Shown here: positions 1 to 64,000 of the stretch, in pieces
Numbering within the stretch: the stretch's first letter is position 1
How the letters are laid out: each line of letters opens with the position of its first letter
Sequence record: LC778249.1
Length of the DNA: 64,000 nucleotides
Strand: one strand, 5' to 3'
The notes under the pieces: generated by a model
Databases searched by the model: none
Told to the model about the DNA's origin: nothing
The model's input: only the letters and a program-made list of their open reading frames with translations
Made by a program: the position numbers and the translations under genes

Positions 1-12
1 TAATCGAAGATT

Positions 13-127
13 GCGGCGTTAGCCGCTAACTCGTTGAATCATAACGAAAAGACAAAGTAAATTCTCATATAAGATATATAAGACATTTTATTTTGTCTTT
101 CTAGCTCGCTTCGCTCGCGGTCTTCGA
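13..127. repeat. Dispersed intergenic element, copy 1 (GC hairpin + IHF-like site + AT-rich palindrome)
   Basis: 42-100 matches 42440-42498 at 57/59 nt; GCGGC-gtta-GCCGC hairpin; TCGAAGA/TCTTCGA outer inverted repeat. Confidence 0.85.
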
Positions 128-135
128 CTTTTTAC

Positions 136-163
136 TTGACATCAATTGGCAGATAGCTATACT
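136..163 (+). promoter_or_regulatory. sigma70-type early promoter
   Basis: TTGACA-16-TATACT followed by SD AAGGAG. Confidence 0.75.
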
Positions 164-185
164 GGAGACATTAAAGGAGAACACT

Positions 186-362
186 ATGAACATTTTTAAA
201 CGTCTACTGAATCGCATGAAGTACAAACCGATGATCAAGATCAATGCGTATGCTATGCAGATTCATACCGCGTCTGGTGCTTCTGTGTGTACTCCTGACG
301 GTATTGCTGTTAAGCAGCGTATCGAACGGCTCAAACGTGAAATGAAAATCAATAGAGGTTAA
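186..362 (+). CDS. Hypothetical protein, 58 aa (not in ORF track)
   Basis: AAAGGAGA SD, ATG 186, MNIFKRLLNR...KINRG*, stop abuts next gene. Confidence 0.75.
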   Translation: MNIFKRLLNRMKYKPMIKINAYAMQIHTASGASVCTPDGIAVKQRIERLKREMKINRG

Positions 363-364
363 TT

Positions 365-910
365 ATGATTGTTAAGGTAAATGATGTAAAACGTCTGAAT
401 GTCGGCGATAAATTCTTGTTTTGCAAGGATCGCGTTGTTCAGATTCAAAGCATCGAAGGCAAGAAAGTCGTTGTTATCGATATCGAAGACGGCACAGTTA
501 TCAACATGGAATTCTTCCAAGATCATGGCAAATCGTATCGGTATCGCTATGATATGGGTATGGGATTCTGTCGTGGTAGCGGTATGAACTCTCGTTATGG
601 TAGCAGTTTCGGTAACATGTATGACTTCGGTGTAAGAGAGCCGATTCGAGCCGGTGAGCAAATCAAATTCCGTGTTGAAGGCAAAGATCACCAAGGTGTT
701 GTTGCTGCTGTTGGCTCTTATGACATCAAGAAAGGCGAGATCACTTTCAACAACAAAGCCGCGAAAAATGCAATCGTGGTTATTGCAAACGGGGTTGAAC
801 GTGTTATCATTGGTTGCAATCAAACACTCTATTTTGTAGAGCCGGACGCAAATCAGCGTATGTGGATCAACAATACCCACATTTGCACAATCGAAGGATA
901 CAGAGCATGA
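365..910 (+). CDS. Hypothetical beta-rich two-domain protein (paralog array)
   Basis: GAGG SD; C-half similar to 907-1212. Confidence 0.85.
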   Translation: MIVKVNDVKRLNVGDKFLFCKDRVVQIQSIEGKKVVVIDIEDGTVINMEFFQDHGKSYRYRYDMGMGFCRGSGMNSRYGSSFGNMYDFGVREPIRAGEQIKFRVEGKDHQGVVAAVGSYDIKKGEITFNNKAAKNAIVVIANGVERVIIGCNQTLYFVEPDANQRMWINNTHICTIEGYRA

Positions 911-1212
911 TTAAACGTATCGATGCCGAAAAATCAACACCGCTGTCTATAAACGAAGAAATCGATTTTTGTAGAAATCACGACACTTACGGAAAGGGTG
1001 TTGTTGTTAAAGTTGGTGATTACAAAGTTGAAAATGATCAGATTCATTTCGTATCGTCCCGCGCTCGAAATGCCGCAATCGTTATGGTAGACGACACGAA
1101 ATATATATTTTTCGCATGTTCGCCTATCGTGTTTTGTTGTCCAGAAAAGAATGATAAGTTTACGTTCTTGGACTCCGAACACTGTGTTATCAATCGATAC
1201 TGGAGTAAATAA
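907..1212 (+). CDS. Hypothetical protein, 101 aa (paralog array)
   Basis: ATGA overlap with upstream stop; GVVVKVGDY..IHF..ARNA matches GVVAAVGSY..ITF..AKNA of 365-910. Confidence 0.8.
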   Translation: MIKRIDAEKSTPLSINEEIDFCRNHDTYGKGVVVKVGDYKVENDQIHFVSSRARNAAIVMVDDTKYIFFACSPIVFCCPEKNDKFTFLDSEHCVINRYWSK

Positions 1213-1766
1213 TGTTTCGTTACGACTGTGAAAAACGAGAGGTTGAAATCGGTAGCACTGTGAAAGTCAAGGGAATGACTGGCACACTGACGGAAGTTTT
1301 GGCAGATCGGATCGTGATAACTGTTTCCAGTATTGCACGAATCGAACTGGTATGTACTGAGTGTGGTCGGTGGTATAGCCCTATGGACAAGTGCCAATCG
1401 CCAAGAATGTATCTGGGTTCGATGTCCGATTATAGCATGGATAATGGCAAGCTGTATTACACAAATACTAGCTCCATTTTGCCTGGCAGCGAAGTTCAGA
1501 TTTCAGTTGATGGTAAACAGATATGGGTACGTGCTATCGCGCAAACTGCTATCACCATGCACTGGAAAAACAACGAAATCGATGTTGATCATGTAACATT
1601 CAGCTCAACGCAAGATGATCCGTGTATGGTTTTGCTTGACGACTTGGGCAGATCTTATTATGCTGTTTACGTTGAGGACGGCGACTATCAAGCAACTCAA
1701 CTTTACACAAACCGAAATGGTGAATTTATTCGCCTCGACCAAGACCTGAATTGGAGATTTGATTAA
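1212..1766 (+). CDS. Hypothetical protein (paralog array)
   Basis: TAATG coupling; shares EIG, NG.LY and DD.GR motifs with 1766-2326. Confidence 0.85.
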   Translation: MFRYDCEKREVEIGSTVKVKGMTGTLTEVLADRIVITVSSIARIELVCTECGRWYSPMDKCQSPRMYLGSMSDYSMDNGKLYYTNTSSILPGSEVQISVDGKQIWVRAIAQTAITMHWKNNEIDVDHVTFSSTQDDPCMVLLDDLGRSYYAVYVEDGDYQATQLYTNRNGEFIRLDQDLNWRFD

Positions 1767-2326
1767 TGTTCGTAATTGAAGCAGACGAAAAGCCGGCTAA
1801 GGTAAAGTTCGAAATCGGCACACAAGCAAGCATCAGCGGTCAAGTTATGACTTTAGTTAGCTTCGACCCTGAACGTGGTATTATGCGTCTGAAATTCCGT
1901 TATAAGGACATGACGGTAGAATGTTTAATGCATCATGTTGTGGGTGATAAGTGGTTCACCGACGATTATACATTCGGCACTGGTATCACTATCGAAAATG
2001 GTGTGCTGTATAAACAGACTGAGGCCCCTGTTGTTCGAGAAATCGCAGTTGGTAGGCCGTTTGTTCTGCATGTTCTGAAAGAAAACGAGAAACCCCAGCG
2101 CGTTGATGTTCGATTTATGACGTTTGTCTATGGTTTCACTTATGCGGAAGATGTTTTGAGTTATAGCTCCACGTCTGGTAATGCCATGGCTAATGCTGTG
2201 ATGTTTCACGACGATTATGGCCGCATTTACGTTATGGATCAACGCTATGACTGGTATCGACATGAAAACGGTTGGTTTAAACGAGTTAATATTAAATCCC
2301 AGGCAAAACTGAAATATCAGATCTAA
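1766..2326 (+). CDS. Hypothetical protein (paralog array)
   Basis: TAATG coupling; paralog of 1212-1766. Confidence 0.85.
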   Translation: MFVIEADEKPAKVKFEIGTQASISGQVMTLVSFDPERGIMRLKFRYKDMTVECLMHHVVGDKWFTDDYTFGTGITIENGVLYKQTEAPVVREIAVGRPFVLHVLKENEKPQRVDVRFMTFVYGFTYAEDVLSYSSTSGNAMANAVMFHDDYGRIYVMDQRYDWYRHENGWFKRVNIKSQAKLKYQI

Positions 2327-2365
2327 CTAAATAGAGTCATGACATTAACTATGGAATGACTCTAT
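2327..2365 (+). promoter_or_regulatory. Late promoter plus RBS-occluding hairpin of gene 49
   Basis: CTAAATA 2327-33; ATAGAGTCAT/ATGACTCTAT 10-bp stem just before ATG 2367; same design as T4 gene 49 translational control. Confidence 0.7.
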
Positions 2366-2366
2366 C

Positions 2367-2852
2367 ATGTTGTTAACTCCCAAAACCTACGATGCCGCAA
2401 AAGAAAAACTCTATCATGAGCAAAACGGCATCTGTCCAATCTGCAAACGTGAACTCGACCCAGAAATCAACAAGAATCACCTAGACCATGATCATGAGCT
2501 AGATGGTACAAATGCGGGTCGAGTTCGCGGTCTCCTGTGTAATCTATGTAATGGGTCGGAAGGACGAACTCGCCACGAGTTTATGCGCTCTGGGCTGGCC
2601 GGTCGTGGGATTGACTACATAGATTATCTAGAATCTCTTCTAGCTTATCTAAAGCGGGATGCCAGCGCAAACGATATTCACCCCAAACTTGTCCCCGATT
2701 TGAAAAAACGTTTCGCTCGCCAAGACAAGCCAACAATGATTGCCGAAATGCAAAAATACGGTTTCGCATACAACGACGGAATGACCAAAGCCGAGCTGTG
2801 TAAAGCATTCAATAAAGAACTACCAAAATTTATGAAAAAACTTCATAATTGA
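2367..2852 (+). CDS. 49: Recombination endonuclease VII
   Basis: CPIC..HLDHDH..VRGLLCNLCN motifs. Confidence 0.95.
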   Translation: MLLTPKTYDAAKEKLYHEQNGICPICKRELDPEINKNHLDHDHELDGTNAGRVRGLLCNLCNGSEGRTRHEFMRSGLAGRGIDYIDYLESLLAYLKRDASANDIHPKLVPDLKKRFARQDKPTMIAEMQKYGFAYNDGMTKAELCKAFNKELPKFMKKLHN

Positions 2853-2853
2853 T

Positions 2854-2888
2854 TTGACATCAAGGCCAGTCTCACGTAGACTGGCTTT
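2854..2888 (+). promoter_or_regulatory. Early promoter overlapped by hairpin/terminator
   Basis: TTGACA-17-TAGACT; GCCAGTCT/AGACTGGC inverted repeat. Confidence 0.7.
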
Positions 2889-2925
2889 ATTGTTTTAGAA
2901 CACAATCAAACCAGAGGAAATTGTT

Positions 2926-3342
2926 ATGAATATCGATCTGTTTAACCGCATTCAAAGCTATCGCGAATTCAAAGACGTTTACGATCAAATGCGTCTCACT
3001 CTGCAAAAAGTTCTGCAAGGTGAAATCACCCGCGAAGAGTGCAAGAAAGGTCTGTGTGATCTTATCGCTACCAATGAATTTGGCGTGGATCTCGCTACTC
3101 CGAAAGTCCTGGAAGGCTACAAACACTGGAGCGGTAAAGTCGGTTATATCATCTATGTTGGTGAAATCGACCGCGAAGCACTGAAACAAGATCGTCATAT
3201 GTATCTGAGTCGTGCCGTTGCTCAATACGAAAATGAGCAATATGTTGGCGACAATGACGAATACTGGGAAGCGCGTCTGGAACTGGCTCGTCACTGGATC
3301 CGTTATATCGACGAAACCAAAAACTTAGCGAAATGTGATTGA
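2926..3342 (+). CDS. Hypothetical protein, paralog family A (copy 1)
   Basis: GAGGA SD; GLC, GYKHWSG, YWEARLELARHWIRYID motifs. Confidence 0.9.
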   Translation: MNIDLFNRIQSYREFKDVYDQMRLTLQKVLQGEITREECKKGLCDLIATNEFGVDLATPKVLEGYKHWSGKVGYIIYVGEIDREALKQDRHMYLSRAVAQYENEQYVGDNDEYWEARLELARHWIRYIDETKNLAKCD

Positions 3343-3366
3343 CACCAGATTTCATCCTGCTAATAT
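3339..3366 (+). promoter_or_regulatory. Early promoter
   Basis: TTGACA-16-TAATAT with extended TG. Confidence 0.7.
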
Positions 3367-3395
3367 AGCTACATCAAACAACTGAGGAAAATGTT

Positions 3396-3797
3396 ATGAC
3401 CAACTACATCGACCACGCCAAAACTTATCACACTGTACGCGATACTCTGCAAGATGTTCTGGACGGCAATATCAGCCGCAAGGATTGCAGTCAAGGTCTG
3501 TGTACTGTCCTTGAGATTGACAGTCTCCCGATTCGTCCGCGTTTGAATAGCGAAGAAGTCCTTCGTGGTTACAAATTCTGGAGTGGTCAGAAAGGCTATT
3601 CAATCTATATCGGTGAAACTACCGAAGCTGGTATTGCCGAAATGGATTACGTAAACGAGGCAATCAATCAGTTTAAACTGGAAGCCCGTTGCGCTGGTGA
3701 TAAAGAATTCCGCGATCAATACTGGGAAGCTCGTCTGGAACTGGCTCGTCACTGGATCCGTTATATCGACGGCGTTATCGAATCTAGCAAGAAATAA
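3396..3797 (+). CDS. Hypothetical protein, paralog family A (copy 2)
   Basis: GAGGA SD; same motifs; 54-nt near-identical block with copy 1. Confidence 0.9.
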   Translation: MTNYIDHAKTYHTVRDTLQDVLDGNISRKDCSQGLCTVLEIDSLPIRPRLNSEEVLRGYKFWSGQKGYSIYIGETTEAGIAEMDYVNEAINQFKLEARCAGDKEFRDQYWEARLELARHWIRYIDGVIESSKK

Positions 3798-3798
3798 G

Positions 3799-3838
3799 TT
3801 GTAATCTAATGTTGGTGTGATATTATGCTCACACCAAC
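3799..3838 (+). promoter_or_regulatory. Early promoter with -10 in loop of a 10-bp inverted repeat
   Basis: TTGTAA-16-TATTAT; GTTGGTGTGA/TCACACCAAC. Confidence 0.65.
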
Positions 3839-3854
3839 TATTGAGGAAATAATC

Positions 3855-4319
3855 ATGAGTGTTCGTGAAATCGTTAGTTTAGCAATCTCAACCGTTTTCA
3901 TGCCAAAGAGCAAGCGTATTCGTGCTCATTTCTTGGATAACTCGGATCTGGTAAAGTATTACCCGACTCTGATGTTTCTGATTGAGAACAAAAAGAAATA
4001 TGAAATAGATATGCGGACACTGTGCCGAGTTGCTAACAAAGAATACACTCGCGAGCAAGTGAAATCTGGGCTTTGTCGTATGATCAATCGTGATCTGAGT
4101 GATGCGCTCCGAGATCCGGACATTCTGAAAGATTACAAATTCTGGAGCGGTAGTCAATCTTGTGTAATTACCGTCAAGAATGAAGGGCTATGTGGTATCG
4201 AGTATCATAGCGAATACATGCAGCGTGGTTCGGATGAATATTACGAGGCTCGCGTTGAACTTGCCCGTTATTGGCTTAACGTCATGACATTTGTCAAGAA
4301 CAAATACGATCAATTCTAA
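3855..4319 (+). CDS. Hypothetical protein, paralog family A (copy 3, N-terminally extended)
   Basis: GAGGA SD before ATG 3855; GLC, DYKFWSG, YYEARVELARYW. Confidence 0.85.
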   Translation: MSVREIVSLAISTVFMPKSKRIRAHFLDNSDLVKYYPTLMFLIENKKKYEIDMRTLCRVANKEYTREQVKSGLCRMINRDLSDALRDPDILKDYKFWSGSQSCVITVKNEGLCGIEYHSEYMQRGSDEYYEARVELARYWLNVMTFVKNKYDQF

Positions 4320-4326
4320 ATAAGAG

Positions 4327-4347
4327 TCCCGCTAATGCGGGATTTTT
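4327..4347 (+). terminator. Rho-independent terminator
   Basis: TCCCGC-taat-GCGGGA-TTTTT. Confidence 0.8.
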
Positions 4348-4369
4348 ATTTCTCTTAAAGATGTAATCA

Positions 4370-4398
4370 GTTTACATTGACTCAGATCAATGTATAAT
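4370..4398 (+). promoter_or_regulatory. nrdA promoter
   Basis: GTTTACA...TG-TATAAT, resembling the T4 early consensus. Confidence 0.7.
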
Positions 4399-4432
4399 AC
4401 CAACATCCTCTCCACCAACACAACGAGGTAAC

Positions 4433-6667
4433 ATGTTAGTAAGAAAATCAAGCGGAATTACCGAAGAATTCACCGTAGGCAAGCTGTTCAAGATTCTGAG
4501 TTTTGCAACAGAAGGGACAAGTATTAGTCCGAAAGAAATCCTAGACGGTATTATGCCTTCTATCACCGAAGGTATGAGCACTAAGCGAATCCAAGAGATC
4601 GCTATCAAGTTCGCCGCTGACCGCATATCAATCGAACAATCCGATTATCAGTATGTAGCCGCTCGACTGCAAATGTATGCATTGCGCAAGCAAGTTTACA
4701 ATCAGTTTGACCCGATTCATCTGAAACCGCACGTTATGGATCTCGTCATGGACGGGAAATATGACCCAGAACTGTGCTCCAAATGGACAGATGAAGAGTT
4801 TGAGGAGCTGAATGCTTACATCAAGCATGATCGAGATTTCAATCTGGCTTATGCTGGCGTAATGCAGTTCAAAGAGAAATACCTGGCGAAAGATCGCAGC
4901 ACTGGTGAAGTGTTCGAAACTCCGCAAATGCTGTATATGCTTGTTGCAATGTGCTTGCATCAAGAAGAAAAAACAGATAGACTGCAAAAAGTCAAAAACT
5001 TCTATGACGTAACATCGCTTGGCAAGCTGAGTCTGCCAACTCCGATTCTCGCAGGTGTTCGCACCCCGACTCGTCAGTTTAGCTCTTGTGTCAAGATCGA
5101 ATGTGGAGACGAACTAGATAGCATCAACGCTACCGCTAGTTCTATCGTTGACTATATCAGCAAACGCGCTGGTATCGGCATCAACGGTGGTGCGATTCGT
5201 GCCGAGGGCTCTCGCATTCGTAGCGGTGAAGTGCGACATACTGGTATTATCCCATTCTGGAAATACTTCCAGACTGCGGTAAAGAGCTGTTCACAGGGCG
5301 GTGTTCGCGGCGGTGCTGCAACTCTATATTACCCAATGTGGCACCTCGAAGTTGAAAAAATCCTTGTGCTCAAGAATAACAAGGGCGTTGAAGAAAACCG
5401 AATCCGACATCTTGACTACGGTATCCAAATCAATAAGCTGATGTTAGAACGGTTGAAAAACGACGACTATATTACCTTGTTCAGTCCCGACGTTCAGAAA
5501 GGCGAGCTTTACGATCTGTATTATAGCGACCCCGTGAAGTTCCGCGAGCTATACGAAATGCTGGAGAATGAGCCGTTCCTTATCAAGAAACGTATCAAGG
5601 CTTCTGAGTTGTTCAACCTGTTTGCTCAAGAGCGAAGCGGCACCGGTCGAATCTATCCGATGTTCATCGACAACGTAAACAGCGCGACTCCGTACAAAGA
5701 GCCGATTCGTCAGTCTAACCTGTGTATTGAAATCGCACTACCTACCTATCCCGTTCATCGTGATGGCACCGGTGAGATTGCACTTTGCACCTTAGCAGCG
5801 TACAATCTGGGAGCGATTGAAGGATATAACGACTTCTTGAACGTAGCACGTGCCGCCGTTCGAGCGTTGGACAATCTGCTTGATTATCAAGAGTATCCAG
5901 TTGTTCAAGCACTAGCTGCCAAGAAGCGTCGCGCACTCGGTATCGGTGTAACCAACTTTGCTTATTTCCTTGCCAAGAACTTTGTTAAGTATTCTGATGG
6001 CAGCGCGAACAAACTTGTTCATCGTACTATGGAAATGATGCAGTTTGCTAACATCGTTGCTAGTATGGAACTTGCTAAAGAACGTGGCGCGAGCGAGTGG
6101 CATCACAAGACTAAGTGGGCCGACGGTCTTCTGCCGATTGATTGGTATAACAAAAACGTTGACAGCATCGTTCCTAATGATCTGAAAATGGATTGGGAAT
6201 GGCTACGTGGCGAGATTAAAAAGTACGGTATGCGCAATGACACACTGAGCGCGTTTATGCCGTGTGAAAGTTCTAGCCAAATTACCAACAGCACAAACGG
6301 TATCGAGCCACCGCGTGGCCTAGTGAGCACCAAGCAATCGAAAGATGGTGTGTTTAATCAGCTAGTGCCGGAGGTAGAAATGCTTGGTAGCGAGTATGAA
6401 ACCGCTTGGGCGATGGCTAAACGTGGCATGAAGGGTTACCTCGATATTGTCGCTATCATGCAGAAGTTTGTGGATCAGATGATCAGTGCAAACACTTATT
6501 ACGTCCCGTCGATTTATCCGGGTGATAAGCTGCCGATGAAAGTCGTTCTGAAAGATATGAGTAGAGCGCAAAAATATGGCGTTAAATCGCTGTACTATTC
6601 TAATCTTCACGATGGCGCTGATGGTACCGAAGAAACCGATTCTTCTTGTGACACTTGCAAAGTCTAA
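4433..6667 (+). CDS. nrdA: Ribonucleotide reductase class Ia alpha subunit
   Basis: ATP cone, FSSC, SNLCIE, C-terminal CDTC. Confidence 0.97.
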   Translation: MLVRKSSGITEEFTVGKLFKILSFATEGTSISPKEILDGIMPSITEGMSTKRIQEIAIKFAADRISIEQSDYQYVAARLQMYALRKQVYNQFDPIHLKPHVMDLVMDGKYDPELCSKWTDEEFEELNAYIKHDRDFNLAYAGVMQFKEKYLAKDRSTGEVFETPQMLYMLVAMCLHQEEKTDRLQKVKNFYDVTSLGKLSLPTPILAGVRTPTRQFSSCVKIECGDELDSINATASSIVDYISKRAGIGINGGAIRAEGSRIRSGEVRHTGIIPFWKYFQTAVKSCSQGGVRGGAATLYYPMWHLEVEKILVLKNNKGVEENRIRHLDYGIQINKLMLERLKNDDYITLFSPDVQKGELYDLYYSDPVKFRELYEMLENEPFLIKKRIKASELFNLFAQERSGTGRIYPMFIDNVNSATPYKEPIRQSNLCIEIALPTYPVHRDGTGEIALCTLAAYNLGAIEGYNDFLNVARAAVRALDNLLDYQEYPVVQALAAKKRRALGIGVTNFAYFLAKNFVKYSDGSANKLVHRTMEMMQFANIVASMELAKERGASEWHHKTKWADGLLPIDWYNKNVDSIVPNDLKMDWEWLRGEIKKYGMRNDTLSAFMPCESSSQITNSTNGIEPPRGLVSTKQSKDGVFNQLVPEVEMLGSEYETAWAMAKRGMKGYLDIVAIMQKFVDQMISANTYYVPSIYPGDKLPMKVVLKDMSRAQKYGVKSLYYSNLHDGADGTEETDSSCDTCKV

Positions 6668-6711
6668 CGTTTAACAAAGGGGCTACGGCCCCTTATCAAA
6701 AGGAACAAAAA

Positions 6712-7842
6712 TTGGATACCGTATTTAACAAAAATGTAGTTGATCATATGAAGGCTCCGATGTATCTTGGTGATGCAATGGGTCTTGCTCGTTATGAAAC
6801 TGTGAAGCATCCTGTCATTGACAAGCTTACCGAGAAACAGCTCTCATTTTTCTGGCGCCCCGAAGAAGTCGATTTGTCTAAGGACATGATTGATTTCAGT
6901 CGTTTGACAGAAGCCGAACAATATGTGTTCACTCAAAACTTGAAATATCAAAGTCTGCTTGATTCTGTTCAGGGTCGCGCACCTAACTTGACTTTCTTGC
7001 CAATGGTGTCAGACATCGCGCTAGAGACTTGGATCACTACTTGGAGCTTTAGTGAAACGATTCACAGCCGTTCGTATACTCACATCATGCGGAATCTGTA
7101 TGTGAATCCGACAGAAGTGTTTGATAGGATCATGCTCGATGAAAAGATCATGAAACGCGCCACTGCCGTGACTCAGTATTACGACGATCTGATTCGCGAG
7201 AAACGCACCTATGATATGTTGTGCTGTCAAGTATTCCCGGCTGGTCTGCAAGTTCAACAACTGACTAAAGTAAAAGAAGCCCTGTATCTCGCCAAACACG
7301 CGGTAAACGCTTTGGAAGCGATTCGTTTTTATGTAAGCTTCGCCTGCACCTTCTCGTTTGCCGAACGCGGTTTGATGGAAGGCAACGCTAAGATCATGAA
7401 ACTGATTGCGCGTGATGAACAATTGCACCTCAAAGGCACCCAATATCAAATTCGCACTTGGCAGAACGGCGAAGATGACCCCGAAATGGTAGATATTGCT
7501 AAACGTCTTGAGTCAAAGGCTGTTCAGATTTTCCTAGACGCTGCCGAACAAGAAAAAGAATGGGCGCGTGATCTGTTGAGTCGAGTTTCTATCCCTAGTC
7601 TCAGTCTGCAATCTATGCTGGACTATATCGATTATCTGACTGCGAGCCGTATGCAGTCCGCCGGTCTGCCTATTCCAGAAGAGCTTAACGTTCCAAGCAA
7701 GCATCCACTGCCGTGGATTCGCAAGTGGCTGAATAGTGAAAGTGTTCAAGTAGCAGCACAGGAAGCCGAGTTGTCTAGCTATCTCGTTGGTCAAGTTGAC
7801 CCGACGCTGGATGCCGAGTTCTTCGAAGAACTAGAAGTTTAA
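6712..7842 (+). CDS. nrdB: Ribonucleotide reductase class Ia beta subunit (TTG start, no intron)
   Basis: AAGGAA SD then TTG GAT ACC GTA (MDTVFN); ETIHSRSY, RDEQLH. Confidence 0.95.
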   Translation: MDTVFNKNVVDHMKAPMYLGDAMGLARYETVKHPVIDKLTEKQLSFFWRPEEVDLSKDMIDFSRLTEAEQYVFTQNLKYQSLLDSVQGRAPNLTFLPMVSDIALETWITTWSFSETIHSRSYTHIMRNLYVNPTEVFDRIMLDEKIMKRATAVTQYYDDLIREKRTYDMLCCQVFPAGLQVQQLTKVKEALYLAKHAVNALEAIRFYVSFACTFSFAERGLMEGNAKIMKLIARDEQLHLKGTQYQIRTWQNGEDDPEMVDIAKRLESKAVQIFLDAAEQEKEWARDLLSRVSIPSLSLQSMLDYIDYLTASRMQSAGLPIPEELNVPSKHPLPWIRKWLNSESVQVAAQEAELSSYLVGQVDPTLDAEFFEELEV

Positions 7843-7844
7843 CT

Positions 7845-7867
7845 AATCCGCCTTCGGGCGGATTTTT
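7845..7867 (+). terminator. Rho-independent terminator
   Basis: AATCCGCC-ttcg-GGCGGATT-TTT. Confidence 0.85.
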
Positions 7868-7881
7868 ATTTCCAAAAAGTG

Positions 7882-7909
7882 TTGACACATGGATTAGACC
7901 TGATATGAT
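7882..7909 (+). promoter_or_regulatory. Early promoter cassette
   Basis: TTGACA-16-TATGAT with extended TG; near-duplicate of 8630-8657. Confidence 0.75.
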
Positions 7910-7944
7910 GTCCATATCGAAACAAAACAACTGAGGAAAATATC

Positions 7945-8208
7945 ATGGAACATCAAATTCGCACTTTCGTAAATCACAAACGTAAGCTGGCTTTCGTATC
8001 ATCTAACATCGATGGCATGGCAGCTCACTCTTCCACTGTGGCACTGCGTCGTTTTAATGAAGCGTTTCCTGAGTTGGATATCAACGATATCGAAACTGAT
8101 AAGTATATGGTTACTTCCGAGTCCAAATTTCAAGCATTTTCTGATATGCGGGAAGCTCTGCGTCAGAAAGGTTTCAAAATTATGTCTCAGTGTGAGGATC
8201 TCAAATGA
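7945..8208 (+). CDS. Hypothetical protein, 87 aa
   Basis: GAGGA SD, own promoter. Confidence 0.85.
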   Translation: MEHQIRTFVNHKRKLAFVSSNIDGMAAHSSTVALRRFNEAFPELDINDIETDKYMVTSESKFQAFSDMREALRQKGFKIMSQCEDLK

Positions 8209-8288
8209 AAGGTTTTACTCTTATCGAACTGATAGTGATGATTGCTGTTCTTGGCATCGTCGCTGCGATTCTGCCGAAAATTTTCTAA
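8205..8288 (+). CDS. 27-aa headless type IV prepilin-like peptide (MKG|FTLIELIVMIAVLGIVAAILPKIF)
   Basis: GAGGA SD 8194-98, ATGA overlap with upstream stop, class III signal motif G|FTLIEL with E5, G14, P21. Confidence 0.8.
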   Translation: MKGFTLIELIVMIAVLGIVAAILPKIF

Positions 8289-8295
8289 AAAGTTG

Positions 8296-8330
8296 TTGAC
8301 GTAAGGTGCGACCATGATATGATGGTCGCA
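8296..8330 (+). promoter_or_regulatory. Early promoter with 9-bp inverted repeat around -10
   Basis: TTGACG-16-TATGAT; TGCGACCAT/ATGGTCGCA. Confidence 0.75.
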
Positions 8331-8350
8331 TCAAATCTGAGGAACAAATC

Positions 8351-8623
8351 ATGACTAAAGTATGTGTTTTCATTGCCCCTAACTTTCGCAACGTCTGGAT
8401 TACAACTCGCGTGGCTTATACCAAGCTGGATTGCGATGGTGCGTTGAAACGCGCAAAAGATCGCGATTGTAAGTATGCAGGCAAAATCGACCCGTATCTG
8501 AGTCTTGTTCTGGAAGATCGCCAAGCGTATTGCACAAACAACGAATATCAGGATGTCCAATCTGTTATTCAGTTGTGCGAGTCGGCTGGTTTTAGTGTTC
8601 TTGGTTTCCCGAAAAATAAATAA
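8351..8623 (+). CDS. Hypothetical protein, 90 aa
   Basis: GAGGA SD, own promoter. Confidence 0.85.
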   Translation: MTKVCVFIAPNFRNVWITTRVAYTKLDCDGALKRAKDRDCKYAGKIDPYLSLVLEDRQAYCTNNEYQDVQSVIQLCESAGFSVLGFPKNK

Positions 8624-8629
8624 AAGTTG

Positions 8630-8657
8630 TTGACACACGATTCCGACCTGTTAATAT
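8630..8657 (+). promoter_or_regulatory. Early promoter cassette
   Basis: TTGACA-16-TAATAT with extended TG. Confidence 0.75.
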
Positions 8658-8689
8658 ATCCACATCGAAACAAAACTGAGGAAGAAATC

Positions 8690-9082
8690 ATGCAAGATAC
8701 CATCGTAGTAATCCCGAGCCGTGACCAAGATGACGCTGCTGGCTGCCTGACTTTCGAGCGAATGATTGCTCTGAAACGTGCTAAAGGTTTCATCGGTGCC
8801 GAGGATCGTGTCAACAAGATGAAGTACATCGCCATCGTTGACAAAGGGAACAAAGCGTATTTTGCAGAGATCACCAGTATTCGTTCTGGCACTGCAACCG
8901 GCAAAGAAGTCAACACCAACGATATCTATTTCGACAACTTGAAATCTATCCCGTTGTCCGCTCTGAAAGAGGCAGGCATCAACGTGAATAGTGGTCGTTG
9001 CTCGATTCGTTATGCTGAACTGAAAGCAATCGTGGATAATCTGAAAGCAGAAGATACCGAGCTACTTTCTTTGTTCGGCTAA
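8690..9082 (+). CDS. Hypothetical protein, 130 aa
   Basis: GAGGA SD before ATG 8690 (MQDTIVV); the track start lies inside the promoter. Confidence 0.85.
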   Translation: MQDTIVVIPSRDQDDAAGCLTFERMIALKRAKGFIGAEDRVNKMKYIAIVDKGNKAYFAEITSIRSGTATGKEVNTNDIYFDNLKSIPLSALKEAGINVNSGRCSIRYAELKAIVDNLKAEDTELLSLFG

Positions 9083-9083
9083 G

Positions 9084-9140
9084 TTTATCCACACCCTAAA
9101 TAGCAGTACAATACAAACGAGTCGAAAGACTCGTTTTTCT
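9084..9140 (+). promoter_or_regulatory. nrdD promoter followed by GAAA-tetraloop terminator-like hairpin
   Basis: TTTATC-17-TACAAT; AAACGAGTC-gaaa-GACTCGTTT-TT. Confidence 0.65.
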
Positions 9141-9169
9141 TTTCCTTCACACTCACAACGGAAACACAA

Positions 9170-11281
9170 ATGCAAGTACAAAAACGAGACGGCCGAGTCG
9201 TTGCATTCGACCAGTCTTTTATTGAAACAGCAATCTCCAACTCCCTCAAGTCTATCAATATCACCGATCCAACATTCCCGCACCACGCTACGGAAGCAGT
9301 AGTTCGAAAGCTGATTGGACGCAACACCGTAACGATTGAAGAGATCCAGCGCGTTGTTGAAGATACCCTAATGCGCTCCCGTTACCCTGCTGTGGCTCGC
9401 GCCTATATCGAATACCGCTATGATCGTGACGTTGCTCGCGACATGAACAGCGATATGACAAAGCGAATCGTCGGACTGATGAAGCAAGAAGACGAAGGGA
9501 TCATGAATGAGAATGCAAACAAAGATGCAAAAGTTATTCCGACACAACGCGATTTAGTCGCGGGCATCGTAAGCAAGCACTTTGCAAAGCACTATCTGCC
9601 GACCGAAGTTCTGCAAGCACACGAAGCTGGTTTTATTCACTTCCATGATCTTGATTACTCTCCGTTCTTCCCAATGTTTAACTGCATGTTGATTGATCTC
9701 AACGGCATGTTAGAACGTGGGTTCCGCATGGGTAATGCACAGATCGAAACTCCTAAGAGCATCGCTACCGCTGCGGCTGTTACTGCTCAAATCATTGCAC
9801 AGGTTGCAAGTCACATTTATGGTGGCAACACAATTAATCGCATTGACGAAGCATTGGCACCTTATGTTAAGATGACACATGAAAAGCATTTGGATGAAGC
9901 GCGTTATTGGAAAATTCCAGATCAAAAGCAATACGCTATTGAAAAGACTCGCAAAGCCGTGTATGATGCAATGCAAAGCCTAGAGTATGAGGTAAACACT
10001 CTGCACTCGGCAAATGGTCAAACTCCATTCTGCACTTTCGGGTTTGGACTCGGCACTAGCTGGGAATCCGAACTCATTCAGGAAGCAATTCTGAAAGTTC
10101 GCATGAAAGGTCTTGGCAAAGAAGGTATTACTCCAGTTTTCCCGAAACTCGTTTTCGCGCTGAAAGACGGACACAATCTGAAAGCTGGCGATCCCCTGTA
10201 TCGTATCAAACAGATGGCACTGGAATGTTCTACAAAGCGCATGTATCCAGACATTCTGAGTTATGATAAAGTTGTTGAAATCACCGGTAGTTTTAAGTTC
10301 CCGATGGGATGCCGTAGTTTCTTGCATCGCTGGGAAGATGAAAACGGCGTAGAAGTTCACGAAGGACGTAACAACCTCGGTGTTGTGACTCTGAACTTGC
10401 CGCGTATCGCACTCGACGCAAACGGCAATCAGTTGCGTTTCTTCGAAATTCTGGAAGAGCGTATGCAGATCGTTAAAAAAGCCCTGTTGACTCGCGTTGA
10501 TCGTCTGCGTGGTGTCAAGGCAAGCGTTGCTCCGATTCTTTATGTTGAAGGTGCTTGTGGTGTACGTCTGAAACCAAATGATGACATCATGAAAGCATTT
10601 GAAAATGGTAGGGCGTCTGTTAGTATTGGCTATATCGGATTGCATGAAGTATCTGAGATCATCAAGTTCAACGATGAATCCCACGTTATGGAAAACGCCG
10701 AGAAACAAGCATTCTTGCTGGACGTATTGTCTCGCATGAAAGAAATGGCTAATTCATGGAAAGCAGAAACTGGATTGGCGTTTAGTCTGTATGGCACTCC
10801 ATCAGAAAGTCTGTGTTATCGTTTCGCTAAGATCGATCACGCTCTATATGATCATAAAGTGTTTGATAAAGACTATTACACAAACAGCTTCCATTTAGAC
10901 GTTCGTCATAACGCTAATCCGTATGACAAGATCGATTTTGAAAAGCAATTCATTCCGCTTAGTACCGGTGGTTTCATTTCATACGGTGAATATCCGAATA
11001 TGAAACACAATCTGGAAGCACTCGAAGCAGTTTGGGATTATGCTTATCAGAACACTCCGTACTATGGAACAAACACTCCAGTTGATGTTTGTTTTGAATG
11101 TGGATTTAACGGTGAGTTTACCGCTACTTCTAAAGGATACGAATGTCCGAAGTGTGGCAATCACGATGATCGCAAGATGAACGTAATTCGTCGCGTGTGC
11201 GGTTATCTCGGTAACCCTGGGTCTCGCGCATTTAACGTTGGCAAACAAGACGAAGTCCAAAAACGTGTTAAACATATGTAA
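9170..11281 (+). CDS. nrdD: Anaerobic (class III) ribonucleotide reductase with ATP cone, no intron
   Basis: FNCMLID, MGCRSFL, CxxC-CxxC, RRVCGYLG glycyl-radical motif. Confidence 0.97.
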   Translation: MQVQKRDGRVVAFDQSFIETAISNSLKSINITDPTFPHHATEAVVRKLIGRNTVTIEEIQRVVEDTLMRSRYPAVARAYIEYRYDRDVARDMNSDMTKRIVGLMKQEDEGIMNENANKDAKVIPTQRDLVAGIVSKHFAKHYLPTEVLQAHEAGFIHFHDLDYSPFFPMFNCMLIDLNGMLERGFRMGNAQIETPKSIATAAAVTAQIIAQVASHIYGGNTINRIDEALAPYVKMTHEKHLDEARYWKIPDQKQYAIEKTRKAVYDAMQSLEYEVNTLHSANGQTPFCTFGFGLGTSWESELIQEAILKVRMKGLGKEGITPVFPKLVFALKDGHNLKAGDPLYRIKQMALECSTKRMYPDILSYDKVVEITGSFKFPMGCRSFLHRWEDENGVEVHEGRNNLGVVTLNLPRIALDANGNQLRFFEILEERMQIVKKALLTRVDRLRGVKASVAPILYVEGACGVRLKPNDDIMKAFENGRASVSIGYIGLHEVSEIIKFNDESHVMENAEKQAFLLDVLSRMKEMANSWKAETGLAFSLYGTPSESLCYRFAKIDHALYDHKVFDKDYYTNSFHLDVRHNANPYDKIDFEKQFIPLSTGGFISYGEYPNMKHNLEALEAVWDYAYQNTPYYGTNTPVDVCFECGFNGEFTATSKGYECPKCGNHDDRKMNVIRRVCGYLGNPGSRAFNVGKQDEVQKRVKHM

Positions 11282-11282
11282 T

Positions 11283-11304
11283 AAAGGGGCTTAGGCCCCT
11301 TTTT
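11283..11304 (+). terminator. Hairpin/terminator
   Basis: AAAGGGGC-ttag-GCCCCTTT-T. Confidence 0.75.
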
Positions 11305-11318
11305 CATTAAGGAATAAT

Positions 11319-11798
11319 ATGAAAATTCTTGATTACAAATCACTGGATGTATTAAACGGAACAGGCGTTAGATCGTCTATATGGCTAGCTGGATGCAGTC
11401 ACCAATGTAAAGGATGTTTCAGCAAGCACACATGGAAATGGGAAGGTAAGACAGAAGAAGAAATTCAACTGCGAAAACTCGTGGAACGCGATATGCGCGA
11501 TACCAGAATCAAACGTGATGGTATCTCACTCTTGGGTGGTGATCCGTTCTATGACCGCAATCTAGACGCTCTGGTGTCATTTCTAGAATGGTTTCGTGCT
11601 GAGTTTCCAGATAAAACTGTCTGGCTATGGACTGGATATACTCGCGAGGAATGTTTACTTGAATCGAGAAAACATGTTATAGTTACCTCACTGATTGACG
11701 TACTCGTTGATGGTAAATTCGTGGAAGAATTGAAAGATGTTGATCTTAAATTCAGAGGCTCTGCCAATCAACGAATCATTTATATCGAGAAACTATGA
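11319..11798 (+). CDS. nrdG: Anaerobic RNR activase (radical SAM)
   Basis: GCSHQCKGC, LLGGDP, FRGSANQR. Confidence 0.95.
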   Translation: MKILDYKSLDVLNGTGVRSSIWLAGCSHQCKGCFSKHTWKWEGKTEEEIQLRKLVERDMRDTRIKRDGISLLGGDPFYDRNLDALVSFLEWFRAEFPDKTVWLWTGYTREECLLESRKHVIVTSLIDVLVDGKFVEELKDVDLKFRGSANQRIIYIEKL

Positions 11799-12172
11799 AC
11801 GCAATACAAGTATTAAGTGGCCGTCTGAAAGGCGGTATTTTTCTTATGACCGAAGAAGCCGTTAGGGTTATTTGTGCTCCTGGTTATGGGGAAGATGAAG
11901 TATTTAAAAATGGTAGCGTGAAATACGAATCAATTAAAACGGAGATCGCGAATAACGCATTCCGTGATGTTGAAATCGAAGTCATGCAAAATAGTGGCCA
12001 GCATTTAAACGTTAATGTATTGAGCCGAGATCAGCTATTGCTTGCGATGGAACAACCGGAACTATATCCGAATATCGTTGTTCGCATTTCGGGCTATGCT
12101 GTTAGATTTAATTCTCTGACAAGAGAACAACAACTGGATATCGTTTCCAGGACATTCACACAAACGATGTAA
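11795..12172 (+). CDS. grcA: Autonomous glycyl radical cofactor (GrcA/YfiD, T4 Vs.6-like)
   Basis: GQHLNVNV...YPNIVVRISGYAVRFNSLTREQQ..RTFT. Confidence 0.92.
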   Translation: MNAIQVLSGRLKGGIFLMTEEAVRVICAPGYGEDEVFKNGSVKYESIKTEIANNAFRDVEIEVMQNSGQHLNVNVLSRDQLLLAMEQPELYPNIVVRISGYAVRFNSLTREQQLDIVSRTFTQTM

Positions 12173-12181
12173 GGAATAAAA

Positions 12182-12454
12182 ATGATTGAGCTGTACGGAT
12201 TTGATCCAAATGAACTCGAATGCAAACCATGCCTGAATGCCAAGCGTCTGCTTGATACCCGTATGGTAGATTATGTTTTTCTGCCTATCGCTAAAATCAG
12301 CAAGACAGAAGAACACAAGGTAAACAAAGCAGATCTGACCCGTCGCGCTAAGGAACATGGCGTCGTTGTCACTTCTATGCCACAAGCATTCATTGACGGT
12401 CAATATATTGGTGGATTCGAAGAACTCAAGGCTTGGGTTAACGAAAACGCATGA
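12182..12454 (+). CDS. Glutaredoxin (NrdH/NrdC-like)
   Basis: CKPC, SMPQAFIDGQYIGGF. Confidence 0.9.
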   Translation: MIELYGFDPNELECKPCLNAKRLLDTRMVDYVFLPIAKISKTEEHKVNKADLTRRAKEHGVVVTSMPQAFIDGQYIGGFEELKAWVNENA

Positions 12455-12738
12455 AAATAGAAATCTACGGCATACCGGAAGAATTGTTCAAGTGTCCCGG
12501 TTGTATTGCTGCCGTTGATTTCTGCAAGTCATATTCATTTGATTATGAGTTTATCCCTGTGCTAATTAAAGATGAAAGCCCAATTGGCTTTCGTTATGAT
12601 ATTGAGCGCATCGACGAATGCAAGACTAGAGCGAATAAAGACACTAGGCCTCGCCAATATCCACAGATCTTCGTTGACGATAAGTGGATAGGTGGATACC
12701 AGACATTCAAAGAAAAATATGAGGCCGGTGAATTATGA
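12451..12738 (+). CDS. Second glutaredoxin/thioredoxin (NrdC/NrdH-like)
   Basis: CPGC, YPQIFVDDKWIGGY. Confidence 0.9.
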   Translation: MKIEIYGIPEELFKCPGCIAAVDFCKSYSFDYEFIPVLIKDESPIGFRYDIERIDECKTRANKDTRPRQYPQIFVDDKWIGGYQTFKEKYEAGEL

Positions 12739-13241
12739 AAATGACGGAAGCTGATGTTCAGCGAGCAATAGCGAAGACTCCAGAGTTTCAAAAGCGGTAC
12801 GATATACTTGTGCCTAACTGCTACACAATGTATGATAATGAGGCAGATTTATTCGGTCTCAGACCCAGTGGACTCTGCGATGAAATCGAAATCAAAGTGA
12901 GTCGTGCCGATTTTAAAGTTGACGCGAAAAAGAGTGTTAGAGTATCAATCAAACTTGACAGGCCGATAAATTATCGTACTCACAAGTTTGTTAGATTTAC
13001 AAAACGAGAAGCCCTAGAAATGGGACATATGTCCAATTATTTCTGGTATGCGGTGCCCTATGAACTAATCAAGCCAGATGAAGTTCCTGAATGGGCAGGG
13101 CTGATCTACATTTGTCCAGATGGCTACGCTAGAGTGGTAAAGTCAGCTAAACGTTTGCATAAGCATCCGTTGCATCCAGCTGAGTGCTACAAGACAGCTA
13201 GAAAGATGAACTATAAGTATTGGAACAAGGTTCTGGCGTAA
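12735..13241 (+). CDS. PD-(D/E)XK-fold, MmcB-like nuclease family protein
   Basis: EADLFGL..EIEIKVSRADFKVD..NYFWYAVP..PEWAGLI. Confidence 0.6.
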   Translation: MKMTEADVQRAIAKTPEFQKRYDILVPNCYTMYDNEADLFGLRPSGLCDEIEIKVSRADFKVDAKKSVRVSIKLDRPINYRTHKFVRFTKREALEMGHMSNYFWYAVPYELIKPDEVPEWAGLIYICPDGYARVVKSAKRLHKHPLHPAECYKTARKMNYKYWNKVLA

Positions 13242-13257
13242 GTCAGAACCTTTTTTG
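13229..13257 (+). terminator. Rho-independent terminator
   Basis: GGTTCTG-8nt-CAGAACC-TTTTTT. Confidence 0.65.
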
Positions 13258-13318
13258 TTGACTAAACATTTTGGTTATGCAAGAATATGCTTATACCAAG
13301 ACAAGAGGTGATTAAAAA

Positions 13319-13567
13319 ATGAATACTGCTGTAATTTTTGGCAACATCTGCAATTCACGAATCGTTGAAGCAGTTGAGACTCGGAAGAAGACCGGTCTTG
13401 CTTGCGATCCAAAATGGTTGGATGAACAAGTCGAATGGATGCATTCTGCCGTTGTTGCTCAGTTCGAAGATCAAAAGTGGTTTAAATTTGCACTGCGCGA
13501 ACATCTGGTAGCTTTCATTCTGAAAGAATACGGTGCAATCGCATTTGGTGTGGATAATGGCATCTAA
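13319..13567 (+). CDS. Hypothetical protein, 82 aa
   Basis: GAGGTG SD. Confidence 0.8.
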   Translation: MNTAVIFGNICNSRIVEAVETRKKTGLACDPKWLDEQVEWMHSAVVAQFEDQKWFKFALREHLVAFILKEYGAIAFGVDNGI

Positions 13568-14999
13568 CGTCGAGATCTTACAAGCTGTACCTGCTGCCGG
13601 TAAAACGAAAGCGATCTTGACACACGTTAGAAAGAACAAAAAGCCTTGTATCATTGCGTCAATCAGTTGTCAGTTGTCACAACAAAGTTATGACTTTTAC
13701 AACAACATAACAGGCGAGAATGATAGCATTATCATTGATTCAGATCATGTTAGCCGAAGTAAAAGCGTTAGCGATGTTATCAGCGAATCGATTGGTAAAA
13801 ACCGTGTTCTGTTCATAACTCATGCCGCATTGCTTGCGTATCCTGATTATGATGACATGAAAGGCTATGAGCTGTATATCGATGAAGTACCAGATTTGGT
13901 ACAACTCAATCAGCTAAAATTTACGGATAACCTTGACTTCATCGGCAAGTTCTGTAATATTGATGAAGGAAAGATGTCACTCAAGGAAGAGTGTAGAGAA
14001 AACTTAAACAAGATTGCAACAGATGGTCTATATGGTCATGACGTTGTTTCATCTTCTGTTTTCTCACTAGCGAGATCGCTTTTGCAAGGCATCCCTGTTA
14101 TTCTAAAAGACAATGTGGTATATTTCATCGACGACAGCACAACACAAAAGTGGCATGTTTTTGATCGAATTACCATAGCCTGTGCGAACTTCCGAGAGAC
14201 GTTTACTGGCGTAATTCTCAAAGAGTTTTGCGGTTGGAGTTTCAAGACTAGCCCACTGATGAAGAAGCTGGATTTCATTCAGTATCCAAATTCAAGTCGA
14301 GTCGAGATTATTCCACTTTACAACGGGATCTGGTCGCGTTATTCTGCTGATAAAGACGTTGACGGAGAAAGTGTTTACAACAAAGTCAAAGATACAGTCT
14401 ATGATCTAGTTGGCATGACTCCCTTTATCTACACAACAAACAGCTACCGAGCTGCGTTGAAAGTTGGACACCGAGTGGCATATAATCCACATGGCCTAAA
14501 CAACTATATGAGCCATACGACTGCGGTCGCGCTATTCAGCTATAACCCAATGCCGTGGCAAATAGAATTGTTGAAATGTCTGTCCGAATGTCATAAAATG
14601 GACGCAAACAAGTTGATCGATGCGTTTCTTGTGTCGAAATATCTTGAACCCGTGTTCCAATTATGCTTGCGAACTGATATTCGAAATCAGCATTCGACGT
14701 GGAAAGTCAGTTTATTGGTGCCAGATCTTCGCGCCGCTGAATATCTCAAGTCGAGATACTTATTGGAGTCTAAAATTGACACTTCTCATATGGTATCTGG
14801 TCCGGCTCGTAAAGAGAGAAAACAAGAAACCGCACCAAGAAAAAAGCGAGTGACGTTTGCCAATCTCTTTGATTTTACCAAAGCAGAACAAGGTAAATTC
14901 TATCGCTGGTGCAGAACGCTGGATTATAAACTAGATGCGATTCAACCGGAACACGTTAAGCTTGTTTCCGAGTGGATTAATAAGTCAAGAAGTTTATAG
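13557..14999 (+). CDS. SF2-like P-loop helicase/ATPase, not a T4 core gene
   Basis: ATG 13557; Walker A AVPAAGKT, ITH, Walker B YIDE, HGLNNY, QLCLRTDIR. Confidence 0.7.
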   Translation: MASNVEILQAVPAAGKTKAILTHVRKNKKPCIIASISCQLSQQSYDFYNNITGENDSIIIDSDHVSRSKSVSDVISESIGKNRVLFITHAALLAYPDYDDMKGYELYIDEVPDLVQLNQLKFTDNLDFIGKFCNIDEGKMSLKEECRENLNKIATDGLYGHDVVSSSVFSLARSLLQGIPVILKDNVVYFIDDSTTQKWHVFDRITIACANFRETFTGVILKEFCGWSFKTSPLMKKLDFIQYPNSSRVEIIPLYNGIWSRYSADKDVDGESVYNKVKDTVYDLVGMTPFIYTTNSYRAALKVGHRVAYNPHGLNNYMSHTTAVALFSYNPMPWQIELLKCLSECHKMDANKLIDAFLVSKYLEPVFQLCLRTDIRNQHSTWKVSLLVPDLRAAEYLKSRYLLESKIDTSHMVSGPARKERKQETAPRKKRVTFANLFDFTKAEQGKFYRWCRTLDYKLDAIQPEHVKLVSEWINKSRSL

Positions 15000-15048
15000 A
15001 TCATATAAATCATAGTATACTTCTCTTGTCAACAAACAAGGGAAGTAT
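14993..15048 (+). promoter_or_regulatory. Gene 55 promoter and SD-sequestering hairpin
   Basis: TTTATA-17-TATACT; 13-bp stem 15017-29/15036-48 covers AAGGGAAG. Confidence 0.6.
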
Positions 15049-15054
15049 TACTCT

Positions 15055-15579
15055 ATGGCAAATTATGTCGATAACGAGTGGCTTTATCAAGAATTCAAAT
15101 CTTGGAAAGAGCACTTAAAAGAAAATCCAAATCATCCAATGCCCAATAGTATTGGGTCCGCAATAATGAAAATCGCGAACGGGTTCACCAATTACTGGCG
15201 ATTTAGTCGCTACACTGATACCTGGAAAGAACTCATGGTTGGCGATGCAGTTGAAACTTGCTTGAAATATTGCAAGAACTTTGACACCGACCGCTACACA
15301 AATCCTCATGCTTATATCACGATGATCTGCGCCCGCGCATTCATTGCCCGCATTAGACACTCCAAGAAAGAAGAAGCAGCAAAGTACAAATACTTTTTGG
15401 AACACGTTCATGACGCGGAAGACGAAGATATGGCAAAACTTGTCGATCTCGCATTCTATAATGACATGATGACGAAAGCGAATGACTTTGAGGCTAATTT
15501 GAAAAAGACTAAAGCCAAAAAGCCAAAGCAACCAGTCGGACTGTCATTCCTTGAGGATGACGAAGATGATACAGAATAA
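15055..15579 (+). CDS. 55: Late-transcription sigma factor
   Basis: NYVDNEWLY..IMKIANG..NFDTDRYTNPHAYIT, acidic tail. Confidence 0.95.
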   Translation: MANYVDNEWLYQEFKSWKEHLKENPNHPMPNSIGSAIMKIANGFTNYWRFSRYTDTWKELMVGDAVETCLKYCKNFDTDRYTNPHAYITMICARAFIARIRHSKKEEAAKYKYFLEHVHDAEDEDMAKLVDLAFYNDMMTKANDFEANLKKTKAKKPKQPVGLSFLEDDEDDTE

Positions 15580-15817
15580 TATTAACGTACAAATTAACGT
15601 TGCCGAAAATTATGCCGAATGTAATTTCGAAGCCGACCTAATTAGCTATATGCTCAAAATAAAACTACTCGAATCTGGAATCCCGGTGATTATTGATCCT
15701 CTTTCTATTCGATCTGACGTCATAAGCGTAAAGCATGGCAAATTAAAGCAAGAAATTATTAGAACTGGCATTGTGGCCGACTCTTATTACAACTTTACAT
15801 GGAAACAAAATGACTGA
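15566..15817 (+). CDS. Conserved T4-like hypothetical (a-gt.5 position)
   Basis: ATG 15566; synteny between 55 and a-gt.4. Confidence 0.7.
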   Translation: MIQNNINVQINVAENYAECNFEADLISYMLKIKLLESGIPVIIDPLSIRSDVISVKHGKLKQEIIRTGIVADSYYNFTWKQND

Positions 15818-16199
15818 ACAACCTATGAATGCCGAAGTGCATGATGAAATTGAAACTGAAATCAAAGAGCGCCAGGAAAAAGTTCTCCGCGAACTAGCAG
15901 AGAAACGCGCTAAAAAACATCTTGCTAAGAATGCCAGAGAGATTGAACGTCTAAAACAACACGCGGAAGAATGTCTACATGTATGTAACAAAGATGGTTA
16001 CATCTACGCTATTTCCAAGCTGCGCAAAATCACTATGCAAAGTGTGTTGGACAAAGACGTTCTGGAGAGCTTGTGGATGAGCTCCAAACAACGTTACGAC
16101 GAGCTAGTCGTGGAAGCGTATAAGCAAGTAAACAAAATCGAGCCAGCGACGTCTGGTGAAGAATCCAAAGGCGCTCTGATTCCAGTGTGTTCTGTCTAA
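15810..16199 (+). CDS. a-gt.4: a-gt.4-like conserved hypothetical
   Basis: KNAREIERLKQHA..NKDGYIYAISKLR. Confidence 0.75.
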   Translation: MTEQPMNAEVHDEIETEIKERQEKVLRELAEKRAKKHLAKNAREIERLKQHAEECLHVCNKDGYIYAISKLRKITMQSVLDKDVLESLWMSSKQRYDELVVEAYKQVNKIEPATSGEESKGALIPVCSV

Positions 16200-16201
16200 A
16201 T

Positions 16202-16230
16202 AAAGGGAGCTTCGGCTCCCTTTTGTTTTT
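16202..16230 (+). terminator. Rho-independent terminator
   Basis: AAAGGGAGC-ttcg-GCTCCCTTT-TGTTTTT. Confidence 0.85.
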
Positions 16231-16237
16231 CTAAATA
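16231..16237 (+). promoter_or_regulatory. Late promoter
   Basis: CTAAATA upstream of GAGGA SD and ATG 16264. Confidence 0.65.
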
Positions 16238-16263
16238 AGACAAACTAATATGAGGATCAATAA

Positions 16264-16958
16264 ATGGCAGAAAGAATACCTTTAGTCATACAGCCTCCCA
16301 AGACTACTGTTCCAAAAGTATGGGAAAATGGAGCTTGGGTAGATGCTGTTAATACTAAAGTCGTCGTTAGAGACGCAAATAATAAAATTCCCGTTGCTGA
16401 TATCCCAGAGGAAGCTGTTATTGCAAACGCTCCAGCTTGGATACAAGCAAAATCGTGGAAAATTGGCTCGTTGGTATATGCTAATGGACAAGTGTATCGC
16501 GCAAATGACAATATTGAGGCAAATACACCTTTTACAATTGGTACTGGTGGCGCAACATGGAGATTGGTCTAACTCCGGAGTCAGCAATGGATTTACAGGA
16601 CAGTGGGCAGTTTTGTATGATAAAATTGGAGTGACCGGAGCAACGACTGCACTGACTTTGCCAGAAGGAACATATCTGATCGAGTGGGTATGGGGTATGA
16701 CCGGATTCACAAACACAAATGGATATTGTTATTCGATCATTGCAAGCGAAAGTAATGCAAATATCATAAAAACATCAACTGCAATGGAAATGATTTCAAC
16801 TCAAACGTCATATTATGAATCAAACTCTTCTCCAGGTACCGCATTGGTAAAATGCGGGAAATGGAATACTTAAAGTTAAATTAAGTGTCACAGTTGCAGT
16901 GGGAAATGCTAATGCGACTCAAAGTGGAGGATGGTGGAAAGTAACTAAGTTAGAATAA
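16264..16958 (+). pseudogene. Late gene with CBM5/12-like module, split by two +1 frameshifts (230 aa if repaired)
   Basis: Frame 0 to 16572, +1 frame to 16873, +2 frame 16851-16958 ending at the terminator; APAW...KIGSLVYANGQVYRA. Confidence 0.7.
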
Positions 16959-16964
16959 TAAAAT

Positions 16965-16986
16965 AGGCTCCTTCGGGAGCCTTTTT
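16965..16986 (+). terminator. Rho-independent terminator
   Basis: AGGCTCC-ttcg-GGAGCCT-TTTT. Confidence 0.85.
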
Positions 16987-16996
16987 CATTTAATTA

Positions 16997-17096
16997 GTGG
17001 CTACGCCACAGCGCATCGCGCTAACTCATTGATATTCTTATGGAAGATAAAATAGATTCTCATTAAAGATTTATAAGAGATTTTGTTTTGTCTTAC
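16997..17096. repeat. Dispersed intergenic element, copy 2 (diverged)
   Basis: GTGGC-tac-GCCAC hairpin, TAACTCATTGATA IHF consensus, AAGATAAAA..ATTCTCAT..AAGAT.TATAAGAGATTTT.TTTTGTCTT. Confidence 0.75.
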
Positions 17097-17099
17097 CAG

Positions 17100-17128
17100 T
17101 TTACAAACTGATCTCTTCCGTGTAGTAT
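17100..17128 (+). promoter_or_regulatory. Early promoter for 47-46
   Basis: (G)TTTACA-17-TAGTAT. Confidence 0.7.
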
Positions 17129-17156
17129 GTCGATATCATTCAACAAAGGAAACGAT

Positions 17157-18185
17157 ATGAAGATTATCATTGAAGGTGATAAGCACGTCGGGACCCAGAA
17201 AGATAGTGCTTACATGACTAACGCGATCTTGCGTGGCTCTATCTTCCTGTGTAACTATGCCAAAGAGCATGGTATCCGACACATGATACAAACTGGCGAC
17301 TGGTTCGACGTTCGTTCCGGTCTGAGTCAAGAAACGCTAAAGTTCCAGCGTGAGCAACTGACTCCGATCTATCAAGAAGCATTCGATGACATCTATGTTA
17401 TCGTAGGCAATCATGATATGCACGTTAAGGACAAAATCAGTCCTAACAGTGTTAACGAAGTGTTTCATGGCATAGAAAAGTTCCATGTTATCGAAACTCC
17501 GACCACTATCGGGTTCGCTGATACTCTGTGGGATCTGTTCCCATGGAAATGTGATGAAAATGAAAAAGAAATCGAGAAATACGCTGCCGATACCAACTCA
17601 GACTATTGCGTTGGTCACTGGGAGCTTGACGGATTCGAGTTCTACAAAGGCATTCCGTCAACCGGTGAAAGCATGGAATTCCTGAGTCGCTACAAGCAGG
17701 TATACAGCGGCCACTATCATACTTCCAGCAAGAAAGCAAACATTCATTATCTGGGAACTCCTTATACTCTGACTATGGGTGACAGCAACGAGATTCGCGG
17801 ATTCTGGGTTTTCGATACCGATACTAAGACAATCGAGTTTGTTGCAAACCCCGATATGTGGCATATCCGAGTTGATTACCGTAGTGATTTTGATCCTAAA
17901 GTCATTGACAAGTGCAAGGACAAGGTAGTAGAATTGATCATCTATGAGTTCGACGATAAGTTGGACGCTGTTATGGCTCAATTCGAAAACGTGTGCTTTG
18001 AGTTCAGACAAAAGCAGATGTATACCTTTGCTTCTGATGTTGAAGACATCACGGAGACGAAGAAAGTAATTGAGCAAATGAAAGATTACATCCAGGGGTT
18101 GGCTGTAGATGAAGACGACAAGAAAGCCGTTGATCGCTACATTCAAGAACTTTATGCCAATGCTGTTCATAGCAAAGGAGAATAA
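17157..18185 (+). CDS. 47: Recombination endonuclease subunit (Mre11/SbcD-like)
   Basis: GDKHVG, TGDWFD, VGNHD, GHWE, SGHYH. Confidence 0.95.
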   Translation: MKIIIEGDKHVGTQKDSAYMTNAILRGSIFLCNYAKEHGIRHMIQTGDWFDVRSGLSQETLKFQREQLTPIYQEAFDDIYVIVGNHDMHVKDKISPNSVNEVFHGIEKFHVIETPTTIGFADTLWDLFPWKCDENEKEIEKYAADTNSDYCVGHWELDGFEFYKGIPSTGESMEFLSRYKQVYSGHYHTSSKKANIHYLGTPYTLTMGDSNEIRGFWVFDTDTKTIEFVANPDMWHIRVDYRSDFDPKVIDKCKDKVVELIIYEFDDKLDAVMAQFENVCFEFRQKQMYTFASDVEDITETKKVIEQMKDYIQGLAVDEDDKKAVDRYIQELYANAVHSKGE

Positions 18186-20494
18186 TGGACATTTTATTCC
18201 ACTGGGTCGAGTACAAAAATATTATGTCGGTGGGCGCAAAGCCCATCCGCATCGAACTCGATCACCATAAGAAGACGCTGGTAACTGGTACTAACGGTGC
18301 AGGTAAATCTACCTTCATCGAAGCGATTACGTTCTTGCTTTACGGCAAAGCGTTTCGCGATGTTCCTAAACCGTTGCTTGTCAACAGTCATAACAAAAAA
18401 GGCCTTCACGTTGAAGGCGAGATTTCAGTCGGCAAAGACAAATATCATATTGTCCGCGGCATCAAGCCGAACGTGCTGAAAATCACCAAGAACGGTGAAG
18501 ATCTAAAAGAAGTTGCTAGTGCCACAGAATATCAAGCATATTTCGAGGAGAAATTGCTGGGTATCAGCTATGACAGCTTCAAACAGATCATTGTTCTGGG
18601 TACTGCTGGCTATAAGCCATTCATGGAACTGCCTGCTGGTAAGCGTCGCGAACTCGTTGAGGATCTGCTTGATGTCTCTGTTATCGGCGAAATGGATAAG
18701 CAAAACAAAGCGTTGATCAAAGAGTTGAAAGGACAACAAGATCAAAATAAAGCCATGCTTGCCTCTGCCGAAAGCGAACGCGCAACTGCTGAATCTGCTA
18801 TCGAAGCACAGAAGAAACAAACCGGGATGCTTGTCAACGTTTTGGTGACTAATTTCCGTTCTGATATTGATCGCGCTAAAACATCGAAAGATTTGGCGAA
18901 TATAAATCAGGAGAAGATTGACAACGCAGTTGAACCCGTGTATGACGAAACTGCCGAACGAGAAATAATTGCGAAATATCAGCCGCAGGCTCTTATTGAA
19001 CAACTTGCGACTCTGAGTGAGCAGCGTAACAACGACATCGCGGATATCAATTCGGACATTGCTTGTCTCCAACTAGATCAACCGTTCGATTGTGCTTTGG
19101 ATCACGATGTTGGTGAGTTGGAGAAATCTAAGCCAACTGATGACGATCTTCGCGCTGCAACTGCACTGGTGCCTATTCCAGATGAACTTGTGATTCAAGA
19201 CGTCGCCGAACCGGTTGCAGTTGATTATACCAACGAGAAATTCAAGCTGGACAATACCGCTTGGGATATTCGCGGTAAAATATCTGCACTTCAAGAACGT
19301 AAAAAGTTCTTCGAGAAAGGTGGCGCGTGTCCTACTTGCGGTACTGATTGTTCGTCTCATGCAGATCATAGCATCGAGGAACTTGATTCTGACATCGAGA
19401 AACTGGAAGCCGAGCTGGCTGTTATCTCTGATGAAACATCTCGGTTAACTTCCTATGAGCTGAACTATAAGCGAGAACTTGCGGCATATAATCAGATCAT
19501 TGAACAGAATCGAGAAGCTGAACGAGATTACGAGCGAGCCACCGCAAGATATGCGCAACAGTGTCGGAATTTGAGTGAAAATCACCACGCGACAATTGCA
19601 TTCATCGACAAGCAGATCTCGGAAATGACGCTCAATCATGAGCGCCAGAAAGTGTCGTATAACGAGCGCCTTAACGGTCTATACGAAAAGAAACGACACA
19701 TCGAGGCTACATACGAGAAAGCTAAGGACGCGCTCCAACGTCGGATTGATAGTATTGGAGACGAACGGGATGCCAAGATCGCCGAACTGAAATCAAATTT
19801 CAGCTCGACACTAGCTGCGCATCGTGCTAATCTTGAAATGTTGGCTATGAATGTTAAGACCAACATGGAAACGTATGAAGAAGCGGCAAATCGTGCAAAA
19901 GATTTGAAAAAACAGATTGACGAGTTGAACGCTACAGAGTATGATACTTCCAAGCTTGAAGAGATTGAAAGTCGCATCGAAGAGATCAAGTCTGGCATTG
20001 CCGACATTGTTCTTGAGTTGCACCGCCGTTCAATCGTGGCTGATATGTTGAAAGACAACGGCGTAAAAGCCCATATTGTTAAACGCTATATACCAGTGTT
20101 CAACAAGAAGATCAACGACTACTTGAAAGCGTTGGGTGCGGATTATGTGTTCGCATTGGACGAAGGATTCAATGAATCAATCAAGTCTCGCGGTCGAGAA
20201 GAATTCTGTTATGCTTCCTTCTCGGAAGGGGAGAAAGCACGAATTAATCTTAGTTTGTTGTTTACATGGCGAGACGTTAGCAGTATGATCAGTGGTGTTA
20301 ATATCAACTTGCTTTGCATGGATGAGGTTTTCGACGGTAGTTGTGATGAAGCTGGCATTGTAGGCATTAACAAAATGCTCAATGACATGAAATCCAACAT
20401 CATCGTCATATCGCACCGCAAAGACGCGATGGACGACAGCTTTGATCGCCACATTCGTATGCAAAAGCAAGGTCGCTTTACTACGATGGTGTAA
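18185..20494 (+). CDS. 46: Recombination ATPase (Rad50/SbcC-like), elongated
   Basis: GTNGAGKS, CPTC hook, FSEGEKAR, MDEVFDGS. Confidence 0.95.
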   Translation: MDILFHWVEYKNIMSVGAKPIRIELDHHKKTLVTGTNGAGKSTFIEAITFLLYGKAFRDVPKPLLVNSHNKKGLHVEGEISVGKDKYHIVRGIKPNVLKITKNGEDLKEVASATEYQAYFEEKLLGISYDSFKQIIVLGTAGYKPFMELPAGKRRELVEDLLDVSVIGEMDKQNKALIKELKGQQDQNKAMLASAESERATAESAIEAQKKQTGMLVNVLVTNFRSDIDRAKTSKDLANINQEKIDNAVEPVYDETAEREIIAKYQPQALIEQLATLSEQRNNDIADINSDIACLQLDQPFDCALDHDVGELEKSKPTDDDLRAATALVPIPDELVIQDVAEPVAVDYTNEKFKLDNTAWDIRGKISALQERKKFFEKGGACPTCGTDCSSHADHSIEELDSDIEKLEAELAVISDETSRLTSYELNYKRELAAYNQIIEQNREAERDYERATARYAQQCRNLSENHHATIAFIDKQISEMTLNHERQKVSYNERLNGLYEKKRHIEATYEKAKDALQRRIDSIGDERDAKIAELKSNFSSTLAAHRANLEMLAMNVKTNMETYEEAANRAKDLKKQIDELNATEYDTSKLEEIESRIEEIKSGIADIVLELHRRSIVADMLKDNGVKAHIVKRYIPVFNKKINDYLKALGADYVFALDEGFNESIKSRGREEFCYASFSEGEKARINLSLLFTWRDVSSMISGVNINLLCMDEVFDGSCDEAGIVGINKMLNDMKSNIIVISHRKDAMDDSFDRHIRMQKQGRFTTMV

Positions 20495-20495
20495 A

Positions 20496-20672
20496 ATGTT
20501 CGACAACATAGCCGACGTGTATCCAGATGTTGAATTCTGGATACTGTCAAACAAACAAATGGAGCATGAAGTCAAGGCTACCTATCAACAACTGGTAGCC
20601 GCATTCGGAGAAGAACGTCTAACTAGGATCATCAACAATTTCGATCCTTATTGTATAGCTTGGAAAGAATGA
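20496..20672 (+). CDS. 45.2: gp45.2-like protein
   Basis: EFWILS..NFDPYCIAW; synteny. Confidence 0.75.
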   Translation: MFDNIADVYPDVEFWILSNKQMEHEVKATYQQLVAAFGEERLTRIINNFDPYCIAWKE

Positions 20673-20689
20673 CTGACCGAATAATCCTC

Positions 20690-20751
20690 ACACTGCTTTC
20701 GCCAATCATTTTGATAATAGTTCTTTACTTATGGCTAAAGCAGTGTATAAT
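20690..20751 (+). promoter_or_regulatory. Promoter overlapped by 15-bp inverted repeat
   Basis: TTTACT-16-TATAAT; 20690-704/20732-46 with one mismatch. Confidence 0.65.
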
Positions 20752-20826
20752 GACCAACACTAGAGACAACAAGCGTTTGTGTCTCGGATTGAAACGATAT
20801 CTTACATACTTAATAGGATTTACAAA

Positions 20827-21111
20827 ATGACCGACGTGACTCTGAAAACTGCCTCCGCTGCCTACTTCTACCAGAACCTGGCTCGCAAGTCTTGGACTGC
20901 ACTCATGAGCCAAGCTGACCGTGACCGTCTGCAATGTCTGGAGCGTGATGTTCGTTTCGATCTGTATAAAGAATTTGACCAGGACGTAATCGATAACGCT
21001 ATGCGTCTGTCCGAAAACTTCCGCAAAGAGAATCTGAACTGCAAGCGTGATTTCACCGAGTTCTTCGCTGATGCTGCTGCCGTTGTTTACTCCGAGTGGA
21101 AAGCCGCTTAA
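20827..21111 (+). CDS. rpbA: Probable RpbA RNA-polymerase-binding protein
   Basis: Position between 45.2 and 45; AYFYQNLARKSWTALM resembles T4 RpbA. Confidence 0.55.
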   Translation: MTDVTLKTASAAYFYQNLARKSWTALMSQADRDRLQCLERDVRFDLYKEFDQDVIDNAMRLSENFRKENLNCKRDFTEFFADAAAVVYSEWKAA

Positions 21112-21143
21112 ACTAAAGACCTGTAATGAACTGAGGAATTAAA

Positions 21144-21818
21144 ATGCAACTGAGTAAAGAAACCGTAGAAATCCTGTCCAATTTCGCAAAAATCAACCCG
21201 TCTGTTGTTCTGAAACCGGGTACTTTCATCAACACCAAGAGCGTGAATAACGTTCTGTATGCTGAGAGCACTATCAAGGATCAGATTGATAGCGAGCTGC
21301 GAATCTACAGTCTGGGCGAGTTTCTGGGTGTCGCAATGATGGTGGGTCTGCCAGCACAAGTTACCGAAGACGGTGAATATATCGTCGTGAAGAATGCTTC
21401 CGGTGGTCGTGCGATGGCTAAAATCAAGATGGCAGAAGCGGGTACAATTACCCATCCGAAGAAAGCAATCACTTTCCCGACTGCTTCTGTTGTGTTCGAA
21501 CTGACCGAAGACCAGATTAAGCAAATCGGCAAGTCTGCTTCTACTATGTCCCTGGTAGATCTGCACTTTGTCAACGACGGTCGCAAGATCCTGGCTCGAC
21601 TGACTGGTGGCGAGACCAACAGCAACACCTTTGAGATTGCTATTGCTGACGACTACGAAGGTGCCGATGCTAACTTTGATTTTATCGTGTCTATCGGTAA
21701 TCTCAAGATGATCGATGGCAAATACAAAGTGATGATCGCTAAAGAAGGCGCAATTCGTTTCGAAGGCACTTCCAATTACGTGATTGCACTCGACGCCAAA
21801 TCCAAATACGCTGTTTAA
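21144..21818 (+). CDS. 45: Sliding clamp
   Basis: MQLSKETVEILSNFAKINPS..; synteny. Confidence 0.95.
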   Translation: MQLSKETVEILSNFAKINPSVVLKPGTFINTKSVNNVLYAESTIKDQIDSELRIYSLGEFLGVAMMVGLPAQVTEDGEYIVVKNASGGRAMAKIKMAEAGTITHPKKAITFPTASVVFELTEDQIKQIGKSASTMSLVDLHFVNDGRKILARLTGGETNSNTFEIAIADDYEGADANFDFIVSIGNLKMIDGKYKVMIAKEGAIRFEGTSNYVIALDAKSKYAV

Positions 21819-21827
21819 CTGAGTTCG

Positions 21828-21878
21828 GGGAGGCTTGACCTCCCCACTTAGAATAGTTTATAATACAAGATATTCTAA
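21828..21878 (+). promoter_or_regulatory. Promoter for 44-62-regA with two hairpins
   Basis: TTGACC-18-TATAAT; GGGGAGG/CCTCCCC and TTAGAATA/TATTCTAA. Confidence 0.55.
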
Positions 21879-21909
21879 ACTGTTTTACCCATGCACTGAG
21901 AGACATAAA

Positions 21910-22878
21910 ATGACTGTTGTAACTGTATCTGATCCAAAAGAATTCATGTGGGAACAAAAATATCGTCCCGCACTTATCTCCGAATGTATTCTTCCAGACG
22001 CTGATGCCGAACGTTTTCGTGGCATTGTTGCGAGTGGTCGAATTCCTCATATTCTCCTCTTCTCCAAGAGTCCGGGCACTGGTAAAACTACCATGGCACG
22101 TGTTCTGTGTAATGAGATCGACGCCGAAGTTATGTTTATCTCCGGTGGCAAACTGCGCATTGACGATTTGCGTAATGATCTGACAAACTTCGCTTCTACC
22201 ATGACAAGCAAGCCGGGTGGCAAAGTTATCATCATCGACGAAGGTGATAACAAGGGTATGAAAGCTGTTCATGAAGAACTCCGTTCTTGGATGGAAGCGT
22301 TTAGCTCTAACTGCTCTGTGATCATGACATGTAACAACGTTGAAGCGATTCCGGCTCCGCTGAAATCTCGATTCCGTCAAGTTGAGTTCGGTAATCCGAC
22401 TGCAAACGACAAAATTCGAATGATGAAAGAAATGATCGTTCGATGCGAAAAGATTTGCGAAATGGAAGGCGTTGTTGTAGAATCTCGTAAAGCTATCGCC
22501 GCATTGGTTAAACAGAATTTTCCTGATGTTCGCGGTACAATCACAACCCTAGATAGTTATGCAAAATCTGGTAAGATTGATGAAGGCGTTTTGACTAAAG
22601 CGACTCAGGCAGTCGAGGACATGAATGACGTTGTTACCATGCTCAAGAATAAAAAGCTTGGTGATATTCGAGCACTTGTTCCGAAGTTTACCGTCGATTA
22701 TGATAGCTTTATCACAAAGCTGTATGAACGTCTGTTCTTGGAAATCAAGCCGACAAGTATTCGCATGATGATCAAATATATCGCTGAAAATCAGAAGTTC
22801 GCGAACGATATCCCGAATATGGAAATCCATCTGTTCGATCTGCTTGCTGATTTGAGCATGGAAATGGAGTGGAAGTAA
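21910..22878 (+). CDS. 44: Clamp loader large subunit
   Basis: WEQKYRP, SPGTGKTT, IIDE, SRF. Confidence 0.95.
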   Translation: MTVVTVSDPKEFMWEQKYRPALISECILPDADAERFRGIVASGRIPHILLFSKSPGTGKTTMARVLCNEIDAEVMFISGGKLRIDDLRNDLTNFASTMTSKPGGKVIIIDEGDNKGMKAVHEELRSWMEAFSSNCSVIMTCNNVEAIPAPLKSRFRQVEFGNPTANDKIRMMKEMIVRCEKICEMEGVVVESRKAIAALVKQNFPDVRGTITTLDSYAKSGKIDEGVLTKATQAVEDMNDVVTMLKNKKLGDIRALVPKFTVDYDSFITKLYERLFLEIKPTSIRMMIKYIAENQKFANDIPNMEIHLFDLLADLSMEMEWK

Positions 22879-22879
22879 A

Positions 22880-23461
22880 ATGAGCTTAGCCGCGTTTCTT
22901 GATGAAGAAGATCTAAACGAACACGAAATCGCATGGCGTTCCAGAGATTGGGACGCTGTTAAAGAATTGAGCAAGCAGTTTAAAGTTCCTGCCGAGCAAA
23001 GCTTGTTCGTGATTATCGACAACGTTACCAAGAAGCTAGGCCACGGCACTGTTGATCGTTTCAGCGATTACGATCAACATATGATCAATAACGCGCTATC
23101 GCAGCACGTTACAATGAGTGGTTATGCTTCCGAGCTTAACAGTATGGAAGGCTTTATTTCAGATCAAATGCATTATGATTATATGTATTTCACGATCAGA
23201 CAATGCAGTCTACCAAAGGTAAAATTCGCCAAGATAACTGGCGACTGGGAACTTCGTGCATTCGAATATCTTGTTTCTGAGTATTACGAAGTTTCCATTT
23301 CGAGAGCTAGAGAATACATCGCGAGCTTTACGGAAGAACAAATTAGTCGGCTAAAGAAAATGTTTTCTCCGACTGTAATTGATGCCAACGCACCGTGCTT
23401 GGCAATGATCCCAACAAAAACTGAGCGTGAAAAGATTCAACGCGCAATTCGTTCATGGTAA
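22880..23461 (+). CDS. 62: Clamp loader small subunit
   Basis: MINNALSQH..QMHYDY; synteny. Confidence 0.9.
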   Translation: MSLAAFLDEEDLNEHEIAWRSRDWDAVKELSKQFKVPAEQSLFVIIDNVTKKLGHGTVDRFSDYDQHMINNALSQHVTMSGYASELNSMEGFISDQMHYDYMYFTIRQCSLPKVKFAKITGDWELRAFEYLVSEYYEVSISRAREYIASFTEEQISRLKKMFSPTVIDANAPCLAMIPTKTEREKIQRAIRSW

Positions 23462-23473
23462 GGAATATTGAAA

Positions 23474-23836
23474 ATGATGCTGCAAATTAAACTGAAAACT
23501 GATGATGATTTTCTGAAAATCCGCGAGACTCTGACCCGTATCGGTATCGCTAACAACGTGGCAAAGAAGCTGTATCAAAGCTGCCACATTCTGCAAAAGC
23601 AAGGCAAGTATTACATCGTTCACTTCAAGGAACTGCTCCAACTTGATGGTCGTCAGGTAGAGATCAGTCAAGAAGACATCGACCGTCGTAATGACATCGC
23701 TACTCTGTTGCAAGAATGGAATATGTGTGAAATCGTCAGTGATCAAGTTGCCCCTGGCAATAACTTCTTCCGAGTTATCTCTCACAAAGACAAGCACAAC
23801 TGGACACTGATTCACAAGTATAAGTTCGGTATGTAA
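23474..23836 (+). CDS. regA: Translational repressor RegA
   Basis: DDFLKIRETLTRIGIAN..LYQSCHILQKQGKYYIVHFKELL.LDG. Confidence 0.97.
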   Translation: MMLQIKLKTDDDFLKIRETLTRIGIANNVAKKLYQSCHILQKQGKYYIVHFKELLQLDGRQVEISQEDIDRRNDIATLLQEWNMCEIVSDQVAPGNNFFRVISHKDKHNWTLIHKYKFGM

Positions 23837-23844
23837 TTCTTCTG

Positions 23845-23882
23845 TGCCCTTAGTTGACAACAACCGAGGGCACATCTATAAT
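23845..23882 (+). promoter_or_regulatory. Gene 43 promoter within a hairpin
   Basis: TTGACA-17-TATAAT; GTGCCCT/AGGGCAC. Confidence 0.75.
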
Positions 23883-23909
23883 CAGCTTTCAATTCGTGAG
23901 AGGCATATT

Positions 23910-24038
23910 ATGGATGTTTTACTCAAGATGCGACCCCTGAAAGGCGCACTGACAAGAGGTAAGAAGTTTGTTTTATACCAACATAGCAATTCAAGGCAAT
24001 ACCGTTCTGGAAAGATACATCGACGATGCGGGTGTTAG
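23910..24038 (+). CDS. Possible 42-aa leader ORF overlapping the gene 43 start
   Basis: GAGAGG SD 6 nt before ATG 23910. Confidence 0.35.
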   Translation: MDVLLKMRPLKGALTRGKKFVLYQHSNSRQYRSGKIHRRCGC

Positions 24039-26727
24039 TCGCAGTCGTAAAGTGACCTTTGGTCCAACGATGTATAAGCATAGCCCACAAGGCGAAATGA
24101 AAGATATCTACGGCAAGCGAGCAACTGCGGTCGAGTTCAACACGATTAGCGATTGTCGCAAGTGGATGAAGGATATGCGCGATATCAACCGAGAGCCTTT
24201 GGGTATGGATGATTTCGTTCTGCAATATCTTTATCATACATACAGCGGTCCTGTTTCGTTCAACTATGAACAGATCGACATCGCATTTGTGGATATCGAG
24301 GTGCCGACTGATGGCCCGTTCCCTGAGCCGCATATTTGCGATTGGGAGATTGATGGGATCTGTCACTATAGCACCAGACGCAAAAAGTATTACCTGTTCA
24401 CAACTCGTCCATGGGATGCATCTAAATCGATGCTCGACAAAGATCACAAGGGTTTGCCGTGTGACCTGCTTGACCGAGTTGAATATGTGTTCTGTTCCAG
24501 TGAAAAGGAACTGTTGGTCAAATATCTTAAATTCTTCCGCGATCATACTCCTGATGTTTTCTCGGGTTGGAACTCTGAAATGTTCGACTTGCGGTACATC
24601 GTTAATCGATATCGCAAAGTTCTTGGCGACGTATATGCTAACAAGCTGAGTCCCTGGGATCAGATCATCGAGCGTACTATTTTCAAGGACAAAGATTCCG
24701 ACGAAGAAGAAGACGAAGAGATTATAACTTATGAACTGCTCGGCATTGCATGTGTCGATTACATGGCAGCTTATAAGAAATTCACGTTCAAGACTCGACC
24801 ATCGTATAAGTTGGATTATATCGGTCAAGTTGAACTCGGTATGAGAAAAATGGAACTGACAGAAAAGACCTATTTGGCTTTCAGTCAGAAAAATCCACAA
24901 GCTTATATTGATTACTTGATTCGAGACGTTGATTTGTTGGTGAAACTGGATGCGCGTTTGTCGTTGTTCCACCTGATCTTGAGTGTAAGTTATTACGCAA
25001 AGATCAACTACAACAACACATTCAGTCCACTGAAAACGTGGGACGCTATTATCCACAATAGTCTGCATGTTCAAGGCATCGTCGTACCAGAGAACAAGCG
25101 CACTTCCAAGAAGAAGTACGCGGGCGCATATGTCAAAGACCCGGTGACCGCATTCTACCGCTGGATTCTGAGTTTTGACTTGACATCCCTGTATCCACAC
25201 ATTATCATGGGTTGGAATATTAGTCCAGAGACTATTATTGACCAGTTTGAAATGCCTTCTATCTTTGTGAAAGATCGCATGGTACCAGATGTACTTGGCA
25301 CTGGACTTGTCGATAAGAAGATGATCGTTCCACATAATGGTCATTCATTCGCTGCTAACGGGATGCGTTATAGCAAAGAAAAACGCGGCATTATCCCAAC
25401 TGAAATCGAGAAGGTGTTCCTGCAACGTAAAGCAGCGAAGAACGCAGAATTTACTGCCGACAAGATCGCTACCGTTGCGTATGACATTCTGATTGGTCGA
25501 AAAGACAAAGGAGAAGCTGACAAACCAGCATTCTTTGATCCGAAGACAATCGATCTGTCAATGAAAGGTGCAGCACTCGAACAGTTCAAAGATGATCTGT
25601 TGGGCTATAGTAACGAATCACTAAACAGCGTCGTTGATTACTGCCGCTTTATGGAAAAGCTGGAGAACGTAAACCAGCAAGCTCGTAAGGTACTGATCAA
25701 CTCACTTTATGGTGCATTGGGTAACGAGCACTTCCGTTATTATGACGTTCGAAACGCAGAAGCGATTACCATGAGTGGTCAGTTTGCGATTCGCTGGATC
25801 ATGCGGAAGATGAACGAATACATGAACGCGCTGTGCCAGACTGAAAACGTTGATTATGTTGTGTATGGTGATACCGACTCAATCTATCTTACCTTTGAAC
25901 GTTTCGTTAATCTGATGGCTGCTAAGAAAGGCATCCAAGTCGGTGACATCGAGACAATTCGCTGGGTAGATTTTCTGTCTAAGTTCGCTAAAGAGAAATG
26001 CGAGCCGTACATCGACCAGAGTTATCGAGAACTGGCTGAGTATGTGAACTGCTTCGATCATAAGTTGTTCATGGACCGAGAGATCATCGCTGATACTGCT
26101 TTCTGGACTGCTAAGAAGCGTTATGCCGCTAACGTATGGGACTCAGAAGGTAAACGTAAGCTTGACGAACACGGCAACGTTGTTCCTAAGCTGAAAATTA
26201 TGGGTATCGAAACTCAACGTTCTAGCACACCTCCATTTGCTGGCAAATCGCTTGAGAAGAGTATCAAGCTAATCCTTACTAAAGGTGAAGCTGCCCTACA
26301 AGACTATGTTGCGGAAGTGAAGGCCGAGTATCCAAAGCGCGATTATCGCGAACTTGCGAGTGTGTCTAGTGCGAACAACATAGAAAAGAATCATCACAAC
26401 TGGGTCCCGCTGAAAGGATGTCCTGGGCATATCAAGGGTGCGCTTGCGTACAACAAGACTGCCGAGCGTCTGAATTGCGATATGATTCGAAGTGGTGAGA
26501 AAATCCAGATTGTTTATCTGAGAGAGCCGAATCACATTCAATCACCAATCTTGGCATTCCCGAGTGGTGAAAAGATTCCTGATGATTTCAATCTCGATCT
26601 TGACAAATACATGGATTATATGGGCATGTATCAGAAGCACTATTTGAAACCGTTGGAGAATATCTGTAACGCAATCGGATGGGAGACTGAGAAGAAAGCC
26701 AGCTTGATGGATCTTTTCGACTTCTGA
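23968..26727 (+). CDS. 43: Family B DNA polymerase (unsplit, TTG start)
   Basis: GAGGT SD; DIE, FDLTSLYP, INSLYG, YGDTDS. Confidence 0.98.
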   Translation: MFYTNIAIQGNTVLERYIDDAGVSRSRKVTFGPTMYKHSPQGEMKDIYGKRATAVEFNTISDCRKWMKDMRDINREPLGMDDFVLQYLYHTYSGPVSFNYEQIDIAFVDIEVPTDGPFPEPHICDWEIDGICHYSTRRKKYYLFTTRPWDASKSMLDKDHKGLPCDLLDRVEYVFCSSEKELLVKYLKFFRDHTPDVFSGWNSEMFDLRYIVNRYRKVLGDVYANKLSPWDQIIERTIFKDKDSDEEEDEEIITYELLGIACVDYMAAYKKFTFKTRPSYKLDYIGQVELGMRKMELTEKTYLAFSQKNPQAYIDYLIRDVDLLVKLDARLSLFHLILSVSYYAKINYNNTFSPLKTWDAIIHNSLHVQGIVVPENKRTSKKKYAGAYVKDPVTAFYRWILSFDLTSLYPHIIMGWNISPETIIDQFEMPSIFVKDRMVPDVLGTGLVDKKMIVPHNGHSFAANGMRYSKEKRGIIPTEIEKVFLQRKAAKNAEFTADKIATVAYDILIGRKDKGEADKPAFFDPKTIDLSMKGAALEQFKDDLLGYSNESLNSVVDYCRFMEKLENVNQQARKVLINSLYGALGNEHFRYYDVRNAEAITMSGQFAIRWIMRKMNEYMNALCQTENVDYVVYGDTDSIYLTFERFVNLMAAKKGIQVGDIETIRWVDFLSKFAKEKCEPYIDQSYRELAEYVNCFDHKLFMDREIIADTAFWTAKKRYAANVWDSEGKRKLDEHGNVVPKLKIMGIETQRSSTPPFAGKSLEKSIKLILTKGEAALQDYVAEVKAEYPKRDYRELASVSSANNIEKNHHNWVPLKGCPGHIKGALAYNKTAERLNCDMIRSGEKIQIVYLREPNHIQSPILAFPSGEKIPDDFNLDLDKYMDYMGMYQKHYLKPLENICNAIGWETEKKASLMDLFDF

Positions 26728-26729
26728 TG

Positions 26730-26764
26730 TTTATCCGCTTCTGGGGCTATGCGATAATAGCCCC
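26730..26764 (+). promoter_or_regulatory. uvsX promoter, -10 in hairpin loop
   Basis: TTTATC-17-GATAAT; GGGGCTAT/ATAGCCCC. Confidence 0.6.
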
Positions 26765-26837
26765 ATAACTTTATGAGGTGAAAAATAAATCCTGTTTCGT
26801 TATGACTTAAATCGTAACTAAAGGATAAAACTGTAAA

Positions 26838-28070
26838 ATGGCAAAAGGCATTAAAACTGGTAGCAAAAGTAATCTGAGTGGTTTGATTGGCAAACTCACT
26901 AGCGCATCTTCTAACGGCATGAGTTCCGTTCTGGTAGATAGTAAATTCTTCAACGACAAAGACAGTATTAGAACTCGCGTACCGTTGCTTAACTTGGCAA
27001 TGAGTGGCGAACTTGATGGTGGTTTGGCTCCTGGTCTGACTGTTCTGGCTGGTCCGTCTAAGCACTTTAAATCTAACCTGTCTCTGGTATTCGTTGCTGC
27101 TTATATGCGCAAATATCCCGATGCCGTTTGTCTATTCTTTGACAACGAATTCGGTTCTACTCCTGGTTATTTCCAGTCACAAGGCGTTGACATTTCTCGC
27201 GTAATTCATTGTCCGTTCAAAAACATTGAAGAACTCAAGTTCGACATTGTTAAGAAACTGGAAGCAATTGAGCGCGGCGAGCGTGTGATCGTTTTCGTTG
27301 ACTCTATCGGTAACGCTGCTTCTAAGAAAGAAGTGGACGACGCTATCGACGAAAAATCCGTTAGCGATATGACCCGCGCAAAACAAATCAAGTCTCTGAC
27401 CCGAATCATGACTCCGTATTTGACATTCTTGGACATTCCGGCGATCATGGTTGCTCATACCTATGACACCCAAGAAATGTATTCCAAGAAAGTCGTTTCT
27501 GGTGGTACTGGTATCACTTACTCTGCCGACACCGTAATCATTATCGGTCGTCAACAAGAGAAAGACGGTAAAGAACTGCTTGGTTATAACTTCATCTTGA
27601 ACATGGAAAAGTCTCGTTTCGTTCGCGAACAATCCAAGCTGCCGCTTGAGGTGACTTTCCAAGGTGGTATTAACACTTACTCCGGTATGCTTGACATTGC
27701 GCTCGATGTCGGATTCGTCGTTAAACCGTCTAACGGTTGGTTCAGTCGTGCTTTCCTCGACGAGGAAACCGGTGAGTTGATTGAGGAAGATCGCAAGTGG
27801 CGTCGTGCTGATACAAGTTGCTTGGAATTCTGGAAGCCGCTGTTCAGTCATGAGCCATTCAAACGCGCTTGTTCCGATGCATACAAGCTGAAAGCTGTTA
27901 GCGTCAAAGATGAAGTGTTTGATGAAGTTGATGATCTGTTTAACGGGGAATCTGATTTGCCTGTTAATATGGGTCGCAAGATGGAAGACAAACAAGAAGA
28001 AATCGATCAACTTGAAGACATCGACGTTAGTTCCGATGATGCCGACGAGCTGTTCGAAAATCTAGATTAA
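26838..28070 (+). CDS. uvsX: RecA-like recombinase
   Basis: AGPSKHFKS, FVDSIGN, SGGTG. Confidence 0.97.
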   Translation: MAKGIKTGSKSNLSGLIGKLTSASSNGMSSVLVDSKFFNDKDSIRTRVPLLNLAMSGELDGGLAPGLTVLAGPSKHFKSNLSLVFVAAYMRKYPDAVCLFFDNEFGSTPGYFQSQGVDISRVIHCPFKNIEELKFDIVKKLEAIERGERVIVFVDSIGNAASKKEVDDAIDEKSVSDMTRAKQIKSLTRIMTPYLTFLDIPAIMVAHTYDTQEMYSKKVVSGGTGITYSADTVIIIGRQQEKDGKELLGYNFILNMEKSRFVREQSKLPLEVTFQGGINTYSGMLDIALDVGFVVKPSNGWFSRAFLDEETGELIEEDRKWRRADTSCLEFWKPLFSHEPFKRACSDAYKLKAVSVKDEVFDEVDDLFNGESDLPVNMGRKMEDKQEEIDQLEDIDVSSDDADELFENLD

Positions 28071-28092
28071 AAAGAGGGCTTCGGCCCTCTTT
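28071..28092 (+). terminator. Terminator
   Basis: AAAGAGGGC-ttcg-GCCCTCTTT. Confidence 0.8.
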
Positions 28093-28144
28093 ACTTTTAT
28101 GTTGGACTCTGATAATCTATTCCTATCTAATCAAGGAGAGATTT

Positions 28145-28888
28145 ATGAAAATCGATCTGCACAAAGAATACAACATCGATCTGGCCAATGGCACGTTCAA
28201 ACGTGCTAAGTTGATCGACGTGATCGAAAACTGGGAAACGTATCATCTTAAACGATTCGGTACTTTTCTGCACATCGGAACTTATGGCAAGTATCGCCAT
28301 GAGATCAAAGAAGGCATCGAGAAAAACGGATTTTACGTTCATAACGGATATCGTCTGACATACATCGCGAACAAAAAGACTAAAGACAGTTGGGGTTGGT
28401 TTGATCTGTTTGTTGGATTTGCTACCTGTGCTGGCATCATTACCGACGATGGTGGTCGAGTTATTGATCCCAATATGGCAATGCAAGTCTATCATAAGCA
28501 GGCCAAACGCAAGGCACCGAGCTGTATGAGCTGGAACGCACGTGATCGTGGGTCTCGTAAGAGCGTGTACGGCTATCGCAAGCCACGCGGTGCAATTCGA
28601 ATTGCACAACGCTTTATGGAAAGTCAGCGTCGCCAAGATCTGGAAGTCAATGAATATGAATGGGATTTGTATCGCGAAGAGTGGTACGAAGGCAACTATG
28701 AAGCTGGACCCGGAAACTGGTACGACATTCCTGAGCCGCCGATTCGTCGTAGTTCTATCATTGATTCGTATGAGATTACCGAAGCTTGGTGGGATCGAGC
28801 TGATCGAGCCGTTCAGAAAAGTTGGAAATGGCAAAGTAAACGGAGACGTCAATGGAAGCCAAAGAGCGAAATTACAGAGACGTACTAG
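28145..28888 (+). CDS. Hypothetical protein, 247 aa, basic Trp-rich C-terminus
   Basis: AAGGAG SD; KSWKWQSKRRRQWK. Confidence 0.85.
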   Translation: MKIDLHKEYNIDLANGTFKRAKLIDVIENWETYHLKRFGTFLHIGTYGKYRHEIKEGIEKNGFYVHNGYRLTYIANKKTKDSWGWFDLFVGFATCAGIITDDGGRVIDPNMAMQVYHKQAKRKAPSCMSWNARDRGSRKSVYGYRKPRGAIRIAQRFMESQRRQDLEVNEYEWDLYREEWYEGNYEAGPGNWYDIPEPPIRRSSIIDSYEITEAWWDRADRAVQKSWKWQSKRRRQWKPKSEITETY

Positions 28889-29169
28889 ACGAAGCATTAA
28901 AAGATATCAAACAAGAGCTTGTTATTCTAGTTGACGGCAAGCCCTTCATCGCGTATATTCACGATGTAAGTTTTGTTAACGGACAAGTTTATATGGACTG
29001 GTCCACTCCCCATACTGAGAAAGAGATTATGAAAGATGAATTATTCAAACACGTTAAAGCCGCTTTACAAGCGCAAATCACAGAAGGCAATGAATGTCAA
29101 TCGAACAATCTATTCTCACGAATCTCCTCGTTTCTGAGGAATACTTTCGGCAAGTCTTCCCGTTCATAA
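28852..29169 (+). CDS. 40: Head vertex assembly chaperone
   Basis: IKQELVILVDG..YIHDVSFVNGQVYMD; precedes 41. Confidence 0.8.
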   Translation: MEAKERNYRDVLDEALKDIKQELVILVDGKPFIAYIHDVSFVNGQVYMDWSTPHTEKEIMKDELFKHVKAALQAQITEGNECQSNNLFSRISSFLRNTFGKSSRS

Positions 29170-30548
29170 AGCGGGAGTATTTTCCGAGAGGACCAATTCG
29201 TTTAATCTTCGAACTGATTCAAAAGCATTATACTGAGTATAAGACAATCCCAACTCACAACGCGCTGGCAATCGCGCTGGAGAAGCGTACAGGGATTTCT
29301 CAGGTTGAGTTTGATGAAGCCTATTCTGGTATCGGCGAACTTGTTGGTGTACCGGAAGATCTCGGTTGGCTGCTTGCTGAAACCGAGAAGTATTGCCAGG
29401 AACGAGCGATGCATAATGCATTGTCCGAAGCAATCTTGATTCAAGAAAATCACGCGAAGCCGCTGGACGAACGAGACCGCAAGATCAAGGACATCGGCGC
29501 TATTCCTGACTTGATGAAAAACGCGCTTGCTGTTGCATTTAACTTGGCAATCGGTCACGATTACTTTGATGATGTTGAATCGCGTTTTCAGTCATACAAG
29601 ACGAAAGCGAAAAAGATTCCGTTCATTACCAAGATTCTGAACACTATCACAAAGGGCGGTGTAGAGCGTCGAACGCTGAACATCATTCTGGCAGGTGTTA
29701 ACGTCGGTAAATCGCTGGGTCTGTGTCATTTGGCATGTGAGTACCTGTTACAGGGTTACAACGTGCTGTATGTGTCTATGGAAATGGGCGAAGAAGTATG
29801 CGGTAAGCGTATCGATGCTAACTTGCTGGATGTCACACTGGACGATATCGACGATGGTCTTATCTCTGAGTCCGATTTTATGCGTCGATTCGCTGGACTC
29901 AAGCAGAAGAACTGTGGCAAGCTCGTTGTTAAACAGTTCCCTACCGGTGCTGCGAACTGCAACCACTTAGACAATTTGATGTCTGATTTGCAGATCAAGA
30001 AGGGTTTCAAGCCTGACATCGTGATTGTTGACTATCTTGGGATCATGGCGTCTAAGCGAATGACTGCATATTCCGAGAACAGTTACACAATGGTGAAAGC
30101 GATTGCCGAAGAACTTCGCGGCTTTGCTATCGAGCATGATGTGGTTGTTTGGTCTGCGGCACAGACTACTCGTGGTGGCTGGGATAGTTCCGATATCAAT
30201 ATGTCGGATGTTGCTGAGTCTGCTGGTCTTCCCGCGACATGTGACTTTATGTTGGCAGCGATGGAAACCGAAGAGTTGGCAGAAATCAATCAACAACTCT
30301 TTAAACAAATCAAATCGCGTTATGGTGACAAAAACAAGTTTACCAGATTTAACCTATGTGTTAATAAAGGTAAGCAGCGTTGGACAGAACCAGAGGGCAA
30401 CTTTGGTGGTAATCTGAATGATGCAAGCTCGCGTATGAACGAAGCGCACAAGGAGAACGTGGCGAAAGCCAAAGACTTGAGCACACGTAACAAGATGGAC
30501 AAGCTTGCAGACTCTACGATTGATGATGCGGTCGATTGGGGGATCTAA
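29094..30548 (+). CDS. 41: Replicative DNA helicase
   Basis: AGVNVGKS, SMEM, VDYLG, AAQTTR, KSRYGD. Confidence 0.97.
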   Translation: MSIEQSILTNLLVSEEYFRQVFPFIKREYFPRGPIRLIFELIQKHYTEYKTIPTHNALAIALEKRTGISQVEFDEAYSGIGELVGVPEDLGWLLAETEKYCQERAMHNALSEAILIQENHAKPLDERDRKIKDIGAIPDLMKNALAVAFNLAIGHDYFDDVESRFQSYKTKAKKIPFITKILNTITKGGVERRTLNIILAGVNVGKSLGLCHLACEYLLQGYNVLYVSMEMGEEVCGKRIDANLLDVTLDDIDDGLISESDFMRRFAGLKQKNCGKLVVKQFPTGAANCNHLDNLMSDLQIKKGFKPDIVIVDYLGIMASKRMTAYSENSYTMVKAIAEELRGFAIEHDVVVWSAAQTTRGGWDSSDINMSDVAESAGLPATCDFMLAAMETEELAEINQQLFKQIKSRYGDKNKFTRFNLCVNKGKQRWTEPEGNFGGNLNDASSRMNEAHKENVAKAKDLSTRNKMDKLADSTIDDAVDWGI

Positions 30549-30553
30549 TCCCC

Positions 30554-30560
30554 CTAAATA
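30554..30560 (+). promoter_or_regulatory. Late promoter
   Basis: CTAAATA before GGAGGT SD of 61.1. Confidence 0.55.
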
Positions 30561-30580
30561 ATTTGTTTAGGAGGTGTTAA

Positions 30581-31051
30581 ATGAGTGCAAAAACAGTTAT
30601 GGATGCTGTGTATGCCTATCGCCTTGCTACACTGCTTGGGAAATCATTTCGCAAGTGGGAAGCATTCAAGCTAGGCATTATCGATGATCAAGGCAACGTG
30701 ATTCGTCGCCCCGAAACCCCAAAAGAAAAGTCGCATTATACCAAATTCCATAGTATGGTAAGAAGTTTGAAGCAGACTATTCAGAAATTCAGTGGTGGAT
30801 TCGGTACATCAGCTCTGGCAGTTAAGATGGGATGGAACGCGATCATCAGTGAATATGGTGAACCGGACATGAGTCGTATGCCGTTGACGGAGTGCGAAGA
30901 GTCTAGCGATCTGCATACTTTGATCGAAATGATTTCTGGCGACTCTGGCGGGGATGCAACTGCGATTTCCAGCGGCGAGAAAAGTGGTAGCGTAACATCG
31001 AAAGGTCCATCGAATATGGGCAAGAAAAAAGTTGAAAAGAAAGAATACTAA
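30581..31051 (+). CDS. 61.1: gp61.1-like conserved protein
   Basis: DAVYAYRL..W.AFKLGIID..GNV.R.PET. Confidence 0.8.
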   Translation: MSAKTVMDAVYAYRLATLLGKSFRKWEAFKLGIIDDQGNVIRRPETPKEKSHYTKFHSMVRSLKQTIQKFSGGFGTSALAVKMGWNAIISEYGEPDMSRMPLTECEESSDLHTLIEMISGDSGGDATAISSGEKSGSVTSKGPSNMGKKKVEKKEY

Positions 31052-31095
31052 TGATATCATGCCCTCATAAGAGGGCATTTTTATTTGGAGAGTTT

Positions 31096-32127
31096 ATGCT
31101 TTACATTCAACGACAAATGGCGCATCAAATAGCGTTTGTGTTGCCGATGTTTTCGGATCACAGCCGTGCGCATGAAATCAAGTATAACTTCCGTTGTCAC
31201 ATTTGTGGCGACTCACAAAAAGACAAATACAAGTCTCGCGGATGGTTTTACGAACGCGACGGACAAGTTTTCTATGGCTGCTTCAACTGCGGCAAACAGC
31301 TTCCGTTTTCACTCTATCTCCAGTTGTATCATGAAGAACTATACCGCGAGTATATCAAAGAGAAGTACAAAGACAGCAAGCCAAAACGGTCAGAAGTCAA
31401 GCTAGATCTCGGTGCAAAACTTGAGAAAAAAGAGCAAAAAGTTGTTTCCGAACTGCCGTTTTGTGTTAGACTATCTGAACTGCCAGAAGCGCATCCAGTT
31501 GTAAAATACATGCTTCATCGCTGTATCCCGAAAGAGAACTTGAAACTGTTCTATTTCACAGACAACTGGAAAGGTCTGAGCAATCACATAAAACCCGATA
31601 CTTACAAGCATATCGAGAAAGAATACCGATTGGTAATTCCCATCTATAATGCTGACGGCACGGTGAGCTGTATTCAAGGTCGAGCATTGGGAAACGTTGA
31701 CAAAAATCAGCGTTATCTGACTGTGAAGCCGTCCGACGATGCGAACAAAGTTTATGGACTTGAGCGCGTTGACGGAACAAAGACTGTCTGGTACTTCGAA
31801 GGTCCAATAGACAGCACATTTATTCCGAACTCTTTGGCAATCGTCGGTGGTTCTATGCACTTGGCAGACGCTCCATTCAAAGGTAAGCGTGTGTGGGTGC
31901 TAGATAATGAGCCGCGAAGCAAAGAGACGGTAGAGCGTCTGGAGAAGCTTATAGACGCTGGTGAAAAGGTGGTCGTGTGGTTAGATTGTCCTTGGAATTC
32001 CAAAGATATCAATGATATGATCAAAGATGAAGGCGCGACTGTTCAACAAATCGAAACGTATCTCAAACAGAATACGGTATCTGGACTTAGTGCTAAACGT
32101 AGACTTTCCGAATGGAGAAAAATTTAA
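31096..32127 (+). CDS. 61: DNA primase
   Basis: RCHICGDS..CFNCG zinc finger, FEGPIDS, LDNE, KDIND. Confidence 0.97.
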   Translation: MLYIQRQMAHQIAFVLPMFSDHSRAHEIKYNFRCHICGDSQKDKYKSRGWFYERDGQVFYGCFNCGKQLPFSLYLQLYHEELYREYIKEKYKDSKPKRSEVKLDLGAKLEKKEQKVVSELPFCVRLSELPEAHPVVKYMLHRCIPKENLKLFYFTDNWKGLSNHIKPDTYKHIEKEYRLVIPIYNADGTVSCIQGRALGNVDKNQRYLTVKPSDDANKVYGLERVDGTKTVWYFEGPIDSTFIPNSLAIVGGSMHLADAPFKGKRVWVLDNEPRSKETVERLEKLIDAGEKVVVWLDCPWNSKDINDMIKDEGATVQQIETYLKQNTVSGLSAKRRLSEWRKI

Positions 32128-32606
32128 TGAGAGATATTCCTGTAATCGTACTGCCACATTACAAGTGGGAACTGCCTGAGTTCAAGTCCAAAGACGCCGC
32201 TGGCGTTGATCTGCGAGCTGCAATTAGCGAAGCTGTTACCCTGAAACCGGGCGAGGACGTTGTTATCCCGAGTGGTCTGAAAATGAACATCGCTGCTCTT
32301 GATCTCGCTCAAGTGTTCCTGGATGTTGGTGTGTATGGCTGCATTTTGCCTCGCTCCGGTCTGGGCTTCAAGCACTATGTCCGACTGGCTAATACTGCTG
32401 GTGTTATCGATGCTGACTATCAAGGCGAGATCATGATCAAGCTGCGCAACGAAGGCACCGGCGATCTTACTATCGAGCCGGGTGACCGTGTTGTTCAAAT
32501 GGTATTCCATCTGTACGTGAAAGGATTCACTTTCAAGCGGGTAGACGAGTTCGAAACCGTTTCTGAACGCGGCGAAGGTGGCCTCGGGAGTTCCGGCGTC
32601 AAATGA
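32127..32606 (+). CDS. dut: Trimeric dUTPase
   Basis: AGVDL, PRSGLG, GVIDADYQGEI, RGEGGLGSSG. Confidence 0.95.
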   Translation: MRDIPVIVLPHYKWELPEFKSKDAAGVDLRAAISEAVTLKPGEDVVIPSGLKMNIAALDLAQVFLDVGVYGCILPRSGLGFKHYVRLANTAGVIDADYQGEIMIKLRNEGTGDLTIEPGDRVVQMVFHLYVKGFTFKRVDEFETVSERGEGGLGSSGVK

Positions 32607-33283
32607 TACAAGTCCCAGAGTATGATGATTATATCATCGACATGGAGACTCTGAGCAACAAAGCGAACGCAACGGCTATTGATTTAGCCGTTATCGTGTA
32701 TCGGGAGGATGTAATGAATCCTCCTAGCTTTAAAGATTTGGTGTCTCGCGGCATAAAAATCAAATTTGACTTGAAATCACAGTCAAATCGTCATAAACTG
32801 AAATCCACAATCGACTGGTGGAAAAATCAATCCCCAGAAGCGAAAAAGAACTTGAAACCGTCTGAACACGATGTTACAATCGAAGACGGAATTCAACAGT
32901 TTTTCGACTTTATCCGCAAGCCGGAGTTCAAAGTTGATTACTGGAAATCGCTGGCATGGTGTCGTGGCAATAGCTTTGACTTTACCATATTCGAGGATAT
33001 GTTGTCTCAGTTCACTGGGAATGACGACACGATCTTTGATCAGCCAGTTAACTTCTCTCGCCAGCGCGATATTCGCACCGCGATTGAACAAAATCTAGGT
33101 ACTAGAATGCAAACAATCTGCCCGTTGCCGAAAGGAACGCTTGACGGATTCGTGAAACATGATAGTATTCATGATGCCGCTAAGGATATATTGATGCTGA
33201 TCTACTCAAAACGCTATGCCTGGGGTTTGCAAGAAATTCCATCCTCCGATGATGTTGATCCGTTATCTATTCTTAGGGGATAG
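32603..33283 (+). CDS. dexA: Exonuclease A
   Basis: IDMET, WCRGNSFD, RDIRT, HDSIHDAAKD. Confidence 0.92.
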   Translation: MIQVPEYDDYIIDMETLSNKANATAIDLAVIVYREDVMNPPSFKDLVSRGIKIKFDLKSQSNRHKLKSTIDWWKNQSPEAKKNLKPSEHDVTIEDGIQQFFDFIRKPEFKVDYWKSLAWCRGNSFDFTIFEDMLSQFTGNDDTIFDQPVNFSRQRDIRTAIEQNLGTRMQTICPLPKGTLDGFVKHDSIHDAAKDILMLIYSKRYAWGLQEIPSSDDVDPLSILRG

Positions 33284-34006
33284 TTTACAATTATCAAAAT
33301 GCCAACGAACAGCACCAGGTCCCTGTTTCATAGTCTTATTACAATGAGGACAAGTGACCGGTGGTAAGTTTAGTTTATATTCAGAAATCTTTCGTTTAGT
33401 TTCATCGGAAATCACCCTGTTGCGACACGATTCGGATATCTTACGCTTAACTTCTTCGGTTCTTGGCTTTTTGTATAACTCTGAATTTGCGATTCTGGAT
33501 TTGGATATTTTCAGTTTAGTTTCTTCACTGAGCTGTTTACCATAATTCGGATTTTCTTCGCCGCACAGTTTGCCAGATCTTCCAGCAGATATATTAGCTT
33601 TGGCTTGTTCACTGTGCGATTTACCAACTCTGGGAGTCCATCCAGCTTTATACTTATCAATCATAGTTTGTCGCATTTTATCCTTAGTCTCGAATGATTT
33701 CATAGGATTATTATTTCTCATATGCGTTGATTGCAAAGCTCTTGCATTCTCAAAGTCTCTAGAGTTATAATACTTATGTGAATTTTTGAATACCATGAGT
33801 TTGAATGCGATTTCAAGCTTATTGTTATCCGGGTAAATCTTGGTTAAGAGTTTGTGTGCTATGTAATGTTGGCGATACGTTAATCTAACGAGATTTACAG
33901 GATCATTTGTTCCTCCCATGCACCGAGGATTTATGTGATGAACTTCAAATTTATCTGATTCTGTGTTGACGGAAGTGAGTTTTTCGTATATCATTTTATA
34001 ATTCAT
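33263..34006 (-). mobile_element. Free-standing HNH homing endonuclease (Mob-like) with NUMOD3 repeats
   Basis: HHINPRCMGG..NLVRLT..HYIAH; four SEETKxKIS-type repeats; C-terminal CPHC. Confidence 0.9.
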
Positions 34007-34041
34007 GTGAAAGACATACTGATCTAGGTTTATGATACATC

Positions 34042-34049
34042 TATTTATA
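34042..34049 (-). promoter_or_regulatory. Late promoter for the HNH gene
   Basis: Perfect TATAAATA on - strand, 35 nt upstream of ATG. Confidence 0.65.
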
Positions 34050-34060
34050 AGAGGCTAAAA

Positions 34061-34237
34061 ATGAATATCAACGAAGCGCGTTATAATGAAATCCTGGCCA
34101 CTGTAGAAGGCGCATTTGAGCGCACTTCGTATGGCTTCGGGGAAATGACTACCGCAATTTACAACAAAGACGGCAAGCAGTTGGCAGTCCGCATCGTGAC
34201 TGACGCTGGCACCGAATACGAAGAAGGCGAAGAGTAA
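34061..34237 (+). CDS. Hypothetical protein, 58 aa (not in track)
   Basis: GAGG SD; MNINEARY..EEGEE*; TAATG coupling to next gene. Confidence 0.8.
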   Translation: MNINEARYNEILATVEGAFERTSYGFGEMTTAIYNKDGKQLAVRIVTDAGTEYEEGEE

Positions 34238-34452
34238 TGGAAGAAAAGATTTATACCGAGTTCGAGCAAAATCAAATCGACACTCTGGACAAAACTGTAT
34301 ACCGTCTGATCGATAGCAGCCGCGAAACTATTTTCCGTGCGATTATGGATCTGAGAGTGCCGAAGGAAATCGACATCGAAACTCGCGTGGATGGTATCAT
34401 CGAGAGCTACAAACGCGCTCGTGGTTTCTACAATCAAGTTAAGGCAAAATAA
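34237..34452 (+). CDS. Hypothetical protein, 71 aa
   Basis: Coupled ORF, phage-like codons. Confidence 0.8.
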   Translation: MEEKIYTEFEQNQIDTLDKTVYRLIDSSRETIFRAIMDLRVPKEIDIETRVDGIIESYKRARGFYNQVKAK

Positions 34453-34946
34453 TGCTCGACACTATTAACGTTGTTCAAGTCGTGGATCGTATGGAATGCG
34501 AACTTGCATTCCAGAAAGCATACGATTGGCACAATCTGACTGATGACCAGCAGTTCATGGTACGTGGTGCTTGTTGGACTACTTGGGTTATGGGATGGAA
34601 TGCAGCTAGACAAGTTCCAAAGCATTCTCTTACCACAGCATTCTGTGATGTTCTGCGAAATAGTCTGATTGCCAAAGAGCGTACGGTTCATGAAGTGCTC
34701 GGTAAATGCACCGAAGAACTGGGCGAAATGTCTACGGTGATCAACAAGCCGAAGAAACAACATCCTGAACCGCTCCATGCAGAGTTCGCAGATCTGATCA
34801 TTGCTGGCCTCGATGTCGTTTATATGCATCTTGTTCAGCAAAAAGGCATGCCTGCCAACGAAACTACGGCTAGAACAGTGATTAATCTGGTAAGCCAGTC
34901 TATCGTTGAAAAGAACGAAAAGTGGCACAAACAGATCGTTAGTTAG
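34452..34946 (+). CDS. MazG-like NTP pyrophosphohydrolase domain protein
   Basis: KCTEELGE....EFAD motif. Confidence 0.7.
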   Translation: MLDTINVVQVVDRMECELAFQKAYDWHNLTDDQQFMVRGACWTTWVMGWNAARQVPKHSLTTAFCDVLRNSLIAKERTVHEVLGKCTEELGEMSTVINKPKKQHPEPLHAEFADLIIAGLDVVYMHLVQQKGMPANETTARTVINLVSQSIVEKNEKWHKQIVS

Positions 34947-34995
34947 TTTATAGTAAGTCGTTTTTGTGTATAATGGGGAGTCTAAACCGCTCCCC
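34947..34995 (+). promoter_or_regulatory. Topoisomerase promoter with leader hairpin
   Basis: TTTATA-16-TATAAT; ATGGGGAG/CTCCCCAT. Confidence 0.6.
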
Positions 34996-35010
34996 ATAGA
35001 AAGAGGTAAT

Positions 35011-36855
35011 ATGTCCCAAGAGTTTAAAGTTTTATCCGACAAAGAACACTGCCTTATTAACACAGATATGTATATCGGTTCGGTATCGACGGAAACCCAC
35101 GATGTACTAATCGATGGTAAGTTTCAACAAATCGCGTATGTTCCTGGTCTGGTAAAAATCACCGACGAAGTTATCGATAACTGCGTGGATGAAGCGATTC
35201 GTACCAATTTCGAACATGCAAACGTGATTGAAATCACTGTTGCCGATAATAAAGTGTCGGTGAAAGATAACGGTCGTGGTCTGCCACAAGGAACGGTAGT
35301 CACACCCGAGGGGTTAGAAGTTCCATTGCCACTAGCTGCGTGGACTCGCGCTCGTGCCGGCTCAAACTTCTCCACAGATCGAAAGACAATCGGTAAAAAC
35401 GGTGTCGGCTCTGCGCTGACTAACTTCTTCTCCGATAGCTTTATTGGCGAAACTGGTAATGGCGAAACTGTTGTTACTGTAAGTTGCACAAACAACGCGG
35501 ATGAAGTAAGCTATTCCGTGAAGAAAGGTAAGTTCAAGGGCACGGTTGTTACCTTCGTCCCAGACTTCACCAGATTCGGCGTATTCAATCTTGATGAAGA
35601 CTTTGAGCAAGTGATCAAGTCGCGTCTAATCACGCTGGCAGTGAACTTCCCACAAGTTACATTCAAGTATAACGGCAAGAAAGTTGATAGCAAATTCCAG
35701 AAGTTTGCGGCACAATTCGGCGATGTTGTTTGTCACAATGATGACAATGTTAGTGTGTTCTTTGGCACATCGGAAGAATACAGACAACTGAGTTTTGTTA
35801 ACGGTGTTCATACTAAGCAAGGCGGCAATCACGTTTATGGTGTGCTTGATAGTCTGAGCGAAGAACTGATCCCGATGATCAAGCGTCAGCACAAGATCGA
35901 AATTAACAAAGCTCGAATCAAAGAATGCTTGATTATTGGCTTGTTTATTCGTAATCTGGTAGCGCCGAAGTATGATGGTCAGACAAAAGAGCGGTTAAGC
36001 TCCCCGTGGGCACAGATTCGCGATCACATGAACTTGGATTACAAGGGATTGGCTCGCAAAATTCTGAAAACACCGGAAGTTATTGATCCGATTATCGCGT
36101 CTGCACTTGCGAAGAAAGAAGCTGCCGATAAAGCAGCAGCTACCAAAGCACAGAAGAAAGCGAAAGCTGCCAACGTTGCCAAGCACGTTAAAGCGTCTGG
36201 ACTGGGTCGAACTAAGACAACTTTGTTCCTGGCAGAAGGTGATTCAGCTATTGGTCCGTTCATTCGATTCCGTAATGAAGAATCGCAGGGTGGATATCCT
36301 TTGCGCGGTAAGATGCTGAACGTCTGGAATCTTGCGGATCATGAAGTGTTGAAGAATAAGGAGATCTCTGATCTGCTTGGTATCCTCAACGTTGACCTGC
36401 GGTCGAAAGAAGCTCCGGCTTATACAAACATCGCAATCATGACCGACGCGGACCAAGACGGTAAGGGTTCAATCGCTATGCTGGCTATTGCATTCTTCTA
36501 CAAGTATTGGCCACATTGGTTCGAGCAAGGTCGTATTCATATCGTTAGGACACCTGAGTATATCAGTACCAACGGTAAGAAAACTGATTGGAGCTATTCA
36601 CGCGAAGAGTTCCGGTCTAAGAAATTCGATAGCAAGTGGACACATCGACACATTAAGGGTCTTGGCACACTGACTACCGAAGGTAAAAACTGCGAATACA
36701 AGCAGTGTATCGAAAATCTTGTGTTGGAACAGATCGTTATCGACGAAGACACTCCCGCTATGCTGGAAATGTTGTTTGGTGATGATGAAAGCAAGCGTAA
36801 AACATGGCTTGGTTTCGGTGAAGATTTTGATGCGGAAGTTGAGGAGGAGGGTTGA
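35011..36855 (+). CDS. 39: DNA topoisomerase II large subunit (fused 39+60)
   Basis: EVIDN, GKNGVGS, AEGDSA, TDADQD, HIKGLG. Confidence 0.96.
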   Translation: MSQEFKVLSDKEHCLINTDMYIGSVSTETHDVLIDGKFQQIAYVPGLVKITDEVIDNCVDEAIRTNFEHANVIEITVADNKVSVKDNGRGLPQGTVVTPEGLEVPLPLAAWTRARAGSNFSTDRKTIGKNGVGSALTNFFSDSFIGETGNGETVVTVSCTNNADEVSYSVKKGKFKGTVVTFVPDFTRFGVFNLDEDFEQVIKSRLITLAVNFPQVTFKYNGKKVDSKFQKFAAQFGDVVCHNDDNVSVFFGTSEEYRQLSFVNGVHTKQGGNHVYGVLDSLSEELIPMIKRQHKIEINKARIKECLIIGLFIRNLVAPKYDGQTKERLSSPWAQIRDHMNLDYKGLARKILKTPEVIDPIIASALAKKEAADKAAATKAQKKAKAANVAKHVKASGLGRTKTTLFLAEGDSAIGPFIRFRNEESQGGYPLRGKMLNVWNLADHEVLKNKEISDLLGILNVDLRSKEAPAYTNIAIMTDADQDGKGSIAMLAIAFFYKYWPHWFEQGRIHIVRTPEYISTNGKKTDWSYSREEFRSKKFDSKWTHRHIKGLGTLTTEGKNCEYKQCIENLVLEQIVIDEDTPAMLEMLFGDDESKRKTWLGFGEDFDAEVEEEG

Positions 36856-36880
36856 CACCCTCCTTTTTAAAGCGTATATT
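36852..36880 (+). promoter_or_regulatory. Early promoter
   Basis: TTGACA-17-TATATT, -35 inside AGGAGGG/CCCTCCT hairpin. Confidence 0.6.
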
Positions 36881-36904
36881 GTATGCTTTACAAAGGAGAG
36901 AAAT

Positions 36905-37375
36905 ATGTTACTCGAAATTGAACGTAAGTTCCTGAGAAATGAGCATGTGATCATCGATGACATTCCGATTCGTCGTGTTGCAATCACTCAGTTTTACTTC
37001 GGCAAGCTGCGATTCCGCAAGCAAGTTGATGGTCTGACGTCTTATTACTGGAACATGAAGATCGGCAAAGGCATGAGCAAGATTGAACTGGAGACCCGTA
37101 TTCCCAAGTTCGTCTATGAGTTCGCCCGTCGCTATGCTAACCCCGCTGGCATCCTCGAAAAGATTCGCGATGTTTATCAGCACGGAAAACATAAAATTGA
37201 GCTTGACACCTTTAGCTCTTACCCGTATACTGGACTCCAAGTTGCGGAAATCGAGTTGAACCACGAGAAAGAAGAAATTCTGCCTCTGCCCAACTGGATC
37301 GGCAAAGAAGTGACCGGCGATAAGAAATACGCTAATCGTCGAATGGCTAAAAACGCTATCAAACAGAAGGTTTAA
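36905..37375 (+). CDS. CYTH / triphosphate tunnel metalloenzyme
   Basis: EIERKFL, EKIR, ELD.F, AEIEL, W.GKEVTGDKKY.N. Confidence 0.88.
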   Translation: MLLEIERKFLRNEHVIIDDIPIRRVAITQFYFGKLRFRKQVDGLTSYYWNMKIGKGMSKIELETRIPKFVYEFARRYANPAGILEKIRDVYQHGKHKIELDTFSSYPYTGLQVAEIELNHEKEEILPLPNWIGKEVTGDKKYANRRMAKNAIKQKV

Positions 37376-37377
37376 TA

Positions 37378-37689
37378 ATGAACAGCATGACCAAGAATCT
37401 GGGAGACATCGGTAAGAAGATCACACCGTGTATCAAGATCGGCAAGATGACTTTTCTTCGTGAGAAGTTTATCAAGTTCTTCGATATGAAGTTCGGAGAA
37501 TGGGAAGAGCATTGCAAGGAAAACAACATCCTGGTTCTGTCTTCCGTCAAGAATGAGATCAAGAAGTTGCGCGAATCTCTGGTAGAAACCAAAGAAATCA
37601 CACATAAAACTGCCAATCTTCGTCTGATCTTCGGCTATGATGTCGATCTGGAAGAGCTTGGTGAACGCTGGTTCGACGAGTATCTGTAA
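37378..37689 (+). CDS. Hypothetical protein, 103 aa
   Basis: ORF between CYTH and rIIA. Confidence 0.8.
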   Translation: MNSMTKNLGDIGKKITPCIKIGKMTFLREKFIKFFDMKFGEWEEHCKENNILVLSSVKNEIKKLRESLVETKEITHKTANLRLIFGYDVDLEELGERWFDEYL

Positions 37690-37756
37690 AAGCAATTGAC
37701 TACTGGATAATCGTTGTGCATTATCCAGTTACTGTAACGTATGTGAGGAATATATA

Positions 37757-37855
37757 ATGCCAACTATGAGATATGTAAATGAAAATTCATCAAGAACAAA
37801 CCGAAATCTACGGCAGCGCCGCGGACATGAGTTCCGGGTTCAAAATTCTGGCTAG
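37757..37855 (+). CDS. Possible 32-aa leader ORF overlapping the rIIA start
   Basis: GAGGA SD 7 nt before ATG 37757. Confidence 0.35.
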   Translation: MPTMRYVNENSSRTNRNLRQRRGHEFRVQNSG

Positions 37856-39977
37856 TGCAAAAGCATTCAAGATTCTGTCCAGTTCTCTGTATAAGTACAA
37901 GCAACGCGCCATCATTCGTGAACTGTGTTGCAACGCGGTAGACGGTCATATCGCTCTGGCTCGCACTGGGGTAGATGTTAAGACTACTTTCGACGTTACT
38001 CTGCCGAGTGTACTGAATCAACAATTCAGCGTCCGTGATTACGGTATTGGTCTGAGTGAGGAAGATGTTACCGGACTGTACTGCACTTATTTTGCAAGTA
38101 CCAAATCGAACAGTAACGACGAAATTGGCGGTTTCGGTCTTGGCTGTAAGTCTCCGTTTGCGTATACCGATACGTTCACAGTGACTTCCTGGCACGGCGG
38201 ATTCAAGCGCATTTACAGCGCATTCATGAAGAACGGCGAACCGAACATCATGAAAATGTTCGAAGAAGAAAGCAACGAGCCGACTGGTGTTGAAGTTACC
38301 GTACCTGTTAGTAATGATATGCACGTATGGGAACAAGAAGCCGCCCGCGTATTCTGCTCTTTCGAGAAATATCGTCCTCGTTTCGTTGGTAAGTCGATCA
38401 CAATCAACTACCTGGATTTCGATGCCGATGGTATCTGTAAGGTAGAAGGTGGCTGGAATACTCGCTCACAACATGGTAACGGTGTGTTCGCTGTTATGGG
38501 TGGTGTAGTTTACCCAATCCCGAGCGAATACTGGAACAACACCATGATCGGGCTGTTTGCTAAAGACAAGTCTTATTACGTTCGCTTCGAAATCGGTGAA
38601 CTTGATATGACTCCCAGCCGTGAAGAACTGAGTTTGGATCCTGATACAATCGCGTCTATTGACAAGCGAATCAAGATTCTGAACAAAGTTCATGATGTTG
38701 AAATCGACAAGATTTTTGCACAAGCGAATGACGTTTTTGAACTGTATCAGTTGATGAACAAGCGTCTGCCGACCGAAGTGTGGCGTCGAATGATCGATCA
38801 ACGTGATTTCCATGGCAAGACTGTCCAACAATGGAAAGCGCATTTCAATAGCTATACTCGTCCGAACATGGATGTTTATTTGCAGAATGCGAGCGTCGGT
38901 GTTACTGTTCGCAAGAACAAGATCCGTTATACCAGTAACATGGTTGGCTTTGATTCCAATTTCAAGCGTGTGATCATTAACGACTTGAAATCCGGCGCCG
39001 GTGAAGTTATGATGGCTCTGCATCGTCTGAACAAGTTCCGGGTTGAAGGTGCGTTGGTATTCGACGTCGCGAGCACAACTCCGATCGATCCAAAAGATCC
39101 TACACGTGGAACTGTTGGTGAAGCACACAAAGAAAACTTGATTCATTACCTGGGATACTGGCCGACTAGGATGAAGGACAAAATGATTGTCACTCTGTCC
39201 AAAGTTCGCGCCGATGTTCTGAAAGAAATGAAGGACAAGGGTCTGGTAGAAGTCAAGAAGCGTACCGGTAAAGCCACTAACGTGGTCGTGTACGAAAATG
39301 GCATCTACAAAGAAAAACAGATGTACGTGGAAGACATCGACGAGCTGAAAGATTGTTATTGGATGGGATATGAGTGGAGCAATCCGCGTCATGTTACTCC
39401 GACAATTACTATAGAGACTCTGAAATCCGGTAAGACCAAAGAGAAATTTGGCGATTGGAAGAGCGTGAATCTGTATAGCTCCGAGCTGATTTCTCAATGG
39501 GCTGCTGTAGAGAAGAAAACCGTTTATATGTTCAAGCCTACGCACTTCCAACGTGCATGGAAGAACAAGAATATCACTCAGGTATCTCAGGATATTATCC
39601 AGTTTGATGTTCTGAAACATGCCGATGCCGTTGACGAAACCCACTTTGGTGTGCAAGTCATGGAACGTTGGGTTGGTCGTCTCGAAAGCAACGTTATCAC
39701 CAAGCCGCTGGTAGATCAGATCTGTAATAACGGCAAAGTGAGTGAGATCGGTAATTTCTTGCGTCGTGCTCGGAATTCTATGTCAGATCTCAAGCTGACA
39801 AACGGCAAAAGTCTGCATGATGCTATTGCAGAACTGGAAAGAAAAGCGTATGATATCGCATACGTTAAGGTAAAAGAGTTCGAGAAGAATAACCCTCTGA
39901 TCGTCGCTTATACCAACTCCGTATATAGTATCCCAGATGCAACTGCGACAAACATTGTTCAAGTTGCTGTAAAATAA
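37779..39977 (+). CDS. rIIA: rIIA protein
   Basis: FKILSSSLY..IRELCCNA, RDYGIG, IGGFGLG (GHKL fold). Confidence 0.95.
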   Translation: MKIHQEQTEIYGSAADMSSGFKILASAKAFKILSSSLYKYKQRAIIRELCCNAVDGHIALARTGVDVKTTFDVTLPSVLNQQFSVRDYGIGLSEEDVTGLYCTYFASTKSNSNDEIGGFGLGCKSPFAYTDTFTVTSWHGGFKRIYSAFMKNGEPNIMKMFEEESNEPTGVEVTVPVSNDMHVWEQEAARVFCSFEKYRPRFVGKSITINYLDFDADGICKVEGGWNTRSQHGNGVFAVMGGVVYPIPSEYWNNTMIGLFAKDKSYYVRFEIGELDMTPSREELSLDPDTIASIDKRIKILNKVHDVEIDKIFAQANDVFELYQLMNKRLPTEVWRRMIDQRDFHGKTVQQWKAHFNSYTRPNMDVYLQNASVGVTVRKNKIRYTSNMVGFDSNFKRVIINDLKSGAGEVMMALHRLNKFRVEGALVFDVASTTPIDPKDPTRGTVGEAHKENLIHYLGYWPTRMKDKMIVTLSKVRADVLKEMKDKGLVEVKKRTGKATNVVVYENGIYKEKQMYVEDIDELKDCYWMGYEWSNPRHVTPTITIETLKSGKTKEKFGDWKSVNLYSSELISQWAAVEKKTVYMFKPTHFQRAWKNKNITQVSQDIIQFDVLKHADAVDETHFGVQVMERWVGRLESNVITKPLVDQICNNGKVSEIGNFLRRARNSMSDLKLTNGKSLHDAIAELERKAYDIAYVKVKEFEKNNPLIVAYTNSVYSIPDATATNIVQVAVK

Positions 39978-39980
39978 ATA

Positions 39981-40019
39981 TTGACGTGCGGTCATTCATA
40001 TGAGATAATGACCGCACGT
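39981..40019 (+). promoter_or_regulatory. rIIB promoter with 13-bp inverted repeat
   Basis: TTGACG-17-GATAAT; ACGTGCGGTCATT/AATGACCGCACGT. Confidence 0.7.
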
Positions 40020-40034
40020 TATGAGAAGGAGATA

Positions 40035-40097
40035 ATGTTTATTATGAGAATCAAAAGCGTTAAACTAATCAAACCTGACAAGAAAAGGAAACTGTAA
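40035..40097 (+). CDS. 20-aa basic leader peptide ahead of rIIB
   Basis: AAGGAG SD; MFIMRIKSVKLIKPDKKRKL*; stop 1 nt before rIIB ATG. Confidence 0.5.
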   Translation: MFIMRIKSVKLIKPDKKRKL

Positions 40098-40098
40098 A

Positions 40099-41397
40099 AT
40101 GGCTAAACTGACTGAACAACAAAAAGCACGTATTCTGGCTGGCACTCTGGGTCGTGGCGTACTGGCTCGCGAACTGAACATCGGCGAATCCGCAGCTCGT
40201 AAAATGATCGAACTCGTAAAAGAAGAAGATCGACTGGCTAAGGCAAAACAGCCGAGCAACGGTGTTACCGAAGCTATGCGCAAAGAGATTCTGGAAGGCA
40301 AACTGGGTCGCACTGTTCTGGCCAAGCGTCTGAATATCAAAGAATCCGAAGCTCGCAAGATCATCGAAGCAATTCGTGGTAACGTAGCTCCGGCAACTAA
40401 AGCCGCACCAGTTGCTAAACCTGCTGTTGTTGCTCCGAAAGCCGCTCCGGTTGTACCGAAGAAAGAGGACACCCATCTGGGCGCTCGATTTCACGAAGCA
40501 GACAAACGAGCTGACGAGCGAGACGCAAAAATCGTCGAACTCTATACCACCGGTGAGTACAAGTCCCAAAAGACTGTCGCATCCCTGGTTGGTTGCTCTG
40601 AAAGCACTGTTGGTGAAGTTCTCAAGCGTAAAGGCGTAAAAGCCCGTCGTCCTGGTTCTCCGGCTGTTGCACCGGTTGAGACTCCGAAAGAACTCAAGTG
40701 GTTCGCGTCTACCAAGTTCATCAACATCATGGCAGACGGTAAGACTTACACTGCCGATAGCAGTCACGAACAGTTCCGCAAAGCTCTGGATCTGTGTATC
40801 GCTGGTGATGTTCTGAAAGCTCTGGGTCTGATCAACGTTGCTAAGGGTGTTAGCTCTTATGCTAAAGGTCAACTCAAGGTAGAAAATGATGTTGTTACTT
40901 ATAAGGGTCTGGAAATTGGTGGTTCTGTTGTAAAGCGTATCATCAGCAACATGCACGATGGTAAGCCGTTCGGTCACCTGGTAGCGTTTCTCGAAAAACT
41001 GCTGCTGAATCCGAACAAGAAAGCAATCGAAGGCCTGTTTGACTTCCTTGAGCACAACGACATCGAAATCACCACCGACGGTTTCGTCCATGCTTATCGT
41101 CGTTGCACTACCGATTATAAAGACTTTTATACCGGTAAGCTTTCAAACAAAGTAGGTGAAACGGTTAAACTGGATCGTGCTAAGTGTGACAGCTCCGACG
41201 CAACTTGTTCTGCCGGTCTCCACGTAGCAGCTCGACACTACATCCCGAACTATCACGGTGGTCAAGGTCGTATTCTGCTGGTACAAGTTGATCCTCAGCA
41301 TGTAGTAGCAGTTCCGAAAGACTACAAGGGCGCAAAAATGCGTTGCTGTGAGTTCAAGGTTCTGAAAGACATTACCAAAGAGTTTGGTAAGCACTAA
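40099..41397 (+). CDS. rIIB: rIIB protein with three N-terminal HTH-like units
   Basis: LFDFLEHNDIEIT.DG, CSAGLH, VDPQHVVAVP.DY..KMRCC. Confidence 0.95.
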   Translation: MAKLTEQQKARILAGTLGRGVLARELNIGESAARKMIELVKEEDRLAKAKQPSNGVTEAMRKEILEGKLGRTVLAKRLNIKESEARKIIEAIRGNVAPATKAAPVAKPAVVAPKAAPVVPKKEDTHLGARFHEADKRADERDAKIVELYTTGEYKSQKTVASLVGCSESTVGEVLKRKGVKARRPGSPAVAPVETPKELKWFASTKFINIMADGKTYTADSSHEQFRKALDLCIAGDVLKALGLINVAKGVSSYAKGQLKVENDVVTYKGLEIGGSVVKRIISNMHDGKPFGHLVAFLEKLLLNPNKKAIEGLFDFLEHNDIEITTDGFVHAYRRCTTDYKDFYTGKLSNKVGETVKLDRAKCDSSDATCSAGLHVAARHYIPNYHGGQGRILLVQVDPQHVVAVPKDYKGAKMRCCEFKVLKDITKEFGKH

Positions 41398-41402
41398 TCA
41401 TC

Positions 41403-41428
41403 AAAAGCCACCTTCGGGTGGCTTTTTT
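41403..41428 (+). terminator. Rho-independent terminator
   Basis: AAAAGCCACC-ttcg-GGTGGCTTTT-TT. Confidence 0.85.
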
Positions 41429-41441
41429 ATTTTAAAAAGTG

Positions 41442-41469
41442 TTGACTTGTGATTCTGAACCAGTATACT
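41442..41469 (+). promoter_or_regulatory. Early promoter
   Basis: TTGACT-16-TATACT. Confidence 0.7.
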
Positions 41470-41498
41470 GAGCACATCAACCAAAGAGAGTAAACAAA

Positions 41499-42065
41499 AT
41501 GAAATCATTTAAATCGTTTGTCGATTGCATTGAAGTAGAAAGCGGTGCACGTGGCAAATCGGATGCTGCGTTTGTCTGCTTCTACTGTGACAAAGTGCAG
41601 CCATATATCAATACAACCGACCCGACTTTCCCAGAAGACAAGAAGCACGTTTGGGCACACAAAATCCTTCTGAATGTTCGTTGGGATTCTCGTTTCGGCT
41701 TCCCGGGTGGTATGGTAGATGAAGGCGAAAGCCTGATCGAAGCTGCGGTGCGCGAATGCAAAGAAGAAATTGGATACACTCCGAATCCAGATCATCTGCT
41801 GCATCTTTGCACACACAAGATTCCTGAAAGTGGTATGCATTGCCACCTGTATATGTGCCGTGTTTCTGAGGAAGCACTGTATGACATGCAACGTTCGGCA
41901 ATGGATGCGACCCACTCGCGTATCGAAGCTTTCGGAAACGCGGTAGCGCATCTGACACCACCGACAATCAAACAAATGAAGCACGCCAACTGTGCTCGTA
42001 CCGTGAAAGCCGAACTGGTAGAAGTATTCGACTTTCTGGGCGTTGACTATGACTGGAGCAACTGA
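41499..42065 (+). CDS. Nudix hydrolase, NUDT16-like
   Basis: RWDSRFGFPGGMVDEGESLIEAAVRECKEEIG Nudix box. Confidence 0.9.
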   Translation: MKSFKSFVDCIEVESGARGKSDAAFVCFYCDKVQPYINTTDPTFPEDKKHVWAHKILLNVRWDSRFGFPGGMVDEGESLIEAAVRECKEEIGYTPNPDHLLHLCTHKIPESGMHCHLYMCRVSEEALYDMQRSAMDATHSRIEAFGNAVAHLTPPTIKQMKHANCARTVKAELVEVFDFLGVDYDWSN

Positions 42066-42066
42066 T

Positions 42067-42288
42067 ATGACAATGAAACTCACTGTACCGCAGATGTACG
42101 ATCTTATCCGCAAGAGCATTTGCGAGACAAGCGACCAATACCGTTTTGGTCAAGCGTTGTTCAACAACTTGCCAACGGAACTGGCGGATTCAATCAGAGG
42201 TACCGATAAGGATTTCTTCTATTGGGATAACAAACGTCAACAAGAGATCATCCAATACTGTTATGATCATATGACGTTCTCCTGTTAA
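42067..42288 (+). CDS. Hypothetical protein, 73 aa
   Basis: GGAG SD; RFGQALFN..IRGT.KD.FY. Confidence 0.8.
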   Translation: MTMKLTVPQMYDLIRKSICETSDQYRFGQALFNNLPTELADSIRGTDKDFFYWDNKRQQEIIQYCYDHMTFSC

Positions 42289-42402
42289 TAGGAAGACATT
42301 GGAGCGATTCCTAGCGATAGTCTATGCGATGATATCAATTAGTTAAGGAATCGCTCCAAATCGATTTGATGAATAGATAGTATAATAATTAAACTCCAAA
42401 AT

Positions 42403-42530
42403 GTCGCGCCAGCGACTGCGAAGCTAATCTATTGATTTCTAACGAAAAGACAAAGTAAATTCTCATATAAGATATATAAGAGATTTTATTTTCTCTTTTT
42501 GTTACATAGTAACAATTAGCGGCTATGCCG
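42403..42530. repeat. Dispersed intergenic element, copy 3
   Basis: TAATCTATTGATT IHF consensus; 57/59 identity with copy 1; GCGGC-tat-GCCGC hairpin. Confidence 0.85.
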
Positions 42531-42591
42531 CAGTGTTGACACACGTTAGCTAGTGTGTAATAATTTGATCTCTACTTAATGAGGTAATGAA

Positions 42592-43098
42592 ATGAAATTG
42601 AATACCAATCTCCTTATAGGAAATGCACTGTATATCGGTACTCTGTTCCCTAACAAAACTGGCATTCTGGAGTTTACTCCTGGCCAAATTGCTCGGGTAC
42701 CTGTGAATCACGATCTGACTACTCCTGGTTTCTATCTGATCGCTACTTTCCCGACTAATGACGCTCGCCTGCGCGATATCGTTAGCGTAAACCACGTCGG
42801 TATTCAGAAACGCAAAACTGGCTTTAAGGAAGTTCTGCGTCGCTTGAATAATCCGCGTACCGAGCAAAACAAAGCATTGGGCGATTACTTGTGCAAGCGA
42901 TCTACCGAAATCTTCACCGATGCCAGTATCGTAAAAGCTTGGCGTGAGGTAGAAGCAAAACATCAAGTGTTCTTCGTGTCCTACGCACAAATGCGCGACC
43001 TGCTTGGTATCGAAGAATACAGCGCGAAAAACAACGGTATCGCTATGATCACCGAGCTTCGCACCAAATATGACTTTATTGGTCGTCTGAAATCCTGA
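42592..43098 (+). CDS. ndd: Nucleoid disruption protein
   Basis: LTTPGFY..VGIQKRKTGFKEVL resembles T4 Ndd; synteny before 52. Confidence 0.8.
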   Translation: MKLNTNLLIGNALYIGTLFPNKTGILEFTPGQIARVPVNHDLTTPGFYLIATFPTNDARLRDIVSVNHVGIQKRKTGFKEVLRRLNNPRTEQNKALGDYLCKRSTEIFTDASIVKAWREVEAKHQVFFVSYAQMRDLLGIEEYSAKNNGIAMITELRTKYDFIGRLKS

Positions 43099-43100
43099 TG

Positions 43101-43144
43101 TTGACATCTTCAAACAGCCGTGTATAATATCCTGACTGTTTGAA
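43101..43144 (+). promoter_or_regulatory. Gene 52 promoter, -10 inside inverted repeat
   Basis: TTGACA-16-TATAAT; TTCAAACAG/CTGTTTGAA. Confidence 0.75.
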
Positions 43145-43156
43145 AAGAGGTAAAGA

Positions 43157-44473
43157 ATGCAAGTAACTAAACGTGGAATATCTAGTCTAGTCAATAACGA
43201 AGCAAAAGAATTTGCGATGTATACCATTGAGGAACGCGCTCTACCAAGCATGATAGACGGTCTAAAACCGGTACAACGTTATATTCTTTATAGCGTGTTG
43301 AAGAATGCTGGCAAGTCTTTCAAGAAGAATGCTGCAATCGCTGGTGTGATCTCTGAGTATGGTTACAACCACGGCGAAGTTGCTGCCATGGATGCCGCAT
43401 GTTTGATGGCTTCTACTTGGAACAACAACTTCCCTATTATTCAGGGTCAAGGTAACTTCGGTTCCCGAGCTGTGCAAGAGGGTGCGGCAGCGCGTTATAT
43501 CTTCTGTACCAAGCACGATCAATTCGATAGCATGTTCAAAGATATGGAGCTGCTGGAAGAGTCTACCGCTGATGGTTCTGAACTCCCACGCTACTATCTG
43601 CCGATTCTGCCAACTGTTCTGCTGAACGGTGTTAGCGGTATTGCAACTGGATTTGCTACCAAGATTCTGCCACATAGCTTGGTGAGTGTTGCTAAGTGTG
43701 TTGAGCAAGTTCTTAAAACTGGTAAGTGCGACGAACCACAGATTCAGTTCCCGCTGTTCTATGGTAAAATCACTCCTGTTGTCGATAAGAATCAAGCTTG
43801 GACACTGGAAGGCTGTTATGAACTTAGCGGTAAAACTAAGTTGACAATCAGCGAGATTCCAGTAAAATATGATCGCGTTAAGTATGTGACTTTACTGGAT
43901 AAGCTGGTAGAGACCGACAAGATTGTTGGCTATGACGAGTCCAAAATGGATGATCGTGAGTTCTGTTTCAAGATCACGCTAAAGCGTGATTTCGATACCA
44001 GTCACGAAAACATCATTAAGACTTTCAAACTGGCTCAGAATGTGTCACAATACATTCGCGTAATCGATCAAAACGGCGATTTGAAGCCATACGAAAAAGC
44101 TTCTGATCTGATTGTTGATTTCGTGAATTATCGCTTCGGCATCTTGCAAAAGCGAATCGATAATGCTATTGTAGCAACGACTGAGAAACTTGGATATGCT
44201 CAAGCTAAGGTAGAGTTTATCAAGCTTGTGCTAGACGAGAAGATCAAGTTCCATAAACAGACTCGCAAGCAAGTAATCGAACAGATTCAAGCTTTCGATA
44301 GTCTGAAAGACTATGCCGAACAACTGGTGCAAATGAACTTGTACCACATGACGGAAGACGAATTGACTAAGCTAGAAAAGCAAGTCACCGAGTTGACCAA
44401 AGAAAACGACTTCTGGAAGAACACTTCTCCCAAGAAGCAATACCAATCTGACATCAAGGAATTTTTGAAATGA
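43157..44473 (+). CDS. 52: DNA topoisomerase II medium subunit
   Basis: DGLKPVQR, YNHGE, GNFGSR..AAARY. Confidence 0.97.
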   Translation: MQVTKRGISSLVNNEAKEFAMYTIEERALPSMIDGLKPVQRYILYSVLKNAGKSFKKNAAIAGVISEYGYNHGEVAAMDAACLMASTWNNNFPIIQGQGNFGSRAVQEGAAARYIFCTKHDQFDSMFKDMELLEESTADGSELPRYYLPILPTVLLNGVSGIATGFATKILPHSLVSVAKCVEQVLKTGKCDEPQIQFPLFYGKITPVVDKNQAWTLEGCYELSGKTKLTISEIPVKYDRVKYVTLLDKLVETDKIVGYDESKMDDREFCFKITLKRDFDTSHENIIKTFKLAQNVSQYIRVIDQNGDLKPYEKASDLIVDFVNYRFGILQKRIDNAIVATTEKLGYAQAKVEFIKLVLDEKIKFHKQTRKQVIEQIQAFDSLKDYAEQLVQMNLYHMTEDELTKLEKQVTELTKENDFWKNTSPKKQYQSDIKEFLK

Positions 44474-44745
44474 GTATTTTTTCATTCTGGCAAGCTGCAC
44501 AACGCCGTGTTCGTGAATTCGCAGGTGATGCTGAACTGACTATCGGTCCTCGTCCGCTGACTGCAATTGTTGAGCAACTGGAACAAACTGTTACCGAGCT
44601 GAAAGAGCGTCAAGCCGATGATATTGCACAAGTAGAGCAACTGGACAAAGACATCGCCGTTATCCAAAAGCGTCAAGCCAACAAGCGTCAAGATGCGGAA
44701 CGCGCCGGTCGTATCGCACAGAAGTTCGAGGAACTGCTGAAATGA
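44470..44745 (+). CDS. Hypothetical coiled-coil protein
   Basis: ATGA coupling, heptad pattern. Confidence 0.8.
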   Translation: MSIFSFWQAAQRRVREFAGDAELTIGPRPLTAIVEQLEQTVTELKERQADDIAQVEQLDKDIAVIQKRQANKRQDAERAGRIAQKFEELLK

Positions 44746-45176
44746 TGCTTGCCACTCGACTCAATCGCGCAATGAAGCAAGAGCAAGTCGAGTGGCATTC
44801 TCTATGCCGCGTGTTTGGTTTACTCGGCATATTGATTGTCGCCGCTAACGTCTTCGCAATGTTGCTGGGTGAACCTACAGAATGGGTACTTGGTCTGAAA
44901 ATCTGGGGTTCGATGTTTATGTTCGGTGCGTATGTCAAGACATATACAATCGAAGCAAACAGAATTCAGACGGTAGGCAACAAGTTCAAGCATATTCTGA
45001 TCTTCGATTACCTCTGCCGCAAGTCTGGTAATGGTGCAACTGAGATCGCAGATTTTGCCGCTGAAAAGTTTGATCGTCTCAGCAAAGACGAGCGAAAGAA
45101 AATCGAACGTCAACTAAATATTCAACTGTTGACTTTCTTTGTGATTGTCGCTACCATACTTGTATTCATTGACTGA
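44742..45176 (+). CDS. Hypothetical membrane protein (about 3 TM)
   Basis: ATGA coupling; hydrophobic stretches. Confidence 0.8.
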   Translation: MMLATRLNRAMKQEQVEWHSLCRVFGLLGILIVAANVFAMLLGEPTEWVLGLKIWGSMFMFGAYVKTYTIEANRIQTVGNKFKHILIFDYLCRKSGNGATEIADFAAEKFDRLSKDERKKIERQLNIQLLTFFVIVATILVFID

Positions 45177-45185
45177 GGTAAAGAA

Positions 45186-45311
45186 ATGCAAAACTTTGTT
45201 GCCAAACATGCTCGCGAATTCAACAATGCCGTTGTCATGGTTGATCGCAAGAAGCAAAGCAAAAACGCCGGTGCTCGCAAGATGAAGCACAAGGGCAAAA
45301 TCGACTACTAA
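45186..45311 (+). CDS. 41-aa basic protein resembling T4 arn.1
   Basis: GAGG SD; MQNFVAKH.REFN..DRKK..KHKGK. Confidence 0.7.
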   Translation: MQNFVAKHAREFNNAVVMVDRKKQSKNAGARKMKHKGKIDY

Positions 45312-45337
45312 TTCAATTCTGGTTTGAGGTATACAAA

Positions 45338-45655
45338 ATGAAACGTTATTTTCTGTTTCGTGGTAACCATGTGTTTGCCGTTGACTCTGATAATCACGCA
45401 TTACCGCTCGACGCGATTACAATCTCAGATGGCATTTTCGAACTCGACCGGTTCGGTATGTTAATGAGTATCAAGGATCGATACTCCACAAAGTTTCGAC
45501 TGTTTGACAGTGTGAACGCTATGTTCCGTCATATGGAAAACGACGGTGATATTGCATTCAAACAAGCAGACGGCATTCAACTGGTTACCATGGACGACAT
45601 TGTGGAGAAACTGACCCGTGCCGCTCATGACTTTAGTCACAGGAAAGATCTGTGA
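45338..45655 (+). CDS. Hypothetical protein, 105 aa
   Basis: GAGGT SD. Confidence 0.8.
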   Translation: MKRYFLFRGNHVFAVDSDNHALPLDAITISDGIFELDRFGMLMSIKDRYSTKFRLFDSVNAMFRHMENDGDIAFKQADGIQLVTMDDIVEKLTRAAHDFSHRKDL

Positions 45656-45725
45656 GGGTTTGCCACCCGATTGGCAAGAACAAGAAGTTAAGACGTCGAT
45701 TCAAATCGACCTGGAAAAATATCAG

Positions 45726-45878
45726 ATGTCAGAGGTTGACGTAACCTTAACTCGGGATATTCATAACCGTGTTACGTCAAGCCTAATCGTGCTAAATGAC
45801 GGACACCAAATTAGATTTAGAGGTAACGCACTCGAAAATGAGGCGATTACCCTGCGCGAAATAGGCTATGTAGTATGA
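45726..45878 (+). CDS. Small ORF coupled to asiA (start uncertain; frame open from 45618)
   Basis: Stop overlaps asiA ATG (ATGA); an alternative 30-aa basic ORF lies at 45652-45744. Confidence 0.4.
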   Translation: MSEVDVTLTRDIHNRVTSSLIVLNDGHQIRFRGNALENEAITLREIGYVV

Positions 45879-46168
45879 ACGCCAAATTGGAACTTGTTAA
45901 AGATATCATCGCGACTGTCTCACTTCTAATCAAACTGGAAGTTGAAGGCGAAATATTGGATACCCAGCAAAATCTTATCGATTTTCTGAATGAAGCTGGA
46001 TTCCGAACTGTACGTGGGCTTGAGTTCACCAAAATGAGTTTTAGACAAATGGTCGGTAGACTCACTGATGAAGAACGAGCCGAAGTGCTGACTGAGTTCT
46101 CCGCGCAAGAACACTATGAAATGTTGAATGCAATGATGGGACCACGCGGTCACGTTGACTTTGCATAA
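45875..46168 (+). CDS. asiA: Anti-sigma70 factor
   Basis: VKDIIATVSLLIK..FLNEAG..SFRQMV..LTDEE. Confidence 0.9.
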   Translation: MNAKLELVKDIIATVSLLIKLEVEGEILDTQQNLIDFLNEAGFRTVRGLEFTKMSFRQMVGRLTDEERAEVLTEFSAQEHYEMLNAMMGPRGHVDFA

Positions 46169-46172
46169 AAAG

Positions 46173-46199
46173 AAAGGGAGCCCTCGGGCTCCCTTTTGT
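46173..46199. terminator. Bidirectional terminator between converging early and late units
   Basis: AAAGGGAGCC-ctcg-GGCTCCCTTT with A and T tracts. Confidence 0.85.
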
Positions 46200-46538
46200 T
46201 TACTTCCGATCAATGGCTACCTGCAACTTGTTTATACTCACATTCAAGTTATTCAGGGTATCATTCATCTTTTCCGTTATTTCGTTTGTCTTCTCTTGTT
46301 GCTTCTGTAGATATTCAATCTTGGTATCTTGATTACTATCTACGGTATTCATTTCGTTTACTCGATTTTCGATTGACACAATTCGACTTTCCATTTTCTC
46401 CTGTGCCGACTCTATCTGTCCTAAACGATAGACCGCAGTCATCGCACCTGCCGCAGCTACCGTAACAATAACGATAACACTAAGAAGCGTTGACCACTCT
46501 CCCAACGAGAATATCCGAGATTCCTGATTAGAAGCCAT
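46200..46538 (-). CDS. Single-TM plus coiled-coil protein, candidate holin (XhlA-like)
   Basis: TM LLSVIVIVTVAAAGAMTAV then heptads; overlaps lysozyme end. Confidence 0.55.
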   Translation of the reverse strand: MASNQESRIFSLGEWSTLLSVIVIVTVAAAGAMTAVYRLGQIESAQEKMESRIVSIENRVNEMNTVDSNQDTKIEYLQKQQEKTNEITEKMNDTLNNLNVSINKLQVAIDRK

Positions 46539-47025
46539 AGGGAGCATAGCTGCCGAGCTTCAAAACGCTGGCCACACGATTGGCGCGATTTGGCGTTTGT
46601 TTTGCCCATGCACTGTTGAGTGCTTGGCGATACGCTTCGTTCCAATCCTTGTTTCGAAGTGCTCTTAGCATACTAGGGAATTTCGACACACCAAGCGCCC
46701 CCATTTGAAATACCATGTTCTCAATGGCATTCTTGCGCACCGGGTCTAAAGTGTCGTATACATCGGCCAGTGCTGCGTAATTAGCGATTGAGCGACGAAC
46801 AACGCCCATATCTCTTTCAAACAAAGCCAAGACTTCGTTTGCACTGATCTTACCGTCTTTAATATTTCTTCCAACATGGGAACTTAATTCGCGATTAATC
46901 TCTCCCATATCTTTTGTTCTTTTACGCATGATGAGGTGTCCGATTCCGATAGTGGGATATCCTTCTGTGTCCCAATATACAGTCTCTTTATAACCTTCAT
47001 CTTGCTTTAGCATTTGTGCAAGCAT
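46528..47025 (-). CDS. e: GH24 T4-type lysozyme (endolysin)
   Basis: DEG..VYWDTEGYPTIGIGH, FQMG, WAKQTPNRA.RV. Confidence 0.93.
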   Translation of the reverse strand: MLAQMLKQDEGYKETVYWDTEGYPTIGIGHLIMRKRTKDMGEINRELSSHVGRNIKDGKISANEVLALFERDMGVVRRSIANYAALADVYDTLDPVRKNAIENMVFQMGALGVSKFPSMLRALRNKDWNEAYRQALNSAWAKQTPNRANRVASVLKLGSYAPYGF

Positions 47026-47553
47026 TTAGCCTCCGTCAAGTGGATTCAATGTGAAAACAAATTTCTTCCGTTCACGCCATGTCCCAGCAGCAGCAATCCC
47101 AATCATTTTCCATCCAAATCTAAATCTGAACTGTTTCCCAAATACACTCGGATATCTCATACTGAATTGGAAATGTCCGCATTCTTGAGTGATGAAATAC
47201 CAGCCAAACTTGGCTTCGTCTCCTTTAGTATATCCAAGAGATCCTCGCCATTTAAATTTTGGACTCTTTGGCTGATATGCAAGAACAGACCAAGCAAATC
47301 CATATGCCGGATTTCGAATTAGCCATAATACTCGTTGAATATAACGAGGATATCCTTGGCAACGTTCTACGTGACCGCTATCGCCATCTAGTGGAGCGTC
47401 TGGAGTTTGATACCAGCTCAACCAGTTTGGTAGCGTCTCTTTATTTATCGCAAACAAAGGAAGCACTGGTGATAAGATCCAGCACGTTAGGCACATGAAT
47501 AAGTGAATAGGCAGCAAAACAATATGCTGTAGCATTCTTAAAATAACTTTCAT
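47026..47553 (-). CDS. Hypothetical membrane-associated protein
   Basis: AAGGAG SD; N-terminal TM; WLSWYQTPDAPLDGD..WLIRNPAYGF. Confidence 0.85.
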   Translation of the reverse strand: MKVILRMLQHIVLLPIHLFMCLTCWILSPVLPLFAINKETLPNWLSWYQTPDAPLDGDSGHVERCQGYPRYIQRVLWLIRNPAYGFAWSVLAYQPKSPKFKWRGSLGYTKGDEAKFGWYFITQECGHFQFSMRYPSVFGKQFRFRFGWKMIGIAAAGTWRERKKFVFTLNPLDGG

Positions 47554-47570
47554 TTTATCTCCTTTAAAAA

Positions 47571-47591
47571 TAAAAGGGGCCGAAGCCCCTT
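47571..47591 (-). terminator. Terminator after fibre A
   Basis: AAGGGGC/GCCCCTT stem with T tract on - strand. Confidence 0.7.
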
Positions 47592-47601
47592 AGTTTATTA
47601 T

Positions 47602-50600
47602 TTAGTTAACGGTTCTCAGATTATATCCGACAACTTTTCGAACTCTACCATTTTCCCAAGCGGTAACGAATGTCCGGTTATCAGCAGAGAATCTTCCGCC
47701 CCAACCTAATCCACCTGAACCACCAGAAATATCGTAGTTCCAACCAATTGCTTGTAGATATTCTAGATCATATCTAGTGAATGTTTTCGGACTAACTAAT
47801 CCCATATCATCCCAGCCAACAACAAACATTATCATGTCAAAGTCTGTCCATGGACGAGTTAATGCGAAGTTTCCTCCACCAACATCTCCATCAAATATCG
47901 TGACTGCGCTAGTAGCTCTGATATTATTGTGTGTGTGCGTGTTTGACGGCGGCGGGTTATTTACAGAATATACGCGGTCACCAGAATCATATACTCCAGT
48001 TCCTCCGTATACTCCACCCGGAGATCTAAAGTTACCACTGATATCAAAAGTATAAATTCCCATTGTTCCTTTAGTACCACTTTCACCGGAACCAACCCGA
48101 ATAATACCTTGACCCCAAACGTTGCCAGAACGCAATACTCCAAGTTCAACGTCAGTTGTATATCCAACACCCGAAACAACGGAACGTCCCTTCACGATTT
48201 GATAATAATCAGACGAACCAGCCACGGCTCCAAAATCAATTTGAATAGGAGCTTCTCTTGCCCATTGATCTGCATATGCGTGTGAACCACCGGCTGCCCA
48301 GTTAGTTCCATACATAGTCAATCCGGTTCCCTCTGCTCGCATTTGCATGTATCGTTTCGCTTCACCAAATGAACCATTCGACTGACCAAAGTTCAAATCG
48401 CCTGTTGTATTATCAAGCCATACAATACGAGCGTGTTTTCCAGGAACATGAAATTCTAATACTGGATTACCGCCTGTGTTAATCTGGAATTGACCATTAC
48501 CATACACATATGTTGGTCTACGCAATAGTATTTTACTAGCTTCAAATACAGCGATTGGGTTAGTTTCACTGGGAGCAACGCCATCGGAAATAGCAAGTCC
48601 TTCAAATCCTTTTCCGGTTTGTCTGTTAATATGGAACCAAGCGTTTGATGTATTATTGATAAACAAAGCACTCGCGCCCTCGCCGAATGTAGCAGCGCCG
48701 GATTGTCCATCTTTCATCAACATCTGATTGTTAGCGTTGATTTGAATACCTGCGTTGGCATTCCAAGGAGCAGCACCAACTCCAAGATAAATGAAATCAA
48801 TTTCTCCGGTTGGCTTTCCGTGGAATCCAAATGCCGCTTTTCTTGAACCATCGGTCTCAATAGCAGTAAATCCTCTTGCCCAATCAGTTGATACTCCAGA
48901 TAATGGAGTAAAGAAATATTCGGAAGTGGAATTAGTTCCTCCGACTTCATATCCATGTGTTGCCAGTACCCTTCTATTAGGCAAAAATTCTAATGCTCTA
49001 TAAGTAGCATCGACGCTAATATAAGGAATCTTAGATGTACCGGAATCAATTTCCAATGCCAACTTCTTGGAGTTCTTGTCTACCATGATATAATCATTCG
49101 AGACAAACGCTTTGGTGTTGTTTAATGCACCAGTCATTGAATCGCCGGCTTTCGCAACGTTCTTCGCGTCTACTGCGTCAACATATGCCTTATTAACTAG
49201 ATGTCCAGCAGCCGTTCCCTGTTTGCCCAGTGTAATAGTACCATCATTCGCGATAATAGTTTCAACTGTTGTTGTTCCTATGCCTTGAGGACGCAAATGG
49301 ATTGTTCCTGTTGCACCAGCTCCGCCACCGATAATAGTTCTACCGTCTGCACCAACAAACATACCTTGAGTGCTATTAGTCGAACGAACGAAACCATAAT
49401 CACCAGAAGATCTGAATGCAGTTGCTACAACTGGTCCAGTTGCGTTAATAGATCCATCACCAAGGAAAGAAACAAGAGCGTTTTGTCCTTCGTTGCCGTG
49501 ACTCAAAGTAAGAGAGTTTGATTCTGATGCCAAATGGAATCTTGTATCTGCCGCATCTTGGAAACTAATACTACCTTTATCATTCACCATAATTGAGTTT
49601 TTGATTTTAGCAGCAGTCAGTGTTCCTGTCATAGCATCACCAGCGCGAGACACTAGATTTAAATCATCATTTGTCGGTAGATTATGAAGACTAAGAATCT
49701 CTTCTCTGACACTAATGTCGGTAACTGTCAATCCGGTTGCGTCTGGAATAAGTATCGGATGTGCTCCATATCTAAGTCCATCAACTACAACATGTGCCAT
49801 ACTAATTGCGGAACGATACAGCGCAATATATTCAACGCCGTTGTATGTATGATATACCAGTTTTGTGCCAGATGTTTTTGCGCCGGATAGATAATGGATC
49901 CTTGCATACTGTTCGGTATATCCGCTATATACTGCAACTTCTGCATAATCACTTTGCAAATTAGAGGTAGTAGCACCGCGATTGAAAATAATTTTTCCTA
50001 TAAATCCATTTTTCTCAATAGGAGTAGAACTAGAACGCTTCGCAAGAAGAATTAGAGAAGGTTTAGCATCCGCTGTATTTCCTAATGCTTTTACAGTATG
50101 AACGACGGATGTTGCCGCTACTTCGATTCCGTTTCCTACTACTAGATCTTGATTCACTTTTAGTTTATCGACGTCTCCGCCACGTTCATCGATTTGTTTT
50201 ACCCAAGGTGTCCAAGCCATTGTACCATCATTTCTAGTTCTGATGTATGTGGAGCCTTGTGTTCTATCTGTCGCGATTTGAGTCACGAAGGTATTAGCGT
50301 CTTTATCTGATCCAATAACAAACATTGTACCGTAATCCAATGGAGGAGGATTAACTGATCCAGTTGCACGTGCCAAATACAAGTTATAAAAACCGGTTGA
50401 CTCGTATTCGTCAAAGTTGATTGGACCCCTGATATTCTTAGTCTTACCTTCTAGACCAACTTTATCTTTGATAGAAGCCCATGGAATAAATCCATCTGTA
50501 TCAACAAGAACACGTCCATTACCCGCATTCCATTTCATTGCTTGATGCAATACAACGTTTTTTGTTGTATATTCTTCGGCAGTTGTATTATATCCCAAAT

Positions 50601-51597
50601 ACAGATCACCACTGGCAGCGCCTAAAGTAACGTTGCCGTTATTATGATCTCGCATAATAGAATATGTCTTGCTGTTATACAATGAACGCAATCCACCAAC
50701 ACCTTCGATGTTGATATATCCACCGTTCTTCATGTTACCACCAGAACGGCTCAAAGCGTCGGCTGGAAGATCGTCTAGTTTAACTTTGTCTTGAGCACTC
50801 ATAGAACCGGAAGCAGTTCGCGAAGCAGCCGTGATGGCCAGCGTTGGATTGACGCCTCCAGTTGTAGTCAATGGTGCAGTAGTCACAATGCCTTGGACAG
50901 CAGTACCGACTTTGGTATCGACGTATTTCTTGTTTGCTGCATGAGTATCAGCGGTTGGCTGATCTTCCAAAACAACGGGGTCAGTAAATGTCTTTGTTCC
51001 AGCGATTGATTGAGCGCCAGTAATCTTTACATTCTGTGCATCAAGGGTATCAATCTTGGTATTTGCGGTAGCCAGATCAGCGGTGAGTTTATCGGTAGTT
51101 GTTTCTGCGAACTGCATCGCTTTATCAACTTCACGATCTACATAATCTTTCCGAGCTGCGTGAGACGCTGCCGATGGTGTCGTTGCAGGGATAAAAACTT
51201 GACCATCTCGGAATCCGACATAGTTAGCGTTTTTGTTTGTGTAAATTCTAACTTCGCCAACATCGTTTGTAAGAACTTGAATACCAGAACGCGGGGTTCC
51301 ATCCGCTTTACGACTTGCAATAAGCCAGTGTGCACCAGCGGTGTTATCTTTATCCATGTTGAATGCTGCGTTTGGAGCTTGTCCCCATCCCACATCATTC
51401 CCGACTGCAATAACTTTTCCAGTTGTAACGATATCGCCTTTTAGATTAATACCGCCATTAATTGTCTGACCGCCTTTTGAGGTGATCACATCGAATTCTT
51501 TATAAAACAGGCTATCATCAAGAGGGTTTAGCTCAAGAATGCCCTGGTGCCAAATCAGATTACCTCCGATTTGTGATCCTAGTTTAAGATCTGCCAT
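47602..51597 (-). CDS. Distal long tail fibre A (gp36-gp37 fusion), 1331 aa
   Basis: gp36-type N-terminus MADLKLGS..IWHQG; fibre repeats; no S74 domain. Confidence 0.9.
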   Translation of the reverse strand: MADLKLGSQIGGNLIWHQGILELNPLDDSLFYKEFDVITSKGGQTINGGINLKGDIVTTGKVIAVGNDVGWGQAPNAAFNMDKDNTAGAHWLIASRKADGTPRSGIQVLTNDVGEVRIYTNKNANYVGFRDGQVFIPATTPSAASHAARKDYVDREVDKAMQFAETTTDKLTADLATANTKIDTLDAQNVKITGAQSIAGTKTFTDPVVLEDQPTADTHAANKKYVDTKVGTAVQGIVTTAPLTTTGGVNPTLAITAASRTASGSMSAQDKVKLDDLPADALSRSGGNMKNGGYINIEGVGGLRSLYNSKTYSIMRDHNNGNVTLGAASGDLYLGYNTTAEEYTTKNVVLHQAMKWNAGNGRVLVDTDGFIPWASIKDKVGLEGKTKNIRGPINFDEYESTGFYNLYLARATGSVNPPPLDYGTMFVIGSDKDANTFVTQIATDRTQGSTYIRTRNDGTMAWTPWVKQIDERGGDVDKLKVNQDLVVGNGIEVAATSVVHTVKALGNTADAKPSLILLAKRSSSTPIEKNGFIGKIIFNRGATTSNLQSDYAEVAVYSGYTEQYARIHYLSGAKTSGTKLVYHTYNGVEYIALYRSAISMAHVVVDGLRYGAHPILIPDATGLTVTDISVREEILSLHNLPTNDDLNLVSRAGDAMTGTLTAAKIKNSIMVNDKGSISFQDAADTRFHLASESNSLTLSHGNEGQNALVSFLGDGSINATGPVVATAFRSSGDYGFVRSTNSTQGMFVGADGRTIIGGGAGATGTIHLRPQGIGTTTVETIIANDGTITLGKQGTAAGHLVNKAYVDAVDAKNVAKAGDSMTGALNNTKAFVSNDYIMVDKNSKKLALEIDSGTSKIPYISVDATYRALEFLPNRRVLATHGYEVGGTNSTSEYFFTPLSGVSTDWARGFTAIETDGSRKAAFGFHGKPTGEIDFIYLGVGAAPWNANAGIQINANNQMLMKDGQSGAATFGEGASALFINNTSNAWFHINRQTGKGFEGLAISDGVAPSETNPIAVFEASKILLRRPTYVYGNGQFQINTGGNPVLEFHVPGKHARIVWLDNTTGDLNFGQSNGSFGEAKRYMQMRAEGTGLTMYGTNWAAGGSHAYADQWAREAPIQIDFGAVAGSSDYYQIVKGRSVVSGVGYTTDVELGVLRSGNVWGQGIIRVGSGESGTKGTMGIYTFDISGNFRSPGGVYGGTGVYDSGDRVYSVNNPPPSNTHTHNNIRATSAVTIFDGDVGGGNFALTRPWTDFDMIMFVVGWDDMGLVSPKTFTRYDLEYLQAIGWNYDISGGSGGLGWGGRFSADNRTFVTAWENGRVRKVVGYNLRTVN

Positions 51598-51623
51598 TAT
51601 AGACTCCTCTCAGTTTATAGCAG

Positions 51624-51630
51624 TATTTAG
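51624..51630 (-). promoter_or_regulatory. Late promoter for fibre A
   Basis: CTAAATA on - strand, then GAGAGGAG SD. Confidence 0.7.
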
Positions 51631-51632
51631 CA

Positions 51633-51654
51633 AAAAGGCACCCGAAGGTGCCTT
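51633..51654 (-). terminator. Terminator after gp38-like gene
   Basis: AAGGCACC/GGTGCCTT stem with T tract. Confidence 0.8.
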
Positions 51655-52093
51655 AGTTTTTAAACGTCCACTGATGTCTTGATGTTGTTCCATCTGGTGA
51701 GCTAGAAAATGTAATAACAAATTCCGTCGTCGCTTGGATTGTTTTCACCATTTTAATCATTCCAGCATCCATTCTCTGCCATCCACCACGATATCCCTGT
51801 GCTTCTACTGGACCAGTCCATGTAATATTTACATATGGCATGCCGAGAATAATTTCCTGTTTCAGATTATAAGTTGGAACTTCCATAATAACTTTTCCAC
51901 CTACATATGAGAAATAAACTGGCATCGAGCTAGTTCGACTTGGTGCAGCAATTAAGCTGATTGCTGTTTTATTTACTAACTGACTCATAAATCCAGCAAC
52001 AGGTAAACCCGCTTGTGTTCTCATGTTGCTAGCCCATCCGTTGGCTCTTAATTCTGTATTGGCTGTGCTAAGCCAAAACGGTAATGCTACCAT
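51653..52093 (-). CDS. Small gp38-like fibre-tip adhesin/attachment protein
   Basis: PFWLSTA..W..M..GLP..GFMSQL resembles the T2-type gp38 N-domain; follows an S74-chaperoned fibre. Confidence 0.5.
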   Translation of the reverse strand: MVALPFWLSTANTELRANGWASNMRTQAGLPVAGFMSQLVNKTAISLIAAPSRTSSMPVYFSYVGGKVIMEVPTYNLKQEIILGMPYVNITWTGPVEAQGYRGGWQRMDAGMIKMVKTIQATTEFVITFSSSPDGTTSRHQWTFKN

Positions 52094-52123
52094 AATTTAA
52101 ACGGGGATTTCTCCCCGTCCTCC

Positions 52124-55100
52124 TTAGTTAAGTTTAGATTCCAAATATTTAACACGTTCGGTCAATTCTTTAATTGCTTCAATTAATAGTGCGTTAACAC
52201 CAGAGTTAGAAACAGTCAAATAATCGATGTCGTTTGAAGTTACGGTACCAGTCGCTTCTGGCAATACCACTTTCAGACGTTGCGCAATAATACCAGCTTC
52301 GCGAGTTGTTTTACCAACTTTATCGTAAGTGATACCAGATAGATAACCAACTTTGTCCAACGCATTCAGAATTGGTTTAAAATTAGATTTCAATCTTTCA
52401 TCTGAACGAATATAAACATCATTGAAGTTACCATTTCCTTCTGCTTTTATACCACCTGCGGTATAAATCGCGTCGCCTTCTGCATTAGAACAATAGAACT
52501 TTTTACCGTTGTATGTTCTTACCCAAGTTGAATCTTCCATATGTATACCGCCATTGTAAGTAGCGTTAAACCAACCTGTGTTTCCGGTAGTTCTGATCCA
52601 GTTGCTCAAGGTCAATGTTCCATGTGTAGAACCTTCGAACATAACGCGAGCGCCATTAATCTGTAGTTCTTTATTCATGTAGAACACTGGACGATCTGTG
52701 TATATGTGAGCGTAACTGGTATTCTGTGCTCCAAGCTGCATACCACCATGTTGTGTTCTCACCCATAGACTATCGCCTTGATTTTCCAATCTAACGTTAT
52801 AATCGGCAGTGCTATTTGTATCGTGGAAATCAATATACTTAGCGACTTCCATTACACCATCGCTTCCAATATATGGAATACTATTAATGGTACCTGCCCA
52901 AGAACCAGTTTGACTCAAATTAACATCTTCGCTGTTAATTGATCTTCTCCATCCGGGTGCATACGTCGGTCCGTGATTAGTATAAATGTACTCTCGACTA
53001 GCTACCGCTCCCAATGCTGTTCCAGTTGTTGTTGGAGTAGTAACACGAATGGTATATTGTGATGTTCCACCAATAACTTCGATAACACATCCTGCCAGAT
53101 GGATATTACCAAATCCCGTATCTGTGATTACGTTGTTTCCAGCATAATCCCAAGATACTTTACTAACCCAATAAACTGTCTTGAACGCACCTTTTTCTGT
53201 CAACATTTGAACAAATCTAGCGGTCGTGATTCCTGTTTCGCCGGAGGTCTTACCGGTTGCTTTATCCGCGAAAACTGTTATATGTCCAGTTACGTTTACG
53301 TTTCCTTTTGCAACTATGTCTCCACCCGCAATAACATCATCGCCAGCATATACTGTACCTTCTACATCAATGTAAGCATTCAATGTTGTGCTTGGGTTAT
53401 CATTGGATTTTTTAAAGTGCCATCCAAATGGTGGTCTAATATTATCGTGTACGTTTGGTGTAATTTCTATATTCTGACCACCCATATGACGATATTTAAT
53501 TGATGGATACTTTGTCGCATCATCGGTAATATTTTCCAGAATAATGTTTGCATTATCAGCTTTCAAATGAATTGATTTGTTAGTCTCGATAACACCACTC
53601 TTATGAATCTTTAACCCATTTATCCATGGTGTTGCGCCTTCTCCCAAGTAAGTAAATTTGAATTCTCCGTTCTCGGAAAACGCGCCTACACCCCAGTCAC
53701 GAGTTGTGCCTGTTGATTCATATCCACTTATACCACGAGCGTTAGTTCCGGTTGGATTGGGTGTCCCAATCAACGTAATTAAATCGCTACCTTGTGTTGA
53801 TGGATCTACAAAAAATCTACCGTTGGATCTCGTTTCGTTTCTTTTTATTAAAAACACATCTTCCGATGTAGTAGAACCCGTAGGTTTAACTCTAAACTTG
53901 AAATATTCGTTTCCGTTATCTCCAGTTTCGAACCACATATAACTATCAGTATCTTGGTCTGAATCGTTTTTAAATCCAATCTTAGCCCAATCGGTGTTTC
54001 TGCTCCAGACAAGTTGACTATCATTTGTGAAAGTCAAACTACCAGTCATTGAATCGCCAGTCTTATTCACAGCAGCAGCAGGAAGTCCATTCAACTTAGC
54101 TTTATCAGCAGCAGACATTGCGCCATCTTCTGTTGTTGTTGCATTTACCAAGCTGATTACTGGATTAATACCTCCAGTGCTCTTGACTGCACCAGTTGCT
54201 GTTACGCTTTGAACTGCGGTACCTACTTTAGTATCTACGTAATCCTTTGTTGTTAAAGAACTTGGAAGATTACCCATTTCGCCAGTACAAGGCTTGTATA
54301 ATGTCAATTTATCTTCATGTGGAAAGTATTGCCAAATACCCTTTCCGCCGGTAGTGTCTTCATTTAATCTAATACCTTTGCCATCAGCAATCATGATGTA
54401 TTTTTTATCATTTTGATCGCTCTCTGTAAAAATAATTTGCGGGTATGGCATACTTATTTCCAGAGCGCCAGTCATTTTATCACCAGCTCTACTAACCAAG
54501 TTTAGATCTACGTTCGATGGCTTTTGCATTGACGTATAAACGCGAGCAACATCAATCTCTGTTTTATCTTCGATTGGTAAAGTGGCTACGGTATTCATAT
54601 GAACAGTAAGACCCCAATCATTCAAAATGGTAATTGTCATTTCACCACTATAAGTTGGTCTTTGTACCCATAATTCAACTTCCGTTCCAACTGTAATTGC
54701 ATAGAATTTACATTCAGAGATACCTTCTTGTAAAAGTGTAATTCTAATCATGTGTTCCGGATGAACACCTGTACCAGAGTAAGTTTGTGTGTTGAATGAA
54801 ATATTATACATTGGAACGGAGTTATTTCCAAAATTATTTCCACCAGTCAACAAGAAATTAGCTCCGTTGCCACTTGATCCAATCGCCGCTTTCATTGAAC
54901 ACAATCTGGTATAACTAATTGCTGTTCCGGTTGCCGAACTTTTGATTCGCTGTGGTGCGCCAACATCATTATGATTTGGTTTATTCCACTCGCCGTATGT
55001 GCTCTTATTGTTGAACTTTAAATCACCATCAAGTGCCCACAACAAATCGTATTCTGCGTTTGTTGTTGCGCTATCATTTTTGCCAGTCTTTGGCCAAGCA

Positions 55101-56338
55101 ATACCTTCCGACGTAGTATCAGATGGGTCACCGAATACTAACTGATTAATACCACCGATTGAACCGTTGTTCAGTTTGATACTGTATTTTCCGAATCCCA
55201 TGGTATCTGCTACTTTCATATTCAGAGCACCTACCATTTCATCGCCAGCGCGTGAAACAAGATTCAATTCGACGTTAGTTGGCTTATCATCCTCGTGATA
55301 GATTCTTGAACTTTTTAGCCAATCGCTGCGTCCGTGTTTAAACCAAAGTTTATTTTCGTCAACGTCACTTCTAGCACCGGCAAATAATGACCAAGCAGCA
55401 TAAGAAGCTGTCCATCCATTTACGGTGAATCCAGATACCCAACTAGAGCTAACATCACTTTTATTGGTGAAGTAAGCCGAAATTGTCTTATCTGCTAGGC
55501 CGCTTGGAGGAATCATTGCCGCACGTTCGTCTTTGACTCTAATCCAGTTCTTTTCGTCTACCTCGGATTTTGTATAAGCATCCAAGTCGCCTGGTGTTGG
55601 TTTATTTCCTGGGTGATAAACCATGTTGTCGCCAACATACAGCGGTGTGTTTGAAATGTTTTTCATTGTTCTGACATCGAAACCAGATGTTCTATTTCCA
55701 ACACCAGCACCAGCGGCTCTTATTTCTAGTAAATCTCCACCCTTAGCTTGATCATATGCACCAAGCTTAAAAAATGTGGAATTACCAGCGGCGTCCCATC
55801 CTGATGTAATACTAGCAATTTCATTAACTCTTATCTTTCTAGCGACCGAGTTAAAAAGCAAATCCCCGGTCATTGTATCGCCGGCTTTTGCAACATTCTT
55901 TGCATCAATAGCGTCCGCGTAATCCTTACGCACTAAGCTATTAGCTGCACTTGATTGAGCTGCGTTTGTTAACACAGGATATTGAAATAATGCACCGGTG
56001 GTTGCCAATTGCATCATCAATGCTGAATCTGTGTTTCCTGTTGAAATTTTATATACGGAACCCTGCACGGTTTCGTGCCAAATAATATCAGCTTCGCCGC
56101 CTCTAAATTTTCGTAGATAACTCTTAGAGTTTGTTGGCTGTGACGGCATACTAATCAAATCATAGTTAGTTCCACCGATATCGAAATTGGTGGTCCCTAA
56201 TAAAGTTTGATTACCTCTTGTTGTCATTATCTCCTGATCGCGATAAAACAGCTTATCGTCAACCGGATTTAATTCCAGAATCCCTTGGTGCCAGATTAGA
56301 TTTCCACCAATCTGAGACCCTAATTTAAGATCTGCCAT
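52124..56338 (-). CDS. Distal long tail fibre B (gp36-gp37 fusion) with S74 intramolecular chaperone, 1404 aa
   Basis: Same 25-aa N-terminus as fibre A; RSDERLK..GITY..AGIIAQ. Confidence 0.9.
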   Translation of the reverse strand: MADLKLGSQIGGNLIWHQGILELNPVDDKLFYRDQEIMTTRGNQTLLGTTNFDIGGTNYDLISMPSQPTNSKSYLRKFRGGEADIIWHETVQGSVYKISTGNTDSALMMQLATTGALFQYPVLTNAAQSSAANSLVRKDYADAIDAKNVAKAGDTMTGDLLFNSVARKIRVNEIASITSGWDAAGNSTFFKLGAYDQAKGGDLLEIRAAGAGVGNRTSGFDVRTMKNISNTPLYVGDNMVYHPGNKPTPGDLDAYTKSEVDEKNWIRVKDERAAMIPPSGLADKTISAYFTNKSDVSSSWVSGFTVNGWTASYAAWSLFAGARSDVDENKLWFKHGRSDWLKSSRIYHEDDKPTNVELNLVSRAGDEMVGALNMKVADTMGFGKYSIKLNNGSIGGINQLVFGDPSDTTSEGIAWPKTGKNDSATTNAEYDLLWALDGDLKFNNKSTYGEWNKPNHNDVGAPQRIKSSATGTAISYTRLCSMKAAIGSSGNGANFLLTGGNNFGNNSVPMYNISFNTQTYSGTGVHPEHMIRITLLQEGISECKFYAITVGTEVELWVQRPTYSGEMTITILNDWGLTVHMNTVATLPIEDKTEIDVARVYTSMQKPSNVDLNLVSRAGDKMTGALEISMPYPQIIFTESDQNDKKYIMIADGKGIRLNEDTTGGKGIWQYFPHEDKLTLYKPCTGEMGNLPSSLTTKDYVDTKVGTAVQSVTATGAVKSTGGINPVISLVNATTTEDGAMSAADKAKLNGLPAAAVNKTGDSMTGSLTFTNDSQLVWSRNTDWAKIGFKNDSDQDTDSYMWFETGDNGNEYFKFRVKPTGSTTSEDVFLIKRNETRSNGRFFVDPSTQGSDLITLIGTPNPTGTNARGISGYESTGTTRDWGVGAFSENGEFKFTYLGEGATPWINGLKIHKSGVIETNKSIHLKADNANIILENITDDATKYPSIKYRHMGGQNIEITPNVHDNIRPPFGWHFKKSNDNPSTTLNAYIDVEGTVYAGDDVIAGGDIVAKGNVNVTGHITVFADKATGKTSGETGITTARFVQMLTEKGAFKTVYWVSKVSWDYAGNNVITDTGFGNIHLAGCVIEVIGGTSQYTIRVTTPTTTGTALGAVASREYIYTNHGPTYAPGWRRSINSEDVNLSQTGSWAGTINSIPYIGSDGVMEVAKYIDFHDTNSTADYNVRLENQGDSLWVRTQHGGMQLGAQNTSYAHIYTDRPVFYMNKELQINGARVMFEGSTHGTLTLSNWIRTTGNTGWFNATYNGGIHMEDSTWVRTYNGKKFYCSNAEGDAIYTAGGIKAEGNGNFNDVYIRSDERLKSNFKPILNALDKVGYLSGITYDKVGKTTREAGIIAQRLKVVLPEATGTVTSNDIDYLTVSNSGVNALLIEAIKELTERVKYLESKLN

Positions 56339-56363
56339 TTCTAATCCTCATGTTAGTTTTCAT

Positions 56364-56371
56364 TATTTATG
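56364..56371 (-). promoter_or_regulatory. Late promoter for fibre B
   Basis: CATAAATA on - strand, then GAGGA SD. Confidence 0.65.
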
Positions 56372-56381
56372 AGATTGGAAT

Positions 56382-56410
56382 AAAAAAAAAGCCCCAACCG
56401 AAGTTGGGGC
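56382..56410 (-). terminator. Terminator after gene 35
   Basis: GCCCCAAC/GTTGGGGC stem with T9. Confidence 0.85.
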
Positions 56411-56453
56411 AAAAACCGTAATTGTTACGGTTAAGGGTACCGGGTAGGTACGA

Positions 56454-59400
56454 TTAGATTGCCACCCACGGTTTCGCATCTGCTAAAGCTAGTTGCGATC
56501 CTGCTCCACGGGGACGGAAAATAACTTTCTTGTTAGTGTTCAATCCACTGAACCAAGAAGTGACAACAGCGTTTTCTGGAATTCCATATCCAGTTGCGTT
56601 GATTGCCTGAATTGCAGTAAACGTTCCGATATACTGCTCGTTATTATTATCGTCGATTTGATACAGCTCAACATCGATTGCGTTATATGGTCTTTTATCG
56701 CCAACAAAGTGCAAGTAAGCACTATAACCACTTGTATTTATAGTAGTAAAAAGATCCATTTGAACACTGTCGATATAATGTGAGTCTTTCATTCTGCCAA
56801 TCTGATTTTCTTCGCCTTTAGTTATATCCCATCCATAGATCTTGTTTGTTGCGTCAATCTCACCAATTCTAATATATTTGATTGCGCCCAACTCGTTTTC
56901 TATGAAAGTGTCAACTGGTTTAACGGTTGAATATTGTGATAGATCATAACGACGGCTATTGCACAACTTAGTGCTACTGTCAATCAACTCAACAAGCGTG
57001 ATATCATTGTTGAATCTATATCCTCCAGCCCTTGCGCCGATCAGATTTATACTTTCTGTGCCATCTGGATTCCAAGCTCCGGTAGCAGTTTTTCCATTTA
57101 CTGTTATCGTGATTGTGTTACCAACAACACGCACAAATATATCAAGCTCGTCACCCACTTTAGCGCCAGCGTCGATTGTTATTCCTGTATTGAGCTGCTT
57201 GGCCGCATTATAGGAGAACACACGAACTGAGCTAACACTTCGATATTGGTCAACGCAAATCGTGCTGGTATCATAGACCGGCCCGCTCAAAATAGGATTG
57301 ATATCGTCTTTTAGAGCACCAGCTTTACACTTAACACGAATTGCCCAATCTTTCGGATCTGGCTTCCAAGCGTTTTGAATATGAAGATATCCAGTTCTGT
57401 AATCAGGAATCCATTTAGTTCGATTCACAGTTTTCATGATCGGAGTCTCTCGATCTTCTAGTTTATATTCACTTCCACTAGAATTCTCGATAATAACGTC
57501 GGTGTAAACTCTGGAGACGTTTAGCTTATGAATCTTGACTATCTCATTGAGCTTAGGTGCAATCGTTCTTATATAGACGCCAGGAGCTTCGTCCGTGATT
57601 TTATAAGCAACTGACCCTTTGCATCTTCCAGCTGGAAGAGATTTGATCAATGGCGCACTACCACTTTGTGCCGGTGAATATCTCAACTCAATTCGAGTTT
57701 CTCCTTCGATGTCAAAATCAATTCGAACAATAGAACCCTTTGGTGCACTAAATTTCAGAGTGCCTCCACTAGGAGTCGTTGCGGTATTGAACTTATAGGA
57801 CTTTTCATTTTGTCTAACGGCAGTGCTAAACAAACTCAGATCTGAAACGTAAGTTTTACTTGCGATTACATCTGCTTTTGCCAGTTCGTCCTTGACATAG
57901 TTGTTATAGGCATCATATCGACTCATGTTATAATTTTTGTAATAACGATCATCTTTACCCTTTCCATCAAGTGAGAAGTCCCAGATATATCCATCGAAAA
58001 ACTCGGTGTTATTATATCTTGCACCAACCCGAACAACTCTACTACCTGATTTGATATATCCACTAAGAACGTAATCTGTATTTGCAAGAACTTGCATCCC
58101 GGCAGTAAATGGAGTTCCGTTTACAGTAGAAATCACATAATTTCCGTATGCAGTTAATATTCCAGATGTTGTAATGTAAATTCCACCAAACTGATTGATA
58201 GTTTCAGTTAATGTTCTACCTTCAAGAATATATCCTTTACCAGAACGAGAATTGAATTTGATTTGAAACTCACCGGGACCATTCCAAGGCTGAATATCTG
58301 AATATTGATCTACGCCATTCAATGGAGCGATTTGCTTATTAATATCAATCCAATCAACGTTAGTCACTTTGCCGTTAATCTTAGGACTAATAACACACTC
58401 AATCTTAAACTTCATTGTGTTAACGTTTTTACCGTCGGCTTCTACTATCCATGCTCCATTATTAACATCAAGTGGATTTCTGATAGAATATTGACTTGAG
58501 CTTTGTACCCAATCTGCTCTTGGACTAGCGATCTCACGAACAACGCAAGAATATCGTTTATTGAGTTCCAATCCAGGAAGCAATGTGTTTCCGCCAGCGT
58601 CTAAAATCGTCACGAACACATCTTTACTTTCATCGCATAGACCACCGGGAACAAGTTTAGATCCAGGTCCACAATAAAGAGCATTTGCACTATTATCAGG
58701 AGAAACGTTGGTAGCGAAATATTCTTTGCCGCTATAGCGTGATTTGCCAGGAACTGTTCGTTTATCATCTAGTTGACCGGGTCTAACGAAATTATAAAAG
58801 CGATCATTTGTTCCATTCAGGCGAGTTTTGTCAATCATGTTTAGTTCATGGACAGATCCGCGGAGTTTATGCATATAAACGTTTCCTCGCTTATCTGCTC
58901 CGACTGCAAAATGAGTTATTTGTTTAAACGGAGCTGTAGCGATTCCAGATTTAACTTCTACACCATCCAGATAGAACTTAACATTTGAGCCGTCTACCTC
59001 AATCTTATATGTGTATGATTTACCATATTCGATTCTAGCATCAAAATCGTATCCAAATCCTCCATAACTAAAGAAGTGTCCTTCTCCTCTATCATGATGA
59101 ACTGTTCTAATACCAACTTTTAGATTTCTATTCTCCGTTCCGTCGGTAGTTCCACCCATACCAGAACGCATCCACGTATCGGTAATATCTGGATAGTCAT
59201 AAGAGATAGTTTGACTAACTTCGAATTTAGAACCCGGAATCCAGTCTGGTATATCGAAATATCCAGTTTGATCGAATTGTGGCAACCATTCTTGATCTAG
59301 TTCTTCGTATGATTGAGATACTAGATCGCCTACCTTAGAACTAGCAACGAAAGACGCTTCCGCATCGCCTTCATTGGCGGTAGAAGTAATAAAGCCCCAT

Positions 59401-60371
59401 TGTCCAACTGTTCCATGTGATCTAGACTTATTAACTTCCGGCTTTCTAAGCTTTACCATTACGTCGCGCATACCAATAGCTGCTGTGCTTGTTGGCACAC
59501 TAGGATATCGATATAATGACAACTCAATTCGATTGCAGTTTGTCGGAACCCTAGACATATTTGAACCCGGCGTCCAAACATCTACCGCAGTTGGCTTAAT
59601 GTGCATACCAGAAATATATGTATTTCCATTCCAGAACTGCATAATAAGAGCGCAACCAGTTTTATCTGTAATTGCTTTTTGTTCGTGAAACACTTCCGCA
59701 TTCATTTCGATATATTCGCCGACTTTGATATTCAACTCAGATAATGGCTTATCGATGATTTTAACAACTGCATATCCAGCAGTGGATGATATTACTTCGT
59801 TTTCTTCCCACGCAATCATATCACCGTAACCGGTAACACCAATATCAGCGAATGTATCAAATACAATACAAAGCTGGGCTTGCATAGTTGTTTTACCATG
59901 ACCCATGAATTGTTCAGTCATGATCTTTTTCAGTGGACAATCAATAATAGCAACGTAAGAACTTCTATTTGTTCCTTTTGCTGGATTCCAATAATACTTC
60001 CAACCAACAGAACCAATTTGATCGAAATATGTATTAAGCTTGTCATTAGTCACGTTTTCTGTGTGACTCATTAGAAGAATAATACCAGTAGACAAACTAT
60101 TAACCCAGTTTGTAAATCTATCTGTATCCGCGGCAATTGAAAAGTCAAATGCCATACCGGTTGCTTTAAAATCTTCGGTCAAATGAATGCAGTTTAAGCC
60201 CTTCGTTTGAGAAGGGCTAAGGCTGATTCCGTTTAAGGTGGCAACGCATTCACCTCCTGCGTTGCCTTGTTGACCCTTAATAACTAACTCGTTATCGCCA
60301 GAAAATGTTTCTGACAGATCGCGAGCTTGAATACCCTGTTCTGTAACACGGGCAATAACTAATTCAGCCAT
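56454..60371 (-). CDS. 35: Tail fibre hinge gp35 with about 930-aa C-terminal extension, 1305 aa
   Basis: GGAGG SD before ATG 60371; first ~370 aa resemble T4 gp35; LamG-like repeats follow. Confidence 0.8.
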   Translation of the reverse strand: MAELVIARVTEQGIQARDLSETFSGDNELVIKGQQGNAGGECVATLNGISLSPSQTKGLNCIHLTEDFKATGMAFDFSIAADTDRFTNWVNSLSTGIILLMSHTENVTNDKLNTYFDQIGSVGWKYYWNPAKGTNRSSYVAIIDCPLKKIMTEQFMGHGKTTMQAQLCIVFDTFADIGVTGYGDMIAWEENEVISSTAGYAVVKIIDKPLSELNIKVGEYIEMNAEVFHEQKAITDKTGCALIMQFWNGNTYISGMHIKPTAVDVWTPGSNMSRVPTNCNRIELSLYRYPSVPTSTAAIGMRDVMVKLRKPEVNKSRSHGTVGQWGFITSTANEGDAEASFVASSKVGDLVSQSYEELDQEWLPQFDQTGYFDIPDWIPGSKFEVSQTISYDYPDITDTWMRSGMGGTTDGTENRNLKVGIRTVHHDRGEGHFFSYGGFGYDFDARIEYGKSYTYKIEVDGSNVKFYLDGVEVKSGIATAPFKQITHFAVGADKRGNVYMHKLRGSVHELNMIDKTRLNGTNDRFYNFVRPGQLDDKRTVPGKSRYSGKEYFATNVSPDNSANALYCGPGSKLVPGGLCDESKDVFVTILDAGGNTLLPGLELNKRYSCVVREIASPRADWVQSSSQYSIRNPLDVNNGAWIVEADGKNVNTMKFKIECVISPKINGKVTNVDWIDINKQIAPLNGVDQYSDIQPWNGPGEFQIKFNSRSGKGYILEGRTLTETINQFGGIYITTSGILTAYGNYVISTVNGTPFTAGMQVLANTDYVLSGYIKSGSRVVRVGARYNNTEFFDGYIWDFSLDGKGKDDRYYKNYNMSRYDAYNNYVKDELAKADVIASKTYVSDLSLFSTAVRQNEKSYKFNTATTPSGGTLKFSAPKGSIVRIDFDIEGETRIELRYSPAQSGSAPLIKSLPAGRCKGSVAYKITDEAPGVYIRTIAPKLNEIVKIHKLNVSRVYTDVIIENSSGSEYKLEDRETPIMKTVNRTKWIPDYRTGYLHIQNAWKPDPKDWAIRVKCKAGALKDDINPILSGPVYDTSTICVDQYRSVSSVRVFSYNAAKQLNTGITIDAGAKVGDELDIFVRVVGNTITITVNGKTATGAWNPDGTESINLIGARAGGYRFNNDITLVELIDSSTKLCNSRRYDLSQYSTVKPVDTFIENELGAIKYIRIGEIDATNKIYGWDITKGEENQIGRMKDSHYIDSVQMDLFTTINTSGYSAYLHFVGDKRPYNAIDVELYQIDDNNNEQYIGTFTAIQAINATGYGIPENAVVTSWFSGLNTNKKVIFRPRGAGSQLALADAKPWVAI

Positions 60372-60381
60372 TTGGCCTCCG

Positions 60382-63300
60382 TTAACTAATCCAAATAAAA
60401 TCAACAGATCTGGTTACTGCGTTAGGTCTAATTTCCAAGAACTCACCGTTACCGACTTCAATTCTCAGACGCTTAACTGTTAGCAGTTCCTTGATTGTCA
60501 CATCACCATTTGCAGTAATAGCTTGTGGGGATGTAATAATCAATTCGCCAGTCATGTTGTCACCTTTCTTATTTACACGACTATCGGCAGACTTAGTAAC
60601 ATCATCAATCAAGTTATCGACGTAATCCTTGCGGGTTAAATCGTTAGCTGCGACCGGTGCGGTTGCTTTAGTTCTAACTTGACTGGATGCCTCAACAATA
60701 CCATCAGGATGGAATCGTGTCTGGTTTGTTGGGTCTGTATACCCATTCGGTCTAATGTTCAATGCGATTTTGTTTGAACCGATGTTAAGAGCACCATCAG
60801 TTCCAGCATACAAACCAGTTAATGCAATTGCACCGCCAACTTTAATACTGAACGCATTGCCGTTACCAGCACTGAATGTTGTATCATTCTGGAATGTTTT
60901 CAATCCGGTAATAGTCTCAGTGACGTTTCCAGTCTTGCGAACATAACGATCTTCGTTATATCTCCAACGTGCCAAATGATTATCAGCGGTAGGATCTTGT
61001 CCACCGTTTGAAACGTTTCTATAGAACTGAACATCGCCTGTTCTGAAAATACTCATTTTCGCGTCGAATACATCATCGGTAATAGTGCTGACCTGATAAG
61101 CACCGTCAATAACATGAACGCCGTTTGCCCACCAATTTTTATTGGTGCTGTTTCTGAACATAATTGCGGTATCTTGTTTGCCACCAGTTGCAATCATATC
61201 AAGTCTAACAACGCTTGCACGTTCAATAACTGGAGATTCGGTAAACTTCATACCACCGGTAATAGTCTGTGCAACTGTACGACGAATCCAATCATCGGCT
61301 TTAACTCTTGTGCCGTCTGCTGTATCCATAGAACGTGAACTTTCGGCAACACCTAGAAGGGGCAAATAATGAGCTAATGCGGTATTCAGTGCTCGTGGAC
61401 TAACAACGATATTATCCGTTGCATATTGACCAACTGGGCGAGTTGATCCTTGAATATCATCACCTTGCCACACTGTATTCGCGCTTGCATCATTTGCCAG
61501 AACACACATCATACCAACGCCATAACGAGATTCATTCATTCTGTGGTTCGCGCTTGTGCGCATAGAATCAAGAACACGAATTGGAGTCATTGCGCGAGTT
61601 GCATCTGTGCCAGCGTCGGATTCTGCCTTAGTCGCGATCTCAATAATACCAGTCAGGGTTTCACTTGCTTTTCTGTCGTTCAATTTCTTAGGCGTAATCA
61701 TCACGTTATCAAGCGGATTAATCATTGTGTTTGTTTCTGCTTGTGTTGCAGTACGCAATGTTCCGCGTTGTGTTTCGGTTGATTCTACGATATTAAAACT
61801 CTGTCCTGCCCAGATTGAACCAGCAGTGGTTAAACCGCTTGACACATCAACTGTTAACCGTGTACCATTCAACCATACTCCGAATGTTTTTGGAGTTACA
61901 AACCAACGATCATGCAAAGTGCCAGCATCGACTTCTGCCTGTGTTGCCGTTTCTGCTAGACCCCAGCGGGTTTCGTTTGCAGTACGCTTAACAATCGCAT
62001 CCGGTGTAACATGAATGTTATCGCCAGTTGGAGGAGTATTTGAACTCATTTCCGCATCGGTAACAGCTCTTGACAAACCGGTTAGTGCTGTCGTAGCTTG
62101 ACGTCCTTGCAGAGTCTTAGCAGTAACGAGCAACGGACCATTAACATGGTTATCTGTGCCAGCGTCAGTTTCTGGTTGAGTAGCGACGAATCCCATACCT
62201 TGAGAAGTTTCGGTAGCGACCTTCTCGAACAAAACTTTTGGTGTTACATAACGGTAATGCTCGTCGAAATCATGAACACCTACACCTTTAGTACCACGCT
62301 CTGCTTGTTTTGCGCCAGCCTGAATAACTTGGTAAGTAATACCGGTTTGTGTCTCGGTTGACTTGCGACCATCCAGCACTTTTGGAGTGATTGCAGTCTG
62401 TGCCCACATTTCACCGGTGCCACTCATTGCGTTAGCTTGTGCTTGTGTTGCTACAGTCAAAACACCACGCATGGTCTCAGTTGCCAATCTGTTGTTGACT
62501 CTTTCCGGAGTCATGATTACACTGTTCCAAGCTTCGGTTGTACCGCTTGTTGCTTTTGATTCAGCATCAGTTGCCAATCGAGCGATACCACGGTTAGTCT
62601 GTGTGGCGACTTTGTTACTCAGGGTTTCTGGTGTTACAAATGCTTCGCAATCACGATTTTGACCAGTTGTAATTTGCTCTTTGTTTTTGTTTACTTCTAC
62701 TTGTGTAGCGATTGCCGCTAGACCAACAAATGATGTATCATTGCGATCAACTCTGAATGGCATTGGTGTGTTGGAGATCAAAACCCAAACATCAAGACCA
62801 GTTCCCAGTGCATTTCGGAAGTAAGTGAATTCCCATTGATGGGAACGACCGTCGATTGTGAAAGTCTCTGTCTTTGTTGTAAACTTAGTCAGGTCTTTAA
62901 CAATGTCGCGATACTTACTAACATATGGAGTACCAAGTGCATTTTCGTCTGGAACGATATAATCGTTAGCTTGTGCGTCCGGGATCTTGACTGTGATCTT
63001 AGAACCTTGTACCATATAACTTGTATCGATGATAAAGCTATCGCCGTTGGATGCTTCTTGAGGAAACGTTACGGTGATTGTATCTGTTGCATTTGCAGCG
63101 TGTACCGCTAGTTTTTCACCAAGAATAGCTGTATAATTGGATTCAATCATGTTCCAACGAGCTTTGGTGTCTGCATCAAAAACGCGCCACTGGTTAATTC
63201 TCGCGTCAAACACGAAATAACCCCAACCGGTGCTATCAAACTTGGCACTGTCAACTGGTGTTTCGCCTACGCCAACTAGAATCTTATGGTTACTGTTTGG

Positions 63301-63999
63301 GTAAACGAAAAACTCAGTTTTAGTAAGTGGATTCAATCTATCCAAATCGTATGTTACAATGGTATCGCCATGGTTTGCATAACGAGGAAGACGAATACGA
63401 ATGCCACCGCCGTATTGAGTTTCGCGGACAAGATGATCGCCAACCTTAGCACGGAAGAAGTTTTCACCGGGAATATAGCTTGACGAACTAACATAAGTTC
63501 GATTAGAATCTCCCTGTGCCCACAACTGAGCAACCCACTCGGTACCATTGTAAATGAATACAGTGGTAGATCCAGATAGTGTGATGCGATGTGTTGCCTG
63601 ATTGTTGATTTTTTTGCCGTTGCCGTTTACTACGATTTCATAATCGTGGGTAGCGAATCCGTTGTCTTTGATAACTACGGTATCGCCCGCTGCTGGAATA
63701 TTGTTTGCAGCATCGAACGGCATAGTGTATACTGAGTTTGCGCCTACAATCTGAGATAGAATGTATTCACCTTGACGAACGTTACCCTGCAAGTTAGCAG
63801 TCGATGTAACTACTCGCCATGATGGGTCAACGCGAGTCGCTTTCCATTTGTTAAGATTGAAAGGCTCCGGTGCTGTAATTTCGACTTCGCTAATATAGAT
63901 GCGGTCGTTATATGTTACAGCAAAGTCCTTTGGATATGTTCTGCTTGGGCTATGTGGCTGAATGGTGTTTTCGTAGGTGAAGAAATCAACGTTAACGCC
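60382..63999 (-). CDS. 34: Proximal long tail fibre (5' end outside window)
   Basis: ATETxRG repeats; NVDFF..EN near N-end; RIE...VDFIWI C-terminus; frame open to window edge. Confidence 0.95.
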   Translation of the reverse strand, partial: GVNVDFFTYENTIQPHSPSRTYPKDFAVTYNDRIYISEVEITAPEPFNLNKWKATRVDPSWRVVTSTANLQGNVRQGEYILSQIVGANSVYTMPFDAANNIPAAGDTVVIKDNGFATHDYEIVVNGNGKKINNQATHRITLSGSTTVFIYNGTEWVAQLWAQGDSNRTYVSSSSYIPGENFFRAKVGDHLVRETQYGGGIRIRLPRYANHGDTIVTYDLDRLNPLTKTEFFVYPNSNHKILVGVGETPVDSAKFDSTGWGYFVFDARINQWRVFDADTKARWNMIESNYTAILGEKLAVHAANATDTITVTFPQEASNGDSFIIDTSYMVQGSKITVKIPDAQANDYIVPDENALGTPYVSKYRDIVKDLTKFTTKTETFTIDGRSHQWEFTYFRNALGTGLDVWVLISNTPMPFRVDRNDTSFVGLAAIATQVEVNKNKEQITTGQNRDCEAFVTPETLSNKVATQTNRGIARLATDAESKATSGTTEAWNSVIMTPERVNNRLATETMRGVLTVATQAQANAMSGTGEMWAQTAITPKVLDGRKSTETQTGITYQVIQAGAKQAERGTKGVGVHDFDEHYRYVTPKVLFEKVATETSQGMGFVATQPETDAGTDNHVNGPLLVTAKTLQGRQATTALTGLSRAVTDAEMSSNTPPTGDNIHVTPDAIVKRTANETRWGLAETATQAEVDAGTLHDRWFVTPKTFGVWLNGTRLTVDVSSGLTTAGSIWAGQSFNIVESTETQRGTLRTATQAETNTMINPLDNVMITPKKLNDRKASETLTGIIEIATKAESDAGTDATRAMTPIRVLDSMRTSANHRMNESRYGVGMMCVLANDASANTVWQGDDIQGSTRPVGQYATDNIVVSPRALNTALAHYLPLLGVAESSRSMDTADGTRVKADDWIRRTVAQTITGGMKFTESPVIERASVVRLDMIATGGKQDTAIMFRNSTNKNWWANGVHVIDGAYQVSTITDDVFDAKMSIFRTGDVQFYRNVSNGGQDPTADNHLARWRYNEDRYVRKTGNVTETITGLKTFQNDTTFSAGNGNAFSIKVGGAIALTGLYAGTDGALNIGSNKIALNIRPNGYTDPTNQTRFHPDGIVEASSQVRTKATAPVAANDLTRKDYVDNLIDDVTKSADSRVNKKGDNMTGELIITSPQAITANGDVTIKELLTVKRLRIEVGNGEFLEIRPNAVTRSVDFIWIS

Positions 64000-64000
64000 G

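Follow-up and report, generated by a model that had tools for sequence, protein, structure and literature searches.

Palindromic repeats with IHF-consensus sites and origin-like features at seven loci of Aeh1-group T4-type phages

Replication origins are, to our knowledge, known for phage T4 and for none of its many relatives. The stretch of DNA analysed here (the window, 64,000 nucleotides) corresponds to bases 124001–188000 of Aeromonas phage phiWae14 (LC778249.1), a T4-type phage of the Aeh1 group with a genome of 225,840 bp. Window bases 1–6000 align to record positions 124001–130000 at 100% identity. Relatives of phiWae14 include phiAS5 (Chrysonvirus), Aeh1 and Ah1 (Cinqassovirus), and PX29 and the AsFcp phages (Angelvirus). 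A sequence-only reading of the window noticed three look-alike non-coding sites, each combining GC hairpins, a match to the IHF consensus, an AT-rich palindrome and a promoter, and proposed that they were dispersed origins or nucleoprotein-organising sites using host IHF. This raises the question of whether the three sites belong to one family, which parts of them are constrained, and what such an element might do for the phage.

Distribution and evolution of the repeat

The three look-alike sites are real copies of one element. A repeat finder recovers a single 76-nt family from the window, at 25–100, 17020–17095 and 42423–42498, with core identities to copy 1 of 72% (copy 2) and 88% (copy 3). 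The close likeness of copies 1 and 3 is as first read, with a 42-nt identical run and 57 of 59 shared bases over 41–99 versus 42439–42497. The whole element is non-coding and hairpin-rich, ~130–190 bases long, and all copies are intergenic or overlap gene ends.

A wider search of the genome and its relatives, which the sequence-only reading had called for, yielded more copies. Whole-genome BLAST finds seven in phiWae14, at 23.7, 53.2, 84.3, 124.0, 141.0, 166.4 and 211.3 kb (record positions), so that the count of three holds for the window and the genome carries seven. A profile built from the phiWae14 copies finds eight in Aeh1 and seven diverged copies in PX29; the eighth reflects the tandem duplication of one locus in Aeh1 and Ah1. 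The family thus recurs at seven loci in three diverged genomes, and according to the annotations each copy is flanked by corresponding neighbour genes in phiWae14, Aeh1 and PX29. The loci are:

S1 (copy 2 of the window): upstream of gene 47/46
S2 (copy 1): upstream of the gene cluster leading to gene 49
S3: between the ADP-ribosylglycohydrolase gene and a 3.6-kb ORF
S4: between genes 54 and 26
S5: upstream of gene 15
S6: between pseT.2 and vs.1
S7 (copy 3): upstream of the Ndd-like gene and gene 52

Among the neighbouring products, gp47/gp46, the Ndd-like protein and gp52 have PHROG matches in the window. All 21 of 21 loci (seven loci in three genera) are occupied, with no loss and no extra locus in the three fully scanned genomes, which argues against a functionless or currently mobile element. 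No flanking direct repeats are evident in alignments of the copies.

The family is confined to a narrow group of phages. Of 50,697 phage records searched by BLAST, 13 contain the element, all within the Aeh1-group clade. Among 2.9 million viral contigs, a 29-mer core pattern matches Ah1, Aeh1, phiAS5 and PX29 only; in these scans a 17-mer was too loose and gave chance matches only, while 23-mer and 29-mer patterns were specific. Neither the 185,579 GTDB genomes of bacteria and archaea nor the JGI metagenomes contain the 29-mer, and a host origin of the repeat is rejected on this ground. A literature search of the Aeh1 genome papers, the papers on promoter stem-loop (PeSL) cassettes and other sources found no prior description. 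The element is an undescribed repeat family of the composite palindromic/IHF kind with origin-like features.

The sites are evenly spaced. Inter-site gaps range from 17 to 45 kb, and their coefficient of variation lies below that of uniform random placement (P = 0.0018, 0.0003 and 0.0017 in phiWae14, Aeh1 and PX29), an evenness exceeding 99.8%, 99.97% and 99.8% of random placements, respectively; because the three genomes are syntenic, this regularity counts once rather than three times.

Orientation is less constant. At S2 the element runs with its flanking genes in phiWae14 and against them in Aeh1, Ah1 and PX29; at S7 it runs with them in phiWae14 and PX29 and against them in Aeh1 and Ah1; S6 is antisense to its flanking genes in all genomes compared. 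Since orientation differs between genera, inversion must be tolerated and function should be independent of the direction of neighbouring transcription. Where the element is co-oriented with its neighbours, it falls within the 3′ untranslated region of the gene before it and is hence also transcribed; transcripts include the element at most loci.

Core identity is 0.83–0.94 within a genome and 0.72–0.81 between genomes. Between genomes, orthologous and non-orthologous copies are equally alike (0.81/0.81, 0.73/0.72 and 0.76/0.75 in the three comparisons). Orthologues being no closer than non-orthologues, the copies evolve in concert, through gene conversion or a shared partner. Alignable, mostly coding DNA is 76–80% identical between genera, about equal to the element; it is therefore conserved like a gene, and no more. 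A coding role was also considered. One minus-strand frame is open across the core and the plus strand is closed in all frames; about 12% of equally long AT-rich stretches would be open by chance (own estimate), and orientation flips between genomes. The three small ORFs annotated over elements in Aeh1 are probably not genes.

Anatomy of the element

In its own orientation the element consists of a left module, one or two GC hairpins, the IHF consensus, a variable block, a central hairpin, a spacer and two further GC hairpins. The features of the three window copies are as follows:

3–11, plus strand: outer mini-hairpin of copy 1, ATC-GAA-GAT, right after the stop codon of the upstream gene (1–3)
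13–26, plus strand: inner GC hairpin of copy 1, GCGGC-GTTA-GCCGC, which includes GCGTTAGC, a mini-hairpin DNA sequence (PMC13037366)
25–100, plus strand: conserved 76-nt core of copy 1
27–39, minus strand: IHF-consensus site of copy 1, one mismatch
46–102, plus strand: AT-rich central hairpin (imperfect palindrome) of copy 1, alignment columns 22–78
103–128, minus strand: right-flank GC hairpins of copy 1, inverted counterparts of the left hairpins, with GCGAAGC at 108–114 (minus strand) and GTC-TTC-GAC at 120–128
136–163, plus strand: early-type promoter TTGACA-16-TATACT of the downstream gene, adjoining copy 1 and outside the element
16965–16987, plus strand: canonical intrinsic terminator of the upstream unit (7-bp GC stem and T run), just left of copy 2
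16997–17022, plus strand: left GC hairpins of copy 2, GTGGC-TAC-GCCAC and AGCGC-ATC-GCGCT, with loops not of the G..A type
17020–17095, plus strand: conserved core of copy 2, which has no right-flank hairpins
17022–17034, minus strand: perfect IHF-consensus site of copy 2
17041–17097, plus strand: AT-rich central hairpin of copy 2
17100–17128, plus strand: promoter TTTACA-17-TAGTAT before gene 47/46 (SbcCD-like nuclease; coding from 17157)
42364–42402, plus strand: left module of copy 3, promoter-like and semi-conserved, ending in CTCCAAAA, a type found only beside elements
42403–42416, plus strand: left hairpin of copy 3, GTCGC-GCCA-GCGAC
42418–42424, plus strand: left mini-hairpin of copy 3, GCGAAGC
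42423–42498, plus strand: conserved core of copy 3
42425–42437, minus strand: perfect IHF-consensus site of copy 3
42444–42500, plus strand: AT-rich central hairpin of copy 3
42499–42515, no strand assigned: right spacer of copy 3, with a small palindrome of its own
42519–42531, minus strand: right hairpin of copy 3, GCGGC-TAT-GCCGC
42533–42542, minus strand: right hairpin of copy 3, GTG-TTGA-CAC, overlapping the -35 box
42536–42564, plus strand: early-type promoter TTGACA-17-AATAAT (with TG) of the Ndd-like gene and topoisomerase gene 52

The left module is semi-conserved and ~30 nt long; of the seven loci only S1, where the canonical terminator stands in its place, is without it. The module follows the pattern TAnnCT, ~7 nt, CCAGAAA, and points into the element. 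An nhmmer profile of the module finds matches only beside elements and nowhere else in three genomes, and the module therefore belongs to the element. It resembles a -10 box with a start site, yet fits neither sigma-70 nor the Aeh1 late consensus CTAAATA. Its restriction to elements and its lack of CTAAATA led to rejection of the idea that it represents a general class of middle or late promoters.

The IHF region consists of an invariant GCTAA, four variable bases and TTGAT, with the consensus read on the opposite strand. The earlier claim of minus-strand matches in all three window copies is borne out, including the single mismatch in copy 1. As a putative protein-binding site, the region has two faces. 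Its variation supports the claim: across 30 copies (24–29 distinct cores), the 13-mer varies at its four Ns and nowhere else, as would be expected of a real site. The PX29 copies weaken it, with a perfect consensus in 2 of 7 versus 20 of 23 copies from phiWae14, Aeh1 and Ah1. Matches to WATCAANNNNTTR are not rare as such, with four in the 64-kb window versus 5.0 expected by chance; two of the four are inside elements, and a third (42333–42345) lies just left of copy 3. The candidate sites inside elements combine WATCAANNNNTTR with an AT-rich flank. The block that follows the consensus is variable in sequence and constant in length (~10 nt).

On the right side, a spacer of 0–30 nt leads to two GC hairpins that are the reverse complements of the left hairpin types, so that the whole element is one long imperfect palindrome. 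The GC hairpins and the imperfect palindrome of the original description are thus present, and its layout needs one correction: GC hairpins flank both sides of a long quasi-palindrome. The reverse complement of the copy 3 spacer is homologous to the left arm, without the IHF consensus. The asymmetry of the palindrome comes from the left module and the IHF site.

The sigma-70-like promoters that had been read from 136, 17100 and 42536 exist, and it is their inclusion in the element that fails. Across the loci, a distance of 5 to ~45 nt separates the palindrome from the promoters on its right. These are of the early type at S1, at S2 in phiWae14 and at S7 in phiWae14 and PX29, and of the late CTAAATA type at S3, S4 and S5; inverted copies have no promoter on the right side. 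With variable distance, class varying by locus and absence at inverted copies, the right-hand promoters are neighbours outside the element. An internal sigma-70 promoter in the core (TTGATT-18-TAGATT) was also considered and rejected, because 6 of 7 PX29 copies have TAGATC and so lose the key final T. Elsewhere in the window, true terminator-plus-promoter cassettes occur at 7845–7939, 8622–8687 and 41405–41469.

Pairing and strand polarity of the hairpins

Both strands of every window copy fold far better than shuffled sequence. The folding z-scores (plus/minus strand) are -5.9/-5.6 for copy 1, -3.4/-2.4 for copy 2 and -5.0/-5.7 for copy 3. RNAalifold applied to full-length copies recovers the central hairpin only, since hairpins of several types and lengths occur in the flanks, which were therefore analysed copy by copy.

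The central hairpin is AT-rich and spans 57 nt. In the gapless alignment of 30 copies (29 of them distinct), its 23 pairs are formed in 94% of cells, compared with 47–64% when the partner is slid by 1–3 columns. Four pairs are changed on both sides (C:G to G:C, A:U to G:C, C:G to U:A and A:U to G:C), and 0 of 500 shuffles reach the covariation score; most of these double changes are common to the PX29 copies, so that independent events are few (~3–4). Mispairs are also uneven. G.T occurs at 10 pair positions and A.C at 4, with G.T alone in the well-supported part of the stem, so that pairing favours the element's own plus strand, whatever the direction of the neighbouring gene. The stem contains a C.C mismatch in four of the phiWae14 copies. 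Sequence itself is conserved as well, with 41 of 80 core columns invariant in the 30 copies and a sequence-conserved apical palindrome region.

The flank stems vary with compensatory differences (GCGCC/GGCGC versus GCGGC/GCCGC; GCGTAGC versus ACGTAGT), and their loops show a consistent strand polarity. Among distinct left hairpins, 8 have G..A loops, 1 has a T..C loop and 6 have other loops, the last mostly from the atypical S1 copies. On the right, 20 loops read T..C on the plus strand and hence G..A on the minus strand, none reads G..A on the plus strand and 10 are of other types. Within 110 nt of site centres, the motif xCG-N(1-2)-AGy is enriched 7–14-fold, and 47 of its 52 occurrences are on the strand that reads 5′ to 3′ toward the centre. 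Mini-hairpins of the form GCGNAGC or GCGNNAGC, with a G..A loop closed by C:G, are present in the element; copies other than the window examples have GCGTAGC and GCGGAGC. No T runs follow the element's hairpins, which are therefore not intrinsic terminators, and just one of ~9 distinct tetraloops obeys the GNRA rule of RNA. The left hairpins of S1, which come after a canonical terminator, are without G..A loops.

Mini-hairpins of the GCGNAGC/GCGNNAGC type are a known class of DNA structure. As DNA they melt at 70–76 °C, only G-N-A loops qualifying, and the RNA versions are much weaker (PMC13037366). Mini-hairpin DNA resists the 3′ exonuclease of T4 DNA polymerase and binds SSB poorly (PMC13037366). 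It occurs at the primase start sites of G4, St-1 and alpha3 (GCGTTAGC, as in copy 1), as well as in ssiA and the N4 promoters (PMC13037366). Loop type, strand polarity and the misfit to the GNRA rule are the main reason for placing the function of the element at single-stranded DNA rather than RNA.

Candidate functions

By its anatomy, the element could be a place at which the duplex opens and copying begins, and so a candidate start of replication. In T4, oriF and oriG are each a promoter with an AT-rich unwinding element; the phage has five origins, about one per 34 kb, which share no common sequence motif (PMC3016281). The element resembles oriF (uvsY) and oriG (34) as a non-coding region of ~100 bp in which a promoter-like block leads into a potential AT-rich unwinding region, here a 55–60-nt AT-rich segment downstream of the left module and hairpins. 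Both occur at about one site per 32–34 kb, and the phage family and replication proteins are shared. T4 origins, unlike the element, have no motif and use MotA middle promoters; the element is a conserved repeat that combines hairpins and dyad symmetry with an IHF consensus. MotA is absent from the Aeh1 group (PMC1524935), which therefore cannot use middle-promoter origins of the T4 type. A second parallel lies in the primase signals of the G4, St-1 and alpha3 complementary-strand origins and RSF1010 ssiA, which also have GC hairpins with C:G-closed G-N-A or G-N-N-A loops. The likeness extends to exact GCGTTAGC and GCGAAGC, to variation confined to the middle loop base and to location on the would-be template strand. 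These signals are single and act on single-stranded DNA of phages or plasmids, whereas the candidate hairpins of the element are paired in mirror image around an AT-rich palindrome in a double-stranded T4-type genome.

The preferred reading, held tentatively and with less than even confidence, is that the element is a DNA site acting in cis once the duplex has opened, and that it serves as a start of replication or of recombination-dependent replication. IHF binding, unwinding, priming or breakage, and replication activity are all predictions from the anatomy. Host IHF, or a similar bending protein, would bind the conserved YAANNNNTTGAT site in the left arm, and the resulting bend beside the AT-rich quasi-palindrome of 55–60 bp might promote its melting or extrusion. 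On each side, the strand running 5′ to 3′ toward the centre could then fold one or two GC mini-hairpins with C:G-closed G-N-A or G-N-N-A loops, after which comes an invariant GCT. T4-type primase has GCT and GTT as its template triplets. Two forks moving outward from the centre would have the mini-hairpin strands as their leading-strand templates; equally, these strands would be the 3′ tails produced by resection of a central break. Either way, replication might start in both directions, and seven sites, about one per 32 kb, would be enough for the whole 225-kb genome.

Counted in favour of a replication or recombination start are the seven syntenic loci, their even spacing, the independence from orientation, the compensatory changes, the strand polarity of the loops and the conservation of the IHF consensus. 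Counted against it are the weak IHF matches in PX29, the lack of a motif in T4 origins, the C.C mismatches and the transcription of the element at co-oriented loci. None of the seven loci matches a T4 origin map position (near soc, rI.-1, gene 5, uvsY and rnh/34). GC skew switches at the sites no more than at random positions, which is weak evidence against the reading, since T4-type replication is expected to leave no skew mark. Replication origins are usually redundant, and the absence of site loss in any genome fits a local function better than redundant origins. These phages may also carry base modification, which could affect recognition by IHF or primase (PMC8056088). A more far-reaching version of the same reading, speculative and judged unlikely as a whole, holds that MotA-less T4-type phages would use seven sequence-defined, evenly spaced, bidirectional origins at which primase, rather than the RNA polymerase transcripts of T4, starts the leading strands at mirror-image mini-hairpins flanking an IHF-assisted AT-rich palindrome.

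A role at the RNA level, rather improbable on balance, would make the element a REP/BIME- or ERIC-like tail of the upstream transcription unit that protects or defines the mRNA 3′ end or forms a processing site (e.g. for RNase III), its near-symmetry permitting either orientation. Co-oriented elements do start at or inside the upstream coding end, as copy 1 does at the stop codon, and at S3 the ADP-ribosylglycohydrolase gene overlaps the left part of the element; the promoter of the next unit usually follows. The compensatory hairpin changes, the excess of G.T over A.C in the central stem and the loss of G..A loops from the left hairpins of S1, where a terminator already precedes, are also in keeping with such a role. 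The details of the hairpins argue the other way: GCGNAGC hairpins of two base pairs are weak in RNA (PMC13037366), the tetraloops are with one exception not GNRA, T runs are lacking, and the hairpins on the far side are constrained on the opposite strand. The G.T asymmetry tracks the orientation of the element and not local transcription, S5 lies in a divergent promoter region, and the RNA role leaves the even spacing and the conserved apical loop sequence unexplained. In the window, no Rfam 15 family reaches its gathering threshold; the matches that appear at E ≤ 10 are all to generic long hairpins (microRNA precursors) and score far under it.

Among bacterial repeats, the RIP/RIB elements of E. 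coli (BIME-1, two inverted REP hairpins around an IHF site) are comparable in being extragenic, with inverted GC palindromes, an IHF consensus between them and either orientation. They bear no sequence relation to the element and number about a hundred copies rather than seven, and the element is absent from bacterial genomes; it adds a large conserved AT-rich palindrome, and its loci are fixed across genera.

The element might instead act as duplex DNA, a platform for a phage protein and IHF that organises chromosome domains or regulates the adjoining promoters and has no role in replication; this too seems improbable. The conserved apical palindrome and the many invariant core columns agree with it, and the even spacing and the promoter beside most loci could be read in the same way. 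Copies within a genome change together, as would be expected if they co-evolved with a protein, but gene conversion accounts for this equally well. Compensatory pairs and tolerated G.T point to intrastrand pairing instead, the strand polarity of loop letters would be meaningless for duplex recognition, the adjoining promoters vary in distance and class, and no candidate protein was found.

That the element is a relic miniature mobile element, spread once in a common ancestor, then fixed and homogenised by gene conversion and without function of its own, is quite unlikely. Its model is the Correia element of Neisseria (with an IHF site, promoters and RNase III cleavage), which shares a length of 100–190 bp, inverted-repeat ends, an internal IHF consensus, edge promoters and occurrence in both orientations. 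The palindromic ends resemble terminal inverted repeats, and orientation flips at some loci, the tandem duplication in Aeh1/Ah1 and the homogenisation of copies within each genome would also suit a mobile origin. Unlike Correia elements, the repeat has a very low, constant copy number and neither presence/absence variation nor target duplications. Every locus is occupied, with no extra insertion and no empty site in the three genomes, though ~20–25% of alignable bases differ; bacterial genomes, metagenomes and other viral contigs hold no copy, and there is no known transposase partner. Loop letters and stems are visibly constrained, and neutral placement would not give even spacing.

A simple PeSL cassette (a terminator stem-loop with an early promoter that mediates gene shuffling), which the sequence-only reading had named as an outcome that would overturn it, is rejected as very improbable: the element shares with the PeSLs of T4-type phages an intergenic stem-loop beside a promoter, lies between transcription units and in copies 1–3 has GC hairpins followed by sigma-70-like promoters, but PeSLs are short, numerous, defined by an early promoter, indel-associated and located in hyperplastic regions, whereas the element has a long conserved 76-nt core without counterpart in PeSLs (PMC4122927), seven fixed loci and no single promoter class, with a late promoter or none at four of the seven. 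The window has 12 further early-promoter-like GTTGAC-N17-19-TANNNT sites without the core (1.9 expected), among them those of the terminator-plus-promoter cassettes listed above. Around copy 1, phiWae14 and phiAS5 are 97–100% identical from -1750 to +920 with no adjoining indel, and shuffling beside copy 1 is rejected because the replacement between these phages, at 920–1209, is not adjacent.

For the biology of T4-type phages, the element provides a concrete, countable and sequence-defined object, at seven evenly spaced loci, for studying how replication starts without MotA. In it, mini-hairpin DNA motifs with strand polarity occur naturally in a genome that is double-stranded, and the family shows clear concerted evolution and orientation flips. 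Even if it should prove to be no origin, it would be the first composite repeat family of hairpins, IHF site and palindrome described in a T4-type phage.

PeSL-like cassettes in the window

Three further stretches of the window are genuine PeSL-like (promoter-early stem-loop) cassettes:

7845-7939, PeSL-like cassette
8622-8687, PeSL-like cassette
41405-41469, PeSL-like cassette

Each joins a GC stem-loop and its T run to an A-rich segment, GTTGAC(A), a -10 box and a Shine-Dalgarno (SD) sequence; the cassettes repeat one another at 74-81% identity, and the 76-nt core of the element is missing from all three. The promoter pattern GTTGAC-N17-19-TANNNT is found at 12 sites on the window's plus strand (1.9 expected).

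The element in Aeh1 and Ah1

In Aeh1 (NC_005260), three small annotated ORFs span inverted copies of the element:

49489-49671 (sequence L012), Aeh1p059
187049-187153 (L015), Aeh1p285
230599-230766 (L016), Aeh1p349

These are probably not real genes, because the orientation of the element flips between genomes and the element is non-coding elsewhere. At locus S4, the element is single-copy in phiWae14 and PX29 and is duplicated in tandem in two relatives, with a start-to-start distance of ~170 nt:

Aeh1 119980-120249 (L014), tandem duplication
Ah1, positions 4012-4286 of sequence L009, tandem duplication

Paralogous genes and other neighbours

Three small paralogous ORFs lie side by side:

2926-3342, small ORF
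3396-3797, small ORF
3825-4319, small ORF

The first two share a 54-nt stretch at 98% identity (3260-3313 and 3718-3771), suggesting that gene conversion or duplication took place recently. Between phiWae14 and phiAS5, another small ORF, at 907-1212, has either been exchanged or diverged strongly, with ~40% identity over 920-1209 within surroundings that are 97-100% identical. Matching the Aeh1 annotation, the following ORFs are paralogous tail fibre genes:

47602-60404, minus strand, large tail-fibre-like ORFs

Segments are repeated within them at 51464-51598 and 56205-56339 (72%) and at 49130-49199 and 55866-55935 (76%).

Around copy 3 (locus S7), an extra perfect IHF-consensus match, one of just four in the window, lies ~80 nt to the left (42333-42345, plus strand), in the end of the upstream ORF.

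Copy S1 and genes 47/46

The S1 copy (copy 2) is atypical, being without the promoter-like left module and the G..A mini-hairpin loops. A canonical terminator lies upstream of it and genes 47/46 (17157-20494) directly downstream, a placement before these genes that is kept in all genomes examined. Genes 47/46 encode an SbcCD/Mre11-Rad50-like nuclease, whose substrates are hairpins and DNA ends.
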